Assembly: GCA_030837625.1 (NCBI GenBank)
Contig: JAUPKF010000002.1
Span: 168-64,167 of the forward strand
Direction: 5' to 3'
DNA from: Patescibacteria group bacterium
Lineage (GTDB): Bacteria > Patescibacteriota > Minisyncoccia > Moranbacterales > UBA2206
Length of the DNA stretch: 64,000 nucleotides
The notes under the pieces are model-generated. The model was not told the origin of the DNA. It did not search any database and worked only from the letters and a program-made list of their open reading frames with translations. Position 1 is the stretch's first letter. Every line of letters starts with the position of its first letter. The translations under genes were made by a program, and so were the position numbers. Shown here one piece after another: positions 1-64,000 of the stretch.

Positions 1-133
1 CAAGCTTTCCTCTATCCTATCAAAAGAATGGCTATTAAAAACTACCTCTTATCGAGCACAAAGTAGCACGGGACGTTTGAATCAAGTAAATAAATTACTT
101 ATCAAAAATCCTCAAACATAAAGAATACAACCA

Positions 134-160
134 AAAAAGGCTTGATAAAGCCTTTTTTTG
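134..160. terminator. bidirectional rho-independent terminator hairpin (aaaaaaggcttgataaagccttttttt)
   Basis: perfect hairpin flanked by A-run and T-run, lies between tRNA genes. Confidence 0.6.
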
Positions 161-232
161 AGCGGGTAACGGGAATCGAACCCGTCTCTCGTCCTTGGCA
201 AGGACGTATAATAGCCACTATACGATACCCGC
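161..232 (-). tRNA. tRNA-Gly(GCC)
   Basis: hand-folded cloverleaf: acceptor gcgggta/tacccgc, anticodon loop ttGCCaa, T-loop ttcgatt. Confidence 0.85.
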
Positions 233-397
233 CTGCCGCATTTCCTTTTGATATTAAGTCCATAATACTCCATCAATAGATAATCCATAATCGGAGAGTA
301 ATAACTTTATATATCGTTAGGAAATGCCGCAGGCACGCCCATATCATTAGGAAATTTCGCGGGCGCGCCTGCTGCTTTTCATTTTTTAACTGTTTTT

Positions 398-473
<76 letters not shown>

Positions 474-477
474 GTGT

Positions 478-549
478 GGATCCTATAGGACTCGAACCTA
501 TGACATCTTCGATGTAAGCGAAGCGCTCTACCAACTGAGCTAAGGATCC
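478..549 (-). tRNA. tRNA-Val(TAC)
   Basis: acceptor ggatcct/aggatcc, anticodon stem cttcg/cgaag with loop ctTACat, T-loop ttcgagt. Confidence 0.8.
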
Positions 550-556
550 GAATATT

Positions 557-636
557 TAACGAATTGGGTAGACGAAGCGCTCTAGCCCCAGCCATAGGCT
601 GGTCAGCCTATGGCTGAAATTGAGCTAAGGATCCAA
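557..636 (-). pseudogene. truncated tRNA-Val-like 5' fragment with a 12-bp-stem hairpin inserted in the D-loop
   Basis: reverse complement reads ggatccttagctcaat[ttcagccataggctgaccagcctatggctg]gggctagagcgcttcg...; it shares the 5' acceptor/D and anticodon-stem 5' strand with the adjacent tRNA-Val(TAC) but lacks a 3' half. Confidence 0.5.
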
Positions 637-642
637 GAAGTG

Positions 643-727
643 TGCGAACGAGAGGACTTGAACCTCCATGGGATTGCTCCCACTACCACCTCAAGGTAGC
701 GCGTATACCAAGTTCCGCCACGTTCGC
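643..727 (-). tRNA. tRNA-Leu(GAG), class II with long variable arm
   Basis: acceptor gcgaacg/cgttcgc, anticodon loop ttGAGgt, variable arm tgggagcaatccca, T-loop ttcaagt. Confidence 0.85.
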
Positions 728-753
728 CTATCGCCTAAGCCAGCCAAAAAAAA

Positions 754-1224
754 CTATTTTTCCTCTTTGGTCATTTCTTTCGGGGCTTCTTCTTTCACTT
801 CCTCAACTGGCTTAACCGCTTCCGCCTGCGCGTATTGTTTGATATCCTTGTATTTCATCCGACTCTGCTTGGCGGTCAAGCTGCGGACATAATATAGCTT
901 GGCGCGCCGCACCTTGGCTCTTTTCACCAAGTCGATCTTCTCAATGTTTGGGGAATGGATTGGCAAGATCAATTCCACACCCACTCCGTGAGAGACTTTG
1001 CGAACGGTAATTTTCGGACTGGAGCTTTGGCGCGCAGAAATAGCGATAATCAGGCCTTCGAACATCTGGGTGCGTTCTTTCTCGCCTTCCTTGATGCGCA
1101 TATAAATTTTCACCACGTCTCCCGAGCGAAGGTCCGGCACAACTTTTGTCCTTTGATTCTTGTTGAATTCAATAACTTCCTGTCTCATATGATTTATTAT
1201 ATCAAAATTATTACTTTTAAACAA
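754..1224 (-). CDS. rplS: 50S ribosomal protein L19
   Basis: translation has the L19 core (GDVVKIY...ERTQMFEGLIIAI...ITVRKVSHGVGVE...KLYYVR) plus a Lys/Glu-rich C-terminal tail. Confidence 0.9.
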   Translation of the reverse strand: MFKSNNFDIINHMRQEVIEFNKNQRTKVVPDLRSGDVVKIYMRIKEGEKERTQMFEGLIIAISARQSSSPKITVRKVSHGVGVELILPIHSPNIEKIDLVKRAKVRRAKLYYVRSLTAKQSRMKYKDIKQYAQAEAVKPVEEVKEEAPKEMTKEEK

Positions 1225-1256
1225 AAAACAAGCTTTTAAAAGCTTTTTTGAAGCTT

Positions 1257-2213
1257 TTATATCCTATCTTCATTTCCAGCGTTTGTCAACGAATCCAGAA
1301 ATTTTTTCATATCTCCGGAGACATCCGTTTCGAAATAATACTTTTTGCCAAAAAGATTGAAACTTAGTTCTTTGGCGTGCAAAAGTTGCCTCCCGGCATC
1401 ATTTGCTCCGGAATATCTCTTGAGTTTATATATCTTGTCTCCCACAATCGGATGCCCGATTGATTTAAGATGAACCCTGATTTGATGCATTCGGCCGGTT
1501 TTTGGAGAAACTTCTACCAAAGAATAATCGGCAAATTTTTTTATAATCTTATATTCCGTAACAGCCTCCCTGATTTTAGTCTTGGTTTTTGTCCCAGCAA
1601 CGGTTTGTTTTTTATAATCAGCTGAACGCGCGATCGGTTTATCGATGATGCCGGAACTCCCCGGTTCGCCCAAATTGCCGTGCACTACCGCCCAGTAAGT
1701 TTTTTTAACTTCTCTTCTTTTGAATTTATTTTTAAGCTCCAAAAAGGTTTTCCGGTTGCGCGCCGCGATCATTATTCCGCTGGTGTCTTTGTCCAAGCGA
1801 TGAACTATTCCCGGCCGAACTTCCGGCGCGTCCCCGACGTTTTCAATTTCCGGAAACTTCGCCAAAAGCCCGCTGGCCAAAGTATCCTTCCTTTCCGCGC
1901 TGCTCGGATGGACAGTCAGTCCCGCCGGTTTATTGATAACAACAAAATTCTTGTCTTCAAAAATAATTTTGAATTTTATCTTCTCATTCGATCGTAACTT
2001 TATAATTTTTTCCGGAATATTTGTTTCTACTTTATCCCCTCCTTTTAGAATATAACTAGGCTTAACAGTTTTTTTATTCACTAAAACGTTTCCTTCTTTT
2101 ATATTTCGAACAATCTCGCCGCGAGTAGTGTTACCATTAAAAAAAATTTCCTCCTTGAGGAACTTATCAATTCTTTGACCTGAATTATTTTTTCCTGCAA
2201 TTATATTATTCAT
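1257..2213 (-). CDS. rluD: RluA-family 23S rRNA pseudouridine synthase (RluD-like, S4 domain + catalytic HRLDKDTSG)
   Basis: N-terminal S4-like RNA-binding region, catalytic motif HRLDKDTSGIMIAA, QIRVHL motif. Confidence 0.85.
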   Translation of the reverse strand: MNNIIAGKNNSGQRIDKFLKEEIFFNGNTTRGEIVRNIKEGNVLVNKKTVKPSYILKGGDKVETNIPEKIIKLRSNEKIKFKIIFEDKNFVVINKPAGLTVHPSSAERKDTLASGLLAKFPEIENVGDAPEVRPGIVHRLDKDTSGIMIAARNRKTFLELKNKFKRREVKKTYWAVVHGNLGEPGSSGIIDKPIARSADYKKQTVAGTKTKTKIREAVTEYKIIKKFADYSLVEVSPKTGRMHQIRVHLKSIGHPIVGDKIYKLKRYSGANDAGRQLLHAKELSFNLFGKKYYFETDVSGDMKKFLDSLTNAGNEDRI

Positions 2214-2215
2214 CG

Positions 2216-2299
2216 TGCGAATGAGAGGACTCGAACCTCCAAGGGATTGCTCCCACTAGCTCCTGAAGCTAGCGCGTATACCAATTCCGCCACATTCGC
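2216..2299 (-). tRNA. tRNA-Leu(CAG)
   Basis: acceptor gcgaatg/cattcgc, anticodon stem ctagc/gctag with loop ttCAGga, long variable arm tgggagcaatccc. Confidence 0.85.
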
Positions 2300-2320
2300 A
2301 AATTTATTACAGTGACTAAG

Positions 2321-2404
2321 TGCCGCGGGAGAGACTCGAACTCTCAAACCCTTGCGAGTACCAGTTCCTAAGACTGGCGCGTATGCCAATTCCGCCACCG
2401 CGGC
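2321..2404 (-). tRNA. tRNA-Leu(TAG)
   Basis: acceptor gccgcgg/ccgcggc, anticodon stem ccagt/actgg with loop ctTAGga, long variable arm. Confidence 0.85.
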
Positions 2405-2415
2405 TAATCTAGAAA

Positions 2416-2709
2416 TTATTCTAAGATATTCTTTAATCGTCTTACTTCATCTTTGAGCACCCCTTCGTTTTCATATTCCCCGTGATGGCGCGTTCCTTCT
2501 CCGTAAGTTTCCTTTTTCAAATCCAGATGGATATTTATCGTCATGTCCGCGCCGGACACTTTCACGTACATATGAAATCGCGGATAGCCTGACGCGCTGA
2601 ACGGCCGCACGAAACTCATCTCGTCCCCTTCGTGCCGCTGAAAAGCATACCCCGCCCGACGCAGCATACTGATAGCATTTTCTGTTATGTTTTTAATCTC
2701 TATAACCAT
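2416..2709 (-). CDS. hypothetical small protein (97 aa)
   Basis: intact ORF between the tRNA cluster and an AT-rich promoter-like region; no recognisable motif. Confidence 0.5.
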   Translation of the reverse strand: MVIEIKNITENAISMLRRAGYAFQRHEGDEMSFVRPFSASGYPRFHMYVKVSGADMTINIHLDLKKETYGEGTRHHGEYENEGVLKDEVRRLKNILE

Positions 2710-2804
2710 ATCGATTTTTTATCAAGACAAAGAAACTCTGTAAATGCAAAATGTAAATCTCAAAATGGAAAATTACAGATAAAAATTAAAAATATAATTT
2801 TAAA

Positions 2805-2860
2805 AATTTCACATTTTGCATTGTCATTTTTATTTTTGAGATTTGCATTTTGATTTGCTT
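2805..2860. repeat. low-complexity 'gatttgcattttgatt' repeat (GAATTT/GGATTTT family relative)
   Basis: cattttgcattgtcatttttatttttgagatttgcattttgatttg; related strings recur at 8455-8560. Confidence 0.5.
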
Positions 2861-2892
2861 GATTATTTATTCTTTACCACAAAGAATATCTT

Positions 2893-3741
2893 TTATAAAC
2901 TTAATATCTTTGTCGCAAGTATCGTATTCTTCACGAGCATCGCTATCGTCATCGGTCCGACTCCTCCTGGAACAGGAGTAATGGCGCCCGCCACATCCTT
3001 TACTTTTTCAAAATCAACATCCCCGATTATTTTTCCGTCTTCCGATCGATTAATTCCCACATCAATCACCGCCGCTCCCGACTTTATCATATCCGCGGTA
3101 ATCAAGCCGGCTTTTCCGGCGGCTGAAACCAAAATGTCCGCCTTCTCGCAATGGGCTTTCAAATCTTTAGTTCGAGAGTGGCATACCGTAACCGTCGCGC
3201 CCGCGTTGAGAAGCATCGCCGCCATCGGTTTTCCCACGATATTGCTCTTTCCGATAACCACCGCATCTTTCCCGACTATTTCAATTTCGTATTCTTTCAG
3301 CATTTCCATAACCCCCGCCGGAGTGCAAGGAAACATCCGACCGTTTCCGGAAAGCATCCGGCCGACATTCTCCGGATGGAAGCAATCCACGTCTTTTTTG
3401 GGATCAATCGCTTCAATGACTTCCTTTTCAACTATATGCCCAGGCAGCGGCAACTGGACTAGAATGCCGTGTATTTTTGAGTCGTTATTCAACTTTTCTA
3501 TCAAATTCATAACCTCCGCCTGATTTGTATCGCTATTGAGCCGATAAACTTTCGAATGAATTCCCAGCTCCTGACAAGCTTTTTCTTTATTGCTGACGTA
3601 AATCTTCGAAGCCGGATCATCCCCCGCCAACACCACAGCCAGCCCGGGAAAGACATTTCTTTCTTTCAACTCCTTAATGTCAACGCGAAGATTTTTTTTA
3701 ATTTTTCCAGAAAGCGCTTTGCCATCTATAATACATGCCAT
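2893..3741 (-). CDS. folD: bifunctional methylenetetrahydrofolate dehydrogenase/cyclohydrolase
   Basis: FolD hallmarks: GLAVVLAGDDPASKIYVSNK, GILVQLPLP, VIGKSNIVGKPMA, PVPGGVGPMTIAML. Confidence 0.92.
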   Translation of the reverse strand: MACIIDGKALSGKIKKNLRVDIKELKERNVFPGLAVVLAGDDPASKIYVSNKEKACQELGIHSKVYRLNSDTNQAEVMNLIEKLNNDSKIHGILVQLPLPGHIVEKEVIEAIDPKKDVDCFHPENVGRMLSGNGRMFPCTPAGVMEMLKEYEIEIVGKDAVVIGKSNIVGKPMAAMLLNAGATVTVCHSRTKDLKAHCEKADILVSAAGKAGLITADMIKSGAAVIDVGINRSEDGKIIGDVDFEKVKDVAGAITPVPGGVGPMTIAMLVKNTILATKILSL

Positions 3742-3742
3742 A

Positions 3743-4198
3743 CTATTTCCTTATCTTTATCTTGTTATGTTTCAAAAGTCCGTACATGGCCAGATAAGCC
3801 GCCGCCGCGATAATTAAAGCTATCATAAAAAATCCCAAAAGTAAAGGCAGAGTAAGATCAAGAAAAACAACTTTCCCGATAAAATATTCCCACCCAAAAT
3901 CAAATCCTTCCTTATATTGCATAGCCAAATCGGCGTAATCTTTGTCGGATATTTTGGCGCCGATAAATGCCGCCGCGGGCAAAAGGACTACCGACAGCCA
4001 AGTATTGGTGGCCATCGCTCCGGACAGCGCCGCCAACCGGTTCAACCCAAAAAAAGCGGCGATGCAAAGAGTGATGACCAAGCCCACTCCCGGGAAAATT
4101 CCGAAAAAAATGCCTAACGCAAAACCGCCGGCTATTTTTTCCGGCGTATCGTTGATTAAAAAAAACTTTTCAAAAAACCGCTTCACCCTGGATTTCAT
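3743..4198 (-). CDS. DUF2062-family membrane protein
   Basis: polytopic; GFALGIFFGIFPGVGLVITLCIAAFFGLNRLAA pattern typical of DUF2062; 1-nt gap to the folD stop, suggesting an operon. Confidence 0.7.
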   Translation of the reverse strand: MKSRVKRFFEKFFLINDTPEKIAGGFALGIFFGIFPGVGLVITLCIAAFFGLNRLAALSGAMATNTWLSVVLLPAAAFIGAKISDKDYADLAMQYKEGFDFGWEYFIGKVVFLDLTLPLLLGFFMIALIIAAAAYLAMYGLLKHNKIKIRK

Positions 4199-4344
4199 AA
4201 ATTTGAGACTTACGCACTTGGCGAGAAATTATTCCCTGACAACTAACTTCTCCGGAATAAACTGGCATTAAACAAGCAAGGGGTTTGGTAGTTTCCAAGC
4301 GGTTGTTTTAATAATTTTGAGCCAAGTGCGTAAGTCTCAAAAAA

Positions 4345-6015
4345 TCAAAACAAGCCTTCGATTACTCCTTTATCATTTACATCGATTTTCTCCGCCGCCG
4401 GGATTTTCGGCAGTCCCGGCATCGTCATGATGTCGCCGGCAATCGCCACAATAAAACCGGCTCCGTTGCTGAGTCGAAGCTCCGAAATTGTGATGGTGAA
4501 TTTTTTCGGCCGGCCAAGAATTTTTGGATCGTCCGTGAGAGAATATTGCGTCTTGGCGATGCAAACAGGAACTTTATCCAGTTTGTCTTTTTCGATTCGA
4601 TCCATCTGTTTTAAAACTTTCGAGCTAAATTCCACTTTCTGGGCGCCGTAAATTTTTTTGGCAATCGTTTCAATTTTAGTTTTGATATGTTGCGTTTCGC
4701 CGTAAAGCGTTTTGAAATTTGATTTCTTCTTCGCCAAGGTTTTCAGGACTTTCTCCGCTAATTCCTTTCCGCCATCCCCTCCTCGCGCCCACACCTCGCT
4801 AAGGGCCGCCTCCGCTCCCAGCGACTTGCATTTGGCCAGCACAAATTTGGTTTCCGCCGCCGTGTCGGTTGGAAAAACATTTATCGCCACCACCACCGGC
4901 ACGCCGAACTTTTTGAGATTTTCAATGTGTTTTTCCAAGTTAACTGTGCCGCGTTTGAGAAACATCAAGCTTGGCATAACCAGCGTATCCGCGTCCATTC
5001 CGCCGTTATATTTCAGCGCCCGCACCGTCGTCGTCAGCACCGCCGCGTCCGGTTTTAACCGGGCCAGGCGGCATTTGATATCGAAAAACTTTTCCGCTCC
5101 AAGATCGGCGCCGAAACCCGCTTCGGTAATCAAATAATCTCCGAGCTTCAGGCCATAACGCGTTGCTGCGATCGAATTGCACCCATGGGCGATGTTGGCA
5201 AAAGGCCCGCCGTGAATGAGAGCCGGGGTGTGTTCCAATGTTTGCACGAGATTCGGTTTCATCGCATCTTTCAGAAGCGCCGCCAACGCGCCGGCCGCTT
5301 TCAAATCTTTGGCGTACACCGGCTTTCCCGAGTATGAATAAGCGATAATTATTTTCTCCAGCTTTTTTTTCAAATCCGCCAAGTTTTCTGCCAAACATAA
5401 AATCGCCATAATTTCCGACGCGACCGTAATATTGAACCCGTCTTCCCGCGGCACTCCCTGCGCTTTTCCGCCGAGCCCGCAAACAACAAACCGTAGTTCC
5501 CGATCATTCAAATCCATACACCTTTTCCAAAGAATTTGCCGCGGATCGATTCCCAATTCGTTGCCCTGAAAAATATGATTATCAATCACCGCCGAAAGCA
5601 AATTGTTGGCGGTCGTGATAGCATGAATGTCACCGGTGAAATGCAAATTAATATCTTCCATCGGCATCACTTGGGAATATCCGCCGCCCGCCGCCCCGCC
5701 CTTCATTCCCATGCACGGCCCCAGCGATGGTTCACGAAGAGCCAGCATGGTTTTTTTGCCAAGCTTGTTCATCGCTTGCGCCAGACCGATGGAAGTAGTC
5801 GTCTTTCCCTCACCCATCGGAGTGGGGTTTATGGCCGTCACCAAAATCAGTTTTCCGTCTTTGTTATTTTTGATCCGCTCCCACAGCTCCGGCTTCAGCT
5901 TGGCCTTGTGGTCGCCGTAAAGCTCCAACTCATTTTCTCGGATGCCAACTTGCGCCGCGATTTCCTTGATATGTTTCATCTTCGCAACTTGCGCGATTTG
6001 AATGTCTGATTTCAT
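4345..6015 (-). CDS. fhs: formate--tetrahydrofolate ligase
   Basis: 556 aa; FTHFS motifs [52 protein letters not shown]. Confidence 0.95.
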
Positions 6016-6097
6016 ATAATTTACGAACTTACGAATTTAGCGAAAGTACGAAAAATAACACGTGTCTATTCGTAATTTCGTCAGATTCGTATTTTTG
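6016..6097. repeat. MITE-like 'tacgaa' element copy (TIR tttacgaacttacgaatttagcgaaagtacgaaa / ttcgtaatttcgtcagattcgtattt)
   Basis: inverted 'acgaa...ttcgt' ends; same family at 6546-6750, 18097-18195 and 21541-21580. Confidence 0.6.
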
Positions 6098-6101
6098 TGA
6101 A

Positions 6102-6545
6102 TTACTCCCCGATCATCTGCAGATTGATCATTCTCGGCCGGGCATTGTCGAGTTCGACTGCGAAGATTCTTTGCCATTTCCCCAATTGCAGTTTTTCTTC
6201 CACGATATTCAAAAACACGCCAGGAGTGAGAAACAAGGCTTTGCAATGAGAATGGCCGTTTATCGGTTCGTTGGGATTCATATTGACTGTGCGAATTTCG
6301 AAATTATCATGCATATATTTCATCGTCCGCGGCGCCACTTTCTCCAACGTCTTTTTAAGGTCGCCCAAAAGCAGCGGCTCGGCTTCTTGGATGATCACCG
6401 CCATGGTCGTATGCATCGACTGGATATTGATTACGCCGTCCTTTATCCCCTTCTCTTTGACAATTTTCACCACCTTGTCAGTGATATCGATAAAATCCAG
6501 CGTCGCGCTGGTAGTGAGTTTGATGATATGATTTTTTATTTTCAT
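6102..6545 (-). CDS. yjbQ: YjbQ/UPF0047 family protein (secondary thiamine-phosphate synthase-like)
   Basis: 147 aa; typical YjbQ pattern (ITD...VINIQSMHTTMAVII.E....DL...LE..AP). Confidence 0.75.
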   Translation of the reverse strand: MKIKNHIIKLTTSATLDFIDITDKVVKIVKEKGIKDGVINIQSMHTTMAVIIQEAEPLLLGDLKKTLEKVAPRTMKYMHDNFEIRTVNMNPNEPINGHSHCKALFLTPGVFLNIVEEKLQLGKWQRIFAVELDNARPRMINLQMIGE

Positions 6546-6750
6546 AGGTTACGAAATACGAAATTAACGAATTACGAAACGCTTTAATAAAATTAGTATT
6601 GCGCGGACACATTGTCCGCATTGCCATTAACTAAACTAAATCTGCCGTATTATTTACTCATTCAGCTATTCGATACATTGCGATACAATCATTACTACCT
6701 TTTAATGCGAAATGCTTTTCGTATTTCGCTTATTTCGTAGTTCGTAAAAT
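6546..6750. repeat. MITE-like 'tacgaa' element, about 200 bp, with terminal inverted repeats
   Basis: ggttacgaaatacgaaattaacgaattacgaaacgc ... gcttttcgtatttcgcttatttcgtagttcgtaaaat. Confidence 0.65.
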
Positions 6751-7388
6751 TATACGATTTCCAGACACACCTTCCCCAGAATCTCCACCGCTTTTTTGTT
6801 TTTTCTTAACTCTTCAACCGAAACCATAATCTCATTGAGGGCAAGTCTTGGTTGTTTATTTAAAAATATACGTATTGATCTATCATCCGGCTTCCCTTCC
6901 ACATACTTTGCCAAAATAGCATACCATAGATAAAAAGTTTCCTTTGTTACACCCACACCCGAATCAAAATAAGGCGGGTTATTGAAATAGCCGGTTATCT
7001 TTTCCCAGTTGTTATAATTCTCATAAACTATTTCGTCTTCCAGCATCTTTGCCGGATGATTATAAAGATCTGCCGCGTATTTCAAAGAATAAAAATCATA
7101 TTTATTCAAGATCTCTTCCCGCCGCATATCGCAAAAAAGATGAAACTTCCAGCCGGCTTCGAAAGAACTTAGCCCTTCAAAGTTTAAATCAAGCACAGGA
7201 AAACGCAAATGGGTATCTTTTCTTTTTATGTTGTCGTCAATGCGCCGGATATCCGGGAAAACGCATCCCAGCAAAAACTCGTCCCGATTCAAATTTTCGG
7301 GCGGAATATTATTATCGTCCGTTCCCATCTTATCCAACCGGTCGAAATATTTTTTCGCGTAAACAATGTGCGAAACTTGTGAAGCCAT
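6750..7388 (-). CDS. hypothetical protein (212 aa)
   Basis: intact ORF with coding-like composition; no motif recognised with confidence. Confidence 0.5.
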   Translation of the reverse strand: MASQVSHIVYAKKYFDRLDKMGTDDNNIPPENLNRDEFLLGCVFPDIRRIDDNIKRKDTHLRFPVLDLNFEGLSSFEAGWKFHLFCDMRREEILNKYDFYSLKYAADLYNHPAKMLEDEIVYENYNNWEKITGYFNNPPYFDSGVGVTKETFYLWYAILAKYVEGKPDDRSIRIFLNKQPRLALNEIMVSVEELRKNKKAVEILGKVCLEIV

Positions 7389-7519
7389 AAGAAAGTATCA
7401 GGTATCTTGTATGAAGTATAATGTATTCTTCCAAAAAAGAAAAACCGCCAAGCATACTGCCTGACAGCTTCTACTCATTCGCTCCCATTAGCGAAAATTA
7501 GCCCTGCTTTCGCGAGTAG

Positions 7520-9160
7520 TTATTCGACCCAGTACTTTTTTTTCATAAATTCTTCTTCTTTTTTATTCTCCTCCTCGATCTTATTCTTAGCCTGGTTTCG
7601 CAAGGTTCCGATATCTTCTTTATTCAATTCCGCGGATATTTTCAGCAAATCTTTTTTATTGTTCAGTTTGGGATCGTCAATAACTTTCATGAGCAAAACA
7701 TCCAAAATAGCTCCGATTTTCGGCCCGGGCCCCAGCGCCAATTTTTTTATCAAATCATCGCCGTTTATTTTCAGCTGTTTTACGGAAATGGCGTCACGCG
7801 AAACTTTTTCCACCATAAATTTGAAGTGACGGAGTTTATACGGCACGGCTTTTGGCACGCCCGAGCCAAGCCGATCAGCAATCCTGACGTCGATCAAATC
7901 ATTGATATTTTCCAAGCCGACTTTGCGAACCACCCGCCGCACACCGGCTTCCCCCACTTCATCAACGTTATAATAGAACATGTGATTTTTGACCAAAAGC
8001 GAAACCTTGTCGATTATATTTCTTGAAAACCTTAACCGCTCCAAAATCCTTTCAGCCATTTTCGCTCCGGCGTATTCGTGGTTATAAAAGGTCGCGTTTT
8101 CGCCCGCGCCTCTCTTAGTTTTCGGCTTGCCAATATCGTGCAGAAGCGCCGCCAGCCGCACTTCCAACTTTTCCGACGGACATTTTTCCAAACTAGCCAC
8201 CAAGTGTTTATAAACAGTATTATACGGGCCATAGTAATGATGATGGCTTTGAGTCACGCCGTATCCGGCTTCGATTTCGGGAATGATATATTGAAGCAAT
8301 CCTGTCTCATGAAGCAATTCAATCCCCCGCGCCGGAGCGGGAGATAGAATAATTTTCTCCAGTTCGTCTTTAATTCTTTCCGCTGAAATATATTTTAAAT
8401 TGGAAGCGTTTTTATTTATGGCCGCGAAAGTCTCGTTATCAATTTTCCAGCTTTGTATTTCTTTTTTATCATTTTTTAATTTTGCATTGTCATTTCGATT
8501 TTTTCGGCCAGAGGCTGATCCGCCTTTGGCGGAGATTTTTGATTTTTGATTTTCTAAAGTTACAGCAAACCTCACGGCGCGCATCATCCTCAACGCGTCT
8601 TCATCAAATCTTTCGTTCGCATCCCCTACTGCTTTAATAATTTTATTACTCAAATCCTCCCGCCCATTGTAAGGATCAACTATTCTATATTCACTCTCAT
8701 TCTCTTTAATTTGTTCCGCTTTAGCGAGTGCAATAGCGTTTATCGTAAAATCCCTTCTCGACAAATCTTCTTCCAAGCTTTTGGCAAACTTAATCTCATC
8801 CGGATGCCTCTTATCACTATATTTTGACTCAACCCGATAAGTAGTTATTTCAACTATGATGTACTTGTCTTCTTCTTTGCTGTTTTGGATTTTGTTTTTT
8901 GGATTTTGAGATTTATTTGGAATTTGGAATTTTGGATTTGGGATTTTAACAGCTACTGTCCCAAACTCATTCTCATACACACTATCCGGAAATAATTTCA
9001 AAATCTCCTCCGGCTTCGCGCTTGTCGCCACATCCCAATCTTTCGGAATTTTATCCAATAGCATATCCCGCACGCATCCGCCCACGACAAACGCCTCAAA
9101 GCCGTTTTCTTCAAGTTTTCCAATCACTTCAACAACATACTTTGGAATTTTTTTGATCAT
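7520..9160 (-). CDS. cca: CCA-adding tRNA nucleotidyltransferase / poly(A) polymerase family with HD domain, carrying in-frame repeat insertions
   Basis: N-term GGCVRDMLL...DWDVAT (PolyA_pol head), HD region HDIGKP; start set at the internal Met (MIKKIPKY, 9160) because the upstream 33 codons overlap the neighbouring gene; the segments NPKFQIPNKSQNPKNKIQNSKEE and KNDKKEIQSWKIDNE are encoded by GAATTT-family repeat DNA. Confidence 0.85.
   Translation of the reverse strand: MIKKIPKYVVEVIGKLEENGFEAFVVGGCVRDMLLDKIPKDWDVATSAKPEEILKLFPDSVYENEFGTVAVKIPNPKFQIPNKSQNPKNKIQNSKEEDKYIIVEITTYRVESKYSDKRHPDEIKFAKSLEEDLSRRDFTINAIALAKAEQIKENESEYRIVDPYNGREDLSNKIIKAVGDANERFDEDALRMMRAVRFAVTLENQKSKISAKGGSASGRKNRNDNAKLKNDKKEIQSWKIDNETFAAINKNASNLKYISAERIKDELEKIILSPAPARGIELLHETGLLQYIIPEIEAGYGVTQSHHHYYGPYNTVYKHLVASLEKCPSEKLEVRLAALLHDIGKPKTKRGAGENATFYNHEYAGAKMAERILERLRFSRNIIDKVSLLVKNHMFYYNVDEVGEAGVRRVVRKVGLENINDLIDVRIADRLGSGVPKAVPYKLRHFKFMVEKVSRDAISVKQLKINGDDLIKKLALGPGPKIGAILDVLLMKVIDDPKLNNKKDLLKISAELNKEDIGTLRNQAKNKIEEENKKEEEFMKKKYWVE
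8455..8560. repeat. GAATTT/GGATTTT low-complexity repeat inside the cca coding region
   Basis: attttttaattttgcattgtcatttcgatttt...gatttttgatttttgattttctaaag. Confidence 0.55.
8878..8952. repeat. GAATTT/GGATTTT low-complexity repeat inside the cca coding region
   Basis: gctgttttggattttgttttttggattttgagatttatttggaatttggaattttggatttgggattttaacagc; the gctgtt...aacagc ends are inverted. Confidence 0.65.
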
Positions 9161-9245
9161 AGCATCTTCATTATCCCTCTCTCCCATAATCGGGAGGGAT
9201 GTCCAACGTACTCGTTGGACAGAGAGGGCACAACCGCTGCTGGTA

Positions 9246-10010
9246 TTATACACTACCATCCACCGACGAAAAATTCAAATAATTTTCCCGTTCTATCGAA
9301 CTCCACACCATCTCAAACATCGACCGATACGTTGCAACTACATCCCCGCTTTCGATCACCACCGCCATTGGCGTGTCTTTGTAGGAAATGATTCCGACTT
9401 TGTTTCCAAAGATCACGTTATCGGTTGGAAGCATCCTCTCATTAGGCGCGATTTTGAATTGATGATTCTCGGAAGCATTGGTTTTGGCAAACTCGATTGA
9501 TTTTTCGTCACCTTGTAAAATCTCCCTGATCAGAACTTTCTCTTTCTTCACCACGTTCAGATATTTATTCACTTGCCGCAACACCCCCGGAGTTATTCGC
9601 CCGATTGATCCATAAAACAAAATTTCTTTTTCCTTGAATATCTCATCCCATAGCTTGGCCACGTTTTCTTCGCCTTGATAATACACCACTTTGGGCTTTT
9701 CTTTCTGGGAATTATATATAGCCATCAATTCTGGCAAATTTTGTTGGATTATCTCTTGCTTTTCTTCGTGTTCCTCCAAAAGTCTCTGCGGTGACTGAGC
9801 GGTATAGATAGCTTTTACTTTTTTAGGAAGCAGTGTCACTAGCCCCTTCATCCGCAATTCTTCCAAAAGGAGATAGGTAGTCGGCCGTTTTGTCCCGGCC
9901 TTAATCGAAATAGCCGGCACCGACCCGCTTCCCATCTGCAAAAGAGCCACATAAACCTTGGCTTGTTTTTCGTTTAGTCCCAGATGTTTCAGGGCTTCAA
10001 ATAGTTCCAT
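9246..10010 (-). CDS. TrmB-family transcriptional regulator
   Basis: N-terminal winged HTH (LGLNEKQAKVYVALLQMGSGSVPAISIKAGTKRPTTYLLLEELRMKGLV), TrmB-type C-terminal domain. Confidence 0.75.
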   Translation of the reverse strand: MELFEALKHLGLNEKQAKVYVALLQMGSGSVPAISIKAGTKRPTTYLLLEELRMKGLVTLLPKKVKAIYTAQSPQRLLEEHEEKQEIIQQNLPELMAIYNSQKEKPKVVYYQGEENVAKLWDEIFKEKEILFYGSIGRITPGVLRQVNKYLNVVKKEKVLIREILQGDEKSIEFAKTNASENHQFKIAPNERMLPTDNVIFGNKVGIISYKDTPMAVVIESGDVVATYRSMFEMVWSSIERENYLNFSSVDGSV

Positions 10011-10215
10011 ATTTCCACTATACCAGCCTGTACTAAAAAGTCAATACTTATGACAACATATTGTAGTTTTAGCGTGTATGAAGCAAAATATGGCATTATT
10101 TCTAGTCCTTGTTATTGACATTTTCCACTTTTTACACTATACTGACTTGTTAGGATGAAATGCCACCGGGGCTCCAATCCTGACCAGTATCGCACCTTTA
10201 AAAAGGAGAAGGAAA

Positions 10216-10455
10216 ATGAATACACCGGAAGATAAGAAAATTCTTATTACCAAAGAAGAGATGAAACAAATCCTCGAAGAAGAGGGGGCGGGCTATAATT
10301 TCTACCACTATGATCACTGGTTCGGCGTCCGCGTTGCCGCTGCGCTCTACTACAATGGACAGGAGATCAAGATCTGGCAATATGAAATGGATGCAGAACG
10401 ATTTCGGAAATATGTCCGCGAGCTTGTCCGGGCAAAGAAGCTCTATAATTGCTAA
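10216..10455 (+). CDS. hypothetical small protein (79 aa)
   Basis: strong RBS (aaaaggagaagg) 6 nt upstream of the ATG; followed by terminator hairpin 10498-10546. Confidence 0.55.
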   Translation: MNTPEDKKILITKEEMKQILEEEGAGYNFYHYDHWFGVRVAAALYYNGQEIKIWQYEMDAERFRKYVRELVRAKKLYNC

Positions 10456-10497
10456 CGCACTTTTAAAGCAGCTGATAGTTCCTTAACCACAACGTTT

Positions 10498-10546
10498 CGC
10501 CCGGACGCGTTCACCGCGAGCGCATCCGGGCTTTTTTATTTTTCAA
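10498..10546 (+). terminator. rho-independent terminator
   Basis: gcccggacgcgttcaccgcgagcgcatccgggc hairpin followed by ttttttatttttc. Confidence 0.6.
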
Positions 10547-10589
10547 AAATTCGTTATAATCACAACAATAATTAGCTAAGAAAAAAATA

Positions 10590-11048
10590 TGCTGGAAAAG
10601 CGAACAACTATTCTCGACCTTTTCGCCGAAAATGAACTCAAGATCAGCGAGTTATATGCCATATACTCCCGGAGATTTCCCGCTCATAAGGATTTCTGGA
10701 AAAAAACTTTCCGGTGAAGAAATTGTTCACTCTCAAGAAATTAAAGCGATGAAACAAGACAACTTTGAGAAGAATTTTCAAGAGAATAACTTTACCCGCG
10801 GCATCATCAAGTATGTCAGCAATTATGTGGACGAACAGCTCGAAGCCGCCAACAGCAAAAAACTTACCGTCGAAGAAGCGCTAAACATCGCTCTCCGCGT
10901 CGAGCAGTCTATGCTGGAAAAAAAATGTTTCGAAATTTTCATCCCAAACCACTCCACTCTCAAAGACGTGCTGGATCGTCTGAATAAAGACACCGACCGC
11001 CACGCCAATATGCTTCGTAAAGAACTGGAAAAAATTGCTAAGAAGTAA
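10590..11048 (+). CDS. hypothetical protein, possibly frameshifted at an A7 run (10590-10715 frame 1; 10632-11048 frame 2)
   Basis: the ATG at 10590 opens a 42-codon ORF (MLEKRTTILDLFAENELKISELYAIYSRRFPAHKDFWKKTF) that ends just after ggaaaaaaac, where the listed 138-aa ORF continues in the +1 frame. Confidence 0.45.
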   Translation, partial: CWKSEQLFSTFSPKMNSRSASYMPYTPGDFPLIRISGKKLSGEEIVHSQEIKAMKQDNFEKNFQENNFTRGIIKYVSNYVDEQLEAANSKKLTVEEALNIALRVEQSMLEKKCFEIFIPNHSTLKDVLDRLNKDTDRHANMLRKELEKIAKK

Positions 11049-11057
11049 ATCAACTTG

Positions 11058-11129
11058 TGTCCCCGCCAAGAATCGAACTTGGATCCAGAGCTTAGGAGTC
11101 TCTTGTTCTATCCGTTGAACTACGGGGAC
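11058..11129 (-). tRNA. tRNA-Arg(CCT)
   Basis: acceptor gtccccg/cggggac, D-arm gttcaacggatagaac, anticodon loop ctCCTaa, T-loop ttcgatt. Confidence 0.75.
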
Positions 11130-11142
11130 AGTAAATTCTTCG

Positions 11143-11215
11143 TGGACCCGAGGAGACTCGAACTCCTTACCTCCGCAATGCGAATGCGGCGCTCTACCAG
11201 ATGAGCTACGGGCCC
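11143..11215 (-). tRNA. tRNA-Ala(CGC)
   Basis: acceptor gggcccg with G3:U70 identity pair, anticodon stem ccgca/tgcgg with loop ttCGCat. Confidence 0.85.
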
Positions 11216-11324
11216 AGAACTAACGTGGACGATACTGGACTCCCCGCCTGCCGCGAAATCCCACATAGTCTCCTGTCAGTAAATTAGTTTTCTATCCTAA
11301 ATAATCAATAAGAATCTTTTTGGA

Positions 11325-11396
11325 GCGGCATTTCGGGCAGGGAACCAGTGACAGCCCGAATGTGAATCGAGCGCTCTAATTTATCCCCCCACCAAT
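11325..11396 (-). pseudogene. degenerate tRNA-Val(CAC)-like 3' portion (outer copy) adjacent to the intact tRNA-Val(CAC)
   Basis: reverse complement ggggggataaattagagcgctcgattcacattcgggctgtcactggttccctgcccga has an anticodon arm ctcga/ttCACat/tcggg but a degraded T-arm and acceptor; it parallels the intact outer copy at 28078-28150. Confidence 0.45.
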
Positions 11397-11400
11397 TGGG

Positions 11401-11474
<74 letters not shown>

Positions 11475-11534
11475 AATTGGTGGGGGGACGAGCTGAGCTA
11501 ATCGTCCAATAAATAGTACTGACACTTTTGATTG

Positions 11535-11607
11535 TGGACCCAAGGAGACTCGAACTCCTGACCCCTTCCATGCCATGGAAGTGCTCTACCAGCTGAGCTA
11601 TGGGCCC
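11535..11607 (-). tRNA. tRNA-Ala(GGC)
   Basis: acceptor gggccca with G3:U70, anticodon stem cttcc/ggaag with loop atGGCat. Confidence 0.85.
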
Positions 11608-11720
11608 ATATCTATATTATATCGAACTATAATTAATCATAGAGAACTAAACATAGTTAGTCAATAAAAAAATTAAGGCCGGCCGAAATGTTACCGACCG
11701 ACCTCGAGGAAAACTTACGA

Positions 11721-12830
11721 TCAAACCAGTGTACAGGCCTGGTCATACTCTTTAAGCAAGGAAGAAATCAACTCTTTTACTGACACAATATTGTCCACCT
11801 TGTAGGCGTTGTTGCCGGCGAAGGCAAAACCGTGTTTCAGGTTTCCCTTCTTGGCGTTGATCAAGGCGAAGGCAATGCAATAAGGGCTTTGTTTATAGTC
11901 GCACGTCGAAATGCAGTGATGGGGGCACTTGAAAGGCTTCTTCTTCCCGCTTTTCACGGCATCGAGGAACTCATTGCGGATGGCCCTTCCTGGCAGTCCC
12001 ACCGGACTCTGGATAACCACTAGGTCATCCTCTTTGGCATCGATGTACGACTGCTTGAAACGCATATCCGCGTCGCACTCGTGGGTGGCAACGAAGCGGG
12101 TCGCCATTTGCACCCCCGCCACTCCGAGCTTCAGGAACCTGCAAACATCCGCTCCAGTGTATATCCCTCCCGCGGCGATGATCGGGATATCCGCCTTCCG
12201 CTCCCAAGCGAACGACTTCACCGCCTCCAGAACTTCAGGGACGAGCTTATCCAGGGCGAAGTCGGGATTGTCCAGTTGGTTGGGAGAAAAACCGAGATGC
12301 CCTCCCGCCATGGGTCCTTCCACCACGAAGGCATCCGGCAGACGCTCAAACCTCGACAGCCACTTTTTGCAAATCAGCTTGGCGGCTCTCCCGGAGGAGA
12401 CTATGGGAACCAACTTGGTATTGATTCCATCCTTGAGATATTTCGGCAAGTCGAGGGGCAGCCCGGCACCGGAGAAGATAACGTCGATCCCCTCCTCGAT
12501 GGACGCCTTGACCATATCGGCAAAGTTGGTGAGCGCAACCATCACGTTGACGCCCAGGATGCCATTGGTCTTTTTCCTGGCCTTGCGGATTTCCTCTTTG
12601 AGTGCCCGTATATTGGCGTTCCTGTAGTCCGAATAGAAGTCTGGCTCGTTCATTCCGATTATGGCGGTGGCGATGACGCCGATCGCTCCTTCATTGGCAA
12701 CGGCCGAGGCAAGTCCGGAAAGGGAAATGCCTACTCCCATTCCACCCTGAATAATTGGGAGTTTTGCGATCAAATCGCCGATTTTCAGTGCCGGCATTTT
12801 TATTTCCATTGAACTCCTCCTCTTTTTCAA
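11721..12830 (-). CDS. nitronate monooxygenase / FabK-like enoyl-ACP reductase II family (NMO, FMN-binding TIM barrel)
   Basis: IIQGGMGVGIS, GAIGVI, PIIAAGGI, GVAGVQMATRF motifs; locally higher GC than the flanks. Confidence 0.8.
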   Translation of the reverse strand: MKKRRSSMEIKMPALKIGDLIAKLPIIQGGMGVGISLSGLASAVANEGAIGVIATAIIGMNEPDFYSDYRNANIRALKEEIRKARKKTNGILGVNVMVALTNFADMVKASIEEGIDVIFSGAGLPLDLPKYLKDGINTKLVPIVSSGRAAKLICKKWLSRFERLPDAFVVEGPMAGGHLGFSPNQLDNPDFALDKLVPEVLEAVKSFAWERKADIPIIAAGGIYTGADVCRFLKLGVAGVQMATRFVATHECDADMRFKQSYIDAKEDDLVVIQSPVGLPGRAIRNEFLDAVKSGKKKPFKCPHHCISTCDYKQSPYCIAFALINAKKGNLKHGFAFAGNNAYKVDNIVSVKELISSLLKEYDQACTLV

Positions 12831-12992
12831 TTATATATATTGCCAGAAAAAAATAAGTCCACATCGGACTTAGTGTTTTTTTAAAAAGAACTACTCGCAG
12901 TTTAGCACAAAGTTATTGAAAAAAGTAATTTTGTCCTCCCGCCAACACTGCTTTTCTTACTTTCTTAAAATACGCTATAATATAGCCAGTTT

Positions 12993-15083
12993 ATGGATAA
13001 TATTAAAACACTTTTTAAGAAAACAAAAAATCAACCAATTGATATATGGCTTTTCTTTTTATTTTTGTTGAGTTTTTCCTTAAGCGTAAGGAAAGTAGTC
13101 GACTATTTTCCTGTCGAAAGAACTGATCAAAGAACTTTTAATGAGTATGCCGGCATATACGTTTATATGTCCGATATATTCTTGACACTAGCCATAGTTT
13201 GTTGGATAGTATCTATACTATATAATAACTATATAAAACAGTCAAGTGTCAAGCTGTGGATAACTCTTCTTGTCCACAGAATACTCCTATATTTTAAAAA
13301 TATTGTTCCACCTGCCCGCTATGCTTCGAAATTTCACGCCGATAGTATTATCAGCAAAACCGTAAAACCTGACAAAGAAGGTACTCTGTCCCAATTGCAT
13401 AGCGAAGCAGGCGGGCGTGGAACAATCAAAAATAACGAGGCAGACGTGGAACGATTTTCTTTACAGGCTAGCATATTGTTTATTATTCCTTTGCTTTTAG
13501 TCATTTGGTCATTCATTTCGACTTTTTGGGCAAAAAATGAAACCGTTGCTTTATTTCGATCAATTAAACTGCTTGAGTTTTACCTACTATATGTTTACGT
13601 CGCCTTGCGATTAATTCCATTGTTCCATGCGGAACATAAATCAGCAACAATACTTACGAAAAACCAATCACACTACACCCCTCACGAAAATAGCTTCGAC
13701 AAAGTATCTATGATTGTTCCACGTGGAACAATCATAGGTGTCAAAGTGTTTGATGTATTTATATGGTTAATAATATTTATAGGCGTATTTCAGTCAATTA
13801 TCGCCATTTGGCAGTTCATAATCCAACACTCTGTCGGATTATTTTGGCTAAAGGAAAGCCTAATTTCGCCGGATGTTCCAGGAGTAGCTAAAATAGTTCT
13901 CAATAGTCATAAAATAATCCGGGCATACGGACTGTTTCCACATCCAAATATACTGGGCGGATTCTTACTGTTCTCAATAATTCTAACATTACTATACAAA
14001 AAATGTTCCACGTGGAACAATGCTAATGGTATTTCAACTGTTCTACATCAGTCTGCCGATAAAGCAAGCCAAACGATTGAAATAACCACCTGGACATCTC
14101 AAACCATTCGCTTTTTAACGAAAAAGTTAAGTTTGAGAAAAGTATGGCTTATCCAAGCCTCCCTGTTTATTCAGGCTTTGGCCTTATTTCTGACATTTTC
14201 CAAATCAGCCATAATCGGGATTATAATTGCTTTGGTATATATTAATGTTCCACCTGCCCGCTATGCTTCGAAATTTCACGCCAATAGTAGTATTGATAAA
14301 ACCGTAGAGTCTAATACAGAAGGTACTATGTCCCAATTGCATAGCGAAGCAGGCGGGCGTGGAACATATGATAAAAAATGGATATACAAAATGTTCCACG
14401 TGGAACAATGGCATGTGTTTTCCTTGGGTAGTAGAAAAGTAAGCAATACAAACAAGGCCAATAAAAATTCTCGTAATGGTAATTCCGTTGTTCCACGTGG
14501 AACAATGGGCAACAACCCACTGAAAGCCCAAAGTCACTCACTTTTCGGCAGAAAAGTCATTTTAATTCTGGTAATCCTTATTCTAAGCCTTTATTTGGCA
14601 AAGCCCGATTTAAGCGCTCTTTTTACCAAAAGCCTCAAAGAAAGGCTCTTTTATCTGAACGTTGCTTATGAGACAATTTTAGATAATCCGATCATTGGAG
14701 TGGGAGCGGGACAGTTCGTGTTGAACATTCCGCAGTATGCCAACCAAACTGTGGAACAATGGCAATTCCAACCCGTCCATAACATATTCCTACTAATTTG
14801 GTCGGAATTAGGTTTGGTCGGAGTGGGCGTATTTTTATGGTTTTTATGGGCTATTTGGAGAAAATCTATATTAAGCAATGATAGTCTAAACTTGTCAACT
14901 GCATTAATTCTGCGCTATTTCAAAGCAATTTTCCTCGGCTTTCTCTTTATTATGCTTTTCGATCACTATTTATGGGACATCCAACAGGGAAGCCTGCTAT
15001 TATGGACAACCCTCGGACTAATTGCCAGCATAGATAAAAGTTCACAAAGCTACCTAAATACAGAGAACCGACGGGGTTTATAG
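12993..15083 (+). CDS. O-antigen ligase (Wzy_C/WaaL)-like polytopic membrane protein carrying six in-frame repeat-element insertions
   Basis: C-terminal Wzy_C-like region (NPIIGVGAGQFVLN...QPVHNIFLLIWSELGLVGVGVF); two about 120-bp MITE copies (13304-13434, 14246-14366) are translated as VPPARYASKFHA...SQLHSEAGGRGT; four 16-bp palindromes tgttccacgtggaaca are translated as MFHVEQ/CSTWNN/VPRGT. Confidence 0.7.
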   Translation: MDNIKTLFKKTKNQPIDIWLFFLFLLSFSLSVRKVVDYFPVERTDQRTFNEYAGIYVYMSDIFLTLAIVCWIVSILYNNYIKQSSVKLWITLLVHRILLYFKNIVPPARYASKFHADSIISKTVKPDKEGTLSQLHSEAGGRGTIKNNEADVERFSLQASILFIIPLLLVIWSFISTFWAKNETVALFRSIKLLEFYLLYVYVALRLIPLFHAEHKSATILTKNQSHYTPHENSFDKVSMIVPRGTIIGVKVFDVFIWLIIFIGVFQSIIAIWQFIIQHSVGLFWLKESLISPDVPGVAKIVLNSHKIIRAYGLFPHPNILGGFLLFSIILTLLYKKCSTWNNANGISTVLHQSADKASQTIEITTWTSQTIRFLTKKLSLRKVWLIQASLFIQALALFLTFSKSAIIGIIIALVYINVPPARYASKFHANSSIDKTVESNTEGTMSQLHSEAGGRGTYDKKWIYKMFHVEQWHVFSLGSRKVSNTNKANKNSRNGNSVVPRGTMGNNPLKAQSHSLFGRKVILILVILILSLYLAKPDLSALFTKSLKERLFYLNVAYETILDNPIIGVGAGQFVLNIPQYANQTVEQWQFQPVHNIFLLIWSELGLVGVGVFLWFLWAIWRKSILSNDSLNLSTALILRYFKAIFLGFLFIMLFDHYLWDIQQGSLLLWTTLGLIASIDKSSQSYLNTENRRGL
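13304..13434. mobile_element. MITE copy (gttccacctgcccgctatgcttcgaaat ... agcgaagcaggcgggcgtggaac) inserted in-frame in the ligase-like gene
   Basis: same TIR core (ctgcccg..atgcttcgaa / ttcgaagcaggcggg) as the intergenic copies at 18853, 24778 and 39521. Confidence 0.65.
13718..14512. repeat. four dispersed 16-bp perfect palindromes tgttccacgtggaaca (near 13720, 14010, 14392, 14493); putative joined-TIR footprints
   Basis: identical palindromes matching the gttccac...gtggaac ends of the two full MITE copies in the same ORF. Confidence 0.55.
14246..14366. mobile_element. second in-frame MITE copy, nearly identical to 13304-13434
   Basis: gttccacctgcccgctatgcttcgaaatttcacgcc...ttgcatagcgaagcaggcgggcgtggaaca. 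Confidence 0.65.
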
Positions 15084-15159
15084 AAAAATAGGCAGAATAA
15101 TAAAGTAGAGCCGAGGCAATGCCTCGGCTCTACGCGTTTATATAATGCGCGTCTGTGGA

Positions 15160-17628
15160 TTATAATACCGTACTCGCCGATACTTTATCGCCTGGCTGCG
15201 GCCGCATAACCCTCACGCCTTGGGTGGCTCGGCCGAGAGCGGAAACGCTGGAAAGGGGAATGCGAATGATCTGGCCTTGTTCGGAAGTAAGAATTAAATC
15301 GGCTTCCAGCGCGTCAAGGTTCACAACATTGGCACCGATAAGTTTGCCGGTTTTAGCCGTCACACTGGCGGTTTTAATTCCCGATCCGCCGCGCTTTTGA
15401 ATTTTATATGATTTCAGATCCGATCTTTTGCCATAACCGTTTTCAGTAATAATCATCAGCTGATTGCCTTTTTGCCCTTTGAACGTTACGTCCATCCCGA
15501 CAACTTTGTCATCTGATTTCAATTTCATGCCCCGCACGCCGGTAGCTGACCTGCCCATCGGACGAACATCCGATTCTTTGAAGCGAATGGCTTGGCCACC
15601 CCGGGTAGCGATAACTATTTCGTCCGATCCAGTGGTAGCGTCCACCCAGCGAAGCGCGTCGCCTTTTTCCAGCTTTATGGCCAAAAGTCCGCTGCGGCGA
15701 ACATTGTCGAATTCGTCCAGGGTTGTTTTTTTGACCGTGCCGTTTTCCGTCGCCATAAAAAGATACTTGTAATTATCATCCTTGTTAAACGCCACCACCG
15801 CTGTTACTGACTCTTCCTGCGAAAGAGACAGGAAATTGACAATCGACTGACCCTTGGCAATCCGGGTCGATTCGGGAATTTCGTACGCCTTGGTCTGAAA
15901 AACTTTTCCCGTATTGGTAAAGAAAAGCAAGTTATCGTGCGCCATAACGCCCAAGAGTTTGGTAATTTCGTCGCCCTCCTTGGTAGTCGCCCCAATCACG
16001 CCTTTTCCTCCACGTTTTTGAACTTTGTAAACAGTCGGATTCATCCGTTTGATATAGCCTTCTTTGGAAATAGTGATAATGGCTTCTTCGTTTGGCACAA
16101 GATCTTCCTGTTTAAATTCTCCCACCGCGCCTTTTATAATCCGGGTTTTTCTTTCGTCGCCGTATTTTTCTTTAACACGCGCCAATTCATCCTTCACGAT
16201 ACCCAGAATTTTTTTCTCGCTTTTCAAGATTGCTTCCAGTTCGGTGATAAGTTTCAGTTTTTCCGCCAGCTCGTCTTCAATCTTCTTTCTTTCCAACCCG
16301 GCCAGAGTTTGCAAACGCATTTCCAAAATAGCCGTAGCTTGTTTTTCTGAAAGCTTGAATTTCTTTATCAAATTCCTGTGCGCTTCCTCTTTGGTGGGGG
16401 ATTTCTTGATCGTTTCAATAACCGCGTCAATATTGTCCAACGCGATTTTCAAGCCTTCCAAAATATGGGCTCGGTCGCGGGCTTTTTCCAAATCAAATTT
16501 GGTCCTTCGAGCAATGACGATTTTCCGATGCGCCACATATTCTTCCAAAATATCTTTCAGATTTAGGACTTTCGGTTCAATTCCGCCGACAAGCGCCAGC
16601 ATATTGACGCCGAAATTCTTTTGGAGATCGGTATAAGAATAAAGCTTATTGAGAACTTTCTGGGGATAGGCGTCTTTTTTGAGATCAATTACCACTCGCA
16701 CCCCGTCTTTGCTGGATTCGTCGCGAATGTCTCTGATACCGACTATCTTTCCCTCGCGCACCAAATCAGCCATTTTTTCAATAAGCGTGGCTTTGTTGGT
16801 GGCATAAGTCATTTCGGTCACGATTATTTGGAACGCTCCGGCTTTGGTTTCGGTAATTTCGACTTTAGCCCGGGTAAGGATTTTTCCCCGTCCGGTGCGA
16901 TACGCTTCTAAAATGTCTTTTTTGTTGTAAATTATGCCGCCGGTCGGAAAATCAGGCCCTTTCACGAATTCCCCCAGATCGTCCACCGACGCTTCTGGGT
17001 TTTCGATCAGATGGCTTATGCCGTCGATAAGCTCCGTAAGGTTATGCGGAGGAATATTAGTCGCCATTCCCACGGCGATTCCCATCGAACCGTTGAGGAG
17101 AAGCTGAGGAAGGCCGGCCGGCAACACGGTCGGTTCCTTGTGCTGGCCGTCAAAATTGGGTACAAAGTCCACCGTATCTTTTTCAATATCAAAAAGCATT
17201 TCCTCGGCAATGGCGGAAAGCTTGGCTTCGGTGTATCGATAAGCCGCTGGAGAATCGCCGTCCATTGAGCCAAAGTTTCCCTGACCGCGAACAAGCGGGT
17301 AGCGCAAAGAAAAATCCTGAGCCATGCGTACCATCGAATCATACACTGCCACGTCGCCGTGCGGATGATATTTCCCCAACACTTCTCCCACTACTGTGGC
17401 CGATTTTCGAAATTTGGCGTTAGCGCGCAGTCCCGTGTTCCACATGGAATATAAAATCCTGCGATGGACCGGCTTCAAGCCGTCTCGCACGTCCGGCAAA
17501 GCTCGCGCCACAATCACGCTCATCGCGTAATCCAGATAGGATTGGGAAATTTCCTCAGTTATCTCGCGAGGAGTGACATTATTTGGTTGAATATTCTCTT
17601 GTGGTTTGGTGTTTTTATGCATAATCAA
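15160..17628 (-). CDS. gyrA: DNA gyrase subunit A
   Basis: 822 aa; the active-site Tyr region is the [10 protein letters not shown] motif in the N-terminal DNA-breakage domain; multiple C-terminal beta-pinwheel repeats. Confidence 0.95.
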
Positions 17629-17629
17629 A

Positions 17630-17765
17630 AAATTACAAATTCAAAATTACAAATCACAAATAAATTCAAAAATCAAAACTCCAAAAATCAAAACTGTTTT
17701 TCTGCGTTTTGAATTTTGAAAATTGTAATTTATTTGGAATTTGTAATTTTGGATTTTGAATTTAT
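17630..17765. repeat. about 135-bp imperfect palindrome of the GAATTT/GGATTTT family immediately upstream of the gyrA start
   Basis: aaaattacaaattcaaaattacaaatcacaaataaattcaaaaatcaaaac ... gttttgaattttgaaaattgtaatttatttggaatttgtaattttggattttgaatttat. Confidence 0.7.
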
Positions 17766-17771
17766 ATCCAA

Positions 17772-18092
17772 CTATTCAGGCATAAATCCTTCTCCTCCAA
17801 TATTATTCTGTACATCGTCTAGATTTTTTTGGTTCTTAATCCCCTCCAACGCTCCTTTCATTTGCCCGGTTGTGTCTTGCAGGGATTTCTTTTGGGTTCC
17901 GAAATCTTCAAAAAGCTTTTTCTGGTCTTCGCTGATAAGCGGCTCGCGGTTAGCGTCTCTTTGAGCGGCTAGCGACAAAAACCAAACAGCCACTACCAAG
18001 GCCGTGAAAAAGATGGCGTATCCGCAAGCATACCGCATCCGGACGTGTTCTGGTTTTCGGCGAATTTGTTCAATTTTATTCTGAATACTCAT
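17772..18092 (-). CDS. hypothetical single-pass membrane protein (106 aa)
   Basis: one predicted TM (FFTALVVAVWFLSLAA) followed by a charged tail. Confidence 0.5.
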   Translation of the reverse strand: MSIQNKIEQIRRKPEHVRMRYACGYAIFFTALVVAVWFLSLAAQRDANREPLISEDQKKLFEDFGTQKKSLQDTTGQMKGALEGIKNQKNLDDVQNNIGGEGFMPE

Positions 18093-18096
18093 TCAT

Positions 18097-18195
18097 TTAC
18101 GAACTACGAAATAAGCGAATTACGAAATGCTCACAGCGACCCAGCAATCATAAGTCTTTTTTTCGTAGTTAGCTTATTTCGTAGTTCGTAAATTA
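18097..18195. repeat. MITE-like 'tacgaa' element (TIR tttacgaactacgaaataagcgaattacgaaatgc / ttttcgtagttagcttatttcgtagttcgtaaat)
   Basis: near-perfect terminal inverted repeats around a 30-bp core. Confidence 0.65.
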
Positions 18196-18852
18196 TTCAA
18201 CGGACATCAGTATTGTTTCCATGCTCTTTTCTTCTATATCTTTCTTTTTCAAACTTATTCTATTCACCTTTTGAGAAGGGCAGTTGCCCATTTCCGAGCA
18301 GAACTTCTTTTCATCGGACACGTCCACCGTGGAACCGTTGATTTTGTAGTGCATCGGGATAACCACATTCGGCTCGATTTTCCGGACAAGATCGCAAGCC
18401 TTTTCGCCGTCGATAGTGTATTTCCCGCCGATCGGCACCATCAATATATCCACTCCGTTTATCGCTTCCAACTGCTTTTCACTGAGATCATGCCCCAAAT
18501 CTCCCAGATGGCAAAGGCGCATTTCCTCCGATTCCAAAACAAAAATGGTGTTTTGTCCGCGCTCTGCGCCCTCTTTGGCATCGTGAAACGAGCTTATCCC
18601 CATGATATTCACTCCTCTCACGGAATATTCGCCGGGAATGTCCACCACATTCGGCTCGCCCTTCAGCGCCTCTACATTATTATGGTCGGGATGGTCATGC
18701 GTAACTAAAACCAAGTTAGCATTGCCTTGCGGCGGTCTGAGTCCCACGGATTTGTCAAACGGATCGATAAAAATCACCACATCCTCTTGCCCGCGGCCGG
18801 CGGGTTTGGTGGTTATCTTGAAGCAGGAATGGCCGTAATATTGGATTTGCAT
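18193..18852 (-). CDS. MBL-fold metal-dependent hydrolase (UPF0173 family)
   Basis: YYGHSCF...LVTHDHPDH motif. Confidence 0.8.
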   Translation of the reverse strand: MQIQYYGHSCFKITTKPAGRGQEDVVIFIDPFDKSVGLRPPQGNANLVLVTHDHPDHNNVEALKGEPNVVDIPGEYSVRGVNIMGISSFHDAKEGAERGQNTIFVLESEEMRLCHLGDLGHDLSEKQLEAINGVDILMVPIGGKYTIDGEKACDLVRKIEPNVVIPMHYKINGSTVDVSDEKKFCSEMGNCPSQKVNRISLKKKDIEEKSMETILMSVE

Positions 18853-18995
18853 AGTTTACGAACTACCTGCCCGAAATGCTTCGATACTAAATCAGATTAA
18901 TAATTTCTGACGGTTTAGTTTAAGTTGTCCAAGAAGTACTTAATAACAACTTGGCATTTCGAAGCAGGCGGGCGAAATTAACGAAATACGAAATT
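18853..18995. mobile_element. MITE, about 140 bp (tttacgaactacctgcccgaaatgcttcga ... ggcatttcgaagcaggcgggcgaaattaacgaaatacgaaa)
   Basis: 26-bp terminal inverted repeats; paralogs at 24778-24928 (inverted) and 39521-39665. Confidence 0.75.
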
Positions 18996-19234
18996 TTACT
19001 TATTCATTCTAACACGATAAAATCAGTTCATCAAGGTTGACGACAGGCTACTTTTACTGTACCTTAAGCATACAAAAAATAAGGAGGCTCGAGGATAAAC
19101 TTTTCTTCGGGATTTTTAATAATTGAGTTCATTGACAAACTACTACGTAATCCGAAGAAGTTTTCGGTTTTGAGATATGGGGGAAATAAAAGTTACTATC
19201 TTCAGAAATATGAACTCGAAGAGGAGAAAAGATC

Positions 19235-20128
19235 ATGGCAGAAATTATTGGTTTTAGACAGAAACTGATTAATCGTCAACGGAAAGTCGGATCACTTGTT
19301 TGCATGGGTCTCGACCCGATCATGGAGAAGTGCCCCGACATTATCCGGAAATCGTATCCGAGCGACTGGCGGCGATGTGCCAGATGGATGACCGAAGAAA
19401 TCGATGCATCCGCTCCATATATCTTGCATTTCAAGCCACAAGTCGCCCATTACGAGGCAATTGAAGATGGGCGTCGGGCTCTTCAGACAATCGTCGACCA
19501 CATCCACAAGTTTCACCCGGGCATCCCAGTCTTCCTCGATTGCAAAAGAGGGGACATCGACCGGACACAGCAACGTTACCGCATTGCACACTTGGAAATC
19601 GACGGTGTGGACGGCATGAATTTCAGTCCCTATATGGGATGGGAGTGCATGGAAAACTTGATCAGCAATACGACTCCCGGCAAAGCCATTGTCGGTCTTT
19701 GTTACACCAGCAACAAATCTGCACGTGAGGTTCAGGACGTCAAACTGACAGACGGAAGGCATTATTGGGAATTCATCGCCGACCGTATTATGAGTTGGGC
19801 AGAGAAATTTGGCGTCATGGCCGATGCAGGCCTCGTCATGGCAGCCGCCTACGAGCCTGAAAAGGGCTCCGGCAATATCTTTTCCTGGCACCTTTCCCGC
19901 TGTCGAGAAATCGTTAGGGATTACCTCTGGTTTCTCGTGCCTGGAATCGGAACACAGGAAGGATTCATTTTTCAGACAGTTCAGGCTGGTTATAGTGGTC
20001 CAGGAAGTATGTCAATCAACAACTCTTCCGGCATCAATTTCGCTTCCGCTGATTCTGACTTCGCTGAAGCATCTGCCAGAGTGGCCATGAAGATGCAAAA
20101 GAATATCAATGAGGCATTGGGAGCATAG
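19235..20128 (+). CDS. pyrF: orotidine 5'-phosphate decarboxylase (type 2, long form)
   Basis: VCMGLDP, DCKRGDI, LVPGIG motifs; locally elevated GC. Confidence 0.85.
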   Translation: MAEIIGFRQKLINRQRKVGSLVCMGLDPIMEKCPDIIRKSYPSDWRRCARWMTEEIDASAPYILHFKPQVAHYEAIEDGRRALQTIVDHIHKFHPGIPVFLDCKRGDIDRTQQRYRIAHLEIDGVDGMNFSPYMGWECMENLISNTTPGKAIVGLCYTSNKSAREVQDVKLTDGRHYWEFIADRIMSWAEKFGVMADAGLVMAAAYEPEKGSGNIFSWHLSRCREIVRDYLWFLVPGIGTQEGFIFQTVQAGYSGPGSMSINNSSGINFASADSDFAEASARVAMKMQKNINEALGA

Positions 20129-20178
20129 ACTATACAACCAAGTCCCGACGCAAGGTCGGGGCGGAAAGGAAGAACTTA

Positions 20179-20856
20179 ATGCTTACACGAGATCAAGAAA
20201 AGGTAGCAGTTAGAATTTTCATGAGAGGAGCGTTCAAATTTGGAGCTTTTAAGCTGAAGCTCCATGAAAAGAACCCGGGTGCTCCGCTCTCGCCGTTCTT
20301 CATCCACCTGCGAAACAAAACCAACCCGAAGCCTGGCCCGCTGATTGAGAAAGACTACTTGCTAATCGCGAAGTGTCTTCTAGAAACCATTTCCCAGAGC
20401 GATTTCGTGTTTGATGCCATTGCTGGGATACCTCGAGCCGGAGATCCAATTGTCGATGCTATTCAGTGGATGCAGGAATATGATCCCAAATTTCAGCAAG
20501 GTGACTTCCGAATCATCCGCCTTGCCAAAGAAGAAAAGGACGGTCTTCGGAAAATCGTCCCACTTCCTGGTTTCGAGTATAGAAAAGACGAGCGCGTACT
20601 CCTCATCGACGATTTAGTAACAAAAGCAGACACCAAGTTGGAGGCCATTAGAGCCGTGGAATCACAAGGGGCGATCGTTGTCGGTGTGGTAGTTTTGGTA
20701 GACCGACAGCAAGGCGGCAAGAACGAGCTGGAAAAAGCCGGATACAAGTTGCTTGCCTCGCTCACTGTTCGTGACCTTTTCAATTTCTACTTCCAGACGG
20801 AAATGATCTCCGCCGAAAAGTACCAAGAGGCGATAAACTACGTTTCCAATAATTAG
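20179..20856 (+). CDS. pyrE: orotate phosphoribosyltransferase
   Basis: PRTase motif VLLIDDLVTKADT; lies downstream of pyrF. Confidence 0.8.
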   Translation: MLTRDQEKVAVRIFMRGAFKFGAFKLKLHEKNPGAPLSPFFIHLRNKTNPKPGPLIEKDYLLIAKCLLETISQSDFVFDAIAGIPRAGDPIVDAIQWMQEYDPKFQQGDFRIIRLAKEEKDGLRKIVPLPGFEYRKDERVLLIDDLVTKADTKLEAIRAVESQGAIVVGVVVLVDRQQGGKNELEKAGYKLLASLTVRDLFNFYFQTEMISAEKYQEAINYVSNN

Positions 20857-20988
20857 GAACAAGCTACTTATTCCAACCCCGCGAAAAACACACAAAAGAA
20901 GGTGAAAACCTGTGTGGATCGCGTGGTTGGTTTTTTTATTTTCGAAATATACTTCCTACTTTCTGCATAATACTTTATACTCATTATT

Positions 20989-21540
20989 ATGGACATACTT
21001 GCGCACTCCCTTTGGGCCGGGGCGGCTGGAAAGGCCGTCAATATTAAGAAGAAAAAACCGCTAAAAGTCTGGGTTATGGCTTTTTTCGGCTTTTTCCCGG
21101 ATCTTTTCGCCTTTGCACCGGCTTTCGCCTATATGTTCGCCTCGTATATTTTCCCGGGAATTCCGAAAATGTACCATCCAGGACCGAATAATATCGAACC
21201 AGCTACCAGAGATACTCTGCTGATAAGCAACTTGACGCACAATCTGTATAATTTAAGCCACAGTTTAATCATATTCTTTCTAATCTTTGGCCTTGTTTGG
21301 CTCATTTTCAAGCGACCGATTTGGGAACTGGGAGGTTGGCTTGTTCATATTTTAATGGATATTCCTTCCCACTCCTATGATTTCTATCCCACGCCATTTC
21401 TCTGGCCGGTTTCTAATTTTATGATAAACGGAACCCACTGGGGAACGCCTTGGTTTATAATTGTTAACTATTCTCTTCTTATTGCTGTATATTTTATTTT
21501 TTGGATCATAAAAAGAAAGTCTTTAAGTCATAAGCCATAA
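20989..21540 (+). CDS. membrane-bound metal-dependent hydrolase (DUF457/YdjM-like)
   Basis: MDILAHSLWAGA start, multiple TMs, HILMDIPSH motif. Confidence 0.65.
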   Translation: MDILAHSLWAGAAGKAVNIKKKKPLKVWVMAFFGFFPDLFAFAPAFAYMFASYIFPGIPKMYHPGPNNIEPATRDTLLISNLTHNLYNLSHSLIIFFLIFGLVWLIFKRPIWELGGWLVHILMDIPSHSYDFYPTPFLWPVSNFMINGTHWGTPWFIIVNYSLLIAVYFIFWIIKRKSLSHKP

Positions 21541-21580
21541 TTTTTTCGTAGTTCGCTTATTTCGTAGTTCGTAAATGCAA
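21541..21580. repeat. solo TIR of the 'tacgaa' MITE family
   Basis: ttttttcgtagttcgcttatttcgtagttcgtaaatgc. Confidence 0.55.
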
Positions 21581-21782
21581 AAGTTTGACAATATAACAAT
21601 TTAACAATATACTCTAATCACGGTTAATTATTAAGAAAAATTGAATAGGGGATGGTTTAATCTCCTTTTATCCACCCCGTAAAGTTGCTTCGCAACCACG
21701 GGGCAAGCAGTAAGATGTGTGGATAACTTCTTAATAATTACCCTCCGCTGGGTATTTTTTAATTTTTAATAACTGTTTTACC

Positions 21783-23153
21783 ATGAATGACATTCTAGAC
21801 AATTTGGCCAAAGAAGTAGACAAGATATCTGAAGAAGACATCTCCTCAAAGCAAGAAACTCCTAAAGAAGCTCCATCCGAGCCAAAAAAAGAAACGGGAG
21901 ATGCGCCCGTTTCGGCAATGGACGCCCTTTTGTCCCAAATCAGTTATCCGGAAGTCGGCGACAATATCGTGGGAAAAGTGATCGAAGTTTCCTCTTCGGA
22001 AATTTACGTTGATTTGGCACCTTTCGGAACCGGCATAGTCCTGGGAAAAGAAATCAAGGACGGTATGGGCGGCGGCAAGGTAAAAATCGGCGATGAAATT
22101 TCCGCGGCGGTGATGGAAACGGAAAACGAAGACGGCTTCATCGAACTTTCCATCAGGGAAGCTTCGTATGAACGCGCCTGGGAAGACATTGAGGAGAAAA
22201 GAATCAAGAAAGAAAAAGTCGCTACCAAGATAATCAACGCCAATAAAGGCGGACTTTTGGTGGAAATCAACGGCATTTCCGGATTTTTGCCGGTTTCCCA
22301 GCTGTCCAGCGCCAATTATCCCCGCGTGGAAGACGGAGACCGCAACAAGATTCTCAATTTGCTCAAAAAACTGGTCGGCAAAGAGCTGGAAGTGCGTATT
22401 TTGGACGCGGACAGAGAAGCAGAGAAGCTGATTGTCAGTGAAAAAGCCGCCCAAAGCGAAAAAGACAAAAAAATAATTTCCAATCTTCATCTTGGCGACG
22501 TCATTTCCGGGGAAATAAGCGGCGTGGTTGATTTCGGCGCTTTCGTCAAGTTTTCTCCCGCCGGCGCGGATGATTCTGCCGGAGAAAAGCTGGAAGGCTT
22601 GGCGCATATATCGGAACTGGCCTGGCAGCTTATCGAAGACCCCAGGACTATCGTGAAAGTGGGGGACAAGGTAGAAGCGAAAATCATCGGCATCGACAAT
22701 GACAAGATTTCCCTTTCCCTTCGCGCTCTGCAAAAAGATCCTTGGAGCGAGATTGAAGAAAAATACAAGGCCGGCGACATCGTGGAAGGAACGGTGAACA
22801 AGATCAATCATTTCGGCGCTTTTGTTTACCTAGACAAAGACATCCACGGCTTGGCGCACATTTCCGAAATGTCGGAAGCTTACCCGGGGAAAACCCTGGG
22901 AGAACTCATCAAATTGGGCGAGTCTTACTCTTGGAAAATACTTTCCATTGAACCCAAGTCCCACCGCATGGGATTAGTTTTGGCTGACAAGAAAAAAGAA
23001 GGAGGAAGTGAGAAGAAAGAAGGAAAGAAAAAAGACGAAGAGGTTGTGGAAAAGAAAGAAGTAAAAAACAAGAAAAAAGAAAAAGTAGAAAAGAAAGAAA
23101 CCGAGAAAGAACCGGAGGAGAAAAAGAAAAAGACTTCCAAGAAGAAAGAATAA
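21783..23153 (+). CDS. rpsA: 30S ribosomal protein S1-like (multiple S1 domains) with a Lys/Glu-rich C-terminal tail
   Basis: repeated S1-domain signatures (GDIVEGTV..INHFGAFVYL, GDVISGEISGVVDFGAFVKF); about 60-aa KE-rich low-complexity tail. Confidence 0.8.
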   Translation: MNDILDNLAKEVDKISEEDISSKQETPKEAPSEPKKETGDAPVSAMDALLSQISYPEVGDNIVGKVIEVSSSEIYVDLAPFGTGIVLGKEIKDGMGGGKVKIGDEISAAVMETENEDGFIELSIREASYERAWEDIEEKRIKKEKVATKIINANKGGLLVEINGISGFLPVSQLSSANYPRVEDGDRNKILNLLKKLVGKELEVRILDADREAEKLIVSEKAAQSEKDKKIISNLHLGDVISGEISGVVDFGAFVKFSPAGADDSAGEKLEGLAHISELAWQLIEDPRTIVKVGDKVEAKIIGIDNDKISLSLRALQKDPWSEIEEKYKAGDIVEGTVNKINHFGAFVYLDKDIHGLAHISEMSEAYPGKTLGELIKLGESYSWKILSIEPKSHRMGLVLADKKKEGGSEKKEGKKKDEEVVEKKEVKNKKKEKVEKKETEKEPEEKKKKTSKKKE

Positions 23154-23200
23154 AAAAAATCGTTGCATACTGCCACTTTTAAACGTTACCCATTATTCAT

Positions 23201-23779
23201 ATGGCTAATATCTTTATTATTTCCGGCCCGTCGGGAGTCGGAGAAGATTCCGTGATTGAGGGTCTTCGGAAATACTTTGAAATTGAAAGGGTCAAAACAA
23301 CCACAACCCGTTCAATGCGGCCAGGAGAATCAGACGGGAATCCCTACTACTTCATATCCAAAGACGAATTCCGAAAAAATATACAGGGGGAAAAAATGGC
23401 AGAGTACGCCGAAGAATACAACAGTAATCTTTACGGCGTAACCGTTTCAGAACTTGATCGAGTTGCAAGCTCTCGCAGGATTGGCATCTGGAAAATTGAA
23501 TACAAAGGAGTGATCACCGCCAAAAAAAAATTTCCAGAAATAAAATCCATATACATCGCGGCGCCATCTTTGGATATTCTTAAAAAAAGAATATTAAAAA
23601 GAGACCCCGGCGTAAGTGAAAAATATCTAGCTGAAAGGATGGAATATACGAAAGAATGGATGAAGCATGAGAACATTTATGATTATAAAGTTGTCAATGA
23701 AGAAGGAAAGCTAGACGAAACGATAAAAAAGGTGGCGGAAATTATAAAAAGTAATTTAAATGCAGAGAAACTTGATTAA
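23201..23779 (+). CDS. gmk: guanylate kinase
   Basis: P-loop IISGPSGVGEDS, NPYYFIS...EFR, GNLYG motifs. Confidence 0.85.
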   Translation: MANIFIISGPSGVGEDSVIEGLRKYFEIERVKTTTTRSMRPGESDGNPYYFISKDEFRKNIQGEKMAEYAEEYNSNLYGVTVSELDRVASSRRIGIWKIEYKGVITAKKKFPEIKSIYIAAPSLDILKKRILKRDPGVSEKYLAERMEYTKEWMKHENIYDYKVVNEEGKLDETIKKVAEIIKSNLNAEKLD

Positions 23780-24734
23780 AAAAGTTCAAAATACTATCTT
23801 CCAATATAGCTTGTTAAAAAGAGACGATAAGATCATAGTTGCGGTTTCCGGCGGGCCGGATTCGACCGCGATGCTGGATATCTTTTCCAAGCTGAAAAAA
23901 AAATATGATCTTGATTTGATTGTCGCGCATGTGAATTATAATCTCCGCGGAAACGACAGCAAAAAAGACGAGGCGTTTGCGAGAAAACTGGCGGAGAAAT
24001 ATAATTTGGAAATTTTCGTTTTGCGTCCGGTAGAGACGCAAAATTTTGCGTCTCTACCACAGCGCAAAAAACACCCTTCCGAAAATACGTTGCGCGACAT
24101 TCGTTACGCTTTTTTTGAAAAGATAAGATTGGAAAATAAATTTGACCATATCGCCGTCGCGCACAACGCCGACGACCAAGTGGAAACGTTTTTGTCGCGC
24201 GTCATCCGGGGAGCGGGACTTCTCGGCCTTTCCGCGATGCGGCATAAAAATAACAGCATTATCCGACCACTTCTTGATGTTCCGCGCTGCGAAATTCTAA
24301 AGTATCTGAAAGAAAACAAACTCACTTACCGCGTCGACAAAACTAATTTGGAATCGGAATTTTTGCGCAATAAAATCCGCAACAAACTTCTGCCGTATCT
24401 GGAAAAAAATTTCAACCCGGCCATCCGCCAAACTATTTTTGACGCCACCGTTTCCATTTCAGAAGATTATTCCTTGGTTTCAAATTTGATCGAAAAAAAA
24501 TACAAGAAGCTGAACGAGCTCGACGTAAAAAATATAGAAAAACTGCATCCGGCCGTCCAAAAAGGCATCGTCAGAAAAATGCTGAAAGAAAAAAAAGGCA
24601 ACCTTCAAAACATTGGCGCGGCCAACATCGAAGAAATTCTAAAAATCATAAAAAGCACGAAAAACAAAGCCCAAACTGTAGTATTTAAAGGATTGAAAAT
24701 TACCCGCAAAGGTGATAAAATCAAAATAGAATAG
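23760..24734 (+). CDS. tilS: tRNA(Ile)-lysidine synthetase
   Basis: PP-loop VAVSGGPDSTAML; located upstream of ftsH (conserved synteny). Confidence 0.85.
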   Translation: MQRNLIKKVQNTIFQYSLLKRDDKIIVAVSGGPDSTAMLDIFSKLKKKYDLDLIVAHVNYNLRGNDSKKDEAFARKLAEKYNLEIFVLRPVETQNFASLPQRKKHPSENTLRDIRYAFFEKIRLENKFDHIAVAHNADDQVETFLSRVIRGAGLLGLSAMRHKNNSIIRPLLDVPRCEILKYLKENKLTYRVDKTNLESEFLRNKIRNKLLPYLEKNFNPAIRQTIFDATVSISEDYSLVSNLIEKKYKKLNELDVKNIEKLHPAVQKGIVRKMLKEKKGNLQNIGAANIEEILKIIKSTKNKAQTVVFKGLKITRKGDKIKIE

Positions 24735-24777
24735 CTTTTGTAAATTCAACTCATAACTCATTCTTTGCTTAATAATG

Positions 24778-24928
24778 AATTCGTATTTCGTACATTCGTA
24801 CAAATTCGCCCGCCTGCTTCGAAATGTTAAGCGGCTATTAAGTACCCAACCCTGTCAGATTATATTTTTAAAAAAACCTATTACCAGCTCAATTAGTATC
24901 GAAGCATTTCGGGCAGGTAATTCGTAGA
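24778..24928. mobile_element. MITE (ctgcccgaaatgcttcga family), inverted orientation
   Basis: ttcgtatttcgtacattcgtacaaattcgcccgcctgcttcgaaatg ... atcgaagcatttcgggcaggtaattcgtag. Confidence 0.75.
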
Positions 24929-24936
24929 GATTATAC

Positions 24937-26814
24937 ATGAATAGTCTAATAAAAAACATCGGTATCGTTCTCTTGGTTTTTTTGTTCCTTTCGGGAATAT
25001 TCGTCCTTTACGGAGCTCCCCAGCAAAAACCCCAGAGCGTCACGCTTTCCGAACTGGTGACCCAAATCAACGAAAGCCGAGTCAAAAAAATAACCATCAG
25101 CAACGACGATTTGTCCATCGAGCTCAATGAAGGAAAGGTGGAAAAATCTATCAAAGAACGCGAATCGGGACTAACTGAATCGCTCAAAAACTACGGAGTG
25201 GACAGCGAAAAACTCCGCGAGGTGGATATCGCCATTAAAGAAGAATCCTCGATGGGAATATTTCTAGGAAGCGTCCTGCCGTTCCTCTTGCCATTTGTCC
25301 TCATCGCCGCTTTTATCTGGTTTATGCTTAAACAAGCGCAAAGAGGCAACAGCCAAGCCCTTTCTTTCGGGATGTCCAAAGCTCGCATGCTTGACCCGAA
25401 AAACAAACAACAGCGGATTACATTCAAAGACGTAGCTGGAGCCAAAGAAGCCAAGGAGGAACTCTATGAAATCGTGGAATTTTTGAAAAATCCCAAGAAA
25501 TTTTTGGGACTAGGTGCGAAAATACCCAAAGGCGTTTTGCTTCTAGGACAGCCTGGAACAGGGAAAACTCTCATTTCCAAAGCCGTGGCCGGCGAAGCCA
25601 ATGTGCCATTTTTTAATATTTCCGGCTCGGAATTTGTGGAAATGTTTGTCGGAGTAGGCGCATCTCGAGTACGCGACCTTTTCAAGCAAGCCAAAAAAAA
25701 CGCTCCCTCAATTATATTCATTGACGAAATTGACGCTGTCGGGCGCCATCGCGGAGCCGGATTGGGAGGGGGACACGATGAGCGCGAACAAACTCTAAAC
25801 CAGATTTTGGTGGAAATGGATGGATTTGATACCAACACTAATGTCATTATTATCGCCGCTACCAACCGCCCTGACGTTCTCGACCCGGCGCTTCTTCGCC
25901 CCGGACGCTTTGACCGCCGGGTGGTAATGGACTTGCCTGATATCGAAGAGCGCATCTCTATCCTAAAAATCCACGCCAAAAACAAACCCCTATCTAAAGA
26001 AACTAACCTAAGAGTGATCGCCCAAAGAACGCCGGGATTTTCCGGCGCTGATTTATCCAATCTTCTCAATGAAGCGGCCATTCTCGCCGCCCGGCGCAAC
26101 AAAAAAATTATCGACATGTCGGAACTGACTGAATCCATTGAAAAAGTAATTTTGGGTCCAGAACGCAAGAGCAAACGAATCGATGAAGATGAAAAGAAAA
26201 TAATTGCTTACCATGAAGCCGGACACGCCCTCATCGGAGCCACTCTTGAAAATGCCGACCCTATCCAGAAAGTTTCCATTATCTCGCGGGGGCACGCCGG
26301 AGGATATACTTTGAGCGCTCCGCAAAAAGACAAACGATTGCTTTCTAAAAACTATTTTATCGACGAGCTATCGGTGCTTTTAGGGGGATACGTCAGCGAG
26401 AAAATGATTTTCGGCGACGTGACCACTGGGGCATCCAACGATTTGGAGAGAGCAACTAACATTGCCAGAAATCTGGTGACTCGCTACGGAATGAGCAACC
26501 TTGGACCGCGAACTTTCGGACACAAAGAAGAAATGATCTTTCTAGGCAAAGAACTCCACGAAGAAAAAAACTATTCTGAAAAAACTTCCGAGGATATCGA
26601 CAAGGAAATTTTCCAATTCATCGGCGATGCCTACAAAGTGGCTGAGAAAATTCTTATCGAAAAGAAACCTGTTTTGGAAAAAATTACAGCAGTCCTTCTG
26701 GAAAAAGAAACTATCGAGCAGGAAGAATTCAATAAACTAGCGGGAATAAAAAAGGAAAAGGAAGAAGATGATAAGGAATTAAAAAATATTCCTCTGCCGG
26801 AAAATTTAGCCTAA
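24937..26814 (+). CDS. ftsH: ATP-dependent zinc metalloprotease FtsH
   Basis: Walker A GQPGTGKT, second region of homology, HEAGHAL zinc site, N-terminal TM pair. Confidence 0.95.
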
Positions 26815-26886
26815 AATCTAGTTTTCTGGTTAAACTGGTTAGCTGGTTAGTTATAACAGCTAAGTCCGCTTCAGTTAAAAACGCTT

Positions 26887-27873
26887 ATGCGTAAAGTAAA
26901 TTACATCGGCGCAGTAAAAGATGCCTGGAATATAACCTGGCGCAACCGCTATCTTTGGTGGCTGGGCTTTCTGGCGTCTCTTTGCGGTTTTGGCGGAATG
27001 AATTATATCTCTAATAACGGCCAGCTGGAAAATAACGAATTTGAAAAACAAGCGTTGGATTTCATTTCCCAAAGTTACCAGTGGTTTTTATGGTTGGGCA
27101 TATTCCTCGTTTTGATATTCATCCTGCTATTGGTCGCGTCCACCATCGGTCGAGCGGGACTCATCGCCTCAATCAACTCGGAAATAAAGGGAGAAAAGAA
27201 AACTTTCAAGGAGGGTTGGCGGGAGGGTAAAAAGTATTTTTGGAAGTTTTTGCTTTTGGGTTTTTTTCTGATATTATCCATTTTGGCAATAATCATTATT
27301 TTAGCCACTCCAATCGCCGTCCTTTTCGCCAGCCACGCTTATTTCACCGGCGCGTTTCTTTCGATGTTTGCCGTCCTTATCATAATTCCAATCATTTTTC
27401 TTCTGGTGTTTCTCAAAATATACGGGCAAATTTACATAGCCGTGGGAAAACTTTCCGTCCGCGCGGCTGTGGAAAACGCCTGCCGCCTTTTCCAAAAAAA
27501 TCTCTGGGAAAGCGTTGTGATGAGTTTGTTCTTTATCCCGCTGGGAATCGTCTGGTTTTTCTCCGTCATCACGCTCCTCATTCCATTCTTAATTGTTTTC
27601 GGCGCTTCGGCTTTCGTTATCTATTTATTGGCCGGAAAAATCGGCGCCATTGCCATCGCTTCCATCGGGTTTATACTGTTTTTAGCCGGCGTCCTTTTCC
27701 TGCGTTCAGTCTATGAAACTTTCGCCCAATCTATCTGGATTTTCTTCTTCCGCGAGATCGCTTCTCCAAAAGAAGAAGAAAAAGTAACTGAACCTGAAAC
27801 CGAAAAAGAAACATCCCCGCTCGCCGCGCCAACTCCCGCCGCACCGATCAAGACAGCAGGAATAGAAAAATAG
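26887..27873 (+). CDS. hypothetical polytopic membrane protein (328 aa)
   Basis: 6-7 predicted TMs; C-terminal EEEK/Pro-Ala tail. Confidence 0.55.
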   Translation: MRKVNYIGAVKDAWNITWRNRYLWWLGFLASLCGFGGMNYISNNGQLENNEFEKQALDFISQSYQWFLWLGIFLVLIFILLLVASTIGRAGLIASINSEIKGEKKTFKEGWREGKKYFWKFLLLGFFLILSILAIIIILATPIAVLFASHAYFTGAFLSMFAVLIIIPIIFLLVFLKIYGQIYIAVGKLSVRAAVENACRLFQKNLWESVVMSLFFIPLGIVWFFSVITLLIPFLIVFGASAFVIYLLAGKIGAIAIASIGFILFLAGVLFLRSVYETFAQSIWIFFFREIASPKEEEKVTEPETEKETSPLAAPTPAAPIKTAGIEK

Positions 27874-27952
27874 TTACCGTGAAAAATTAAATCCGCTCCT
27901 TTTGAGCGGTTTTATTGACTCGAGAGATGTTTTGAAATAGTATGGATATTAG

Positions 27953-27988
27953 CAGGGGTCTGTAGCTCAGCTCGTCCCCCCACCAATT
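27953..27988 (+). pseudogene. 5' part of an outer tRNA-Val(GAC)-like gene (acceptor + D-stem 5' strand) interrupted in its D-loop
   Basis: gggtctgtagctcagct then cgtccccccaccaattgg leads into the inner tRNA; together with 28078-28150 it folds as a tRNA with a 6/7-paired acceptor. Confidence 0.45.
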
Positions 27989-28062
27989 GGGTGTTTAGCT
28001 CAGCTGGTTAGAGCGCCACATTGACATTGTGGAGGTCACTGGTTCGAGTCCAGTAATACCCA
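27989..28062 (+). tRNA. tRNA-Val(GAC), nested inside the D-loop of an outer tRNA-Val-like gene
   Basis: acceptor gggtgtt/aataccc, anticodon stem ccaca/tgtgg with loop ttGACat, T-loop ttcgagt; flanked by the 18-bp perfect inverted repeat ccccccaccaattgggtg / cacccaattggtgggggg. Confidence 0.85.
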
Positions 28063-28077
28063 CCCAATTGGTGGGGG

Positions 28078-28150
28078 GATAAATCAGAGCGCTACATTGA
28101 CATTGTAGAGGTTTCAGAGGTTCGAGTCCTCTCACGCCCACAGGAAGTTT
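28078..28150 (+). pseudogene. 3' part of the outer tRNA-Val(GAC)-like gene (D-stem 3' strand, anticodon arm, T-arm, acceptor 3' strand)
   Basis: ataaatcagagcgc tacattgacattgta(anticodon GAC) gaggtttc agaggttcgagtcctct cacgccc a. Confidence 0.5.
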
Positions 28151-28165
28151 TTTAAAAAAATGATT

Positions 28166-28458
28166 GGGACCATAGCTCAGCGGTAGAGCAGGCGGCTCAA
28201 AAAATATTTAGGGCTGTTTGAGAAGTAATTTTCAAGCGAATATCTGTCAAACTCGGGGAAACCTAAGGCGCCAAAAGCGCTACGGCAATCCCGAGCCAAG
28301 CCCCGACGCGTGTCGTGGAAGGTGTAGAGACTAGACGGCAGACATCCCGATATCATCGGGATGAAGGGATAGTCCAGCTCCCAAACTCGAGAGGGGTTGC
28401 GAAAGCAATAGTGAGAAGCATAACCGCTTGGTCGCTGGTTCGAATCCAGCTGGTCCCA
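28166..28458 (+). tRNA. tRNA-Met(CAT) (elongator-type or tRNA-Ile2 precursor) interrupted by a group I intron; exons 28166-28197 and 28419-28458
   Basis: exon1 gggaccatagctcagcggtagagcaggcggct + exon2 cataaccgcttggtcgctggttcgaatccagctggtccca folds into a canonical cloverleaf with anticodon CAT; G1:C72, so it is not an initiator. Confidence 0.8.
28198..28418 (+). other. group I intron (221 nt) in the anticodon loop of tRNA-Met(CAT), inserted after U33
   Basis: 5' exon ends in U and the intron ends in G; conserved group I core elements R (gtgtagagactagacgg) and S (gaagggatagtccag) pair gacta/tagtc to form P7. Confidence 0.75.
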
Positions 28459-28501
28459 CAGATAAAAAACTCGACTTTTTAAAAAGCCGAGTTTTTTAAA
28501 T

Positions 28502-29491
28502 TTATTTTTTTCTTCTCCTTCCGTGAAACGCTTGATGGACTTCTTTGAGCTGCTTGTTGGTAACGTGGGTGTAAATTTGGGTGGTGGTGATGGAAGAATG
28601 GCCGAGCATAGCTTGCACCGAGCGGATGTCGGCGCCATTAATCAGTAAATCCGTAGCAAAAGAATGGCGAAGCGTGTGCGGATGGACATCTTTGACAATT
28701 CCGGCTTTGGCGGCGTAATATTTGACGATTCTCTGGACGGAGCGGGGGGTTAATCTTAAACCAGCGTTATTATCCGTAGGGGTTCGATTAATCGAACCCC
28801 TACTTTTATTTTCGAATTTTGCCAGTCCTTTAACATCTCTCACAAACAAAGCCGGATCAATATCCATCCGCTTATCCAGATACGTCTCCAGCGCTTTCTT
28901 GGCACTTTCTGAAATAAAAACCACCCGAATTTTGTCGCCTTTTCCTCGCACGGAGAGTTCCCCGGATCCCAAATTCAACTTATCCCGATTGATGCTGACG
29001 AGTTCCGATACTCGCATTCCGGCCGAAAAAAGCATCTCCAGCATCGCTCGGTCGCGAAGCGACTTAAAATCAATTCCAGACGCCGCCCCGATAATCCTTT
29101 CCACTTCTTCCGGTTCCAAAAATTCAATTTCGCGCGCCGGAGATTTCCCAATCTCGACCTTTTCCGCGATCAATGTCTTAATGTCCCGCTTTGCCAGATA
29201 TTTAAGAAAGCTTCGAAGGGCTATAACGTAATAGCCCTGGGTAGCTTTTTTCAAGCCTTTTCCATTCTCATCTTTGTAGCGGCTCAGATGCAAGCGAAAG
29301 TTTCTTACCAATTCATCTGTAATTTCGGACGGCTTCGCTATTTTTGCCCAATCAAAAAACACCCGCAAATATCGACTATAATTTTCAATAGTCTTTTGCG
29401 AACGGTTCTTTTCTATTTCAAGATATTCCAGAAACTGAGTTTTTAGTCGCTCAATTCCACTTTTTTGTATCTTTTCTGTTTCATGTTTCAT
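28502..29491 (-). CDS. xerC: tyrosine site-specific recombinase (XerC/XerD-like integrase)
   Basis: catalytic region HTLRHSFATDLLINGADIRSVQAMLGHSSITTTQIYTHV; N-terminal SAM-like core-binding domain; 3' end lies 44 bp from the tRNA-Met 3' end. Confidence 0.85.
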   Translation of the reverse strand: MKHETEKIQKSGIERLKTQFLEYLEIEKNRSQKTIENYSRYLRVFFDWAKIAKPSEITDELVRNFRLHLSRYKDENGKGLKKATQGYYVIALRSFLKYLAKRDIKTLIAEKVEIGKSPAREIEFLEPEEVERIIGAASGIDFKSLRDRAMLEMLFSAGMRVSELVSINRDKLNLGSGELSVRGKGDKIRVVFISESAKKALETYLDKRMDIDPALFVRDVKGLAKFENKSRGSINRTPTDNNAGLRLTPRSVQRIVKYYAAKAGIVKDVHPHTLRHSFATDLLINGADIRSVQAMLGHSSITTTQIYTHVTNKQLKEVHQAFHGRRRKK

Positions 29492-29546
29492 GTTTTATGC
29501 TTCATGATAATGTGCGACATTCCCATTATACAGTGGATAACTTGCT

Positions 29547-29578
29547 TTGACAAAAAACCTCCTCTTGTGTATACTAAG
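29547..29578 (+). promoter_or_regulatory. sigma70-like promoter (TTGACA-17-TATACT)
   Basis: ttgacaaaaaacctcctcttgtgtatactaagc, upstream of the LysM/CHAP gene. Confidence 0.5.
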
Positions 29579-29709
29579 CGGCAGGTAAAAATTAGGGTTT
29601 TGGGCGGGCGGAATCAGCCGAAAAGCGTTTTTTTGGAGATTCCCAAGTCAAAACCAATGAAAGGTTTAACGCCATTAGTAAACTAGTTATTGCCATATCT
29701 CGAAGTTTA

Positions 29710-30861
29710 TTGGGCCGTGAAAATCTATACAGCTTTGCTGAAAAAGTTCAGCTTACCCAGAAAAATATCGTCAGTTTCATAAAAGAGCGAAGGACCGTCA
29801 AAGTCCTTCACTTGCTGAGAAATTATTCCGCTTTGATTGTCGTAATTTCCAGCGCTCTTTTGGTTTCTGCCACAAACTTAGCCGCAGGGCGGGAGTCCAG
29901 TGGTTTTTTATTTGGCTATTTTGGCTCGGGAGACAACTACGAAAACCCGCTGAAAGACAAAATGTATCTAAAAACCAGCGCCAAATCAAGTCTGGCCCTG
30001 GCCCCCCTAGCTCAAGCTAACACTAATCCCGATCCGGAAATGAACAATACTGAAGAGGCTGAAGCTCCCATATTGCAAGGGCAAGCTTTGGTGGCCGGAA
30101 CATGCCCCGTTAAAAAAGATCCTGAGGAAGAAGGGGGACTGATAATTTACGAAGTGAAAGACGGCGACACGGTAAGTGCCATCGCCGCTAACAATAATAT
30201 CACTGTCAATACAATACTCTGGGCGAACGAGTTGGACAATGTCAATTCCATTATGCCTGGCGATAAAATATTCATCTTGCCCATTTCCGGCCTTTCCTAC
30301 ACGGTCAAAAAAGGAGACACTATCGACAGCATTGCCGATAAATATAAGGCTGAAAAAGACAAAATTATCGCGTTCAACGAACTTCCTGCCAACGGAGAGC
30401 TGAAAGAAAGCCAGGAAATAGTTATCCCGGGCGGGGAAAAAGAAATTCCCGTAACTCAAAACACTCCTTCACAAAGCGGAAGTTTGGGAATCGCCCAGCG
30501 CCCTTACGAATCATTTGAATCAACCGGCAAATCCACCCTGTCCGGACGAGCCGGCGCCGGACACAGTTTCCCTTACGGGTACTGTACTTGGTACGTGGCG
30601 CAAAGGAAATATGTTCCTTGGGGAGGAAACGCCGGAACCTGGCTATATCACGCCAAAGCGGCCGGATACGCCACTGGAAAAACTCCGCGAGTCGGATCCA
30701 TTATGGTCTCCTCCGAATCTTGGTGGGGACACGTCGGCATCGTAGAAAAAGTCAGCGGCGGAAGCATCACTATTTCCGAGATGAACTACAAAGGCTGGGC
30801 CAAAAAATCCACCCGCACCCTCAGCGCCTCCAGCCGGGTGATTAAGGGATTCATTTACTAA
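29710..30861 (+). CDS. LysM-repeat + CHAP-domain peptidoglycan hydrolase
   Basis: two LysM motifs (YEVKDGDTVSAIAANNNITVNTILWANEL; YTVKKGDTIDSIADKYKAEKDKIIAFNEL); C-terminal CHAP (CTWYVAQRKYVPWGGNAGTW...GHVGIVE); TTG start in the ORF track, so the true start may be downstream. Confidence 0.8.
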   Translation: MGRENLYSFAEKVQLTQKNIVSFIKERRTVKVLHLLRNYSALIVVISSALLVSATNLAAGRESSGFLFGYFGSGDNYENPLKDKMYLKTSAKSSLALAPLAQANTNPDPEMNNTEEAEAPILQGQALVAGTCPVKKDPEEEGGLIIYEVKDGDTVSAIAANNNITVNTILWANELDNVNSIMPGDKIFILPISGLSYTVKKGDTIDSIADKYKAEKDKIIAFNELPANGELKESQEIVIPGGEKEIPVTQNTPSQSGSLGIAQRPYESFESTGKSTLSGRAGAGHSFPYGYCTWYVAQRKYVPWGGNAGTWLYHAKAAGYATGKTPRVGSIMVSSESWWGHVGIVEKVSGGSITISEMNYKGWAKKSTRTLSASSRVIKGFIY

Positions 30862-30930
30862 ATTCAACACTTCTGAATATTTAAAAAGCTTCGGTTTATA
30901 CCGGAGCTTTTTGCTTTATGAGAACCATAT

Positions 30931-31083
30931 CAAATTTCTAATTCACCTAATTTCTAATTCACCTAATAAAATTCAAAATTCATCAATACCTAATACAAAA
31001 AGTTATTTAGATTTTAACATTTTATTTTGCTATTTTGACTTTTATTAGGTGAATTAGGTAATTAGACAATTAGGTGAATTTTT
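30931..31083. repeat. about 150-bp imperfect palindromic element with 'ttcacctaatt' arms (copy 1)
   Basis: ttcacctaatttctaattcacctaataaaattc ... ttttattaggtgaattaggtaattagacaattaggtgaattt; the arms are exact reverse complements of the arms at 47028-47201. Confidence 0.75.
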
Positions 31084-33442
31084 AAACCCTCTTCAGCTTC
31101 GCGATACTCGCCGAAAGCTTCTTGAGACCAACTTTATTGAAAGCCACTGTCACAACATCTCCCTGCGACGCCACAATCATTCCCTCGCCAAAAGCTTCGT
31201 GACAAACGCGGTCACCATCTTTGAAATTGGTATTTGATATTTTGTATCCAGTGTCTAATGTTCCAAGTTTTGAATTTTGCTTGCCCGCCAAAGCGTTAGC
31301 GGCGGCGGGGTCATTGGAATTTTGATATTGTTTGGAATTTAGTGCTTGTGATTTGGAATTTGCGCTTTCGAAAAGGTGTTCGGGGACATCTTCAAGAAAG
31401 CGCGAGGGGGGATTGATTTGCGTCGATCCGTAAATATTTCTTTCCATCGTGAAAAGCAAATAAACTTTCTTTCTGGCCCGCGTAATTCCTACATACATTA
31501 GCCGCCGCTCTTCTTCCATTTGATTGGGATCAAGCATACTGCGCGAATGCGGCATAATCCCTTCTTCAAGACCCGCGATAAAAACATACTCGAATTCCAA
31601 GCCCTTGGCGCTGTGAAGTGTCATAAGATGCACCGCGTCGGACGCCTGATCGATTTTATCCGTGTCAGCTTGAAGCGCGATTTCTTCCAAAAACAAATTC
31701 AGGCCTTCCCCGCCTCGCGTCGACAAGCGATTGTCTTCGCGAGTCGAGGCGGGTTCAGCTTCGTATTCATCATATTTTTTGGCGACACTCAGAAGTTCCT
31801 GAACATTCTCATGACGCATCATTCCTTCGTCAGTTCCATCCAGCAGAAACTTTTCATACCCGGATTCAACATAAACTTTCTGGATTAGATCGGTCAGTTG
31901 CAACTTATTCTTCAACTCCGACATCCGTTTTATAAATTCACAAAACTTCGCGATTGGATCCAGTTTTGAATTTTGTATTTTGTATTTGGAATTTATTTGT
32001 AATTTGTAATTTGTAATTTGTAATTTCAAACCAAGTTCAATCGGACTTACATTTTCTTCTTTGGCGCCTTTCAGCCAATGTGCAAGAGTAACTCCCCCGA
32101 TAGAACGCCTCGGTTCATTGATTATCCTCTCCAGCGAAACCTCGTCATTAAAATTATTGATCAGCCGCAAATACGCCACCATGTCTTTTATTTCTTTCCG
32201 CTGGTAAAACTTCACCCCGCCGATTATCCGATAGGGAACGGAATTTCTAAGCATCGCTTCTTCAATAATCCGCGACTGAGCGTTAGTGCGATAGAGAACG
32301 ACAAAGCTGTTTAGGTTAATATTCTCTTTGTTTCTTAATTCATCGATCTCTGAAATTATGAACTCCGCTTCGTCCCGCTCGTTGTCCGCTTCGTATGAAG
32401 TTATCAAATGCCCGCCTTTGTTTTCGGTCCAAATTTTTTTATCTTTCCGGTTGACGTTTTTGGAAATGACGCCGTAAGCCGCGTCCAAAATCGTTTGCGT
32501 CGAACGATAATTTTGCTCCAATTTCACCACCGTCGCATCCGGATAATCTTTTTCAAAATCCAGTATATTTTGAATATCCGCCCCCCGCCAAGAATACACT
32601 CCTTGCCAATCGTCTCCACACACCCAGATATTGCGATACTTTTGCGAAAGCATTTTCACCAAAGTATATTGCGCGTGATTAGTGTCCTGGTATTCGTCCA
32701 CCATAATGTAGCGGAAAAAGTTTTGATATTTTTCCAAGATTTCCGGATAAGCTTTAAAGATTTTTACCGTCAGCATCAAGATATCGTCAAAGTCCAGCGC
32801 GTCCTGATCTTTCAATCTTTTTTGATAAGCGGTATAAATTTTTGCCACTACATCTTCCCAGTACCCACCCGCGCCTGCCGCAAATTTTTCCGCTTCAACG
32901 AGTTCGTTTTTAGCTTTGGAAATGGCGCCCAAGATCGCTTTCGGCTTGAACTGATCAATATTGATCTGCATCTCCTTCATCACTTTCTTCATCAGCGACT
33001 GCTGATCCTGATCATCGAAAATATTAAACGAGCTTTTATATCCAACCTTCTCAATCTCCCGCCTGAGAATTTTCACGCAAACCGAATGAAAAGTCCCAAT
33101 CGTCGGCAACCGATTCGAATCTACGGATGTATGCGAATCTTCGAATCTACGAATGCCCCCATCTTGTGATTCGTGAATTCGTGAATTCGGATTCATTCGT
33201 TGATTCGCATCGGATAATAATTTCATAATCCTCTCTTTCATCTCGCTCGCCGCCTTATTGGTAAACGTCACCGCCAAAATCCGCCTTGGCGAAATCTTTT
33301 TCTCCAAAATCAAATACGCCACCCGATGCGTCAGCGCCCGCGTTTTCCCCGACCCCGCCCCGGCGATAACAAGTACCGGCCCTTCCGTCGTCTCCACCGC
33401 CTGGCGTTGGGGAGGATTAAGTTTTTTGAGAATTTCACTCAT
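31082..33442 (-). CDS. uvrD: UvrD/PcrA-family ATP-dependent DNA helicase with three in-frame repeat insertions
   Basis: Walker A AGAGSGKT, motifs Ia/II (VDEYQDTN), VI (VGITRAR); start set at MSEILKK (33442); insertions: REP/MITE 33110-33214 (...HTSVDSNRL...), GAATTT repeats 31958-32032 (NYKLQINSKYKIQNSKL) and 31290-31340. Confidence 0.9.
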   Translation of the reverse strand: MSEILKKLNPPQRQAVETTEGPVLVIAGAGSGKTRALTHRVAYLILEKKISPRRILAVTFTNKAASEMKERIMKLLSDANQRMNPNSRIHESQDGGIRRFEDSHTSVDSNRLPTIGTFHSVCVKILRREIEKVGYKSSFNIFDDQDQQSLMKKVMKEMQINIDQFKPKAILGAISKAKNELVEAEKFAAGAGGYWEDVVAKIYTAYQKRLKDQDALDFDDILMLTVKIFKAYPEILEKYQNFFRYIMVDEYQDTNHAQYTLVKMLSQKYRNIWVCGDDWQGVYSWRGADIQNILDFEKDYPDATVVKLEQNYRSTQTILDAAYGVISKNVNRKDKKIWTENKGGHLITSYEADNERDEAEFIISEIDELRNKENINLNSFVVLYRTNAQSRIIEEAMLRNSVPYRIIGGVKFYQRKEIKDMVAYLRLINNFNDEVSLERIINEPRRSIGGVTLAHWLKGAKEENVSPIELGLKLQITNYKLQINSKYKIQNSKLDPIAKFCEFIKRMSELKNKLQLTDLIQKVYVESGYEKFLLDGTDEGMMRHENVQELLSVAKKYDEYEAEPASTREDNRLSTRGGEGLNLFLEEIALQADTDKIDQASDAVHLMTLHSAKGLEFEYVFIAGLEEGIMPHSRSMLDPNQMEEERRLMYVGITRARKKVYLLFTMERNIYGSTQINPPSRFLEDVPEHLFESANSKSQALNSKQYQNSNDPAAANALAGKQNSKLGTLDTGYKISNTNFKDGDRVCHEAFGEGMIVASQGDVVTVAFNKVGLKKLSASIAKLKRV
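33110..33214. mobile_element. REP/MITE (ccgattcgaatctacgaatg family) inserted in-frame inside uvrD between helicase motifs I and Ia
   Basis: ccgattcgaatctacggatgtatgcgaatcttcgaatctacgaatgcccccatcttgtgattcgtgaattcgtgaattcggattcattcgttgattcgcatcgg. Confidence 0.7.
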
Positions 33443-33460
33443 AACTAACCAATTATAGCA

Positions 33461-33500
33461 CAAAAGAAAAAAAACCCCGATTAACGCTGTCATCGGGGTG
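33461..33500 (-). terminator. rho-independent terminator (minus strand)
   Basis: ccccgatgacagcgttaatcgggg followed by ttttttttt on the minus strand. Confidence 0.6.
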
Positions 33501-33517
33501 GAACCGAGAGAAATCTT

Positions 33518-33690
33518 ACACGAATTTATCCTCACTGAGCCATTTTATAGCCCGCTCAATGAGTTTTTTCTGCCTCTCTGAAACATCTTCCCATGTATCT
33601 TCTTTCGCTGAATTCCAATACTCAGAGCTTTCATCTTCAAATAAGTATCTACCTTCATATACCGTTTCAACCTCTATCTTTATCCTCATT
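33518..33690 (-). CDS. hypothetical small protein (57 aa, MRIKIEVETVYEGRYLFEDESSEYW...)
   Basis: ORF not in the supplied track (below 60 aa), found by reading; followed by the terminator. Confidence 0.35.
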
Positions 33691-33736
33691 TTTTCTTATC
33701 CTTTTTTAAAGAGTTTGCTTGCAAACGACCAAATGG

Positions 33737-34027
33737 TTAATTTTTGTCTACGCCAGTTACTTTCCCCATGTAATCAAACATTTTTTCCTCGAGTATTTTT
33801 TCCCAAGCATCAGCTTCTCTCTGCAAATGACATAGTGCCCATTTAATTTCTCGGGTAGCACTAAGACTTTTTAGGAAATCATTTCTTGAACTCAAGTCAG
33901 CTTCTGAGTTTAGTTCGGCCTCTATCGTGATAGTTCTTTCGCCATCCGAAATCTGAACCATAACTTTTCTTATACTCACATCGCTCTCCTTTTTAATGAG
34001 CTGTTTGTTATTTGCCATACCTTTCAT
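33737..34027 (-). CDS. hypothetical protein (96 aa)
   Basis: intact ORF upstream of and co-oriented with the 57-aa ORF. Confidence 0.45.
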   Translation of the reverse strand: MKGMANNKQLIKKESDVSIRKVMVQISDGERTITIEAELNSEADLSSRNDFLKSLSATREIKWALCHLQREADAWEKILEEKMFDYMGKVTGVDKN

Positions 34028-34135
34028 TTCTCATCTTAACAACCCATTATATATCAAAATATACTTTTTGTCAATATTGATTGATGATAATAAATATGAT
34101 ATTATGAAGCCATAAATAAGCTAATATCATAAATT

Positions 34136-34903
34136 ATGTCAAATAATATTGATAAAAACAAAAAAAGCGAAATTCTGACGGACTTAAAATCACTCGGCTT
34201 AAGCGAGAAAGAAATAGAAGTATATATCGCCCTTTTGGGCTTGGGGGAAGTGGGAAGCTCAAAAATAGTTAAAAAAACCGGCCTTCACGGCCAATTCGTC
34301 TACAATGCGCTTGGTAGTTTGGAAGAAAAAGGCTTAGTTGGACATATAATCAAGCGTGGGAGAAAAAAATTCAATGCTAAAAATCCTCGTGTTTTGGAAA
34401 GACTAGCCGAGCATCAAAAAAGAATCGCTCAAAGCGTGGCGGAAAAGCTTAATCAAATAATGGTTTTACCGGCCGAACAAGAATATGAGGTTTTTCAGGG
34501 CAAAGAATCCTATATCGCGCACGAATTCGAACTTCTGGAAAAAGCGGACGAGAATAGCGAGTTGCTAATTATCGGAGGATCGGGTGATGAATTTATCGCC
34601 CATATGAAAGATGAATTTAAGAGATACGAGAAAATAAGGAGAAACAAAAAAATTCGCATAAAGTACCTCGGAAGCGAAGACCAGTTGGAATATTTAAAAG
34701 ATAACGCTAAAAGTAGGGATTTCTTTGAGTATAAAGTCCTGCCCGGGCTTTTTACTGGAATGGTCAACACTAATATTTGGCAAGGATTTATCGCATTCAA
34801 TATTTTTGGAGAACCAGTCACAAGTTTTGTAGTTTTAAATCCAATTATCGCCAGCTCCTACAAGCAATTCTTTGAAACTTTATGGCGATTAGCAAAAAAA
34901 TAG
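34136..34903 (+). CDS. TrmB-family transcriptional regulator
   Basis: HTH LGLSEKEIEVYIALLGLGEVGSSKIVKKTGLHGQFVYNALGSLEEKGLV; paralog of 9246-10010 and 35929-36672. Confidence 0.75.
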   Translation: MSNNIDKNKKSEILTDLKSLGLSEKEIEVYIALLGLGEVGSSKIVKKTGLHGQFVYNALGSLEEKGLVGHIIKRGRKKFNAKNPRVLERLAEHQKRIAQSVAEKLNQIMVLPAEQEYEVFQGKESYIAHEFELLEKADENSELLIIGGSGDEFIAHMKDEFKRYEKIRRNKKIRIKYLGSEDQLEYLKDNAKSRDFFEYKVLPGLFTGMVNTNIWQGFIAFNIFGEPVTSFVVLNPIIASSYKQFFETLWRLAKK

Positions 34904-34924
34904 GGCTTTTGCCACAAGGGTTCC

Positions 34925-34960
34925 GGCGAGTTTGCGCAGTGCGCAGCTCGCCTTTTTTTA
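34925..34960 (+). terminator. rho-independent terminator
   Basis: ggcgagtttgcgcagtgcgcagctcgcc hairpin followed by tttttttatttg. Confidence 0.65.
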
Positions 34961-35057
34961 TTTGAAAAAGAAGTTATCCACAGATAATCCTTGCGCAAAG
35001 CTGGACAAATCTTATTTAAAATGATACTATATCACTGTAATAATTTAATCCAACAAA

Positions 35058-35894
35058 ATGGAGAAAACAAAAATTGCCTTATGGCAAGGAAATGAAATCA
35101 GAAGAACAATTTTTGACAATACTTGGTGGTTCGTTGTGGAAGATATAGTATTGGCACTCATTGATTCGAATGACCCTAAACAATACATACAAAGAATGAA
35201 ACAACGAGACGAAGAATTAACCAAAGGATGGGTACAAATTGTACATACCCTTGATGTGCCAACTAAGGGCGGCAAACAAAAAATGAATTGCGCCAATGTT
35301 GAAGGCATTCTTCGTATAGTTCAATCTATCCCATCCTCCAAGGCCGAGCCATTTAAACGCTGGCTGGCGAAAGTGGGCTATGAAAGAGTGCAGGAAATTG
35401 AAAATCCAGAGCTAGCAGCTCAAAGAGCAAGAACACTTTATCGCGTCAAAGGTTATCCCGAAAGCTGGATAGAAAAAAGAATGCGTGGAATTGAAGTGCG
35501 AGAAACCCTGACCAATGAGTGGAAAAATCGCGGCGCTAAAGAGAATATCGAATTTGGAATTCTTACCAATGAAATTTTGAAAGGCGCTTTCGATATGACA
35601 GCGGGAGATTATAAAAAATTCAAAGGCCTAAAAAGAGAGAGCTTGCGCGATCATATGGACGACATCGAACTCGTCCTTACCATACTCGGCGAAGCGACCA
35701 CCACCCGACTTCATCAAGGCAGAGATTCTCGGGGATTTCAACCACTTAAAAAGGATGCGAAAGACGGCGGAGATATCGCCGGCAGAACCAGAAAGGACAT
35801 CGAGCAAAAGTTAGGCAAACCGGTAATTTCCAGAAAAAATTTCAAACATTTGAACAATAAGAATAAACTGAGAAGCGGCCGAAGTTTACAATAA
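35058..35894 (+). CDS. Bro-N domain protein (DinD / phage antirepressor-like)
   Basis: N-terminal Bro-N-like region (WWFVVEDIVLAL...); a typically phage-associated family. Confidence 0.6.
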   Translation: MEKTKIALWQGNEIRRTIFDNTWWFVVEDIVLALIDSNDPKQYIQRMKQRDEELTKGWVQIVHTLDVPTKGGKQKMNCANVEGILRIVQSIPSSKAEPFKRWLAKVGYERVQEIENPELAAQRARTLYRVKGYPESWIEKRMRGIEVRETLTNEWKNRGAKENIEFGILTNEILKGAFDMTAGDYKKFKGLKRESLRDHMDDIELVLTILGEATTTRLHQGRDSRGFQPLKKDAKDGGDIAGRTRKDIEQKLGKPVISRKNFKHLNNKNKLRSGRSLQ

Positions 35895-35928
35895 TCATTG
35901 TAAAGATCCTCAATAAAGAGCAAGCAAT

Positions 35929-36672
35929 TTAAAATACGACGCAAGAGCGGACAGTCAAATCCCAAATCACTTCAAAAAAACTTTTTTGCGTGTCGTGGAT
36001 TTTCTGGCTTTCAATAATAATCGCGATTTCTTCGTCATAGGACACCAGACCGACTTTATTATTCCCATAAATCACCATTTCAATTTCAACTTTGAACTTA
36101 TCCGACAAAACCAACTTGCTTTGAAAAAAATGCTCTTTTTCGTTTTGGGCAACACCTCGAAGTTCCGGATTATCCTGAAAAAGAATTCTCGCCCAGATCT
36201 TTTTCTCTTTTCTTTTGGGAATGAAGTATTCCGTGAAGTAATTACCATAATTCCAAAATTTTTCATTGAACGTGCCTAACATTTCGTTGTCCGGATATTT
36301 CAAAACATCGCCAAAAACATCCTTGTAGGATTCTTTTCCTTCGAAATAACGAATTTTGGGCTTTTTGTCGATGAGATTGTTAAAAGCCAGAAGCTCCGGC
36401 AGAATTTTGTCGAGAGCTCTTTTCTTGTTTTCGAGCATTTCCGCGAGCTTTTTAGGGTTCTCGGCATAGCAAATAATGACGTTATTGCGATGATATTCAC
36501 TCATTAAGCCTTTTTCTTTCAAGTTTTCCACCGCCAAATACGTCGTCGTCCTTTTTACGCCAGATTTCTTAGCCAGGCGATAGACGCTAGTTTCCCCCAA
36601 TTCCAACGCCGCCATATATACTTTAGCCTCGTTTTCGCTTAATCCAGCATTTTTTAGTTCATCAATATGCAT
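35929..36672 (-). CDS. TrmB-family transcriptional regulator
   Basis: HTH AGLSENEAKVYMAALELGETSVYRLAKKSGVKRTTTYLAVENLKEKGLM. Confidence 0.75.
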   Translation of the reverse strand: MHIDELKNAGLSENEAKVYMAALELGETSVYRLAKKSGVKRTTTYLAVENLKEKGLMSEYHRNNVIICYAENPKKLAEMLENKKRALDKILPELLAFNNLIDKKPKIRYFEGKESYKDVFGDVLKYPDNEMLGTFNEKFWNYGNYFTEYFIPKRKEKKIWARILFQDNPELRGVAQNEKEHFFQSKLVLSDKFKVEIEMVIYGNNKVGLVSYDEEIAIIIESQKIHDTQKSFFEVIWDLTVRSCVVF

Positions 36673-36897
36673 GATTTCGATACTTTAGAGTTACTGTCAT
36701 CAATTATGACGACACTACGATTGTAACATATAATATAAAAAATGCAATGTTAAAGCCACTAATATTATACTTGCCATGTTCGTACTCTCTTGATTAGTCT
36801 CTCTGTATGGACTAATAGCCGAAATAATGTTATACTACGCAGTCAAGCTGGAGAAGGGCTTCAGTAAGACAAGAACCTTAAAAAATGGAGACGGAAA

Positions 36898-37224
36898 ATG
36901 AAGAAGAAAAAAGCATCGATAGAAGAAATTATCGCCGTAATCAAGAAGATTAGGGACGACTACGAAATTGGAGAACGGGTCTGTGAAAAGGTGCTTGAAA
37001 AATATAAGAGTGGCGAGTTAACGTATTACTACGAAACTGAAGAAATGGACCTCTACTACCTTAGGATACAAATAGAAGCGAATATCGAAAAAACCTTACG
37101 GGATTCTTGGCTACCAAGCATATGTTACGGGCCACGTGCGGGGAATAGTGGCATCTTTGTTGAGTTATCGCCCCAGAATACTTTAAAACCATACTTTTGG
37201 AGAGTTAAACGACGAGGAAGATGA
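36898..37224 (+). CDS. hypothetical protein (108 aa)
   Basis: GGAG RBS; its stop overlaps the start of the next gene (atga), indicating an operon. Confidence 0.5.
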   Translation: MKKKKASIEEIIAVIKKIRDDYEIGERVCEKVLEKYKSGELTYYYETEEMDLYYLRIQIEANIEKTLRDSWLPSICYGPRAGNSGIFVELSPQNTLKPYFWRVKRRGR

Positions 37225-37874
37225 GAAGTTTTCAGAAGAAAGGAGGTGACAGTTCTTTTACCACAAGGGTTTTGGCGGGCATGTGCAAAGCATACACATC
37301 GCTCGCCTTTTTTATTATTCAAAAATTATGGTATAATAAGCAAATGCGAAAAGAAAAACAAAATTTAGAAGAAGTTGTTATTGATCCAGGAACAAGGGCC
37401 AAGTTTTTGGCAGGAATACTTGATAAGCAAACCAAATTGCTCCAACATTTAGATTCTCAAACAAATATCTTAATCGGCATCAGCTCGGCTATGTTTGCAT
37501 TCATGACTGCCGGATTTCGTCTTAACAACTTGTCCTGGCCGCAAATCATCCTTGGATTCTTCTCGGCATTAACAGCTCTATTAGGTTTGTATGCGATACA
37601 TCCTCCAAGATTCATGAGGAAAAAGGGTCAAAAAGAAAGCGTCATGTATAGCGGTAAGATATCTGATTTTTCTTCTCCTTCTATTTACAAGAAAGAGCTG
37701 GGAAACATTGTATCTGATCAAAATAAAATGCTCGAGCAATATTCGATAGAAATATACAACGTGGCTAAATATTATTATGACCCCAAACGCAAAATTTTCA
37801 AAATTGCCCGCAACATTCTTTTGATTGGGTTTTTTATAAGTATAATACTTTTTTTGGCGCCTCTATTTTCCTAA
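37221..37874 (+). CDS. hypothetical membrane protein (2 central TMs + C-terminal TM)
   Basis: translationally coupled to 36898-37224; TMs ILIGISSAMFAFMTAGF, IILGFFSALTALLGLYAI, ILLIGFFISIILFLAPLF. Confidence 0.5.
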   Translation: MRSFQKKGGDSSFTTRVLAGMCKAYTSLAFFIIQKLWYNKQMRKEKQNLEEVVIDPGTRAKFLAGILDKQTKLLQHLDSQTNILIGISSAMFAFMTAGFRLNNLSWPQIILGFFSALTALLGLYAIHPPRFMRKKGQKESVMYSGKISDFSSPSIYKKELGNIVSDQNKMLEQYSIEIYNVAKYYYDPKRKIFKIARNILLIGFFISIILFLAPLFS

Positions 37875-37937
37875 ACATAAACAGCCAACAATCTTTTATA
37901 TCCAGAAAATAACGAGTACAACTCGTTTTTTGTTTGC

Positions 37938-38534
37938 TCATAAGTCTTCTTTGACAAATCGCAATTTCTTGGATTCATACCTGAAACCTTTTGCCGGAGT
38001 ATACCTTATTTGAAGATGGAACCCTTTCACTATTTCATCCAGCGCTTTGTTGGAACTTTTCCCATTATCCAAATCAGCAATCGCCCTTGACATATCATAG
38101 CCGAAAAAGGGATTCAGATCCCCCTCAATCAACTGTGTACTCTTGGTTTTTCTCAAAGTTATATACCCACATACCTCTCCCGTGTCAATATCTCTTTGGG
38201 CGATATGCATAGCATTTTGCCTTGAACCGAATTTTTGCGATAAAAAATGACCCAAGTCATCCCCACTGGGAGTGGCGACCAACATAGGTTCTTCTTCTCT
38301 GCCAACAAAAGAGTGCTCATGCAGAGTCGAATAATTTCCTGAATAATCCCTGGTTGCCAATTCAGTCTTTTCCATATCGACGTCGACGCTATCTCGGGAT
38401 GATACTTTCGAAACGTCGACCATCTCCTTGCCAGGCACGCGCAAATAAGCATGCTCGACAGCAGGATCGGTTTTTTCAATAATTTCTTTCGGGCTGATTT
38501 TTTTAATCACTCCTTCATATTTTGATTCTTTCAT
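37938..38534 (-). CDS. hypothetical protein (198 aa)
   Basis: intact ORF, no recognised motif. Confidence 0.45.
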   Translation of the reverse strand: MKESKYEGVIKKISPKEIIEKTDPAVEHAYLRVPGKEMVDVSKVSSRDSVDVDMEKTELATRDYSGNYSTLHEHSFVGREEEPMLVATPSGDDLGHFLSQKFGSRQNAMHIAQRDIDTGEVCGYITLRKTKSTQLIEGDLNPFFGYDMSRAIADLDNGKSSNKALDEIVKGFHLQIRYTPAKGFRYESKKLRFVKEDL

Positions 38535-38754
38535 ACTCTTTTTTTAAAGTTAACCTTTTAAACGACGCTTCCTGTTTCTAATATTACCAAAATCAACCCG
38601 CAACATCAAGAACATGTACAAGTCCACCCACAATATGCAATTGACTGGACAAAAGTCCATTTGTAGTATATGGTTAATCCATAATAATCTTATCTAGCCG
38701 ACACTGGTTTTGCCGACGGGGGATTCCCGCAACGAGTGTCTGGCCGAAAAAACT

Positions 38755-39024
38755 ATGGCATTGAACGCCAAGCAGAAGCAAAAAGTCACCAAAGAAGTGG
38801 TGCGGCACGAAAAGGACACCGGTTCGCCGGAATACCAGATCGCGCTTTTTACCGAGCAAATTAAGAAACTCACCGCTCATCTCAAAAAAAACGCTAAAGA
38901 TTTCCACTCCCGCCGCGGACTTTTGAAAATGGTTTCCAAAAGAAAAAAACTGATGGAATACCTGAAGAAAACTAATGAGAAAGCGTACAAAGCGGTTATT
39001 AAAAAATTAGGATTAAAAGGATAA
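38755..39024 (+). CDS. rpsO: 30S ribosomal protein S15
   Basis: [11 protein letters not shown]...[50 protein letters not shown] matches S15 throughout; start set at the internal ATG. Confidence 0.9.
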
Positions 39025-39521
39025 TGTCAATTTACAAAGAACAACGTGTCGGCGTGCTCGTCGACATTCAAAATCTCTACTACTCCGCCAAAGTCATCCA
39101 TCAAAAAAAGGTTAACTTTGGAGCGGTTTTGAAAGCGGCGGTGGGCGATCGCAAACTTATACGCGCCATCGCTTACGGCATCAAAACGATGGAAGGATTG
39201 GAAGAAAAGTTTTTTGAAGCTTTGGAAAAACAGGGGTTTGAAGTCAAAACCAAAGACTTGCAAATTTTTCCCGGCGGAGCCAAAAAAGGCGACTGGGACG
39301 TGGGCATCGCCGTGGATGCTATCAAAATGTCCAAAAGCTTGGATGCCATCGTTCTGATTTCCGGCGATGGGGATTACATCCCGCTGGTGAAATACATCCA
39401 ATCCACCACCGGCTGCCGCGTCGAAGGCGCCGCCTTCAAAGAATCCACTAGCGGAAAATTGGTCGAAGAACTGGATGACTTCATCAACATCAGCGAGAAC
39501 AAGAAAAAATTTCTTATTTAA
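39024..39521 (+). CDS. NYN-domain (LabA-like, PIN-like) protein
   Basis: VGVLVDIQNLYYS...VLISGDGDYIPLV, typical NYN pattern; lies between rpsO and pnp. Confidence 0.7.
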   Translation: MSIYKEQRVGVLVDIQNLYYSAKVIHQKKVNFGAVLKAAVGDRKLIRAIAYGIKTMEGLEEKFFEALEKQGFEVKTKDLQIFPGGAKKGDWDVGIAVDAIKMSKSLDAIVLISGDGDYIPLVKYIQSTTGCRVEGAAFKESTSGKLVEELDDFINISENKKKFLI

Positions 39522-39665
39522 TTTACGAACTACCTGCCCGAAATGCTTCGACGCTATCTGAGGTTAAATAATAACCTACGAGCTGAATTAGTTAATCAGT
39601 GTCGATAATAAGCAACCAGTTGGCATTTCGAAGCAGGCGGGCGAAATTAACAGCATACGAAAAAT
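39521..39665. mobile_element. MITE (ctgcccgaaatgcttcga family)
   Basis: aatttacgaactacctgcccgaaatgcttcgacgc ... ggcatttcgaagcaggcgggcgaaattaacagcatacgaaaaatg. Confidence 0.75.
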
Positions 39666-39923
39666 GCCCGAAAGGGCGTTTTTTATACCAAAAATTTGAC
39701 AAAGCGCTTGAAATAAGCTATATTTTATCCACTAATCAAAGTAAATTTATAACTAAACAAGGGCTTTTTTGAGCGAAGGTAAGCTCAAAGATTAGAATCA
39801 GAAAACAAAGCCACAACCCAGAGCTTAAAGAATTAAGTTTTGAGTTGTAGTTTTGACTTCTTTTTCTAACTTCCGCCTATGGCGGAGAATTTACTTCTAT
39901 CGCGCGAAAGGCCTTGCATAATT

Positions 39924-42026
39924 ATGCAAGCAAAAAAATGGTCTCTCCAAATCGGAGGGAGAATTCTTGAGGTTGAAACCGGACTTTTAGCCGGACAAGC
40001 CAACGGAGCAGTGACTGCGCGCTATGGCGACACGGTCGTTTTAGCCACCGCGGTTATGAGCAAATCGGCTTCGAGAATAAGCGGCTATTTTCCACTGATG
40101 GTGGATTTTGAAGAGCGCTATTACGCTGCCGGAAAAATCAAAGGTTCCCGCTTTATCAAACGCGAAGGCCGGCCGTCAGACGACGCAGTTCTGGCCGGAC
40201 GGGCGGTTGATCGAACTATCCGACCGCTTTTCAATTCCCGGATGAGAAATGACGTGCAAGTAATTTGCACCGTTTTGAGTTACGATGGAGAGAACGACCC
40301 AGATATCGTGGCTATCATCGCCGCCTCCACCGCCCTTTCCATTTCCAACATCCCTTGGAACGGACCAGTGGCAGCTGTTCGCGTGGGGCAAGTTGGAGAA
40401 GAATTGATTCTTAATCCGGTAAACGGAGAACTCGCTGAAGGAAAATTAGACCTAGTTCTTTCGGGAACCGAGAATAAGATAAATATGGTTGAATGCGCCG
40501 CCAAAGAAGTGCCGGAAGACGAAGTGCTCAAGGCTTTTAGCTTTGGACAAGAAGCCATAAACAAAATTGCTTTATTTATAAAAGAAATCCAAAAAGAAGT
40601 CGGGAAAGAAAAAATGACGCCAGCCTTGGTGCAAGGAACTCCGGAATTTGAAGCCAAGATAAAAGAAATTTTGATGACCGAAGGATTAGCCGAAGCGCTG
40701 TACGACAAAGATAAACAGGTTATTGAAGAAAAAACCAAAGCCATCGGTGAAAAAGTTAATGAATACATAACCTCTAATTTTTCTGAAGGGATTGATAAAT
40801 TAAAAGAAATCGCCGAAATTGTCACAGAAGAGGTTTCCGACGAAATTGTGCATAAGAACGTTCTGGAAAAAGAACAGCGCCCAGACGGCCGGAAATTGGA
40901 CGAGATCAGAAACATCGATTGTCAAGTCGGCATTTTGCCCCGAACGCACGGCACCGGACTTTTCACTCGCGGAGAAACCCAAGCCCTCACAGTAACCACG
41001 CTCGGCGCGCCTGGCGATCAACAAGTTATCGACACGATGGAAGTGGATATGAAAAAAAGATACATTCATCTGTATAACTTCCCTCCATATTCAGTCGGCG
41101 AAGTCCGCCCGATGCGAGGACCAGGAAGGCGCGAAGTGGGCCACGGAGCGCTAGCTGAAAAAGCGCTTGTTCCCGTACTTCCTGATAAAGACGAGTTTCC
41201 CTACACCATACTTCTAGTTTCAGAAGTGCTTTCTTCCAACGGATCATCCTCGATGGCTTCCACCTGCGGATCAACCTTGTCCTTGATGGACGCCGGCGTG
41301 CCAATCAAGCGTCCGGTCAGCGGAATCGCCATGGGGATAATCGTTGGTGATGATAAATTCAAAGTATTGACCGATATCCAGGGACTGGAAGATCATTACG
41401 GAGATATGGATTTCAAAGCGGCCGGAACGGAAAAAGGACTGACCGCACTGCAAATGGACGTCAAAGTCGACGGAGTAACTCTGGAAATGCTGGAAGCCGT
41501 TCTTAAACAGTCGCATAACAACCGAATGGATATTCTCGAAAAAATCGTTGCCGCCATCCCCGCGCCTCGAACTGAAATGAGCCAATACGCGCCTAGGATT
41601 GTCATCATGCACATCAATCCGGACAAGATTCGAAACGTCATCGGCACCGGCGGAAAAATTATCAACGAAATAATCGACGAAACCGGAGTGGAAATCGACA
41701 TCGAAGACGACGGCTCAATATTCATCACCTCCACCGACAAAACTTCCGCCCAAAAAGCTCAGGAATGGATCGACAACCTCACTCATGAAGTAAAAGCTGG
41801 AGAAATATTCAACGCCAAGGTAACCCGCATCATGAACTTCGGAGCTTTCGCCGAAATCCTTCCTGGGCAAGAAGGACTGATTCATATTTCCGAAATTGCC
41901 GACCGCCGGATTGACCACGTGGAAGATGTCTTGAAAGTCGGAGATATAGTGCCGGTAAAAGTCAAAGAAATCGACCAGCAAGGCCGGATAAATCTATCCG
42001 CCCGAGCCGCGGCCAAAATATCCTAG
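39924..42026 (+). CDS. pnp: polyribonucleotide nucleotidyltransferase (PNPase)
   Basis: two RNase PH domains, KH (IGTGGKIINEI) and S1 (GEIFNAKVTRIMNFGAFAEI) domains; start set at MQAKKWS. Confidence 0.95.
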   Translation: MQAKKWSLQIGGRILEVETGLLAGQANGAVTARYGDTVVLATAVMSKSASRISGYFPLMVDFEERYYAAGKIKGSRFIKREGRPSDDAVLAGRAVDRTIRPLFNSRMRNDVQVICTVLSYDGENDPDIVAIIAASTALSISNIPWNGPVAAVRVGQVGEELILNPVNGELAEGKLDLVLSGTENKINMVECAAKEVPEDEVLKAFSFGQEAINKIALFIKEIQKEVGKEKMTPALVQGTPEFEAKIKEILMTEGLAEALYDKDKQVIEEKTKAIGEKVNEYITSNFSEGIDKLKEIAEIVTEEVSDEIVHKNVLEKEQRPDGRKLDEIRNIDCQVGILPRTHGTGLFTRGETQALTVTTLGAPGDQQVIDTMEVDMKKRYIHLYNFPPYSVGEVRPMRGPGRREVGHGALAEKALVPVLPDKDEFPYTILLVSEVLSSNGSSSMASTCGSTLSLMDAGVPIKRPVSGIAMGIIVGDDKFKVLTDIQGLEDHYGDMDFKAAGTEKGLTALQMDVKVDGVTLEMLEAVLKQSHNNRMDILEKIVAAIPAPRTEMSQYAPRIVIMHINPDKIRNVIGTGGKIINEIIDETGVEIDIEDDGSIFITSTDKTSAQKAQEWIDNLTHEVKAGEIFNAKVTRIMNFGAFAEILPGQEGLIHISEIADRRIDHVEDVLKVGDIVPVKVKEIDQQGRINLSARAAAKIS

Positions 42027-42122
42027 TCGAAGCCTAGCCAATAATCAGAGTTTGTTGTAAAATAAAGGTGGATTGATTTCCATCTTTATTTTTATTTTTA
42101 AAAAGAACCCTCCAACAAAAAA

Positions 42123-43382
42123 ATGTTTGAAAACAAAAACTTTTCTTTCGGCAAAAAAAGCTCGCCGGCCGCAATTCCAAGCTCAAGCGGAATAGACGCA
42201 AGCGCCCCCATCTATACTATGGAAAAAGATCTGGCAAGCCTGGAAACATCAACCGCAGATCTCCCGCAAAATAAAAAAATATCTTTCCAGGATCTATCCC
42301 GCGAAACAAAGCTAGACAAAAAAGAACCGACTTCCGCTCCGGAGAAAAACTACGTCCCAAGTCCTTTTTTAGCAGCTTCCGCGCCGGCGAGCGCTCCCGC
42401 GGAGAAGAAATTTGCCCCAACTTTACCCGGCAATAACCTCTCTAATAACATTCCCGTCAAAACCCCCGTCAAAAAAGAGGCTTACACCCAAAACATAACT
42501 GCGCATCCTTCGATAAAAATAACAAAAACAGCGTCCATTTGGGGAAAAACTATCCACATATCCGTGACTATTTTTATCATCCTTCTTCTGGCTTCAGGCG
42601 GCTATTATTATTTTCTCAATTATGGCGCGAATCTTTCCGGTTTTGAAAAAATAACAAACTTGCTTAAATCAGTTATGCCTGGAGAAAACCCTCCCGCCGC
42701 CGATAAAAATAATCCAATTGAGCCAGTAGGAGAAACAGCAGAAGAAACCGAGGAAATTGTTCCGAAAAACATTCTTTTTTCGATTGAAAATCCCAACTAT
42801 CTCAACGTGAATCAGGAAGATCTGACCGCGAACAAAGCAAAAGAAATATTGCTCCAGCAAGGCAAAAAAATTAAGGAGCAAAGTATAAGCACTCCCGTAG
42901 AATTTATCGTTTCTGACAAAAGCAATAACCCAATCGGATTCAAAGTTTTCTCCGCCGCGCTGGGAATAAACCTTTCCCAAACAACACTCTCCGGATTAGG
43001 AGAAGATTTCAGCCTGTTTCTTTACAACGAAAACGGCATAACCAAATTAGGACTGTCCATAACATCAATTGAAGACAAGGAACTGGAAAAATCCATCTTG
43101 GCCGAAGAAAAGAACCTCGCTCGCGCCATCGAACCGCTATTTTTGTCCAACAATTACACCATCATCGATAAAGACTTTTCCTCAAGCTCGCACGGCGACG
43201 CCAAAATCCGCTTCATAAATATAGTTTCCCCGGAAGACCTTTCCATCGACTGGACGGTTTACAAAGGAAAACTGATGATCGGAACCACCCGAATGACGCT
43301 CCGATCCATAATTGACTATACTGCCAAAACGAATAATTCTAGTTTGCTTGAAAATAGCGAACAAACTGTGGATAACTTGTAG
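42123..43382 (+). CDS. hypothetical protein with Ala/Pro-rich N-terminus and one TM (419 aa)
   Basis: TM IHISVTIFIILLLASGGYYYF; low-complexity N-terminal region. Confidence 0.5.
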   Translation: MFENKNFSFGKKSSPAAIPSSSGIDASAPIYTMEKDLASLETSTADLPQNKKISFQDLSRETKLDKKEPTSAPEKNYVPSPFLAASAPASAPAEKKFAPTLPGNNLSNNIPVKTPVKKEAYTQNITAHPSIKITKTASIWGKTIHISVTIFIILLLASGGYYYFLNYGANLSGFEKITNLLKSVMPGENPPAADKNNPIEPVGETAEETEEIVPKNILFSIENPNYLNVNQEDLTANKAKEILLQQGKKIKEQSISTPVEFIVSDKSNNPIGFKVFSAALGINLSQTTLSGLGEDFSLFLYNENGITKLGLSITSIEDKELEKSILAEEKNLARAIEPLFLSNNYTIIDKDFSSSSHGDAKIRFINIVSPEDLSIDWTVYKGKLMIGTTRMTLRSIIDYTAKTNNSSLLENSEQTVDNL

Positions 43383-43526
43383 GAAACCCTCCCGAATCGC
43401 TCTTTCTATAAGTTCTAAGCAAATAAAGAGATTCTCTTTTCTCCCGAGAAGCCAGCGATAAATTTAAAAGATAATCGAACAAGAAGCAAAAATACTGTTA
43501 TAAGAGGGCTTTTCTGGATTTCACAT

Positions 43527-43555
43527 TGACGCGCTGCCGATTTTTTGCTATAATG
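43527..43555 (+). promoter_or_regulatory. near-consensus sigma70 promoter (TTGACG-17-TATAAT) driving a non-coding region
   Basis: ttgacgcgctgccgattttttgctataat. Confidence 0.55.
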
Positions 43556-43561
43556 AACAAG

Positions 43562-43725
43562 TAGATTGGAACTTTAACAACTCGTTTCTCTCCAAACGAA
43601 TGGCAGAAAAGTTTTCAATCGCAATTTCCCCCTATTTGCGATTGAAAACTTTTCTGCTGTCCAAGTGTCCCGACCAACGCGTCGAGACCGCTCCGACTTC
43701 TGATATCGGAGACCCTAAACAAAAA
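43562..43725 (+). ncRNA. candidate small structured RNA of unknown class
   Basis: immediately downstream of the promoter; 22-bp perfect hairpin ggcagaaaagttttcaatcgcaa/ttgcgattgaaaacttttctgc and a second hairpin tccgacttctgatatcgga; no ORF. Confidence 0.3.
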
Positions 43726-44066
43726 CAAAAAATTTTTTATTAAAATAAAAATAAAAAATAAAAAATAAGTTCTTTTCAATCCAAAGGCTAAAAGCCAGAG
43801 GATGGCAGAAAAAAGGCAAGTTAAATCAGAAACTATGCCATAAAAAGTCGTACATAAAATACACGCGGTCTAATAATCGTCGAATATGCCTCTCACCCGG
43901 GCTATAACGGTTGCCGACCCACGTGTTAGTATGACCAACACTGTGGGCGTCAGCCTATAATTTTTATTTATCGGGCTTCGACGCCCACGGTTTCCAACCA
44001 AAAAAGTCATTTTTGAGGAACGCCGTGAGGCTGTTTTTTTGTTGCTTTTTACTCTATAATACGCAT

Positions 44067-44453
44067 ATGACAATTACACCAAAACGAAACTTCGGCGATC
44101 TGGGCGAGAAATTAGCCGCCAAATACCTGAAAGACAAAGGTTATCAAATTTTAGATACCAATTTTCAAAATAACCTGGGGCGAAGATTGGGCGAAATAGA
44201 CATAATCGCCAAAGACACCGCCAAAAATGAATTGGTTTTCGCGGAAGTGAAAACCAGGGAACTGTCAAAATACGGCGATACTCTGCCGGAAGAAAACATC
44301 ACCCGCGGCAAAATGATTCGCCTCGCAAAAATCGCCGGCGCCTACATCCGACTCAAACGACTAGAAGATATGGATTATCGTTTTGACGCCTTGTCCGTCT
44401 GGCTGGACGCGCTATCTAAAAAAGCCAAAATCAAACACATAGAAAGCCTGTAG
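44067..44453 (+). CDS. yraN: YraN-family endonuclease (UPF0102)
   Basis: LGEKLAAKYLKDKGYQILDTNF...GEIDIIA...VFAEVKTR...RFDALSV pattern; -10 tataat at 44054. Confidence 0.75.
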   Translation: MTITPKRNFGDLGEKLAAKYLKDKGYQILDTNFQNNLGRRLGEIDIIAKDTAKNELVFAEVKTRELSKYGDTLPEENITRGKMIRLAKIAGAYIRLKRLEDMDYRFDALSVWLDALSKKAKIKHIESL

Positions 44454-44541
44454 ACAATAAATATTTTTCTTGCTAGAGTTGTAGTATAACAGCCCGTAAA
44501 CTTATAAATTCATAAAGCAATAAGCGGTTATTGTTTTTTGA

Positions 44542-44913
44542 GTGGTTGAAAAACATATGACACTGGACAAAAAAACATTAGAAGAACTTAGGACGACGCT
44601 CTTGAAGGAAAAAGAAGAATTGGAAAAAAACTTAGGAAAAATCGCGCGCCCGATTGACAAGGAAGAAGGGGATTATGAAACAACTTTTTCCGAAATCGGA
44701 ACCGACAAGGAGGATAATGCCACGGAAGTGGACCAATACACCCAAAATCTCTCCGTGGAAAACACCTTGGAAAAGAAGCTCCAGGATGTTTTGGACGCGC
44801 TGGAACGCTTTGAAAACGGAACTTACGGAAAATGCGAAAATTGCGACAAGGAAATCCCGCTCGAAAGGCTTAAAGCTAATCCATCCGCTAGAACATGCAT
44901 AAAATGTAAATAA
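44542..44913 (+). CDS. DksA/TraR-family C4 zinc-finger protein
   Basis: coiled-coil N-terminus; C-terminal CENCDKEIPLERLKANPSARTCIKC. Confidence 0.75.
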   Translation: MVEKHMTLDKKTLEELRTTLLKEKEELEKNLGKIARPIDKEEGDYETTFSEIGTDKEDNATEVDQYTQNLSVENTLEKKLQDVLDALERFENGTYGKCENCDKEIPLERLKANPSARTCIKCK

Positions 44914-44953
44914 CCCGATTCGAATCTGCGAATGAATCCGAATTTACGAATGA
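44914..44953. repeat. REP/MITE half-element (cccgattcgaatctgcgaatgaatccgaatttacgaatg) at the dksA-like stop / lspA start
   Basis: begins at the taa stop codon; supplies the atgaatccgaat (MNPN) start of the next ORF. Confidence 0.65.
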
Positions 44954-45450
44954 AACACATTGTTCTATCTTTTCCTATATTATTTTTGATTTCCATCGAC
45001 CAGCTTTCTAAATATATTATCCGCGTAAAAGGCGGATTTTATATTTGCAACACCGACCTGGCTTTTGGATTGAAACCATCGTATTTTTTAGTATTTGCTA
45101 TAATATTAATAGCTATATTATCCTTAGTCGCGGTCGGAAATAGCAAATTCAAAATTACAAATTTCAAACAAATAACAATATCAAAATGCAAAACTCAAAA
45201 ATCGCTCTGGTTTGAAAAATTTGAATTTGTAATTTTGAATTTATTTGGAATTTGGAGTTTTGGATTTGGGATTTTACTCATTGCCTCCGGTGCGATATCA
45301 AATATAATCGACAGAGTATTATATGGCTGCGTCATCGACTTCATCGACCTTCATTTCTGGCCGGTATTCAATTTGGCGGATGCCTTTATCACGATTGGTG
45401 GTATAATGATAATCATGAAACACGTAGCATACAACACGAAACAACCATAG
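44932..45450 (+). CDS. lspA: lipoprotein signal peptidase II with an in-frame GAATTT-repeat insertion
   Basis: LspA motifs ([23 protein letters not shown]); the segment [20 protein letters not shown]...[18 protein letters not shown] is encoded by repeat 45118-45262; the N-terminal MNPNLR is repeat-derived and the true start may be MKHIV (44950). Confidence 0.75.
45118..45262. repeat. GAATTT/GGATTTT repeat with internal dyad symmetry inside lspA
   Basis: aaattcaaaattacaaatttcaaacaaata...aaatttgaatttgtaattttgaatttatttggaatttggagttttggatttgggatttt. Confidence 0.65.
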
Positions 45451-45494
45451 CAAATTTCTTGTTGTATGTTTCATGTTTTATGCTTCATGAGCTT

Positions 45495-47021
45495 ATGTCT
45501 TCCAAAGTACTCTCCGCCACAACTATCGGACTCAAAAGCGAGCTTGTCGAAGTGGAAGCGGACACGGTTACGGCCGGCCTTCACCAGTTCAATATTGTGG
45601 GGCTACCTGACGCGGCCGTCAAAGAATCGCGTGACCGAGTCGGCGCGGCTATCAGAAATTCCGGTTTCAAGCCGCCGCACCGAGCCGGACGCGTCACGGT
45701 CAACCTGGCTCCGGCCGATCTGAAAAAAGAAGGGCCGATTTATGATCTGCCCATCGCTCTCGGCTTTCTCCTGACGACAAAGCAAGCTTTTTTCGATTTC
45801 AAGAACAAACTATTTCTGGGAGAACTGTCCCTGGATGGAAAAGTGCGGCCAGTAAAAGGAGTCCTTTCGATGGCGATTTTTGCCAAAGAAAAAAATATCG
45901 CCGAAATATACGTTCCGCGTGAAAACGCCCAGGAAGCCTCCGTTATAGAGGAAATTTCCGTTATTCCAGTCGGCTCTCTCTTGGAAGTTTTAGCCCATTT
46001 GGCGGGAGAAACGCTAATCGCCCCCGCGCCCAAAATAAATCTCGATGAACTTTTTCTTGACGAGGAGCATCTAGTGGATATGTCTCACATCAAGGGCCAG
46101 GAACACGCCAAACGCGCTTTGGAAATCGCCGCGTCCGGAGGACATAATGTCATCCTTAATGGTCCGCCCGGATCGGGAAAAACCCTTTTGGCTAAAACGA
46201 TGGTTTCCATTTTGCCCAAACTTACTATCCCGGAAGCTCTGGAAGTAACCAAGATATTTTCCATTGCCGGACAACTTCCGCGCGGCCAAGCTCTTATCAC
46301 CAAGAGGCAATTCCGCTCACCGCACCATAGCGCCAGCGCCGTATCGCTGGTGGGCGGAGGAACGTTTCCTAAACCCGGAGAGATCAGCCTGGGTCACCGC
46401 GGAATTTTATTTTTAGACGAGTTTCCCGAATTCCAGCGTTCGGTTTTGGAAAACCTCCGCCAGCCCCTGGAAAACGGCATGATTTCCGTTTCCCGGGCGC
46501 AAGGCACGTTGGAGTTTCCCGCCCGTTTCACACTGGTGGCCGCCATGAACCCTTGCCCTTGCGGCAACGCCACCGATCCGGAAAAGGCCTGCTCTTGCAA
46601 TCCCGCCTCGGTCATACGATACCAGCAAAAAATTTCCGGTCCGATTATGGACAGAATCGACCTTCACGTAGAAGTGCCCCGCCTAAAATTCGAAAAGTTG
46701 TCCCAAAGCTCGACCAGCGAAGATTCGAAAGCGATCAGAGAAAGAGTGGAAAAAGCCAGAACCATCCAAAAAGAAAGATTTTCCGGCTCCAAAATAGTCA
46801 CCAACAGCGAAATGGAAAGCGAGCAAATCAAAAAGTTTTGCCAACTCGACTCTTCTTGCATTGAGCTGATGAAAAGCGCAGTCACCAGTTTGCACTTGAG
46901 CGCGCGCTCATATTATCGTATAATCAAAGCCGCCCGCACCATCGCCGATCTGAGCCAATCCGAAAACATCCGACAAGAACATATCGCCGAAGCGCTGCAG
47001 TATAGGTTTAAAACAGAGTAG
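45495..47021 (+). CDS. comM: YifB/ComM-family Mg-chelatase-like AAA+ ATPase
   Basis: N-terminal Lon-like domain (ELVEVEADTV...FNIVGLPD), Walker A GPPGSGKT, Walker B ILFLDEFPEF, C-terminal Mg-chelatase domain; start set at MSSKVL. Confidence 0.9.
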   Translation: MSSKVLSATTIGLKSELVEVEADTVTAGLHQFNIVGLPDAAVKESRDRVGAAIRNSGFKPPHRAGRVTVNLAPADLKKEGPIYDLPIALGFLLTTKQAFFDFKNKLFLGELSLDGKVRPVKGVLSMAIFAKEKNIAEIYVPRENAQEASVIEEISVIPVGSLLEVLAHLAGETLIAPAPKINLDELFLDEEHLVDMSHIKGQEHAKRALEIAASGGHNVILNGPPGSGKTLLAKTMVSILPKLTIPEALEVTKIFSIAGQLPRGQALITKRQFRSPHHSASAVSLVGGGTFPKPGEISLGHRGILFLDEFPEFQRSVLENLRQPLENGMISVSRAQGTLEFPARFTLVAAMNPCPCGNATDPEKACSCNPASVIRYQQKISGPIMDRIDLHVEVPRLKFEKLSQSSTSEDSKAIRERVEKARTIQKERFSGSKIVTNSEMESEQIKKFCQLDSSCIELMKSAVTSLHLSARSYYRIIKAARTIADLSQSENIRQEHIAEALQYRFKTE

Positions 47022-47027
47022 GAAAAA

Positions 47028-47201
47028 ATTCACCTAATTGTCTAATTACCTAATTCACCTAATAAAATTCCCAAACGACCCAAGGTCAAATAAAATTCCT
47101 AATGCCCGAATCAAAAAACATTTGGAACTTGGAATTTTACTGAAGAATTTTTAATTTGACATTTTATTAGGTGAATTAGAAATTAGGTGAATTAGAAATT
47201 T
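47028..47201. repeat. about 170-bp imperfect palindromic 'ttcacctaatt' element (copy 2), inverted relative to copy 1
   Basis: ttcacctaattgtctaattacctaattcacctaataaaattc ... ttttattaggtgaattagaaattaggtgaattagaaattt. Confidence 0.75.
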
Positions 47202-47210
47202 GGGCACAAT

Positions 47211-48170
47211 ATGTTTCCACTAAATCTAAAAAGAATACTTAAATTATCCATCTTTCTGCTCATCATCTTTTCATCCTTCAGGGTTTTCGCTTTCTTCTCC
47301 GACCCCAAAGAAACGGCTGATTTTTCTTCTTCCAAAAAAACAGTGCGCATTAACGACAACGGTTTTGAATTCAGAACTGCGTCTTTAGGAAATACCGTCG
47401 GAGATTTGCTGGAAGAGAAGAACATAAAACTTTCCCAATATGATCAAATCATCCCCGGCAAAACGGAAAAAATATTTCCCGGAACCAATATAGAAATCAA
47501 GCGGGCGATAAAAGTTAAAATCGAAGTTGACGGCAAAACATTCGAAAAAAATACTCTGCAAAAAAATATCGGGCTGGTCTTGGGAGAAAGCGATATCAAA
47601 TTGGGACGGCTCGACAAAGTGTCTCCGGATGTTAATGGTTCGCCGCGAAACAATGAAACAATTTCCGTCACCCGAATAAACGTGGAAGAAAAAGTTGTCC
47701 CCGGAGAAATCGATTTCAAGACGACAATCAAAAACGATCCCAAACTGGGCTGGCGCGAGAAAAAGATCGAAACAAAAGGGGAAAAAGGAATCAAAGAAGT
47801 AAAATACAAGATCACATACAAAGACGGAAAAGAAGTTTCGCGCGTAGTTTTAGAAAAAAACATAACCAAAGAACCGGTCACGCAAGTTGAAACCCAAGGC
47901 ACGTACGTCAAATGCGGCAAAGCCAACAAGGGCCAGGCGACCTGGTACGCGTATCAAGGCGGAATGTTCGCCGCCAGCACAACCATTCCCAAAGGGGGTT
48001 ACGCCAAAGTAACCAGCACCGCCACGGGAAAATCCGTCATTGTCCAAATAAACGACTACGGCCCGCAAGGCAAAGGACGCGTCATCGATCTCGACAAGGT
48101 CGCTTTCCAAAAACTCGCTTCGCTCGGCGCCGGCGTGATTGGAGTGAAAGTGGAAGAAGTGCTCAACTAA
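47211..48170 (+). CDS. secreted G5-domain + RlpA-like double-psi beta-barrel (3D) protein
   Basis: signal peptide/TM, central G5-like region, C-terminal GQATWYAYQGGMFAASTTIPKGGYAKVTSTATGKSVIVQINDYGP (RlpA/DPBB signature). Confidence 0.7.
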   Translation: MFPLNLKRILKLSIFLLIIFSSFRVFAFFSDPKETADFSSSKKTVRINDNGFEFRTASLGNTVGDLLEEKNIKLSQYDQIIPGKTEKIFPGTNIEIKRAIKVKIEVDGKTFEKNTLQKNIGLVLGESDIKLGRLDKVSPDVNGSPRNNETISVTRINVEEKVVPGEIDFKTTIKNDPKLGWREKKIETKGEKGIKEVKYKITYKDGKEVSRVVLEKNITKEPVTQVETQGTYVKCGKANKGQATWYAYQGGMFAASTTIPKGGYAKVTSTATGKSVIVQINDYGPQGKGRVIDLDKVAFQKLASLGAGVIGVKVEEVLN

Positions 48171-48320
48171 TTTTTTCGTAAGAAAAAATTAGTTGAGCAT
48201 CCTGAGCGAAAGCGAAGGATCTATTTTTGCTTGAAAGTTTCCAGATAACTCGCTAGAATAAACAACTGATGCGAAGTTGGAAAATTTAAAAGGGCAATTC
48301 CTGAAATTAGGAATCGCCCC

Positions 48321-48530
48321 TTAGAAAAGATTCAGATAAACTTGTACGGCGCCTAGGAAGAGGAACCAAAGGATAAACGCTATGCGCGCCGCCCTTTCCT
48401 CCTGATAGTGCTTGTAGCACTGAAAGTCCATTGCGTCAATTTCCACCGCGCTTATAAAAAAATAAATGGAAAGCGCGCCGGACAAAAAAAGAGCTGTGAT
48501 ACTGAAAACATAATTTAAAAAAACCCGCAT
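48321..48530 (-). CDS. hypothetical small membrane protein (69 aa)
   Basis: two hydrophobic helices; weak support. Confidence 0.3.
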   Translation of the reverse strand: MRVFLNYVFSITALFLSGALSIYFFISAVEIDAMDFQCYKHYQEERAARIAFILWFLFLGAVQVYLNLF

Positions 48531-48592
48531 ATCCTCCTCCTCCTTTTCTTGAGAGAAAATCTTTTAAGTCAATATACCACATTTTATACTTT

Positions 48593-49459
48593 ATGCAACC
48601 AAAGAAATCACTAGGACAGAATTTCCTCAGAGATAAAAATATTCTTGATAAAATAATCCGAGCCGCTGATTTAAAGGCGGATGATTTTGTAATTGAAATT
48701 GGTCCCGGAGAAGGCGTACTGACTCTTAAGCTAATTAAACATACTAGTAAGGTTATTGCCATTGAGAAAGACGAGAATCTGGCGGAAAAGTTAGCTAAGA
48801 ATTTTCAATTTTCAATTTTCAGTTTTCAATCAATTTCCAATGATCCAATTTTAAATTTTAAAAATAAAGCCGCTGTTATTGTCGGAGATATGCTTAAAGC
48901 TAACTTGCCCTTACTCATAGAAAATAATTTCGTAAATTCGGATTTATTCGTAGATTCGAATCGGTTTAATTATAAAGTTATCGCCAATATTCCGTATTAC
49001 ATAACGTCGCCGATTATTAAGTTGTTTTTGGAAACAAAATATCCGCCCAAGGAAATGATTCTGATGGTGCAAAAAGAAGTGGCGGAGCGTATCTGCGCCA
49101 GCCCCGGACAAATGAGCATCTTGGCGGTGAGCGTGCGATATTACGCCAAAGCAGAGCTGTTATTTCACGTCGACAGAAAAAGTTTTTGGCCGGCGCCGGA
49201 AGTGGATTCGGCGGTGATACGAATTCATGAAACACGAAACATGAAACATGAAACAAAAGAAGACACAAAGAACTTTTTTAGAATAGTTAAGGCTGGGTTT
49301 TCGGCTAAAAGAAAAATGTTATTAAATAATTTATCCAGCAGTTTGCATTTGGAGAAAAAAATAGTCGAGGAAAAATTGAAAAAGGTCGGGATAGATCCTA
49401 GTCGAAGAGCGCAAGAACTTTCTGTTGAAGAATGGAAAAAATTAGCGAAAATTATGTAG
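48593..49459 (+). CDS. ksgA: 16S rRNA (adenine1518/1519-N6)-dimethyltransferase with three in-frame repeat insertions
   Basis: SLGQNFL, EIGPGEGVLT motifs; inserted segments NFQFSIFSFQSISNDPILNFKNK (GAATTT repeat), FVNSDLFVDSNRF (REP/MITE 48930-48964), IRIHETRNMKHETKED (catgaaac repeat). Confidence 0.85.
   Translation: MQPKKSLGQNFLRDKNILDKIIRAADLKADDFVIEIGPGEGVLTLKLIKHTSKVIAIEKDENLAEKLAKNFQFSIFSFQSISNDPILNFKNKAAVIVGDMLKANLPLLIENNFVNSDLFVDSNRFNYKVIANIPYYITSPIIKLFLETKYPPKEMILMVQKEVAERICASPGQMSILAVSVRYYAKAELLFHVDRKSFWPAPEVDSAVIRIHETRNMKHETKEDTKNFFRIVKAGFSAKRKMLLNNLSSSLHLEKKIVEEKLKKVGIDPSRRAQELSVEEWKKLAKIM
48930..48964. repeat. REP/MITE right-end fragment inserted in-frame in ksgA
   Basis: tcgtaaattcggatttattcgtagattcgaatcgg. 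Confidence 0.6.
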
Positions 49460-49533
49460 GGATTTGATTTATCAAATCCGCCCCGAGGTTTAATAAATTA
49501 CCCCTACACACCAGGGTTTAATAAATTAAACCC

Positions 49534-51300
49534 CTACAGAAAAACAACCCTTACTAAAATCACCCCATAAACAAACACCAACCCCAAAACCGGCCAAAAC
49601 AACTGGCGCGGTTTTATTTTAGGCGAATTTACAACCAAGAACGTCAACGTCCCAAAAATCACCGCCCAAAGAAAAAGATTCAGTTCGTTTAAGAAAAAAA
49701 CGCTTAGCATATACGAGATAAAAAGGTTCGCGGCCACAATAAGTCGTCCTTTTTTTTCGCCAAAAATTACCGGCACCGTCCATATTTCCCCGGCCTTGTC
49801 GCCGGCAATGTCCTTGAAATCCTTAATCGGCAAGGAAATAGTGTACGCAATCAGCAAAAGCAAAGATATTTTCCAGGACAAACTGTGGATAGACTGATCG
49901 TCAGCCGCTAAAATATAGCCCAGAAACAAAATCATAAGCAAAGCCAGCGAGCTGGTGAAAGTCGCCAAAAAAGGAAACTTTTTGAGCCGATATGGAGGCG
50001 CGCTATAAAACCAAGCCAGAATCTGGTACGCCAAAAGCAAGGCGGCAAATGGAAATCCCAGCGTAAGACCGCCCAAAAGCGAGAGTAAAAAACAGGTTAT
50101 CCCCAGCTCCGCGTACTCTTTTGGCTGAAGCACGCCTTTTTGCAAAGGACGCTCCGGATTGGAAATGGCGTCTATTTCAAAATCATATATGTCATTTACC
50201 ACCACTGAAGCAAACCACGCCAGCCAAACGCTGATAAGCAAGGCGAAAACCGCCCCCACGGAAAACAGAGTCAGCTCAAAATTGCCGGGATACGCCAATA
50301 TTCCCAAGCCCAAACCTGCCAAAAACAGCCCCGAATGGTAAACAACCTGTGGATAACGATAGTTTTTTAGCACTGCCGCCAGTTTTTCCCGACTTATTAA
50401 ATAAAATAAGGCCGAGAGTAAAAGGACTAGAAACGGAAAGTAAATTATGTCAAGTTTCCAGGCAAAGGCGTATTTGAGGCTTTCGAAATTAATGCCCCAA
50501 AGCTTGCCTGAAGCGCCAAAAAATTGGGCAATATGAAAGCCCTGGATATCGGAAACAGCCATTTTTCCGCTGAAAAAGTTAAAAACAAAGAAAAAAACTG
50601 ACGGAAATGCTCCCATAAAGAACAGAACAATATATGTTCCCACTGCCGAGAACGCGGTTTTTGCCCAATCTTTTGTCCTCAAAAAAACAAAGGCTGAAAT
50701 AAGGCCGATCGCCAAAAGAAAAGTGATTTTGGTGCCAAAATAGACAATTCCACTGGGCAAATTGCCAAATATCGAAACAAAATAGCCAAACAGCTCTTTG
50801 GGACCGCCCAAAAGGTAAAAACTCCAGAATATTTCTCCGCCGGTTCTGGCCATATCGATAAGCGGGGGAAGAAGCATAAGGAGAAACGACCAAACAAAAA
50901 GATAAGCCAGTTTTTGCGGCTTGGTTTTGAGAACAAGACTTATGAATATCCAAATCAGAAGATAGGTCAGGGAAAAGAAAAATAAGTTATGCGCCAATTC
51001 GATGACCGCTTCTTCCGGCGTAACCGGCGAAGTAAGGGCAATAAATTGTTCGATGAAATTACGCAAAATCAAAATCGCCAAAAAAATCGCCACGCATGAA
51101 ACGAGTCTGATTTCTTTTTTGGTGATTTCCCTCGCGAAAGACGCCAATCTTTTCATATTTTCAATGTAACAGACAAAAGATATTCCAGCAACTATAAAAA
51201 AGTTATCAACAGCCATATTTTCTTTTCCGAATTTACAAAAAGTGTGGTATAATTTTGTCAAGAATGAATACTCCAAAGACAGCCAAGCTAATTTTGGCAA
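49534..51300 (-). CDS. polytopic membrane protein: N-terminal membrane domain fused to a UbiA-family prenyltransferase domain
   Basis: Asp-rich motif VNDIYDFEIDAI at about aa 370 followed by UbiA-like TMs; about 10 N-terminal TMs. Confidence 0.6.
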   Translation of the reverse strand: MPKLAWLSLEYSFLTKLYHTFCKFGKENMAVDNFFIVAGISFVCYIENMKRLASFAREITKKEIRLVSCVAIFLAILILRNFIEQFIALTSPVTPEEAVIELAHNLFFFSLTYLLIWIFISLVLKTKPQKLAYLFVWSFLLMLLPPLIDMARTGGEIFWSFYLLGGPKELFGYFVSIFGNLPSGIVYFGTKITFLLAIGLISAFVFLRTKDWAKTAFSAVGTYIVLFFMGAFPSVFFFVFNFFSGKMAVSDIQGFHIAQFFGASGKLWGINFESLKYAFAWKLDIIYFPFLVLLLSALFYLISREKLAAVLKNYRYPQVVYHSGLFLAGLGLGILAYPGNFELTLFSVGAVFALLISVWLAWFASVVVNDIYDFEIDAISNPERPLQKGVLQPKEYAELGITCFLLSLLGGLTLGFPFAALLLAYQILAWFYSAPPYRLKKFPFLATFTSSLALLMILFLGYILAADDQSIHSLSWKISLLLLIAYTISLPIKDFKDIAGDKAGEIWTVPVIFGEKKGRLIVAANLFISYMLSVFFLNELNLFLWAVIFGTLTFLVVNSPKIKPRQLFWPVLGLVFVYGVILVRVVFL

Positions 51301-52313
51301 GCTTAGTTTTTTTAAGCTTGGTTTTTCGTTTTTCCATTGAAAACAGTCTTGGCACTACCAACAATATTTTTCTTGATTCCGACCAAGACGGACTTACTGA
51401 CGCCGAAGAAAGAACTTACGGCACCGATCCGCGAAACCGCGACACGGACAGCGACAGCTACTGCGACGGCGCGGAAGTAAAGGCTGGTTACGACCCGCTG
51501 AAACCGGCGCCAGGCGACAGGATTGTGAGTGCGGAAATAACACCCAGTGAGAAGAACGACACAGTGAGCGAGGTGCTTGGAGAAAACACGGAAAACAAAA
51601 ATTTGACCCAGGAGATGGCGGAAAAGTTATCCGAGATAACCAAAGAAATCGACTCGGAAAACCAAGAAGTAACTTTGGAAGAAATCCAGAGCCTCATCGA
51701 TGACGCTTTGAACTCGGGACAAAAAGAAATCGAACTGCCGGAAGTTACCAAAGACGACATTCAAATCAAAAAACAAAACTACTCCGGACTCTCCGAAGAA
51801 GAAGCGCAAGAAAGAAGAAAAGAAGATTTTTCCGAGTACATCATCGGCGTTTACTATATTTTCTCCAGCAATTCGCCCAAACCCATCACCTCTTTTTCCG
51901 ACATCAACAAAGTTATGTCATCCTTCACTAATGAAATCATTTACGCCCTCGATTCCAAAAGTTCGTCTTCCTTGGACGATTTGAGCCAAATCAGCGAAAA
52001 GTCCCTGGAACAGCTCCAAGACGTGGAAGTGCCGGAAGAATTGGTTGACTTGCATATCAAAGCTCTGAAATTCGCCATGTACGCCCAGTCTCTCAAAAGC
52101 AACATCGATTCCGAACAGGACGATCCGTTGGAAGACATTGTCCGGCTTTCCAAAATCCAGGTCTACGTGGAAAATCTGATGAGTTTTTCCACCGAAGCCG
52201 CCATGAAGTTCGAAGAATACGGAATGGAATACGACGACGGCACCAAAGAAATTTTGAAAAAATACGGACTGGAGTTTGAAAATGAGAGCGAGGAGGATGA
52301 TGAGGATGAATAA
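51255..52313 (+). CDS. secreted acidic protein with thrombospondin-type-3-like Ca-binding repeat (DSDQDGLTDAEE...DTDSDSYCDG)
   Basis: signal peptide; DxDxDG repeats; highly acidic C-terminal tail. Confidence 0.55.
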   Translation: MSRMNTPKTAKLILASLVFLSLVFRFSIENSLGTTNNIFLDSDQDGLTDAEERTYGTDPRNRDTDSDSYCDGAEVKAGYDPLKPAPGDRIVSAEITPSEKNDTVSEVLGENTENKNLTQEMAEKLSEITKEIDSENQEVTLEEIQSLIDDALNSGQKEIELPEVTKDDIQIKKQNYSGLSEEEAQERRKEDFSEYIIGVYYIFSSNSPKPITSFSDINKVMSSFTNEIIYALDSKSSSSLDDLSQISEKSLEQLQDVEVPEELVDLHIKALKFAMYAQSLKSNIDSEQDDPLEDIVRLSKIQVYVENLMSFSTEAAMKFEEYGMEYDDGTKEILKKYGLEFENESEEDDEDE

Positions 52314-52315
52314 AC

Positions 52316-52440
52316 GTATACTAAAATCCAAATTTCCAAATCCAAATGTCAAATAAAACCCCAAATCAAAAATCCAAAATTTGTCATTGAGATTTGGGAT
52401 TTTGTTGGATATTGAGATTTTGTCATTGGGATTTTTGAAA
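52316..52440. repeat. GGATTTT/CCAAAT low-complexity repeat, intergenic
   Basis: ctaaaatccaaatttccaaatccaaatgtcaaataaaaccccaaatcaaaaatccaaaatttgtcattgagatttgggattttgttggatattgagattttgtcattgggatttttgaaag. Confidence 0.6.
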
Positions 52441-52447
52441 GTTTTTT

Positions 52448-53434
52448 ATGTTAAATATAAAAACAATATATAAAAAATTCTTCACCGTAATCTTCGTCTT
52501 TGTTGTTTTCCTGTTTTCTCCCATAAAATCAGCCAACGCCGCGCTCTGGCCGGCCATTGATCCGCAGTACAAGCAGATGCTGGAAGAAATCCACGAGCGC
52601 ATCACCGGCATTATGCTGGGAATGCTCAAGCAACAAGCTATGACGATGCTCAACCAGCAAATCAGCAAACTGGTCGGCGGCAGTTCCACGTCTTCCGCTA
52701 TGTTCATCACCGATTGGCAAAGCTACCTGGTCAAAGAACCGGAGGAGAAAACCAAACTGTATATGAACGATTATTTGAGCCAAGTCACCAAAGGCCGCGG
52801 CTCGTCAACAGGTTACATCGGCGAAGGATTTTCCGGCTCGGGAAATTATTCCAAGCAGTTGGTGGAAATCGGCAAGAAAACCACCGTGGACAAACCGGCC
52901 GTTCCACAGATGACCTATGAAGGCGATCCGTCGCAAATGTTCGCCGGCGGAAATTTCAAAAACCTGAGCCTGTATCTTTCCGGCATCAACAACCCCTGGG
53001 CTTTTTCCATCAACGCCCAAAGCGAATATCAGAAAAAACTGGAAGAGGAAAAGAAAATCGCCGAAACCAAAGCCGTCGCCAACGAAGCTTTCAAGAGCAA
53101 CGAAAAAAAAGTTGACGACAAGGGCAAGACCATCGTAATCACGCCCGGTTCGCTCATCAAAGAAAATATGGCCAATGTCCAAGATCTTGGCAACAAGATC
53201 ATCGCCTCCGCCACCCATCCGGAAGAAATCATTTCAGCCGTCGTCCAGCAAATGATCACCAAAGCCATCCAGCAAGGCGTCGGAGAGATTGAAAAAGCGG
53301 TTCAGAAAGAATTCGACAGTGTCAGCGGAAAAATCGGCACCCAGCTCAACACCCAAACATCCACCAGCGGTCCCGGAACGCAATACAAAACCGAATACGC
53401 CAAGTGGCTGGAGAAGATGAAAACAGGGAACTAA
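52448..53434 (+). CDS. secreted hypothetical protein (328 aa)
   Basis: signal peptide ...PIKSANAA; the 5' leader and first codons (MLNIK) are near-identical to those of the gene at 53925. Confidence 0.55.
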   Translation: MLNIKTIYKKFFTVIFVFVVFLFSPIKSANAALWPAIDPQYKQMLEEIHERITGIMLGMLKQQAMTMLNQQISKLVGGSSTSSAMFITDWQSYLVKEPEEKTKLYMNDYLSQVTKGRGSSTGYIGEGFSGSGNYSKQLVEIGKKTTVDKPAVPQMTYEGDPSQMFAGGNFKNLSLYLSGINNPWAFSINAQSEYQKKLEEEKKIAETKAVANEAFKSNEKKVDDKGKTIVITPGSLIKENMANVQDLGNKIIASATHPEEIISAVVQQMITKAIQQGVGEIEKAVQKEFDSVSGKIGTQLNTQTSTSGPGTQYKTEYAKWLEKMKTGN

Positions 53435-53464
53435 TCAGCAGAAAATCCAAATTTCCAAATCTCA

Positions 53465-53863
53465 ATGCCAAACAAAATCCAAAATCCCAACAAAAATAGC
53501 AACAGCTACGACCTCATAGAAAGAACGGCTAAATTTGGAGAAGATGTTATTGAGTTTGCCGGAACATTACCTAGAAATGAAATTAATCGACCACTTTTAA
53601 GTCAAATAGTGAGATCTGGAACAAGCATTGGAGCTAATTATATGGAAGCCGATGGAGCAGTATCGAAAAAAGATTTTGAAAACAAGATTGGCATTTGCCG
53701 AAAAGAAGCTAAGGAGAGTATGCATTGGTTTAGAATGATTGCCAAAGCCAACCCGAACCATAAAGACAAATGCAGAGAGCTATATAAAGAATCCCAGGAA
53801 TTTGTATGGATATTTTCATCCATCATAAATAGTTCCAAAAACAACAGCAAGAACAAAAAATAA
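53465..53863 (+). CDS. four-helix-bundle protein (TIGR02436-like)
   Basis: YDLIERTAKFGEDVIEF...SQIVRSGTSIGANYMEADGAVSKKDFENKIGICRKEAKESMHW, typical of this family. Confidence 0.7.
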   Translation: MPNKIQNPNKNSNSYDLIERTAKFGEDVIEFAGTLPRNEINRPLLSQIVRSGTSIGANYMEADGAVSKKDFENKIGICRKEAKESMHWFRMIAKANPNHKDKCRELYKESQEFVWIFSSIINSSKNNSKNKK

Positions 53864-53920
53864 TTGTGATTTGGGATTTTATTGGATATTGAGATTTTGT
53901 CATTGAGATTTTTGAAAGCT
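53862..53920. repeat. GGATTTT repeat / duplicated leader
   Basis: aattgtgatttgggattttattggatattgagattttgtcattgagatttttgaaagc, near-identical to 52380-52440. Confidence 0.6.
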
Positions 53921-53924
53921 TTTT

Positions 53925-56060
53925 ATGTTAAATATAAAAATAAAAAATAACTTAATTCTGGCTGTCTTTTTTATCATGGCGGTTGTTTTGGGATTTGGCG
54001 CCGTCAAAGTCGAAAGCGCAAGCGCTTGGGATTGCGTCTGTGCAGGGAAAAACCTTACAGATCCAGGAACAATCATTCGCGTAAAGTGTAATGACACTGG
54101 TTGGTGGCCAACTCAAGACTGTAGAGATGTCTGTAGTAAGGATTGTAAAGATAAAGGATTTACCGGAGGAGTAATATCAGTAACAGGAGCCCCTCCTGGA
54201 GCCAAGATGGAAGGAGCAAATGATGTATGCCAAGGGCTTGGCATTACCACCGCCAGCGTATCCACATTGTTCAATTGTCTATTGCTTCATGTACTAAACT
54301 TTTTAACTTGGATTCTACAGGCAGCGGCATCCCTTTTTATAGCCATAATCGATCCGAAAAATTTAACCGATGTTATAAGCAATAAAATCATATACGAGAT
54401 ATGGACACTGGTTAGAGACACACTGAACGTCGCTTTTATTTTGACGCTTCTTTTTTCCGCCTTCGCTACTATTTTCCAGGTAGACAAATTCAGCTATAAG
54501 AAAATCCTCCTCACGCTCGTCATTATGGCGCTTCTGGTCAATTTCAGTTTTCCTATCGCCCGCGTCATTATTGATTTCTCCAATGTCATAATGTATTACT
54601 TTCTCAATGGACTTGAGTTCAAACTTCAAAACAAGACAGGAATAAGCAGCTTGTTCTCCAACATAGCCGATTTTGGAAGACTTAAAGACATTTTACATCC
54701 TAAGGCTGGAATTTATGCAGATACTTCATACCTGGTAGCCTCCGTTATTTTTGTTTTCATTTTGGGAGTAACTTTCCTGACTATCGCTATCCTATTCGTT
54801 ATACGAACCATCGCTCTAGGCGTCCTAATGATTTTCTCTCCTCTGGCCTTTGTCGGATCAATTGTCCCATTTCTTTCTTCCCACGCCAGCAAATGGTGGA
54901 CTAATCTTTTCAATTATTCTTTTTTTGGACCAATAATGGTTTTTATGATCTATGTTTCCGTGAGAATGATGGACTCGATTAGCGTTGCAGGAGCATCCAT
55001 AGACAGCATTGCATCCACCACGTCCGGAGACCCAAGCGTTGTTGCGGCTATCTCATTTTTTGCCATTCCCATCGTCATCCTTTGGATCGGCATCGGCACC
55101 GCGCAAAGTATGTCCATCGCCGGCGCCGGCGCGGTAGTGGGGAGAGCGAATAAGTTTATGAATTGGGCGGGAATGAAGTTCAGTGGCCTTGATTGGGGAA
55201 ATAGAAGACTTAAGGCGTACCAAACAGAAAGAAAGAAAAGAGCAGATGAACGATTCAAGGATAATTGGGGTCAAAGATTGGGACGAAGTATCAACAGGAC
55301 ACAAGACAGAATTCATGGCGCATTGCCTATCCCAGGCAGAGCAAGAGCTCAAAGAAGATTGGAGAATTTGCACAATGCCGACGTCAGAGAACATATGCAA
55401 AGAATCAATGACATAACAAATGAAGATGAGCTAGCAAATCTATTTGATCAAGCAGGAAGTGAGGCTGAAAGGGAAGCTATTCTTAGAAGAGCGGCTGCAA
55501 TTGGCGGCACAAGCACCATTTTGAATAGAGCAGGACAAACCAACGACATTGATGGTTTCACCACTTTCATGCAAAATAACTTCGGAAATACTGACAGATC
55601 GGCAAGGCTCGCATCTACAATATCTGGTTTGGAGAGCGCTCGACACAATACTCAATTTAGCGGAGTTTCATCATATGTTGGAAATCAATATCAATATAAT
55701 CAAGGAACGCCTGGTGGAGCGAATCGCATCGATGATGCGGTTTTCGCCGCAGTTGCTGGAGAACATCAGCAAAATATGTTCAGGAACCTAAGAGCCGGGC
55801 AAATAGTTACACGGGGTGCCGGAGGAAACATAGTAGGAATGAACAACCAATTTGAAGCTGTTTTGCAAAGAGTGGGGGATGATGCCTTGTTCGGCCAATA
55901 TATAACTCCGGCCGCGGGAAATAACAATTATCAATTAAATCAAGTTCCTCAAGCTGTTGTTGACCAATTGACACAAGCGGTAAACGCGGGACACCTACCA
56001 CCTGCCGGATCAAGAACGGAAGCCTTCTTTGAAGCTCTTAGAGCACAAGGAAGAATTTGA
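53925..56060 (+). CDS. VirB6/TrbL-like polytopic membrane protein with N-terminal Cys-rich ectodomain and Gln/Asn/Gly-rich C-terminal tail
   Basis: signal peptide; 8-Cys module (WDCVCAGKN...KCNDTGWWPTQDCRDVCSKDCKDKGF); at least 8 TMs; low-complexity tail; neighbours are VirB3/VirB4 homologs. Confidence 0.6.
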   Translation: MLNIKIKNNLILAVFFIMAVVLGFGAVKVESASAWDCVCAGKNLTDPGTIIRVKCNDTGWWPTQDCRDVCSKDCKDKGFTGGVISVTGAPPGAKMEGANDVCQGLGITTASVSTLFNCLLLHVLNFLTWILQAAASLFIAIIDPKNLTDVISNKIIYEIWTLVRDTLNVAFILTLLFSAFATIFQVDKFSYKKILLTLVIMALLVNFSFPIARVIIDFSNVIMYYFLNGLEFKLQNKTGISSLFSNIADFGRLKDILHPKAGIYADTSYLVASVIFVFILGVTFLTIAILFVIRTIALGVLMIFSPLAFVGSIVPFLSSHASKWWTNLFNYSFFGPIMVFMIYVSVRMMDSISVAGASIDSIASTTSGDPSVVAAISFFAIPIVILWIGIGTAQSMSIAGAGAVVGRANKFMNWAGMKFSGLDWGNRRLKAYQTERKKRADERFKDNWGQRLGRSINRTQDRIHGALPIPGRARAQRRLENLHNADVREHMQRINDITNEDELANLFDQAGSEAEREAILRRAAAIGGTSTILNRAGQTNDIDGFTTFMQNNFGNTDRSARLASTISGLESARHNTQFSGVSSYVGNQYQYNQGTPGGANRIDDAVFAAVAGEHQQNMFRNLRAGQIVTRGAGGNIVGMNNQFEAVLQRVGDDALFGQYITPAAGNNNYQLNQVPQAVVDQLTQAVNAGHLPPAGSRTEAFFEALRAQGRI

Positions 56061-56075
56061 TTATTTTAGACTTAT

Positions 56076-57383
56076 ATGCAAAATAGCTTAGAACAAACAA
56101 GAAAAAGGCTTGAAGAAATAATTGCCTTGGATGACATTCAAAAAGCTTTTAAGCTTGAAAAAGAATTAGAAGAGGGCTTAAAAAAATATCATTTTTCTGA
56201 TAACGATAAGAATATTTGGTCAAGCTTGCTTTACAAGCTACGTGGACATTTTTTGCCATGGGCCACATCTAACAAGTTTGAGAATCTGATACAAAATGAT
56301 CTTTTGAATTTATTGCAAAGCATAGACATTAACCTAAAAGATCGCTTTAATTTGCGAGTCATGCCCTTTCCCAAAGATTCGCAAGATTTTGTAAAAATTG
56401 ATTACCTGAAAATGTTTCTAAAAAACAGGGAATTTATTGGCAAAATAACTATATCGCGCTGGCTCAAGGAATATGAAGAGTTTGTAAATTACAAACAAGG
56501 AACAAGCCTTGACAAAAAAAATTTCTTAGCCAGTAATAAAAACTCCACGGAACTAATCGATGAAGAAAAGACTACTTTAATAAAGGTTCTGGATATTTTC
56601 GACTATATCAAACCAAGCTTCGATTACAAAGACGACATAATCAATCAAAAAATTTATGATACGCCCTCGACTGAAGCAGCTGTAGCGACAAGAAGTGCAC
56701 TTAACAACATGCCTCCTGAAGCTAAGCTGATAAAACTATCTTTCTCCGACGCGCTGAAGAAATATCCCGAGCTGGGCGAACAGTTGGTGACGTCGAATAA
56801 AATCAGGCTGAAAAGTTTTCCCGATTCGGTGCGGCCGTCGATCAAGAACTGGCTGTCGGATTATACTTTTAATCTGGGATACGAAAACCACAACACCATC
56901 GTTCGCGGAAATTATTTGTTCCAAAACGAAAACGCGCGAGCGTTGAATTCACTTGATCGGGAAAAACTTAGCTATGTTTTGAAAAGTTTTGATGAAAACG
57001 GATTGGTGACAGTGAACATAACAACTAAGCAAATTGTGTTTCCGGCACCGTCAAGGAGCAATGAGCAAGAAACAATGAACAATAGAATTTCTAATCCGCC
57101 TAATAAAATTACAAATCCCTCTGTAGGCTCAGGTTTCCGCCCTGAACCTGCAAGCAGAAATATTGAACCTGAGATAAGAACAGAAAGAATTCCTGAACCG
57201 GCAAAAACCAGCCTGCCTTCCAACAACAATATGGACAAAATGCAATTTTCCTCTCCGCAAACGCTGCCTTTCGAAAAAGAAAAACTCGCACCCCAAAGCC
57301 TGCCTCTCCGCATCACACCCATCCCCAGGAAGAATGTTGAAGAAAGAGAACTGCCGAGGAACTTGGTGAACTTAAAAGAGTAA
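56076..57383 (+). CDS. hypothetical protein with Pro-rich C-terminus (435 aa)
   Basis: intact ORF inside the secretion-like cluster; followed by a REP/MITE at the stop codon. Confidence 0.5.
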   Translation: MQNSLEQTRKRLEEIIALDDIQKAFKLEKELEEGLKKYHFSDNDKNIWSSLLYKLRGHFLPWATSNKFENLIQNDLLNLLQSIDINLKDRFNLRVMPFPKDSQDFVKIDYLKMFLKNREFIGKITISRWLKEYEEFVNYKQGTSLDKKNFLASNKNSTELIDEEKTTLIKVLDIFDYIKPSFDYKDDIINQKIYDTPSTEAAVATRSALNNMPPEAKLIKLSFSDALKKYPELGEQLVTSNKIRLKSFPDSVRPSIKNWLSDYTFNLGYENHNTIVRGNYLFQNENARALNSLDREKLSYVLKSFDENGLVTVNITTKQIVFPAPSRSNEQETMNNRISNPPNKITNPSVGSGFRPEPASRNIEPEIRTERIPEPAKTSLPSNNNMDKMQFSSPQTLPFEKEKLAPQSLPLRITPIPRKNVEERELPRNLVNLKE

Positions 57384-57452
57384 CCCGATTCGAATCTACG
57401 AATAGCATTCGTAAATTCGCAGATTTGTAGACATTCGTTGATTCGAATCGGA
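57384..57452. mobile_element. REP/MITE (ccgattcgaatctacgaat...attcgttgattcgaatcgg)
   Basis: starts at the taa stop; terminal inverted repeats ccgattcgaatc / gattcgaatcgg. Confidence 0.7.
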
Positions 57453-57460
57453 TAAAGATT

Positions 57461-57850
57461 ATGCTATTCAACGTCCCACAATTCATCGACATCGAAGACA
57501 AAATCGTCGGCCCGCTGACCGCCAAACAGCTGGGCTGGTTGGGATTGGCCGGAGTGATTCTTCTGATTCTCTGGAATTTTCTCGACACTCAAGCGATGAT
57601 CATCGCCGCCGTTGTCGTCGGCGGAGTTTTCGGCGCGCTGGCGTTCTACCGCCCGTACAACCAATCTCTCATCCAATTTATTTTTTCCTCATTCCTCTTC
57701 GCCACCCGCCCCAAAATCTATATCTGGCGGAGATTCTATGATAGTATGAATACAGAAAAGAAAACCGACAAAAAAATTGAAATCGTTAAGGAAAGAAAAA
57801 AGTTGAACAGGGAGAAGATAGGAGAAATAGCGAAGAGACTGAATTCTTAA
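57461..57850 (+). CDS. PrgI/VirB3-like small membrane protein
   Basis: N-terminal VPQFIDIEDKIVGPLTAKQLGWLGLAGV, matching the PrgI-family signature; two TMs. Confidence 0.6.
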   Translation: MLFNVPQFIDIEDKIVGPLTAKQLGWLGLAGVILLILWNFLDTQAMIIAAVVVGGVFGALAFYRPYNQSLIQFIFSSFLFATRPKIYIWRRFYDSMNTEKKTDKKIEIVKERKKLNREKIGEIAKRLNS

Positions 57851-57888
57851 CCCGATTCGAATCTACGAATGAATCCGAATTCACGAAT
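57851..57888. repeat. REP/MITE left-half element
   Basis: cccgattcgaatctacgaatgaatccgaattcacgaat, starting at the stop codon; contains the atgaatccgaat used as the start of the next ORF. Confidence 0.65.
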
Positions 57889-58270
57889 AATAAAAACAAG
57901 CATAAATGTTTTATATCCGGAACTATCTTACACTATAAACGGGATTTGTTTTAATGTGCATAATAAATTAGGAAGGTTTTGCAGAGAAGTTCAATACGCC
58001 GATGAATTGGAAGCGGAACTTATCAAGAAAAAAATTCCCTATAAAAGAGAATCCAGAATATTAAAACAAGATAAATTTACTCGGAACATAATCGACTTTA
58101 TTGTAAACGACTGCATAATACTGGAACTCAAGGCAAAAAGCATTATAACAAAAGATGATTATTATCAAGCAAAGAGATACCTGATCTCATCCAATAAACA
58201 ACTGTGTCTTATTGTCAACTTCAGAGATACCTACTTAAAGCCTAAAAGAATTTTGCATAATAATTCGTAA
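57869..58270 (+). CDS. GxxExxY-family protein (PD-(D/E)XK-like)
   Basis: LSYTINGICFNVHNKLGRFCREVQYADELEAEL...IIDFIVNDCIILELKAKS...YYQAKRYLISSNKQLCLIVNF matches the GxxExxY family; the N-terminal MNPNSR is repeat-derived. Confidence 0.65.
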   Translation: MNPNSRIIKTSINVLYPELSYTINGICFNVHNKLGRFCREVQYADELEAELIKKKIPYKRESRILKQDKFTRNIIDFIVNDCIILELKAKSIITKDDYYQAKRYLISSNKQLCLIVNFRDTYLKPKRILHNNS

Positions 58271-58307
58271 ATTCGCAGATTCGCATACATTCGTAGATTC
58301 GAATCGG
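58264..58307. repeat. REP/MITE right-half element
   Basis: ttcgtaaattcgcagattcgcatacattcgtagattcgaatcgg. Confidence 0.65.
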
Positions 58308-58311
58308 TATT

Positions 58312-59001
58312 ATGGAGACTCTACATTCCTCACAACTAGCCAACAAAGCCACGACCACCGCCACCCAAAAGTATCTCGACGTTGCGGAAGTTAAGGAAGA
58401 CGTGGTGGTTTTGAAATCCGGATCTATTCGGGCGATTTTAGCCGTATCGGCTATCAATTTCGAGCTCAAATCCACCGAGGAACAGGAAGCGATTATCGGG
58501 CAATACCAGAACTTTCTCAATTCCATCGATTTTCCCTTGCAAATCCTCATCAGCTCCCGGCGGCTCAATATGGAAAATTATTTGAGTTTCCTAACCGATA
58601 AAGAAAAGCAGCAGCCCAACGAGCTTTTGCGGATGCAAATCGCCGAATACAAAAACTTCATCGACCAGCTCGTCAGCGTTTCCAACATAATGGACAAGAA
58701 TTTCTACATCATCGTTCCTTTTTCGCCGATTGAAAACAAAGACAAGGGATTCTTCTCCAAAGTTTCCAGTATGCTAAACCCCAAAAGAGAAATTATGGAA
58801 AAAAGAGAAAGTTTTGAAATGATGAAAAGCCAGCTATACCAAAGAGTCGACCACATCATCGCCGGACTGGCCGGCATTGGTCTTCGCATAATTCCGCTCA
58901 AAACCGAAGAACTGATCGAACTGCTGTTCAACTCCTACAACCCCAGCGTGTACAATTCAGTGGAATTGAAGGAAGTAAGCAAGCTGGAGCTACTGAAATA
59001 A
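58312..59001 (+). CDS. virB4: VirB4/TrbE N-terminal domain, encoded as a separate ORF
   Basis: YLDVAEVKEDVVVLKSGSIRAILAVSAINFELKSTEEQEAIIGQYQNFLNSIDFPLQILI fits the conserved VirB4 N-terminal pattern; 229 + 604 aa together match full-length VirB4. Confidence 0.6.
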   Translation: METLHSSQLANKATTTATQKYLDVAEVKEDVVVLKSGSIRAILAVSAINFELKSTEEQEAIIGQYQNFLNSIDFPLQILISSRRLNMENYLSFLTDKEKQQPNELLRMQIAEYKNFIDQLVSVSNIMDKNFYIIVPFSPIENKDKGFFSKVSSMLNPKREIMEKRESFEMMKSQLYQRVDHIIAGLAGIGLRIIPLKTEELIELLFNSYNPSVYNSVELKEVSKLELLK

Positions 59002-59152
59002 CCCGATTCGAATCTACGAATGAATCCGAATTCACGTATCCGAATAGCCTGCTACGAATAGGCACATTCGAATGGGCGCATTCGTAGCGCGCTATTCGGA
59101 TGCTTTCATTCGTAAATTCGCAGATTCGCATACATTCGTAGATTCGAATCGG
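59002..59152. mobile_element. full-length REP/MITE, about 150 bp, separating the two VirB4 ORFs
   Basis: cccgattcgaatctacgaatgaatccgaattcacg...internal palindrome ccgaatagcctgctacgaataggcacattcgaatgggcgcattcgtagcgcgctattcgg...cattcgtaaattcgcagattcgcatacattcgtagattcgaatcgg. Confidence 0.75.
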
Positions 59153-59159
59153 CTAAATT

Positions 59160-60974
59160 ATGTTTAATCTATTCAAAAAACAAAATACCGCCGAGAATCT
59201 GGATGAAATCATCGCTTCTGAGAAATTCTATCAAGAGGGCGTGGCGCGCCTCAATGATTTGATCGCGCCCGCGGCCATCAAAATCACGCCGCGCCACATC
59301 CGCGTGGGCGAAACCTTGGCGGAAACGATATTCATCATCACTTACCCCCGCTACCTCCACAGCAACTGGTTTTCTCCGATCATAAACATCGACATGCCGA
59401 TTGATATTTCAATGTTTATCCATCCCATCGAAACCTATGATATCTTGAAGACTCTTCGCAAAAACGCCACCCGGGTGGAATCCCAAGTCCATATCGAACA
59501 GGAGAAAGGACTTATCCGCGATCCGGCTTTGGAAACAGCTATGCAAGACATTGATGAACTGCGCGACAAGCTCCAGCAAGGAACGGAAAAGTTTTTCCGC
59601 TACGGCCTCTATATCACCGCTTACGGCGAGACGGAAAAAGAACTCAACGAACTGGTTCGCAGCATTGAAGCCATTTTGGAAGCGCAGTTGGTTTACGTGA
59701 AACCGGCTATTTTCAAAGCCGAACAAGGCTACAATTCTTCTTTGCCTTTAGCCAACGACGAACTGGACATCGGCACCAGCATGAACAGCGCGCCGCTTTC
59801 CACCACCTTTCCTTTCGTTTCCTCAACCTTGTCTTCCAACACCGGCATCCTCTACGGTGTCAACCGCCACAACAACAGTTTGGTCATCTTTGACCGCTTC
59901 AGCATGGAAAACGCCAATATGGTCATTTTCGCCAAGTCCGGCGCCGGAAAAAGCTATACTGTGAAATTGGAAGTTTTGCGTTCGATGATGCTGGGCACGG
60001 ACGTCGTCATCATCGACCCGGAAAACGAATACAAGCATCTCTGTGAAACTGTCGGTGGAAACTTCGTAAAAATCTCTTTGAATTCCAAAAATCATCTCAA
60101 TCCGTTCGATCTGCCGAAAGTGGCCGAAGATGAAGATCCGGCCGACATTCTCCGAAACAACATTGCTTCACTTTTGGGACTTTTGCACATAATGCTCGGC
60201 AATATCACGCCGGAAGAAGATTCGGTACTCGACCGCGCCATCCGGGAAACTTACGACGCCCGCGACATCACAGCGCAGTCCAATTTGAATATGCTCACGC
60301 CGGAATCCTTTCCCACGATGACTGACCTTTACCAAATTCTCCGCAGTCTGGAAGGCGGAGAAAACTTGGCCATCCGCTTGGAAAAATATACTGAAGGAAT
60401 TTTCGCCGGATTTCTCAACAACACCACCAACATCAAATCCGACAATCAGCTGACGGTTTTCAACATCCGCGATATGGAAGAAGAACTGCGCCCGGTGGCG
60501 ATGTATACCGTCATGCAGTTCATCTGGAACGAAATGCGGACCAACCTGAAAAAAAGATTGGTACTGGTGGACGAAGCCTGGGTAATGATGAAATATGAAG
60601 ACGCCGCTTCCTTTATGTTTGGAATTGCGAAAAGGTGTCGAAAATATTATACTGGACTTACCACCGTCACCCAGGACGTGAATGATTTTTTGAGCTCGCG
60701 CTACGGCAAAGCCATCGTAACCAACTCCTCCATCCAACTGCTTCTCAGACAATCTCCGGCCGGCATCGACGTTATCTCGGAAACATTTTATCTGACCGAT
60801 CAGGAAAAGTTTTTGCTTTTGGAATCCAACGTCGGAGAAGGAATATTTTTCGCCGGCACCAAGCACGTCGCCATCCGCGTGGAAGCATCGTACTCTGAAG
60901 ACCAAATCATCACCACCGACCCCGCCCAGCTTTTGGAAATTGAGAGGGCCAAGAAGGAGTTTGAGGAAGAATAA
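59160..60974 (+). CDS. virB4: VirB4/TraC-type conjugative ATPase (ATPase domain)
   Basis: Walker A FAKSGAGKSYT, Walker B LVLVDEAWVMM, TTVTQDVNDF motif. Confidence 0.8.
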   Translation: MFNLFKKQNTAENLDEIIASEKFYQEGVARLNDLIAPAAIKITPRHIRVGETLAETIFIITYPRYLHSNWFSPIINIDMPIDISMFIHPIETYDILKTLRKNATRVESQVHIEQEKGLIRDPALETAMQDIDELRDKLQQGTEKFFRYGLYITAYGETEKELNELVRSIEAILEAQLVYVKPAIFKAEQGYNSSLPLANDELDIGTSMNSAPLSTTFPFVSSTLSSNTGILYGVNRHNNSLVIFDRFSMENANMVIFAKSGAGKSYTVKLEVLRSMMLGTDVVIIDPENEYKHLCETVGGNFVKISLNSKNHLNPFDLPKVAEDEDPADILRNNIASLLGLLHIMLGNITPEEDSVLDRAIRETYDARDITAQSNLNMLTPESFPTMTDLYQILRSLEGGENLAIRLEKYTEGIFAGFLNNTTNIKSDNQLTVFNIRDMEEELRPVAMYTVMQFIWNEMRTNLKKRLVLVDEAWVMMKYEDAASFMFGIAKRCRKYYTGLTTVTQDVNDFLSSRYGKAIVTNSSIQLLLRQSPAGIDVISETFYLTDQEKFLLLESNVGEGIFFAGTKHVAIRVEASYSEDQIITTDPAQLLEIERAKKEFEEE

Positions 60975-60977
60975 AAC

Positions 60978-61106
60978 CCGATTCGAATCTACGAATGAAT
61001 CCGAATTCACGAATAAAGGCATCCGAATAGCACACTACAAATGTGCCCATCCGAATAACTTCATTCGTGAATTCGTAGATTCGCATACATTCGTAGATTC
61101 GAATCG
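60978..61106. mobile_element. full-length REP/MITE
   Basis: cccgattcgaatctacgaatgaatccgaattcacgaat...catccgaatagcacactacaaatgtgcccatccgaata...attcgtgaattcgtagattcgcatacattcgtagattcgaatcgg. Confidence 0.75.
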
Positions 61107-61115
61107 GATAACGAA

Positions 61116-61688
61116 GTGCTATACGATTACCAAAAACAACAAGCGCTGGAAGAGGCGAGGAGGAGAGATAAAGAGAAAAAAGCCAGAGAAACACTGAAAA
61201 AATACAATGCTGGAAAAAATAAAGGACAGGCAAAAAACGTAACTCAAGACGTTAAAAACAACGCTGAAGCCATAAAGAAAGCTATGACACCGCTGGGATT
61301 CCTCTCGCTTCTTTTCCAAATAAGTATTTTTTCCGATTGGATGTATGGACTGGCTATTTTCGCCGCCGTTCTCAAAGACATCATCGATTTCACCGGACTC
61401 GGCTCACTCCCGGGAATCGGCACTGTCATCACTTTTTGCATATCGATTTTCATCGGCTTTATGATGCTCCTGGGGAGCTTTACGAACGGCGCAGGGAGAA
61501 GACACCAAAAGATTATCAAAAGCTGGTTGATCCTGCTTGGCGGGACAACGATCGAAATGCTTTTTGGCCTAAATTTTCTGCCCGTAGAAACCCTGACTGT
61601 TTTATCCGTTTATGTCTTATATTTAGCCGGCAAGAAACAAGCCCGGGAAGAAAATAAAAGAACATCCGCGCAAGAAAGCTACGCGTGA
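61116..61688 (+). CDS. hypothetical membrane protein (190 aa), member of the secretion-like cluster
   Basis: charged N-terminus followed by 4 TMs. Confidence 0.5.
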   Translation: MLYDYQKQQALEEARRRDKEKKARETLKKYNAGKNKGQAKNVTQDVKNNAEAIKKAMTPLGFLSLLFQISIFSDWMYGLAIFAAVLKDIIDFTGLGSLPGIGTVITFCISIFIGFMMLLGSFTNGAGRRHQKIIKSWLILLGGTTIEMLFGLNFLPVETLTVLSVYVLYLAGKKQAREENKRTSAQESYA

Positions 61689-61693
61689 TAAAA

Positions 61694-61791
61694 CCCGATT
61701 CGAATCAACGAATATATGCAAATCTACAAATACTTCCCTTGTTATTATTTGTAGATTCGTGAATTCGAATTCATTCGTGGATTCGAATCGG
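61694..61791. mobile_element. REP/MITE copy
   Basis: cccgattcgaatcaacgaat...tgtagattcgtgaattcgaattcattcgtggattcgaatcgg. Confidence 0.7.
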
Positions 61792-61802
61792 AATTAGAAG
61801 TT

Positions 61803-62456
61803 ATGTTTATTCTCTCAAAAACATTAATTCAAAACAAAGAATTTCTGACAACCCTGGCGGTGATTTCGGTTTGCCTGGTTTTGCTATTGGCTTTTCCGGC
61901 CGAAAACTCCGCCCAAAACATTACCAAAAGTTTTTTCTTTCTGGTTTTGCTTCCGGCGCTATACATAAAATTTATTCTCAAAAAAAACTTGGCTGAATAC
62001 GGATTAAACGTAAACAATAAAAAGCGCGGAATCGTTTGGGGAGCTTTCGGACTGGCTTTCTCGCTGGCAATCTTTTATTCTCTGGCCAATTACACAAGCC
62101 TCTCCTCCAATTATATTCTGCCCGCTTACGCCATAAGCGATTTCCGTTTTTTCCTGCTGTACGAACTCACTTTCGTTCTTTTCTTTCTTTTTATTAACGA
62201 ATTTTTTTGGCGGGGATTTGTCCTGTTCAGCTTGTCGGAAAAACTTTTTTGGCTGTCCGTGCCGACACAAGCGCTGATTTACCTCACTTTGGCCGCAATC
62301 ACCAAAACTTCCCTCTGGCAGTTGGCACCCTATTTCATATTGTCAGTCACCAGTGGGATTGTCGCCTATAAGACCAAATCGATTGCTTTTTCTTTTGCCG
62401 CTGGAATGTTATTTTTCATAATTTCCGACAGCTACATAGTTTATTCTCTAAAATAA
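61803..62456 (+). CDS. CPBP-family intramembrane glutamic endopeptidase (CAAX protease-like)
   Basis: EExxxR-type motif (INEFFWRGFVLFSL) and a multi-TM topology. Confidence 0.65.
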   Translation: MFILSKTLIQNKEFLTTLAVISVCLVLLLAFPAENSAQNITKSFFFLVLLPALYIKFILKKNLAEYGLNVNNKKRGIVWGAFGLAFSLAIFYSLANYTSLSSNYILPAYAISDFRFFLLYELTFVLFFLFINEFFWRGFVLFSLSEKLFWLSVPTQALIYLTLAAITKTSLWQLAPYFILSVTSGIVAYKTKSIAFSFAAGMLFFIISDSYIVYSLK

Positions 62457-62457
62457 A

Positions 62458-64000
62458 ATGTCAAAACTAAACAAAAAACTCGCGTCAATCTTTATTCTGA
62501 TTTCACTGCTATTTTTTTCCGCAATACCCGGCGCGTCAGCCTTTGGCGACTTGGCCGATATTAGCGCGCCGAGCGCGATGAATGACGTTATGAGTGATCT
62601 GGGCGTTGACAAGGACGAATTGAAATACCACATCCAAACTTTCAATGTTTCCCGCCGAAAAAAACAACAGCCGCAGGTCCAGATCAATTTTGATCCCGCC
62701 AATCCCGCCCCGGGCAGAAAAGTCACCGCGGTCGCCACTCCTCTCTATTTTATGAACGATTCGGAAGATTTGTATTTCACCTGGTACCTAAAACCGGCCA
62801 TTTGCCCAGACGAAAGAGAACCTAATGTCACGGGTGAAAAAAAAGAAAAATGCGACCTGAACGGCGACGGCGACGCCACCATCGAGGACTACAAGATAAA
62901 GGCGATGCGGACTTTGGCTAACAATGATTTTGAATGGGAAAAAGAAAGCTATTCCAGCGACTCCGACGGCGACGGCTATAAGGCTATTTGGGGAGGCGAC
63001 GATCAGGGAGGGAAAGAGGAATATTGCTTTATTCATAATATAGACTCAGGCGATGAATATGAAATCGAGTGCGACCAGCATCTTTTCCCCAATATGGATT
63101 CGGACAGCGACATTGAGGCGGGCGACGGATCTTTCGGCGTAAGCGAGGAAGAATTTTGGCGCACCAATCCTCACGACCCGGACACGGCCGACACGGGAAA
63201 CGGCGACGAAGCCAATGTTATCGGACTTGGAATGACTTCTTTTTCCTGGTTTTATGAAGCCGGCGATGAAATCGGCGTAGTTGTTGAAGGCGTTTCCGTC
63301 GAACCGACCCAAGAAGAAGATTCCTCTTATCGCACGATGTGGGCGCTGGTCAACAATAAATGCGAAACAGGCGGAGATGACACTGATTATCCAAAAACAG
63401 ACATAACCGGTCCGACCACCGAAGATGCCGGGGACTGCGTTGACGGATTTGGGACAAAGACGGGGGATACTAACAGACAAACGACGATTGAAAAAGAAGA
63501 ATTCATCGTATCCAACGCCGCCAACATCGCCACCATACGAACAAAATACACCACCACAGTGAGAACCGACGCCGATTGCGACGGACAATATTCCGCTGGC
63601 GAAACTGTCGTCACGATTACAGCATCTTGCCCCGGCGGCGATCTTGATAACGGAGATGCTCATCCCGATATAAATGGCGCTACTTGCAGCGGCATAGATG
63701 TGCCCGAAAATCTCGGCGGCGAATTTACTTCCGAAGACATAAAAAAGGCCTCCGATATCAACGGCTGTTTGTATAGCAACTTGATTGATCCGATGGACGG
63801 CGGAGGGATCGCGGAAAAAATGGAAGTTAATCTATCCTACTTGCCGGAATTTCCCATCAATGACACCAGCGACAACAAAGACGGCGACCAGCTGGTTGTC
63901 CACTCCACCGTGACCAATGCTATGAATACTGGCTATCTGAACTACAAATGGGAAGTATTTGAAAACGACGAACCCAACCCGGATTCCTGGGGAGACGCTA
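62458..64000 (+). CDS. large secreted Asp/Gly-rich (Ca-binding-like, DGDG/DSDSD repeat) protein, 5' partial (runs off the window)
   Basis: signal peptide ...AIPGASAFG; open frame to the window end; repeated DxDxDG, DSDGDG and Cys pairs. Confidence 0.6.
   Translation, partial: MSKLNKKLASIFILISLLFFSAIPGASAFGDLADISAPSAMNDVMSDLGVDKDELKYHIQTFNVSRRKKQQPQVQINFDPANPAPGRKVTAVATPLYFMNDSEDLYFTWYLKPAICPDEREPNVTGEKKEKCDLNGDGDATIEDYKIKAMRTLANNDFEWEKESYSSDSDGDGYKAIWGGDDQGGKEEYCFIHNIDSGDEYEIECDQHLFPNMDSDSDIEAGDGSFGVSEEEFWRTNPHDPDTADTGNGDEANVIGLGMTSFSWFYEAGDEIGVVVEGVSVEPTQEEDSSYRTMWALVNNKCETGGDDTDYPKTDITGPTTEDAGDCVDGFGTKTGDTNRQTTIEKEEFIVSNAANIATIRTKYTTTVRTDADCDGQYSAGETVVTITASCPGGDLDNGDAHPDINGATCSGIDVPENLGGEFTSEDIKKASDINGCLYSNLIDPMDGGGIAEKMEVNLSYLPEFPINDTSDNKDGDQLVVHSTVTNAMNTGYLNYKWEVFENDEPNPDSWGDA

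Follow-up and report, generated by a model that had tools for sequence, protein, structure and literature searches.

Introduction

tRNA genes are usually considered to be among the most stable genes of a genome. Integrative elements, such as genomic islands and prophages with tyrosine integrases, are known to target these genes, disrupting them and bringing in sequence that keeps a functional copy. Such elements are kilobases long and encode an integrase; the 3′ part of the gene is targeted, only the displaced part is restored, and direct repeats flank the insertion. Archaeal tRNA genes can be split, permuted, or furnished with several introns, and the breaks then fall at non-canonical positions, the D- and T-loops among them, with a GC-rich helix by the junctions. 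The exons of these archaeal genes are functional and are joined, by way of a bulge-helix-bulge motif, by a splicing endonuclease and a ligase. In bacterial rRNA operons, a long processing helix formed by leader and trailer, which is a substrate of RNase III, encloses a structured RNA; to our knowledge, leader–trailer stems of this kind are not known for single bacterial tRNAs.

The nearest studied parallel to the loci described in this work is SegB, a free-standing GIY-YIG homing endonuclease of phages T4 and T6, which cuts in tRNA genes at the motif RAWTSGAAC and drives the preferential inheritance or amplification of the linked set of tRNA genes (PMC13096335). We read this motif as a T-loop sequence. 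Free-standing homing endonucleases are also found between the halves of fractured genes, which are protein-coding and are rejoined by split inteins (PMC2677866). For Patescibacteria, the nearest paper deals with group I introns in tRNA genes and mentions neither nested tRNA genes nor GIY-YIG–tRNA cassettes (PMC13011429). In full-text searches of the literature, neither nested tRNA genes in bacteria nor GIY-YIG/tRNA cassettes in this group were found to have been described.

Here, two tRNA genes, each nested within another tRNA gene of the same anticodon, are described in a window of 64,000 nt (the whole stretch of DNA analyzed) from a genome that FtsH and other proteins place in the Patescibacteria as Moranbacteria-like. 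As with the integrative elements, the insertion disrupts a tRNA gene and a functional copy appears to be kept; however, the insert has 109 bp, comprises a whole tRNA, lies in the D- or T-loop, and is bounded by inverted repeats, with no direct repeats. The loci share with the archaeal genes the interruptions at non-canonical positions, D- and T-loops included, and the GC-rich helix adjoining the junctions, whereas the outer “exons” are in decay, a bulge-helix-bulge is missing, and the presumably functional tRNA is the insert itself. As in the fractured genes, what seems to be a selfish insert breaks a gene at a conserved site and is patchily distributed in environmental genomes, but function would come from a complete replacement copy and not from rejoined halves. 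Regarding SegB, relatives of the genome studied here do carry small GIY-YIG genes fused 5′ of intact tRNA genes, with the ghost of the old gene alongside. The nested cassettes differ from the SegB system in having no nuclease gene, in residing in a cellular instead of a phage genome, and in placing the replacement tRNA inside the old gene between inverted repeats. By analogy, the role proposed below for the repeats would resemble that of the rRNA processing stems.

The Nested tRNA-Val(GAC) Gene

The first nested gene (locus A) spans positions 27956–28140 of the forward strand, where an inner tRNA-Val lies in the D-loop of an outer tRNA-Val with the same anticodon. An initial annotation, made from the sequence alone, had proposed an intact tRNA-Val(GAC) within the D-loop of an outer tRNA-Val(GAC), and the analysis bears this out: the inner tRNA (27989–28062), presumed to be the functional gene, scores 70.6 bits in Rfam and is also called by ARAGORN, and the outer pieces could be located on both sides of it. 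The outer 5′ piece (27956–27975) consists of the acceptor 5′ strand GGGTCTG, the dinucleotide TA, the D-stem strand GCTC, and the D-loop bases AGCTCGT, with a C in place of G18. After it come the left arm CCCCCCACCAATT (27976–27988), the inner tRNA, a CCC trailer with the right arm AATTGGTGGGGGG (28063–28078, the arm itself being 28066–28078), and the linker ATAAAT (28079–28084), which makes the right end of the cassette asymmetric. The outer 3′ piece (28085–28140) supplies the 3′ strand of the D-stem, the anticodon arm (GAC), a variable loop with two extra T, the T-arm, the acceptor 3′ strand CACGCCC, and A73. The perfect inverted repeat bracketing the inner tRNA, annotated as 18 bp, amounts to 19 nt in a repeat search of the window (27975–27993 and 28061–28079, 100% complementary) and, computed in this way, extends into the first five nucleotides of the inner tRNA. 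In the predicted fold of the locus RNA the arms are paired (z = −6.0). A promoter-like site, TTGACT-17-TAGTAT (27915–27943), is located upstream of the outer 5′ piece, and no second promoter-like site was seen nearby.

As previously claimed, six of the seven acceptor pairs can form between the two outer pieces, and when the insert is spliced out in silico ARAGORN calls a tRNA-Val(GAC) at two of the nine junctions tried. The 3′ piece by itself obtains 24.7 bits as a tRNA in Rfam, below the gathering score of 29. The outer and inner genes (77 and 74 nt, respectively) match at 62 aligned positions and differ in the acceptor and the T-arm. Within 27900–28200, Rfam at E ≤ 10 returned tRNA only, with no ribozyme core of a group I or group II intron; a group I intron match sits in the neighboring tRNA-Met gene, outside the locus.

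The nested arrangement is real and not an assembly artefact, because it is backed by an independent Logan contig (L001), which terminates within the junction of the outer 5′ piece and the left arm, at ...GGGGTCTGTAGCTCAGCTCGTCCCCCCACCAATTGGGT, and because the nested locus of one relative agrees across its three assemblies (identical across the region in L172 and L173; the same nested sequence, by inspection, in L115).

A Second Nested Gene and the Structure of the Insert

A second locus with the anticodon CAC had also been annotated on the other strand. It is indeed present on the reverse strand, with the architecture of locus A, although its span is 11226–11507 and not 11325–11500 (locus B). 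It is situated downstream of tRNA-Ala(GGC) and of the promoter of that gene. The outer copy had been considered degraded; it is complete, and is made of three pieces. The 5′ piece GGACGATTAGCTCAGCTCGT (11488–11507) has an acceptor like that of the intact native tRNA-Val(CAC) of relatives L163 and L166. The middle piece (11342–11378) runs from the 3′ part of the D-loop through the D-stem 3′ strand, the anticodon arm (CAC), the variable loop, and the T-stem 5′ strand to the TTC of the T-loop, and the 3′ terminal piece GAGTCCAGTATCGTCCA (11226–11242) carries the acceptor 3′ strand, which pairs 7/7 with 11501–11507. Between the first two pieces lies a cassette of 109 nt (11379–11487), with its left arm at 11475–11487, the inner tRNA-Val(CAC) at 11401–11474 (around 70 bits in Rfam), CCC and the right arm at 11385–11400, and the linker at 11379–11384. 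The T-loop is interrupted by a second insertion of 99 nt (11243–11341), precisely between TTC and GAGT; its ends form an imperfect inverted repeat, and it contains no tRNA. Once both insertions are removed, ARAGORN draws a perfect 74-nt cloverleaf of tRNA-Val(CAC) with 7/7 acceptor pairs. As in locus A, G18 has been lost (C), and bases of the variable loop are changed. At both loci the promoters stand upstream of the outer genes; therefore, the inner genes would be read within transcripts that start outside them.

The insert measures exactly 109 nt at both loci (CCCCCCACCAATT, a 74-nt tRNA, CCC, AATTGGTGGGGGG, and ATAAAT). It enters the outer D-loop after nucleotide 20, and its removal leaves a normal D-loop of 9 nt, with neither target duplication nor deletion at loci A and B. 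Together with the adjoining outer D-loop bases AGCTCGT, the two cassettes differ in the inner anticodon arm and in one base of the D-loop and are otherwise 100% identical. The 18-mer of the arm occurs four times in the window, always at these two loci, when 0.02 occurrences would be expected from shuffles; thus, the window holds two cassette copies, both within tRNA-Val genes. The cassette has no open reading frame and is protein-less. A repeat search of the window found no direct repeats of the att type flanking the insert, and the integrase that would be borne by an integrase-mediated tRNA-gene island is also missing from the element. No match in the window was obtained by tblastn with two GIY-YIG proteins from relatives, and no cassette-specific nuclease, transposase, or recombinase was found within these 64 kb. 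A Xer-like recombinase gene neighboring the locus is syntenic in the relatives, whether the site is filled or not.

Resident Genes and Their Erosion in Relatives

In relatives, the genes surrounding the two loci keep their order. At the position of locus A, L023 has a single intact tRNA-Val(GAC) with a T-arm of the outer type and no ghost; at the position of locus B, L163, L165, and L166 have an intact tRNA-Val(CAC) with the acceptor GGACGAT or GGACAAT, as in the outer gene. Because relatives carry intact outer-type genes at syntenic sites, the outer tRNA-Val can be taken as the resident gene. Other relatives retain less of it at locus A. In the sister lineage L002 (FtsH 91% identical), the outer 5′ piece and the left arm are both missing, and what is left is the inner gene with the right arm, ATAAAT, and the outer 3′ part; in L111 an inner-type gene precedes a decayed ghost of the outer 3′ part; and in L042 and L095 the inner-type gene stands alone. 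These loci are best ordered as an erosion series, from the nested state of the window through L002 and L111 to L042 and L095, and the nested state would be one stage of this series, which ends in the inner gene alone. G18 is missing in every outer copy, outer A has an acceptor mismatch in addition to its two extra T, and by its sequence the outer copy is to be regarded as a pseudogene now.

It might be thought that both genes work, the inner tRNA behaving like an intron while the outer halves, paired through the arms or ligated, provide a second tRNA-Val; the initial annotation had considered a similar reassociation of the halves into a split or permuted tRNA. The insertion is indeed as precise as that of an intron, the four stems of outer B are complete, in outer A a single pair is broken, and the arms would keep the halves together once the inner tRNA is removed. 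On the other hand, the loss of G18 in every outer copy is accompanied by altered positions in the variable loop, the T-loop of outer B bears the additional 99-nt insertion, the outer 5′ half is deleted in L002 and the 5′ acceptor strand is gone in L115, and the outer tRNA-Arg of L163, described below, already has its anticodon loop destroyed. Furthermore, no bulge-helix-bulge motif is evident at the junctions AGCTCGT/CCCCCC and GGGGGG/ATAAAT, where the sole helix nearby is the 13-bp arm stem inside the insert, with single strands of 7–8 nt beside it; there is no Rfam ribozyme match; and the outer segments are not conserved as functional exons across the relatives, as would be the case in a spliced or split tRNA of the archaeal type. 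A functional outer tRNA is, in our opinion, highly improbable, and the idea of reassociated halves is not upheld.

Recurrence of the Cassette and the Question of Mobility

The cassette recurs in a distant relative, L115, and in L172 and L173. In L115 (the region is also contained in L172 and L173), a nested tRNA-Val(CAC) lies at the orthologous locus downstream of tRNA-Ala(GGC) and is followed by tRNA-Ala(CGC) and tRNA-Arg(CCT), in the order of the window. Its arms, CCCCCACCACTT and AAGTGGTGGGGG, show one compensatory change from A-U to C-G, and both C/G runs are one base shorter; the linker is ATAAAG. In the outer gene, G18 is replaced by T, and the host allele is a different one, with the 3′ acceptor strand TACACCC where the window has ATCGTCC. 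The pair cells of the arms, the inner cloverleaf, and the outer D- and anticodon stems hold standard pairs in 128 of 128 cases, a raw count over three sequences that is descriptive only and on which shuffles carry little weight.

The distribution of the cassette is patchy. According to the identity of the CCA-adding enzyme, L163 (78%) and L165 (76%) are closer to the window than L115 (68%), although the site is empty in the first two and filled in the third. This pattern of filled and empty sites suggests that the cassette was inserted twice or more, or that it spread horizontally. Among the GTDB genome matches listed for a query with the inner T-arm and acceptor, at least 118 tRNA loci were covered and one was nested, that of L115; the T-arm and acceptor body of the inner gene is that of a generic bacterial tRNA-Val. 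The tRNA alleles in the region of locus B are mosaic among relatives. Also in this clade, tRNA-Ala(GGC) is of two types with a patchy distribution; tRNA genes here look horizontally exchanged, and for this reason L163 and L165 may have re-acquired an intact gene.

A cassette with other cargo came from a screen of every tRNA in all the fetched loci for flanking inverted repeats. In L163, a tRNA-Arg(CCT) is nested within the T-loop of a resident tRNA-Arg(CCT), between the arms CCCCGCACCAAAAA and TTTTTGGTGCGGGG and with the tail TGAAAT after them. The spliced outer gene matches the intact 74-nt gene of L115 at 69 aligned positions. At the same locus, L165 retains the outer 5′ part and the inner gene, in L159 a remnant persists beside the inner gene and the right arm, and in the window and L166 the inner-type gene is alone. 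The Arg and Val cassettes have in common the arm core CCCCSCACCAA and the tail WKAAAT, and they seem to form a family in which the tRNA cargo can be exchanged.

These data bear directly on whether any movement has to be assumed. The nested genes could derive from one in-situ duplication or rearrangement of tRNA-Val, inherited vertically and kept alike by gene conversion, with the lineages that have a plain gene having regained it by replacement. The anticodon is always common to inner and outer genes, the 100% identity of the two window cassettes, the inner anticodon arm and a single D-loop base apart, fits gene conversion within the genome, and the mosaic alleles among relatives indicate that replacement does happen. 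Nevertheless, inner and outer genes differ in the acceptor and T-arm, the outer genes matching the native genes of relatives and the inner ones a type found elsewhere without ghosts; the cassettes of the window and L115 reside in different resident alleles (ATCGTCC and TACACCC, respectively); and homologous arms carry an unrelated tRNA-Arg in another loop, which an in-situ duplication cannot yield. A single vertical rearrangement is possible for the Val loci alone; as a general explanation, a local origin without mobility seems rather unlikely. Mobility of the cassette is likely, not proven, in a comparison of few genomes with protein identities as a crude stand-in for a tree. Of the two explanations offered in the initial annotation, that of a mobile element that targets tRNA genes and carries its own tRNA is thus favored by the intact syntenic genes, the patchily filled sites, and the homologous tRNA-Arg cassette.

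If the cassette does move, it could be a MITE-like element with a tRNA included by accident, displaced by a transposase encoded elsewhere in the genome. Its perfect terminal inverted repeats of 13–19 nt, its lack of coding capacity, and an arm core kept across different cargo, which suggests recognition by a protein, would agree with this. A target-site duplication, by contrast, is absent at all four insertions examined, both window copies are inside tRNA-Val genes and none is elsewhere, and the varied sites typical of a terminal-inverted-repeat transposon were not encountered. The search for the unit at many non-tRNA sites, which the annotation had named as the sign of a generic MITE, gave none: the 18-mer of arm plus tRNA start had 13 matches in the JGI metagenome collection, all of them chance matches to non-tRNA sequence, with a pattern that included the first five bases of tRNA-Val and that empty arms or arms with other cargo would escape. 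Scans of IMG/VR for the arms and the D-loop hairpin gave nothing relevant (15 viral matches, none a true copy). The metagenome and viral arm matches, all attributable to chance, had neither a partner arm nor a tRNA. In addition, the inner tRNA always has the orientation of the outer gene (loci A and B, L115/L172/L173, and L163), and neither an inverted segment nor the two orientations expected of an inverton were seen in this small sample. Incidental cargo of a MITE is accordingly a decidedly unlikely account. If mobile, the cassette would be rare and limited to this lineage, because the exact 18-mer is absent, chance matches apart, from the JGI metagenomes and IMG/VR. Of the features of a homing-endonuclease cassette, the precise insertion at a conserved target, the empty sites, and the patchy distribution are present, and an endonuclease gene in or beside the insert is not; among the loci compared, such a gene accompanies only the hairpin-type cassettes of L159, L024, and L126.

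Three more specific ideas were rejected. A staggered cut of the MfeI type, with the CAATTG core marking a duplicated AATT target, does not apply to L115, where ACTT stands at the left and AAGT at the right; the arm flanks are hence inverted and not direct repeats. Retro-insertion of a mature tRNA is discordant with a trailer that is CCC and not CCA, and L002 is without such bases. Copying of the inner anticodon arm from the outer gene was discarded as well, since the similarity at locus A is general among tRNA-Val(GAC) of Patescibacteria; inner and outer anticodon stems differ at locus B, and L102 combines an inner-type body with an outer-type anticodon stem.

Proposed Mechanism and Implications

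The resident gene is cut precisely at a conserved loop by a cassette with a complete cognate tRNA. Our preferred reading, which we hold to be probable, is that a resident tRNA-Val, now a pseudogene, was interrupted by a 109-bp protein-less cassette of the same anticodon, that the inner gene works, and that the cassette belongs to a family that replaces the genes it enters. The inner gene would be the working copy; the resident promoter would drive its transcription, and the outer 5′ piece would be its leader. From one compensatory pair and the conservation of their sequence, we infer that the arms pair into a leader–trailer stem that would separate the inner pre-tRNA from its tRNA-like flanks, or would serve as a cleavage site. 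Such a stem may prevent the mispairing of the inner pre-tRNA with the nearly identical D-arm and 3′ parts of the outer gene. It would not be indispensable, because L002 has a working inner gene and yet lacks the left arm. The inner tRNA would then be released and finished by the usual enzymes, namely RNase P, a 3′ nuclease, and the CCA-adding enzyme; since the trailer reads CCC and the window encodes a CCA-adding enzyme (7520–9259), CCA would be added after processing.

As to its origin, the cassette family would overwrite resident tRNA genes from within, entering their most conserved loops (the D-loop in Val and the T-loop in Arg), and would survive only when it supplies the same isoacceptor. 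The matching anticodons could be explained in this way, because the destruction of a single-copy isoacceptor gene is presumably tolerated only if the same one is supplied. The outer halves would erode afterwards until the inner gene alone remains. For the insertion itself we infer a break in the loop, followed by copying in through recombination with the tRNA flanks; the GIY-YIG nuclease cassettes of relatives, described in the last section, strike the same loops.

In its modest form, this proposal would make the nested tRNA cassette a variant of the target-restoring or homing-type selfish insertions. A stronger claim, which we put forward tentatively, as it may well not hold, is that a new class of mobile replacement-tRNA cassettes exists: non-autonomous, flanked by inverted repeats, homing into the cognate D- or T-loop, killing the gene, and taking over its function. 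If it were true, this class would drive a rapid turnover of tRNA genes in Patescibacteria, maybe within an arms race against nucleases whose cleavage targets are the conserved loops of tRNA genes. In a reduced genome, a cassette that brings its own copy appears to overwrite single-copy isoacceptor genes from the inside, and the relatives preserve the stages of the process, namely intact gene, nested gene, half ghosts, and clean replacement. If mobile, the cassette would be a selfish element reduced to the minimum, with no cargo other than the gene that it destroys. Mobility would also explain the strong differences in tRNA sequence at syntenic sites between close relatives of the candidate phyla radiation, the tRNA fragments and hairpins adjoining tRNA genes in these genomes, and the oddly long calls of tRNA finders here (79 nt, with the anticodon at position 36). 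Finally, the loci offer a bacterial case for comparison with ideas on the origin of the split and intron-bearing tRNA genes of archaea.

GIY-YIG Nuclease Cassettes in Relatives

In three relatives, GIY-YIG genes are found directly upstream of intact tRNA genes and beside a 5′ ghost with a hairpin in its D-loop: L159 (Val), L024 (Met), and L126 (Leu). At the Val CAC locus of L159, the ghost GGACAAT TAGCTCAGTTT with a 28-nt palindrome precedes a gene for a 97-aa GIY-YIG protein, which is followed by a different, intact tRNA-Val(CAC); the stop codon of the nuclease gene lies in the D-loop of this next tRNA. In L024, a tRNA-Met ghost with the hairpin GCCCAGCAAGTTTGCTGGGC is followed by a gene for an 88-aa GIY-YIG protein and an intact tRNA-Met. 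In L126, the hairpin CCTGCCTGCCGGCAGGCAGG is placed exactly between G18 and G19 of a tRNA-Leu(TAG) ghost, and a GIY-YIG homologue and an intact tRNA-Leu(TAG) come next. Pfam PF01541 is matched by the L159 protein at an E-value of 1e-16 and by the L024 protein at 3e-14.

The hairpin family of L159 is also present in two ghosts whose nuclease gene has been lost, one in L005 and one in the window. The latter is a 5′ ghost of tRNA-Val(TAC) on the reverse strand (550–634), with a 28-nt palindromic hairpin (589–616) in its D-loop, and is directly upstream of an intact tRNA-Val(TAC) (476–549, reverse strand). Counting loci A and B, a scar of this kind is thus found at each of the three tRNA-Val genes in the window.

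Insertions in tRNA-Val(CAC) and tRNA-Arg(CCT)

The outer, resident tRNA-Val(CAC) gene on the minus strand is interrupted in its T-loop by a precise insertion of 99 nt (11243-11341, minus strand), which lies between TTC and GAGT. The ends of this insertion form an imperfect inverted repeat (CCTGCCCGAAAT.. / ..ATTTCGCGGCAGGCGGG), and neither a tRNA nor an evident ORF was found inside it. The 14 nucleotides with which it opens, CCTGCCCGAAATGC, occur again in the window at 18866-18879 (plus strand), 24904-24917 (minus strand), and 39533-39546 (plus strand), and are embedded in a longer repeated motif, TACGAAYTACCTGCCCGAAATGCTTCGA, for which no Rfam family was found. One copy of the longer motif, conserved in the sister lineage (L002), sits just ahead of the FtsH start codon.

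In a relative, L163, a tRNA-Arg(CCT) bracketed by 14-nt inverted repeats (CCCCGCACCAAAAA) sits inside a resident tRNA-Arg(CCT), in its T-loop (about 2960-3190, minus strand of the locus). Eroded forms of this arrangement are found in L165 and L159. The tRNA-Arg(CCT) of the window (11057-11129) is of the inner, cassette-borne type, without any remnant of an outer gene.

Hairpin-Bearing Ghosts and GIY-YIG Genes

An eroded 5′ remnant, or ghost, of tRNA-Val(TAC) (550-634, minus strand) is found immediately upstream of the intact gene (476-549), with which it shares an identical acceptor strand. Its D-loop contains a palindromic hairpin of 13 perfect base pairs (589-616), CAGCCATAGGCTG AC CAGCCTATGGCTG. 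Hairpins of the same family are carried by a ghost in the relative L005 and adjoin a GIY-YIG nuclease gene in L159. Small genes of this kind, encoding 85-97 aa, are found beside tRNA-Val in L159 (3284-3577, minus strand), tRNA-Met in L024 (about 7748-8011, minus strand), and tRNA-Leu in L126 (1824-2048, plus strand). The order in all three is a hairpin-bearing 5′ ghost, the GIY-YIG gene, and the intact tRNA gene; the GIY-YIG frames of L159 and L024 stop at a TAG within the D-loop of the intact tRNA.

Introns and Possible Allele Exchange

A short group I intron (28188-28394; Rfam RF00028, 71 bits), also present in L005, L023, and L027, splits the anticodon loop of the tRNA-Met(CAT) gene (28163-28459, plus strand) that lies directly 3′ of the nested tRNA-Val(GAC) locus. 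The same gene in the sister lineage has no such intron. In L077, L117, and L126, a tRNA-Phe located downstream of tRNA-Val(TAC) appears, from the sequence 3′ of GATTGAA, to carry a putative group I-like intron in its anticodon loop; the tRNA-Phe of the window (398-472) is uninterrupted.

Two clearly distinct types of tRNA-Ala(GGC) occur, one shared by the window (11534-11607), L163, and L165 and the other by L159 and L115. This distribution is at odds with the protein similarities among the relatives, which suggests that tRNA alleles are often exchanged in this cluster.

In L027, tRNA-Met and tRNA-Val are separated by an inverted repeat that is long and AT-rich (CAGTGATCAGGGAACAATGATTAAGAATA ... 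TATTCTTTTAATCCTTGTTCCCTAATCACTG; about 7300-7400).

Follow-up and report, generated by a model that had tools for sequence, protein, structure and literature searches.

A compact, ORF-less group I intron, probably of the IC3 type, at position 33/34 of a probable tRNA-Ile2 gene in a Patescibacteria contig

The split gene and the identity of its tRNA

The analysis of a 64,000-nucleotide stretch of Patescibacteria DNA (hereafter the window) revealed a split tRNA gene at 28166-28458 (+ strand). It is very probably a tRNA-Ile2 gene with a compact, ORF-less ribozyme of the IC3 type inserted between U33 and C34, a reading that includes the splicing mechanism and the mobile origin set out below. Exon 1 (28166-28197, +; 32 nt, positions 1-33) comprises the 5′ strand of the acceptor, the D arm, the 5′ strand of the anticodon stem, C32 and U33, with a 3′ end reading ...GGCGGCU, in which the last U is position 33. 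The IC3-like group I intron, recognized by the Rfam model RF00028 and by covariation, occupies 28198-28418 (+; 221 nt), begins with C, ends with G and contains neither an ORF nor a P1 extension. Exon 2 (28419-28458, +; 40 nt, C34-A73; CAUAACCGCU...CCCA) contributes the anticodon CAU, the 3′ strand of the anticodon stem, the variable loop UGGUC, the T arm, the 3′ strand of the acceptor and the discriminator A, with no encoded CCA. The insertion site in the tRNA is 33/34, between U33 and C34. When the exons were joined in silico, ARAGORN returned a 72-nt canonical cloverleaf with the anticodon CAT, the predicted junction being ...GCAGGCGGCU|CAUAACCGCUUGG... (GGCU|CAUAA). The earlier note had described a canonical CAT tRNA interrupted after U33 by 221 nt ending in G, and this description is correct in every coordinate.

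ARAGORN run without the intron option called no tRNA at the split gene, and with this option it misplaced the register and reported 'Leu(CAA), intron 36/37'. This candidate tRNA-Leu(CAA), in which the 221 nt would be inserted at 36/37, has a short variable arm, a 5′ junction after A and an intron ending in U, and it was rejected, as only U33|...G|C34 fits the rule of U(-1) and omega-G together with the P1 wobble. Across 92 homologous split genes from the matches listed, 99.6% of the exon cells are paired as the cloverleaf predicts, with many compensatory changes; the exons are therefore under selection, which demands splicing.

By the features given here, the host gene is tRNA-Ile2, a predicted lysidine-modified AUA decoder, rather than tRNA-Met. 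The earlier note had left Met and Ile2 side by side; the Ile2 part stands, and the Met part falls on the E. coli identities, the G27·U43 pair and the presence of a TilS gene in the window. The best E. coli matches of the spliced tRNA were tRNA-Ile genes with a CAT anticodon, with identities of 84.7% for the ileX-type tRNA-Ile(CAU), 74.3% for metT (the elongator tRNA-Met) and 71.6% for metZ (the initiator tRNA-Met). An initiator tRNA is excluded because of the G1-C72 pair, and the anticodon stem, other than GGG/CCC, also indicates a non-initiator body. The G27·U43 wobble was observed in the window tRNA and in 84/92 relatives among the matches listed. The determinants of E. coli TilS, which Ikeuchi et al. 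are said to have reported in 2005, are G27·U43, C4-G69 and C5-G68; the window tRNA has G27·U43 and C5-G68, with A-U at 4-69, and such determinants differ between TilS types. The gene for TilS (tRNA-Ile lysidine synthetase) is located at 23760-24734 (+), 3.5 kb upstream of tRNA-Ile2, and scores 184.6 bits against TIGR02432 (cut-off 93.6), with a further match to Pfam PP-loop and the NCBI name tRNA(Ile)-lysidine synthase. It is a functional partner that lies physically outside the intron/tRNA element. In six neighbouring genes, AUA accounts for 45/2812 codons.

That the host is instead an elongator tRNA-Met, with the intron unchanged and a spliced product that reads AUG, appears unlikely. The CAU anticodon is common to Met and Ile2, and the A-U at 4-69 departs from the C-G reportedly used by E. 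coli TilS; however, the identity to tRNA-Ile(CAU) exceeds that to metT by the figures above, the anticodon arm, variable loop and T stem are near-identical to those of tRNA-Ile(CAU), and the family keeps G27·U43 in the proportion stated for the matches listed. ARAGORN named the spliced product tRNA-Met(cat), but it calls any CAT anticodon Met. Likewise, a homologous Desulforudis gene carries the tFind label Met in Table S5 of PMC13011429, whereas homologous genes were assigned to Ile2 by BLAST in the same paper.

Structure of the intron and its predicted splicing

The covariance model RF00028 (Intron_gpI; gathering cut-off 50 bits), proposed in the earlier note as the check for the intron region, matched 28188-28394 with 71.3 bits and an E-value of 4e-16 over model positions 1-253 of 253, which is far beyond chance. 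This match, a P7 formed from R and S elements and the CAU tRNA obtained by in-silico splicing bear out the reading as a group I intron. The R element (28322-28338) holds the 5′ strand of P7 (GACUA, 28329-28333) and the S element (28364-28378) its 3′ strand (UAGUC, 28370-28374), as had been supposed, and the P7 pairs are kept in 92/92 related introns among the matches listed.

To count covariation, a hand-drawn P1-P9 structure was applied to a MAFFT alignment of 92 sequences from the matches listed. In this alignment, 88.9% of the cells were paired under the P1-P9 model versus 35-46% when the partners were slid, compensatory (double) changes were found in 47/69 model pairs, and the covariation score was 0.425 versus ≤0.09 in the slid controls.

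All helices lie on the + strand. P1, taken from the Rfam alignment, joins 28192-28200 to the internal guide at 28209-28217 across an L1 of just 8 nt. Its wobble U33(28197)·G28212 marks the 5′ splice site and is U·G in 92/92 homologues among the matches listed, and the adjoining pair covaries (AU 63 / GC 29 in the 92-sequence alignment). The P2 hairpin (28218-28235; 7 bp, read from the sequence) bears a GUAA (GNRA) loop at 28225-28228; its outer pairs show compensatory changes (4/4), and L2 is GUAA in 21 relatives among the matches listed. P3 (28243-28248 with 28337-28342) is 98.4% paired, shows compensatory changes in 6/6 pairs and encloses P4, P5-P5a and P6-P6a. P4 (28252-28258 with 28289-28295) is 98.6% paired with compensatory changes, P5-P5a (28262-28271 with 28277-28285) carries a tetraloop-receptor-like motif, CCUAAG/UACGG, and covariation was observed in P5 as well as in the P6 part of P6-P6a (28296-28322). 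J3/4 is AAA in 92/92 of the matches listed, the window copy included. The P7 pseudoknot, the guanosine-binding helix (28329-28333 with 28370-28374), is 100% paired, with four pairs invariant in 92/92 of the matches listed and one that covaries, and it encloses P8 (28343-28351 with 28355-28363), which is 87.7% paired with all pairs compensatory. J8/7 of the window intron reads AAGGGA. The three-way domain at 28378-28418 contains P9 (28378-28382 with 28411-28415), P9a (28386-28388 with 28393-28395; GAGA loop) and P9b (28396-28400 with 28405-28409; GAAA loop), all with covariation, and L9b is GAAA in 89/92 of the matches listed. The intron closes with the omega-G at 28418, next to C34. A 7-nt anticodon loop arises from the G28418|C34 junction only, and a terminal G was found in 112/112 of the matches listed, a count partly built into the search pattern.

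The window copy has small blemishes: P9 contains a C×U mismatch (28381/28412), the P1 extension an A×A (28199/28210) and P6a a bulged U28316, and its P10 would comprise one possible pair alone, C34-G28211. The architecture of the hand-drawn model is compact, with a single P2, no P5abc, and a GAAA L9b with a matching receptor motif in P5. A single P2, the lack of P5abc, a GAAA loop in P9 and a receptor in P5 define the IC3 subgroup. Over its full length the intron can also be aligned with the IC3-labelled introns of Table S5 in PMC13011429, and by this alignment it is classified as IC3-like.

The intron is confirmed as real, and it is probably functional. The tRNA-Ile2 would be transcribed, probably together with tRNA-Val(GAC), from a promoter at 27915-27943. 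P1 would arise between the end of exon 1 (G30, G31, C32 and U33, extendable to position 28) and the internal guide GGGCUGU, and an exogenous guanosine held in P7 would attack after U33. G28418 would then take the P7 pocket and the 3′-OH of U33 would attack the G28418|C34 bond, the ligated exons giving the loop CU-CAU-AA. The exons are probably aligned by the anticodon stem, not by a real P10. The tRNA would be completed by RNase P, trimming of the 3′ end, addition of CCA and TilS, the last converting C34 to lysidine so that the tRNA reads AUA; since exon 2 opens with C34, lysidine formation probably comes after splicing. Both splicing in vivo and this order of maturation are what we infer for the locus.

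A catalytically dead intron, which would make the locus a disrupted pseudogene and leave AUA to another tRNA gene elsewhere, is highly improbable. In its favour, splicing is deduced from sequence and the view is limited to the 64-kb window, the P1 extension and the P9a GAAA loop of most relatives are lost, and the peripheral helices contain a few mismatches. Against it, every core helix and junction fits the family consensus, the exons form a perfect cloverleaf, TilS is retained, and ARAGORN and Rfam found no other CAU tRNA and no other group I intron in the 64-kb window. Moreover, four other independent lineages among the matches listed likewise have no P1 extension and keep intact exons, and the same locus bears an intron-containing Ile2 gene in two relatives, L010 (Moraniibacteriota) and L059 (Patescibacteria), so that it is the standard copy of the lineage. 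A further tRNA-Ile2 gene free of an intron may still exist in the genome, of which the 64-kb window was covered. Going beyond a functional intron, the gene might be the sole tRNA-Ile2 of this reduced-genome bacterium; as the TilS target C34 belongs to exon 2, all AUA decoding would then be gated by guanosine- and Mg2+-dependent self-splicing, with the intron acting as a regulatory valve as opposed to a neutral parasite remnant. We regard this as speculative and unlikely.

Gene neighbourhood

Upstream of tRNA-Ile2 lies tRNA-Val(GAC) (27989-28062, +; 70.6 bits with the Rfam tRNA model, and called by ARAGORN). A sigma-70-like promoter, TTGACT-17 nt-TAGTAT (27915-27943, +), is the only promoter-like site in 27800-28560 and probably drives the tRNA-Val(GAC)/tRNA-Ile2 transcription unit. 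In L010 the same TTGAC..TTTTGAAATAGTAT block precedes the tRNA-Val(GAC)-tRNA-Ile2 pair, and L059 has TTGAC..TTTTGAAATAAGAT, which varies little from it, at this place.

The tRNA-Val(GAC) gene is itself nested within fragments of another tRNA-Val-like gene (27956-28140), where repeats occur together with a perfect inverted repeat of 19 nt. A metagenome scan for this inverted repeat gave nine matches, and in none of them did the arms enclose a tRNA. The nested structure just upstream of the split gene is unexplained and merits separate attention. At 11180-11560, Rfam at a permissive threshold gave nothing credible for a T-loop insert.

The Xer-type integrase gene that the earlier note placed close to the tRNA is indeed there: the tyrosine recombinase ORF, stop codon included, ends at 28502 and the tRNA at 28458, leaving a gap of 43 nt. 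Between these convergent genes, an A/U-flanked hairpin (28464-28497), read by eye, is possibly a bidirectional terminator; the terminator scan did not call this candidate. The Xer protein scores as XerC/XerD/XerA-like, is named XerD by NCBI and is 68-71% identical to its counterparts in L010 and L059. As in the window, UvrD, LysM-CHAP, Xer, tRNA-Val(GAC) and tRNA-Ile2 occur together in L010, and LysM-CHAP, Xer and both tRNA genes in L059, but the tRNA block of the window has the opposite orientation to Xer from that seen in the two relatives.

The tRNA might alternatively be the attachment site of an integrated element, with the adjacent Xer gene as its integrase and the intron having come along. 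A tyrosine recombinase gene that ends 43 nt away from the tRNA, the inverted tRNA block and the fact that tRNA genes are classic integration sites of islands would agree with this, but the explanation is extremely unlikely. The recombinase is of the XerC/XerD/XerA-like type, and the Xer-tRNA neighbourhood is conserved in both relatives, UvrD included in L010, so the adjacency is no sign of an integrated element. Within the window, neither a GC anomaly nor a further copy of the 3′ end of the tRNA, as an att-like repeat with ≤3 mismatches, was detected, and in other relatives among the matches listed the same intron is located in a different tRNA cluster without an integrase. Close homologues of a nitronate-monooxygenase-like neighbour gene were found in unrelated contexts, and no orthologous tRNA clusters were reached through them.

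Relatives, loss of the ORF and known systems

A pattern scan of GTDB species genomes returned at least 120 loci, and an Ile2-type tRNA with an intron at 33/34 was rebuilt in 112 sequences (111 loci among the matches listed, plus the window). The intron lengths in these listed matches have a median of 256 nt, with 3/112 shorter than the 221 nt of the window and 32/112 longer than 380 nt. A conserved Cys-rich antisense ORF with the motif FHH...N...CxNCH, or its remnants, was observed in 28 of these 32 long introns listed, the 28 measuring 595-651 nt. The closest relative among the matches listed is the syntenic L010, a Moraniibacteriota MAG with 78.5% intron and 90% exon identity, whose 623-nt intron harbors an antisense HNH-like ORF inside an extended P1 loop. 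The window intron has neither this ORF nor the P1 extension, which is present in 87/92 aligned relatives among the matches listed, and its L9a is GAGA, compared with GAAA in most relatives; a tertiary contact between L9a and the P1 extension is suggested. Identity to catalogued members, L091 among them, is 62-78% over 200-220 aligned positions.

No homing endonuclease and no ORF was found within the window intron. The only ORF overlapping the intron, at 28177-28638 on the minus strand, was rejected as an intron protein, as it extends into the Xer gene and matches no Pfam family. For the antisense ORF of L010, Pfam gave no significant family, and a profile of 21 antisense ORFs against the PDB gave marginal matches only (LtrA HNH/En domain, E 0.15; nicking endonuclease, E 0.37); the ORF is therefore called HNH by its motif and by its likeness to an ORF described as HNH in the literature. 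We infer that the window intron descends from a mobile form still found in its closest relatives, with the ORF and the whole P1 extension deleted. Roughly 20 other Patescibacteria contigs among the matches listed carry such introns. It would follow from these data that IC3-type introns, reported as lacking in Patescibacteria tRNA genes, are common there and came into the phylum with an antisense HNH endonuclease, since shed by the window copy.

The earlier note regarded bacterial tRNA group I introns as known in a few lineages and each occurrence as phylogenetically informative; the first view falls short of what is now known, and the second claims too much. A 2020 preprint mapped 5292 such introns (10.1101/2020.01.27.920355), Nakagawa et al. 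(mSystems 2026) reported 333 introns in 4934 complete genomes from 18 phyla (PMC13011429), and our own scan adds the loci counted above. As the class is already widely catalogued, one more occurrence carries little phylogenetic information, and the window intron is an ordinary addition to an intron class catalogued in many bacterial phyla.

Rows of Table S5 in PMC13011429 include Ile2(CAT) 33/34 introns labelled IC3 from Acidobacteriota and Bacillota_B (Desulforudis). These introns, 'Ile2.2Ug' in tFind naming, have the host tRNA, the U33|C34 site, the U(-1) and the end G of the window intron, and their P1-P9 aligns with it column for column at 62-74% identity. Among our matches, L091 has coordinates exactly equal to the row GCA_016700175.1 (PMC13011429), and L065 is a Desulforudis relative. 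The Ile2.2Ug introns differ in occurring in phyla other than Patescibacteria, in having GAAA in place of GAGA in L9a, and in length, with 243-252 nt in the rows compared versus 221 nt, the window intron being shorter because it lacks the P1 extension.

The Azoarcus Ile2 intron shares with the window the host tRNA species and a compact IC3-style ribozyme, and both have a GNRA L2, a GAAA L9 and a CCUAAG-type receptor in P5. The core GUAGAGACUAGACGGCA of the Azoarcus intron is likewise common to the window intron. The Azoarcus intron is self-splicing and has no ORF (PMC13168695). [quoted passage not shown]

The cyanobacterial tRNA-fMet(CAU) intron ('fMet.2Ug'), a classical case, is similar in its 33/34 site, CAU anticodon and IC3 type. 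Its host is, however, an initiator with C1×A72 and three G-C pairs in the anticodon stem, in contrast to the G1-C72 and Ile2-type body of the window tRNA. Some fMet.2Ug copies carry a PD-(D/E)XK endonuclease (PMC13011429), whereas relatives of the window intron have an HNH-like one encoded in antisense.

The tRNA introns described in Patescibacteria are inserted in Asn/Asp at 35/36 (IA, some with an HNH gene) and in Met(CAU) at 33/34 in Microgenomatia (PMC13011429). The phylum, the insertion in the anticodon loop and the misreading by ARAGORN are common to these and the window intron, the Microgenomatia Met intron being also miscalled as Leu(CAA) 36/37, and the HNH ORF of the Asn introns shares the motif CGY...FHH...CxNCH with the ORF of the relatives of the window intron. 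The Microgenomatia Met genes begin with UGCGGGG and the window gene with GGGACCA, and the intron sequences differ too. None of the described Patescibacteria introns was assigned to IC, and no IC-type tRNA intron was present in the 95 complete Patescibacteria genomes of the survey (PMC13011429); the window intron, in contrast, can be aligned with introns bearing the IC3 label. The IC3-type tRNA introns in Patescibacteria thus qualify a statement resting on 95 complete genomes.

The practical points are modest and hold no surprise for a specialist. Standard tRNA finders miss or misname the split gene (nothing or 'Leu(CAA)' with ARAGORN), so the genome would seem to be without an AUA decoder, which affects the completeness scoring of Patescibacteria MAGs. 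Splicing and lysidine formation would meet at C34, making the order of tRNA maturation directly testable. Lastly, the 221-nt minimal form, beside its ORF-bearing relatives, provides an illustration of intron 'domestication'.

The split tRNA gene and its group I intron

The tRNA gene at 28166-28458 (+) is made up of exon 1 (28166-28197; GGGACCAUAGCUCAGCGGUAGAGCAGGCGGCU), an intron (28198-28418) and exon 2 (28419-28458; CAUAACCGCUUGGUCGCUGGUUCGAAUCCAGCUGGUCCCA). The intron has C as its first base and G28418 as its last, in agreement with the earlier note, which had claimed a 221-nt insert placed after U33 and ending in G. The claim of a group I intron was likewise borne out, with the Rfam model (RF00028) aligning over its full length to 28188-28394 with a score of 71.3 bits (E 4e-16; gathering threshold 50), the sole group I intron match within the 64-kb window. 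When the exons were joined in silico at U33|C34, a canonical 72-nt cloverleaf with the anticodon CAU was obtained, as had been proposed. The gene was not seen by ARAGORN run without its intron option, while with introns allowed the program reported a Leu(CAA) with an intron at 36/37; this register was rejected, as it violates the rule that exon 1 ends in U and the intron in G, and the short variable arm misfits it. The same type of miscall is recorded for another CAU tRNA of Patescibacteria in a 2026 survey (PMC13011429, Table 1).

The structure model was derived by hand and from the Rfam alignment, and spans P1 to P9, all on the forward strand. P1 (28192-28200/28209-28217) carries the splice-site wobble U28197·G28212 and a loop of just 8 nt, followed by P2 (28218-24/28229-35; GUAA loop), P3 (28243-48/28337-42), P4 (28252-58/28289-95), P5-P5a (28262-71/28277-85; CCUAAG/UACGG receptor-like motif), P6-P6a (28296-28322) and P8 (28343-51/28355-63). 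P7 (28329-33/28370-74) is built from the R and S elements named earlier and forms a pseudoknot with P3, and P9 (28378-82/28411-15) forms a three-way domain with P9a (GAGA loop) and P9b (GAAA loop). An unconstrained ViennaRNA fold of the precursor recovered 56 of the 64 nested model pairs, and the junctions agree with the consensus (J3/4 AAA, J8/7 AAGGGA, L9b GAAA). P10 could contain at most one pair (C34-G28211), and the exons are presumably aligned by the anticodon stem, as in other tRNA introns.

Splicing would follow standard group I chemistry, which is established (e.g. PMC3984707, PMC13168695): an exogenous G would attack just 3′ of U33, the terminal G28418 would be exchanged into the P7 pocket, and the U33 hydroxyl would attack G28418|C34, so that the exons become joined and the anticodon loop reads CU-CAU-AA again. 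Maturation would continue with RNase P, trimming of the 3′ end and addition of CCA, which the gene does not encode. Since C34 is the first base of exon 2, its modification by TilS, the tRNA-Ile lysidine synthetase, would most likely occur only after splicing and as the last step.

tRNA identity and intron class

The intron observation is thus confirmed and its interpretation supported, with the tRNA, previously given as Met or Ile2, narrowed to Ile2. In a BLAST search of 5426 E. coli genomes, the spliced sequence matched tRNA-Ile genes best, the matched gene having the anticodon CAT. Identity was 84.7% (61/72) to the ileX-type tRNA-Ile(CAU), versus 74.3% to the elongator metT and 71.6% to the initiator metZ, with near-identity to ileX in the anticodon arm, variable loop and T stem. 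An initiator tRNA is excluded by G1-C72. The pair G27·U43, a TilS determinant in E. coli, is present in the window tRNA and in 84/92 family members of A1, our alignment of related split tRNAs. TilS itself is encoded at 23760-24734 (TIGR02432, 184.6 bits), and AUA accounts for 45 of the 2812 codons of six nearby genes. From the ileX likeness, G1-C72, G27·U43, the TilS gene and the AUA use, the split gene appears to be a tRNA-Ile2, with some residual doubt because position 4-69 is A-U rather than C-G.

Classical bacterial tRNA introns are found in Leu at 34/35, Arg at 36/37, fMet at 33/34 and, in Azoarcus, Ile2 at 36/37 (10.1101/2020.01.27.920355). The window intron is inserted at 33/34, whereas that of Azoarcus is at 36/37, and the Azoarcus class was rejected for this difference of site. 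Table S5 of PMC13011429 places Ile2 33/34 IC3 introns in Acidobacteriota and Desulforudis, and the coordinates of one locus of our scan (L091) are exactly those of one row. Judged by sequence, the window intron belongs to this Ile2 33/34 IC3 class. The same survey covered 95 complete Patescibacteria genomes and found no tRNA intron of IC type in them (PMC13011429). The IC3-like introns of the window and of some 20 MAG contigs among the matches listed show at the sequence level that the class is present in Patescibacteria, a modest extension of that survey. The occurrence of the intron is otherwise ordinary, since about 40% of Patescibacteria genomes have group I introns.

Conservation, P1 extension and ORF among relatives

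Scanning one genome per GTDB species with the pattern GTGTAGAGACT-N70-100-GCATAAYCNNNTGGT gave at least 120 loci, and an Ile2-like tRNA with a 33/34 intron was rebuilt in 112 sequences, namely 111 loci among the matches listed and the window. Hosts among these matches include Betaproteobacteria, Acidobacteriota (mostly Pyrinomonadaceae), Chloroflexota, Bacillota, Planctomycetota, Verrucomicrobia and Patescibacteria. The roughly 20 Patescibacteria contigs among the matches listed cover Moranbacteria, Saccharibacteria, Gracilibacteria and further lineages, examples being the MAG loci L003, L010, L014, L018, L020, L032, L038, L042, L050, L059, L064, L066, L074, L083, L089, L092, L094, L102, L111 and L115.

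In A1 (92 sequences, with long P1 inserts removed from 13), 88.9% of cells were paired by the intron model versus 35-46% with the 3′ partners slid by 1-3 columns, both-side changes were seen at 47/69 pairs, and the covariation score was 0.425 versus ≤0.09 for the slid controls. The U33·G pair is present in 92/92, and P3 is 98% paired with compensatory change at 6/6 pairs. Four pairs of P7 are invariant, and the invariance of J6/7, the P7 5′ strand and the GCAUAA junction is partly by construction, because all three lie within the search pattern. In the spliced exons, 99.6% of the cloverleaf cells are paired and compensatory changes are plentiful. This shows selection on the host genes, from which it follows indirectly that the introns must splice.

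Among the matches listed and the window, 32/112 introns exceed 380 nt and 3/112 are shorter than the window copy. An ORF search of 28 of these 32 long introns (595-651 nt) yielded an apparently intact, conserved Cys-rich ORF of 108-135 aa in 21, the ORF of the other seven being apparently degraded, or too short or divergent for alignment. It lies inside the P1 hairpin extension on the strand opposite the tRNA, with the motif order CxxC...CGY...FHH...N...CxNCH, at 6869-7243 (-) in L010 and at the equivalent site in L014, L008, L064, L055, L083 and other loci, with Patescibacteria, Acidobacteriota and Chloroflexota among its hosts. Pfam recognised no family for this ORF; its profile matched the HNH/En domain of LtrA marginally (E 0.15), and it resembles the ORF called HNH by the 2026 survey in Patescibacteria tRNA-Asn introns. 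The ORF probably encodes a homing endonuclease of HNH type, in an unusual antisense orientation.

Both the ORF and the P1 extension are missing from the window intron, where the extension would sit at L1 (28198-28211, +). The extension is absent in 5/92 sequences of A1, the window, L052, L068, L077 and L100, from five different phyla. Comparison of the L9a loop across A1 (P9a at 28386-28395 (+) in the window) revealed GAAA in 0/5 extension-less introns versus 71/87 with the extension, and a receptor-like motif, CUAA...AUGG, recurs in many of the extensions. The L9a distribution points to a tertiary interaction in which L9a would dock into a receptor of the P1 extension; the two would have become dispensable together and been lost as a unit.

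Neighbourhood and nested tRNA-Val genes

The closest intron among the matches listed is that of L010 (Candidatus Moraniibacteriota), with 78.5% identity over 219 intron positions and 90% in the exons. L010 and the window (proteins NCBI MDQ1283783-86) have in common UvrD, LysM-CHAP, Xer (71% protein identity), tRNA-Val(GAC) and tRNA-Ile2, while L059 shares LysM-CHAP, Xer (68%) and both tRNAs. The promoter-like block TTGAC-17-TAGTAT 5′ of the two tRNAs is the same in L010 and a close variant in L059 (−10 hexamer TAAGAT). An island integrase was considered for the adjoining Xer gene and rejected: the recombinase is XerC/D/A-like and syntenic in L010 and L059, and neither an att-like repeat nor a GC anomaly was found in the window. 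The Xer-tRNA adjacency is therefore ancestral synteny and not an island. With respect to Xer, the window has the promoter-Val-Ile2 block in the opposite orientation to that in L010 and L059. In L014, L083, L102, L008 and L031, the intron-bearing Ile2 is flanked by tRNA-Phe and tRNA-Gly within a tRNA cluster, in most of them with Leu(GAG) and Val(UAC) upstream, and the same cluster at 160-727 (-) of the window has a Phe-Gly spacer of 165 nt and no Ile2. These arrangements indicate that the Ile2 gene or the whole promoter-Val-Ile2 block has moved or been inverted within the lineage. L008 and L031 are labelled 'uncultured Bdellovibrionales', and their Ile2 exons, intron and tRNA cluster are closely like those of Moraniibacteriota L083 and L102; the label may reflect mis-binning.

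The oddest feature of the neighbourhood is not the intron but the nested tRNA-Val architecture just upstream (27956-28140, +), presumed to be within the same transcript as tRNA-Ile2. Here a tRNA-Val(GAC)-like outer gene is broken in the D loop after ..UAGCUCAGCU by an insert of about 113 nt, consisting of CGU, CCCCCCACCAAUU, a complete inner tRNA-Val(GAC) (27989-28062), CCC, AAUUGGUGGGGGG and AUAAAU, beyond which the outer gene continues with the D-stem 3′ strand, Val(GAC) anticodon arm, T arm and acceptor strand. The inner gene is bracketed by a perfect 19-nt inverted repeat (27975-27993/28061-28079), and the outer gene has one C×C mismatch in the acceptor stem and a 7-nt variable loop. At the corresponding place next to the promoter, L010 and L059 carry a Val(GAC) resembling the inner gene, with neither the repeats nor the outer pieces. 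A second nested copy (~11225-11505, -) has an outer tRNA-Val(CAC) with perfect acceptor (GGACGAU/AUCGUCC), D, anticodon and T stems. Its D loop is broken by the identical repeat-flanked cassette, with an inner tRNA-Val(CAC) at 11401-11474, and its T loop by a second insert of about 103 nt between UUC and GAGU, for which Rfam gave no match. The two inner genes and their flanks are near-identical save for the anticodon arm, and the anticodon of each matches that of the outer gene around it. When metagenomes were scanned for the flanking repeat, no further example with a tRNA inside came to light. The nested loci could represent a tRNA-carrying cassette that inserts into cognate tRNA genes, a tRNA made in two pieces, or pseudogenes in decay.

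The window also harbors a nitronate-monooxygenase-like gene at 11721-12830 (-), 70-90% identical to proteins annotated from Deltaproteobacteria and Syntrophobacteraceae, with homologues in unrelated genomic contexts. So high an identity is unusual in a Patescibacteria gene and could reflect recent horizontal transfer.

Follow-up and report, generated by a model that had tools for sequence, protein, structure and literature searches.

Closest to the element reported here are the RPEs (Rickettsia palindromic elements), reported by Ogata et al. in Science in 2000 and by Ogata et al. in Genome Research in 2002. RPEs are 105-146 bp long, carry terminal inverted repeats, form a stem-loop and are present in-frame in 19 conserved genes, and it was shown that an RPE-bearing guanylate kinase is still active (PMC2229807, PMC10969869). 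Bacterial MITEs that occur intragenically, such as ERIC/IRU and the 107-bp Correia/NEMIS elements, are small and non-autonomous, are found in many copies, form stem-loops and are bounded by terminal inverted repeats; they possess an open frame that is fusable to host ORFs, and these families have TA or other target-site duplications, some with candidate mobilising transposases (PMC2229807). REP/BIME elements are palindromic and intercistronic, located just downstream of operon stop codons, and may act on mRNA; by definition REPs are extragenic; they are 20-40 bp in length, carry a GTAG/CGTC tag and are associated with RAYT transposases (PMC3733652). Inteins are intervening segments that leave a conserved enzyme functional, and they are self-splicing domains of at least 130 aa.

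A palindromic element read in-frame was found within a helicase gene of the window, i.e., the whole 64-kb stretch of DNA that was analysed. It belongs to a non-coding, hairpin-forming dispersed repeat, for which the name CGAAT family was coined here. The gene, the element and its parts are located as follows:

31082-33442, minus strand: gene of a PcrA/UvrD-family SF1 helicase, 786 aa, start MSEILKK
33110-33214, minus strand: in-frame CGAAT-family palindromic element in pcrA/uvrD, 105 nt = 35 codons, PcrA residues 77-111
33168-33213, 33156-33167 and 33110-33155, in sense direction: left arm, loop and right arm of the element
33194-33213 on the minus strand and 33110-33129 on the plus strand: the 20-mer termini of the element

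The sense (minus) strand of 33110-33214 is TCCGATGCGAATCAACGAATG...CCGTAGATTCGAATCGG and it is translated within the 786-aa ORF as SDANQRMNPNSRIHESQDGGIRRFEDSHTSVDSNR; the peptides predicted from this region are MNPNSR, IHESQDGGIR and FEDSHTSVDSNR. The two ends represent the family terminus CCGATTCGAATCTACGAATG in inverted orientation, with one and two mismatches, respectively, and the 46-nt arms match the intergenic copies to 85-93%. The hairpin has a folding energy of -38.4 kcal/mol (z = -3.8 vs shuffles). The only stop-free sense frame is frame 0, which is the frame in use, and the ORF runs on past the insert through all downstream helicase motifs. A preliminary description of this DNA had reported a repeat copy of 105 nt at these positions in uvrD that is read through in frame; its coordinates and sequence proved right, with 35 codons and termini matching the dispersed family, and the read-through was confirmed. 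With 105 nt the copy is a multiple of three in length, and the intergenic copies, being 67, 456, 150, 130, and 97 nt long, show no phase constraint.

In a phmmer comparison, the ORF matched the solved structure of PcrA (PDB 1pjr) with E = 3.5e-189, spanning residues 3-714, and a search for PcrA homologues found 8000 sequences, the nearest being a PcrA of Moranbacteria. The SF1 motifs are all present (GSGKT, TFTNKAA, TFHS, DEYQD, QNYRS, HSAKGLEF, and VGITRA). Toward its orthologs the host gene shows an amino-acid identity of 71-77% and a third-position identity of 43-48%; the values for one ortholog, 77% against 48%, indicate that the gene is intact and under purifying selection. That the gene is essential, as stated in the preliminary description, is an assumption; Firmicutes depend on pcrA for viability, and E. 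coli can do without uvrD. The insert was originally placed between motifs I and Ia. This has to be corrected, as motif Ia (TFTNKAA, residues 59-65) together with its helix precedes the insert and the GTFHS strand (residues 116-120) follows it. Here, the alignment with 1pjr breaks exactly, query residues 80-115 standing against PcrA residues 84-89, and solved PcrA has approximately four residues at the site. The AlphaFold2 model of the protein predicts a helix at residues 62-83, followed by coil over 84-113 and by a strand that comprises 114-117, with pLDDT values below 50 at residues 87-106 and of 88-96 in the flanks. According to this model the insert is a disordered surface loop at a site compatible with the protein fold, and with the corrected position the 35-aa segment does map to a predicted surface loop when it is compared with 1pjr and the model, as the preliminary description had expected from an alignment with orthologs. 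Conservation and the structure model suggest that the PcrA enzyme still works with the insert.

The same 105-nt insert is present at the same pcrA codon in the independent assemblies L001 (Logan), L002 (JGI/NCBI), and L004 (JGI), and it persists in at least three divergent lineages. In the ortholog P0018/L023 the site is near-empty and reads CTATTA-GATAAAAAATATGAG-TTGCCG only, and many PcrA orthologs have 10-12 residues at this position. The solved PcrA/UvrD structures and the insert-free orthologs show that the segment is an insertion and not ancestral helicase sequence, contradicting the alternative raised in the preliminary description that insertion-free relatives would reveal it as ancestral. 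Family members or remnants are found in PcrA of L008, L020, L021, and L022 at the same left boundary TTATTA-N-CCGAT. Across Moranbacteria the PcrA loop is hypervariable in length and sequence. Most PcrA orthologs have no insert or carry unrelated hairpin families at the site, and in other Moranbacteria the same loops of PcrA and RsmA house different repeat families. In L007, L017, and L018, an inter-domain linker of DNA polymerase I contains half of a CGAAT-family element in frame, and a protein-coding palindrome is probably also present in LspA, TilS, and XerC. In a neighbour-joining tree of 110 PcrA orthologs the carriers of the insert do not form one clade, so that one insertion with simple vertical descent thereafter does not suffice. 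A genome scan for the exact 20-mer terminus returned 14 loci, which show the spread of the family but are sequence-ascertained and too few for statistics; a search of metagenomes for the PcrA junction GTAGATTCGAATCGGNTGCC recovered a single locus, which nearly duplicates L002 and did not enlarge the set for covariation.

Members of the CGAAT family have 20-nt terminal inverted repeats, and their arms are composed of ~8-nt ATTCGNNN units. Allowing up to three mismatches, the 20-mer terminus occurs 14 times in the window compared to 0.02 occurrences expected from shuffles, and these 14 termini constitute six convergent pairs and two solo ends. Besides the PcrA insert, the family is represented in the window by five full intergenic copies and two half copies; the intergenic ones are listed here together with an ORF lodged in one of them:

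57385-57451, plus strand: full copy, 67 nt, separating a TAA stop codon from the start of a PrgI-like gene
57852-58307, plus strand: full copy, 456 nt, termini with 0 mismatches
57869-58270, inside the loop of the 456-nt copy: GxxExxY / PD-(D/E)XK ORF, 133 aa (TIGR04256, E = 7e-20; PF13366, E = 1e-19)
59003-59152, plus strand: full copy, 150 nt, -77 kcal/mol, between the gene of a VirB4 N-terminal domain and a VirB4 ATPase gene
60978-61107, plus strand: full copy, 130 nt, -59 kcal/mol
61695-61791, plus strand: full copy, 97 nt, -35 kcal/mol
44915-44953, plus strand: solo left arm, between a dksA-like stop codon (44911-44913) and the start of lspA (ATG 44950)

All copies fold into long hairpins with energies of -24 to -77 kcal/mol. 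An upstream ATG of lspA, at 44932, is located inside the solo left arm. The element is often preceded by TAA, and it is followed by N+TAA in three of the five intergenic copies. The motif VDSNR or FVDSNR was also found in antisense open stretches over intergenic copies, as had been noticed before, e.g., at 60978-60992 on the minus strand within a stretch of 288 codons. In total, 39 of the 210 GANTC sites of the window fall in elements, and their depletion outside is modest and similar to that of GATC; a special role of GANTC, TTCGAA or GAATTC sites was considered and dismissed, these sites being taken as a by-product of the unit sequence. Small PD-(D/E)XK (GxxExxY) and 23S-IVS-protein genes are lodged in the loops of the same hairpins. 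The window contains, as a separate family, short GTAG...CTAC palindromes at 15105-15133, 24029-24058, and 28776-28803.

A second housekeeping gene of the window carries a part of the element:

48593-49459, plus strand: rsmA/ksgA, 16S rRNA dimethyladenosine transferase, 288 aa (TIGR00755 ksgA, E = 2.5e-73; PF00398, E = 6e-58)
48929-48972, plus strand: CGAAT-family right-arm fragment, in frame in rsmA/ksgA, reading FVNSDLFVDSNRF / …NNFVNSDLFVDSNRF…

The right-end fragment in ksgA of the preliminary description is real: it is 86-91% complementary to the left arms at 44907-44950 and 57838-57887, and it is absent from the closest orthologs. It contains the 20-mer terminus at 48945-48964 on the minus strand with one mismatch. 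The fragment (30 nt) adds ten residues to the loop before the NIPYY motif, and the nearest RsmA orthologs, which do not have these ten residues, read LIEKN-NFQ-NYKV there.

In analogy to RPEs, the element is a palindrome in the range of 100-150 bp that is bounded by terminal inverted repeats and forms a long stem-loop (here 105 nt, with 20-nt termini and 46-nt arms), it occurs in intergenic and intragenic copies (here five full intergenic copies, pcrA and rsmA in the window, and pcrA and polA elsewhere), its intragenic copies are read as part of the frame of conserved housekeeping enzymes, where the sites are compatible with the fold, as judged here from the model, and it has no known transposase of its own. 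In contrast to RPEs, the host belongs to the Patescibacteria/Moranbacteria and not to Rickettsia, the sequence is apparently unrelated, the arms consist of CGAAT units with a period of ~8 nt, several unrelated hairpin families occupy the same protein loops across lineages, and the insert, which seems to be orthologous, has arms that are much more conserved than expected under neutrality. The latter two features, multi-family loop occupancy and frozen arms, were not found stated for RPEs in the RPE literature searched. As the host is a Patescibacteria MAG and no Rfam family was matched at gathering threshold, the element is classed as working like an RPE and not as an RPE; an Rfam miRNA match over the operon copies was discarded as being at chance level (E = 0.64). 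An in-frame repeat in conserved enzymes, which was initially described as unusual, was thus indeed found, but it is precedented since RPEs do the same (PMC2229807, PMC10969869).

The initial label "REP/MITE" is not established. The family has the MITE traits of terminal inverted repeats, small size, multiple copies, stem-loops and no known transposase inside, the ORF of the 456-nt copy included, and like intragenic MITEs it offers an open frame to a host ORF. No target-site duplication is present at the PcrA copies and none is definable from the filled sites, the spacers of the element-free operon L019 being too diverged to be aligned for this purpose, and no transposase was found among the scanned part of the ORFs of the window. 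With REP/BIME elements it shares the palindromic structure and the intercistronic position just downstream of stop codons. It differs from REPs in having a length of 67-456 nt, in being also intragenic, and in its terminus CCGATTCG, which is not GTAG. Like an intein, the PcrA insert intervenes in a conserved enzyme; however, it comprises 35 aa, has no splice-junction residues and is modelled as disordered. The precomputed Pfam annotation lists no PF14890 intein domain for the query PcrA (P0001) but lists this domain for the orthologs P0024, P0045, and P0054. With neither intein domain nor splice junctions, the insert must remain in the protein. The literature search revealed no paper on such elements in CPR/Patescibacteria, which does not show that none exists.

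Probably, the PcrA segment, a copy of a dispersed repeat, was fixed in the coding sequence and is tolerated as an RPE-like passenger in a permissive loop. A copy of the non-coding hairpin-forming repeat would have arrived by a transposition-like event, would have settled in the connection between the helix after motif Ia and the GTFHS strand and would have become fixed within the PcrA/UvrD coding sequence. It may persist there as its length is a multiple of three, as it is placed in the one stop-free reading frame of the element and as its 35 hydrophilic residues would form a disordered surface loop that leaves the helicase core undisturbed. The protein would be made with the loop and be active, and the element itself would be without function in PcrA.

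The pattern of conservation that was observed for the insert is not accounted for by a purely neutral passenger. In the three orthologous PcrA inserts the arms are 91-96% identical and the arm third positions 93-100%, whereas the 22-nt loop is 41-68% identical, compared to the 43-48% of the host third positions, and synonymous-site identity along pcrA has its global maximum at the insert in 3/3 comparisons. Recombination of a larger gene segment was rejected as the cause of this identity, as synonymous identity is at background within one comparison window on either side. It is possible, although doubtful, that the arms are kept near the family consensus by homogenisation, i.e., by non-allelic gene conversion or by re-insertion ('homing') into an older remnant, while the unique loop drifts; this would change the history of the passenger and not its functional reading. 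The frozen arms beside a loop that diverges at the synonymous-site rate and the sharp end of the conservation peak at the element borders agree with such a process. The left-terminus variants G..AA, T..TA, T..TT, and T..AA are scattered regardless of the host tree, two structural types occur at the same left boundary, one of 105 nt and one of 87/93 nt whose right terminus lies in a different frame, and in lineages without an intact copy the element decays (a 20-nt remnant in L020) or is replaced by other hairpin families (L003). However, all three 105-nt PcrA copies have TTCGAAGATTCGCATA, while the intergenic copies of the window have TTCGCAGATTCGCATA, and this shared feature fits better to descent from one PcrA-specific copy than to conversion from local intergenic copies. 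Moreover, the 9-19 kb available around L001 and L002 contain no further copy of the family, and a conversion tract was not demonstrated.

It is rather unlikely that the hairpin in the gene is functional and under nucleotide-level selection, as an RNA or DNA structure or protein-binding site that tunes PcrA expression, e.g., as an RNase III/processing site, as a pause in translation, or as a signal for recombination or replication. This would match a possible role of the hairpins in a T4SS-like operon, where the element is present in 5/5 intergenic junctions, immediately following the stop codon and lying 4-11 nt ahead of the next start, compared to plain spacers of 12-26 nt in the orthologous operon, and the arm synonymous positions are conserved over a divergence that saturates the host synonymous sites. 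Against it, the three orthologous inserts contain no compensatory double substitutions; most of the few changes in the arms disrupt base pairs, and the hairpin of the query is more mismatched than that of L001. Sense and antisense strands fold equally well with similar G-U counts and therefore show no RNA-specific G-U signature; equal strand folding and the lack of compensatory changes give no support to RNA-level selection. Furthermore, PcrA does not need the insert, as most orthologs lack it or have unrelated hairpins, and the element matches no Rfam family. Within the same operon it was suspected that the copy at 59003-59152 had split VirB4, as the N-terminal and ATPase parts are separate ORFs; this was rejected, since, among the 150 best relatives of the N-terminal protein, almost all stand alone and have a length of ~200-260 aa, and since the element-free operon L019 contains the same two genes.

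Little weight is also given to the view that the PcrA loop and its equivalents in RsmA and PolA are a conserved landing pad for hairpins, with repeated site- or structure-directed delivery or refresh that would be specific to these ultra-small bacteria, or that the arms are directly selected as a nucleic-acid signal; a landing-pad mechanism might be linked to the GxxExxY and 23S-IVS-protein genes in the hairpin loops. That the segment is an ordinary lineage-specific loop or low-complexity drift with chance likeness, an assembly artefact or part of a pseudogene is extremely improbable: the loop is hypervariable across Moranbacteria, but the 20-nt termini and 46-nt arms match the repeat to 85-93% with 0.02 matches expected by chance, the palindrome has z = -3.8, the same insert is found in four independent assemblies, and the ORF is intact with all helicase motifs.

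Protein-coding palindromes, once described as a peculiarity of Rickettsia, also occur in the Patescibacteria, another reduced-genome lineage, and affect the core enzymes PcrA, RsmA, and PolA. Odd low-complexity peptides in predicted proteins of the CPR (Candidate Phyla Radiation) such as DSNLRM…FVDSNR, PSPSPYKGEG, and ITNYEL… derive from repeats; masking them is advisable for alignments, phylogenies, and structure predictions, and they point to sites where important enzymes naturally permit insertions. The frozen arms next to a drifting loop constitute a clean and testable case to separate gene conversion, re-insertion, and nucleotide-level selection. If the landing pad or the selected signal were true, this would be an undescribed class of mobile or functional palindrome shaping housekeeping proteins phylum-wide.

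The window originates from a Patescibacteria (Moranbacteria-like) metagenome-assembled genome, whose PcrA and RsmA (KsgA) are deposited as NCBI MAG proteins. The PcrA/UvrD-family helicase aligns with the solved Geobacillus PcrA (1pjr; E = 3.5e-189) with complete SF1 motifs, and its gene carries a copy of the CGAAT family, a dispersed hairpin-forming repeat:

31082-33442, minus strand: pcrA, PcrA/UvrD-family helicase, 786 aa, start MSEILKK
33110-33214, minus strand (sense): CGAAT-family insert in pcrA, 105 nt

The sense strand of the insert starts with TCCGATGCGAATCAACGAATG, ends with CCGTAGATTCGAATCGG and is translated as SDANQRMNPNSRIHESQDGGIRRFEDSHTSVDSNR in the only one of its three sense frames that is stop-free. 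A 105-bp repeat copy read through in frame in UvrD, as the preliminary description had it, was confirmed by the family termini, the matching arms and this single open frame. Its placement between motifs I and Ia was wrong: the alignment to PcrA is broken at query residues 80-115 opposite PcrA 84-89, showing that about 30 additional residues lie between the helix following motif Ia (TFTNKAA) and the GTFHS strand, the point at which domain 1A gives way to domain 1B in PcrA/UvrD. In an AlphaFold2 model (106 sequences), residues 84-113 are coil, preceded by a helix (62-83) and followed by a strand (114-117), with pLDDT below 50 at residues 87-106 and of 88-96 in the flanks; as predicted coil with low pLDDT, the insert behaves as a disordered surface loop, in agreement with the surface loop proposed earlier. 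Many of 110 Moranbacteria orthologs have 10-12 residues alone at this site, such as P0018 with LLD-KKYELPLVGTFHS, and the DNA of the P0018 locus reads CTATTA-GATAAAAAATATGAG-TTGCCG compared to TTATTA-(105 nt)-TTGCCG in the window, which supports a repeat-derived rather than an ancestral segment. The insert is not an intein. Several Moranbacteria PcrA orthologs of ~1100 aa (P0024, P0045, P0054, P0063, P0067, P0072) contain an intein (PF14890), thus inteins and repeat-derived inserts coexist in the PcrA family. Two further in-frame stretches of a TTTGTAA/TTTGGAA heptamer family are located in ortholog-variable regions of pcrA, one in the 2B domain (31957-32032, LQITNYKLQINSKYKIQNSK) and one in the C-terminal linker (31321-31361, ANSKSQALNSKQYQN).

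Both halves of the insert match, by repeat finding, a dispersed family with further copies in the window:

57385-57451: full CGAAT copy, 67 nt, intergenic
57852-58307: full CGAAT copy, 456 nt, intergenic
59003-59152: full CGAAT copy, 150 nt, intergenic
60978-61107: full CGAAT copy, 130 nt, intergenic
61695-61791: full CGAAT copy, 97 nt, intergenic
44915-44953: solo CGAAT left arm
48929-48972: CGAAT right-arm fragment inside rsmA

The terminus CCGATTCGAATCTACGAATG, searched with at most 3 mismatches, occurs 14 times in the window (0.02 expected from shuffles), as six convergent pairs and two solo ends. The arms are composed of ~8-nt units (ATTCGTAN), and hairpin energies of all copies range from -24 to -77 kcal/mol, with -38.4 kcal/mol (z = -3.8) for the PcrA insert. 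The elements matched no Rfam family, and no transposase was found among the ORFs scanned in the window.

All five full intergenic copies are found in one T4SS-like operon (57383-61803) encoding a PrgI-like protein, a VirB4 N-terminal domain, a VirB4 ATPase and others. Each of its five cistron junctions has one copy, starting 1-6 nt past the stop codon and ending 4-11 nt ahead of the next start codon, and the copy lengths are without phase constraint. At the same five junctions a relative's orthologous operon (L019, 56% identity) has plain spacers of 12-26 nt and is free of CGAAT elements. VirB4 is encoded in two parts:

58312-59001 and 59160-60974: VirB4 as two genes (N-terminal domain, ATPase)

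Splitting of VirB4 by the intervening element was rejected; in relatives, where the two-gene state is ancestral, the N-terminal protein as a rule stands alone. The copy at 57852-58307 has perfect 20-nt termini and its loop exactly holds an ORF (57869-58270, 133 aa) for a GxxExxY / PD-(D/E)XK protein (PF13366, TIGR04256), which could be cargo, a hairpin invader or the element's own nuclease. The same layout of a small gene in a hairpin loop is seen at 53442-53912, where a 23S-rRNA-IVS-protein gene (PF05635, ORF 53465-53863) is flanked by the two arms of a heptamer-repeat hairpin of another family, of which an empty form without gene is present 1.1 kb upstream (52323-52435). A complete heptamer hairpin (45138-45275) is read through in the signal peptidase II gene lspA (44950-45450), its left arm encoding a 16-residue peptide and its right arm a hydrophobic 17-residue peptide that may supply a membrane segment; solved LspA could be aligned over the C-terminal third alone. 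Of the REP-like short GTAG…CTAC palindromes (24029-24058, 28776-28803, 15105-15133), those in a TilS-like PP-loop protein (PVETQNFASLP) and in a XerC-like integrase are read in frame, and one more is intergenic. Within 13705-14507, a Wzy_C-domain protein has four copies of TGTTCCACGTGGAACA in different frames. A group I intron (28188-28394, plus strand, RF00028, 71 bits) is located ~125 nt downstream of a tRNA (27989-28062), and the tRNA region 27963-28104 has a 142-nt inverted duplicate (90%) at 11359-11500.

The second enzyme in which the family is read through is RsmA:

48593-49459: rsmA, TIGR00755, E = 2.5e-73

The right-end fragment noticed earlier in ksgA holds (48929-48972) and reads NNFVNSDLFVDSNRF immediately ahead of the NIPYY motif; as the closest orthologs read KN-NFQ there, it amounts to 10 additional residues (30 nt). 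Pieces of the CGAAT family are present at the same site in the RsmA homologs P0152 (QKFVDSNLFVDSHRF) and P0160 (SFVDSDRL), and other lineages have unrelated repeat-like peptides (PNPSPYKGEG, HSERSEAKSKNL…, VETRHCLVS). Heptamer-derived stretches in rsmA are NFQFSIFSFQS (48800-48830, AATTTTC units), common to many Moranbacteria and missing in others, and HETRNMKHET (49226-49255, CATGAAA units) at another variable site.

The 105-nt insert was found at the identical codon in P0003 (locus L001, Logan) and P0014 (locus L002, JGI/NCBI, with L004 as near-duplicate), and it is no artefact. Conserved synteny (rpsO – NYN – … – pcrA – LysM/CHAP – xerC) identifies these loci as orthologs, and pcrA is under purifying selection since amino-acid identity between carriers (71-77%) exceeds third-codon-position identity (43-48%). 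In a neighbour-joining tree of conserved columns, of which only the coarse pattern is to be trusted because deep branches are short, the three carriers are ungrouped and P0014 is placed in another clade than the window PcrA. The proteins closest to the latter, P0002 and P0005, carry another hairpin there, which is GC-rich (PSPQPSPDYGRGG). In L020/P0004 all that remains is the element's first 20 nt (SDSNQR), L008 has a piece with the left arm only, and L021/P0060 and L022/P0050 have a second structural type of the CGAAT family with inserts of 87 and 93 nt; the left boundary TTATTA-N-CCGAT is common to these four. The phase expected of intragenic copies is kept by the 105 nt in pcrA and the 30 additional nt in rsmA; the second type has its right terminus in another reading frame, with 2 additional nt before TTG CCx. 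At least four repeat families (CGAAT, PSPSPYKGEG, TNYELP/KYQIP heptamers, ANTRIDANDAND) occupy the PcrA loop across the group, a hot spot at which inserts turn over. Scanning genomes for the exact terminus revealed an in-frame CGAAT half element in three other MAGs as well, where it occupies the DNA polymerase I linker that joins the 5'-3' exonuclease domain to the 3'-5' exonuclease-like domain (…RIP-DSNLRM-x-SESTN…):

L007, ~575-640: PolA CGAAT half element
L017, ~3451-3520: PolA CGAAT half element
L018, ~1-104: PolA CGAAT half element

The label 'Bdellovibrionales' carried by two of these MAGs may point to an error of binning or labelling.

Identity among the three 105-nt PcrA inserts (window, L001, L002) and in pcrA outside them
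Insert arms: nucleotide 91-96%, third-position 93-100%
Insert 22-nt loop: nucleotide 41-68%, third-position 38-50%
pcrA outside insert: nucleotide 67-72%, third-position 43-48%

Variable columns are rare in the arms (8/82) compared to the loop (13/22; Fisher p = 4e-6), third positions of the whole insert yield binomial p of 2e-6 to 3e-5, and in all three comparisons synonymous identity along pcrA reaches its global maximum at the insert (sliding 35-codon windows). All three PcrA copies share TTCGAAG, compared to TTCGCAG in the intergenic copies of the window, which points to common descent; left-terminus variants are spread irrespective of the host tree. The frozen arms, an unexpected pattern, may reflect gene conversion or re-insertion, or they may be under direct selection. 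Substitutions in the arms are few, affect one side and in most cases break pairs; no compensatory changes were seen in the three inserts, and the sense strand folds as well as the antisense strand, so a selected RNA structure has no positive evidence in its favour. Because synonymous identity returns to background directly beyond the insert, transfer of a longer stretch of the gene is ruled out.

The best-supported reading is a phase-compatible passenger repeat in a permissive PcrA loop: a non-autonomous hairpin-forming repeat would have landed in this surface loop, in phase and in its single open frame, and would be carried along as additional disordered residues, likely as a neutral passenger. 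Tolerance in conserved enzymes, regarded as unusual in the preliminary description, has a clear precedent in Rickettsia palindromic elements (RPEs), which are stem-loop elements of 105-146 bp bounded by terminal inverted repeats and form in-frame fusions in conserved genes; a guanylate kinase carrying an RPE remains active (PMC2229807, PMC10969869). As an in-frame palindrome in a conserved gene the CGAAT insert would work as RPEs do; however, the likeness is one of behaviour, and the element is not filed as RPE because the phylum is different. Of the earlier label 'REP/MITE', REP does not apply. MITE status is incomplete: the family is small, multi-copy and bounded by terminal inverted repeats; no transposase turned up among the ORFs scanned; and, as to a target-site duplication, TAA often stands ahead of the element and N+TAA behind it in 3 of 5 intergenic copies, with no duplication seen at the PcrA copies. 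In the literature searched, elements of this kind were not described for CPR/Patescibacteria. What lifts the finding above routine is that several repeat families have hot spots in housekeeping enzymes across the phylum, together with the frozen-arms signal; the clear Rickettsia precedent and the likelihood of a neutral passenger temper its interest.
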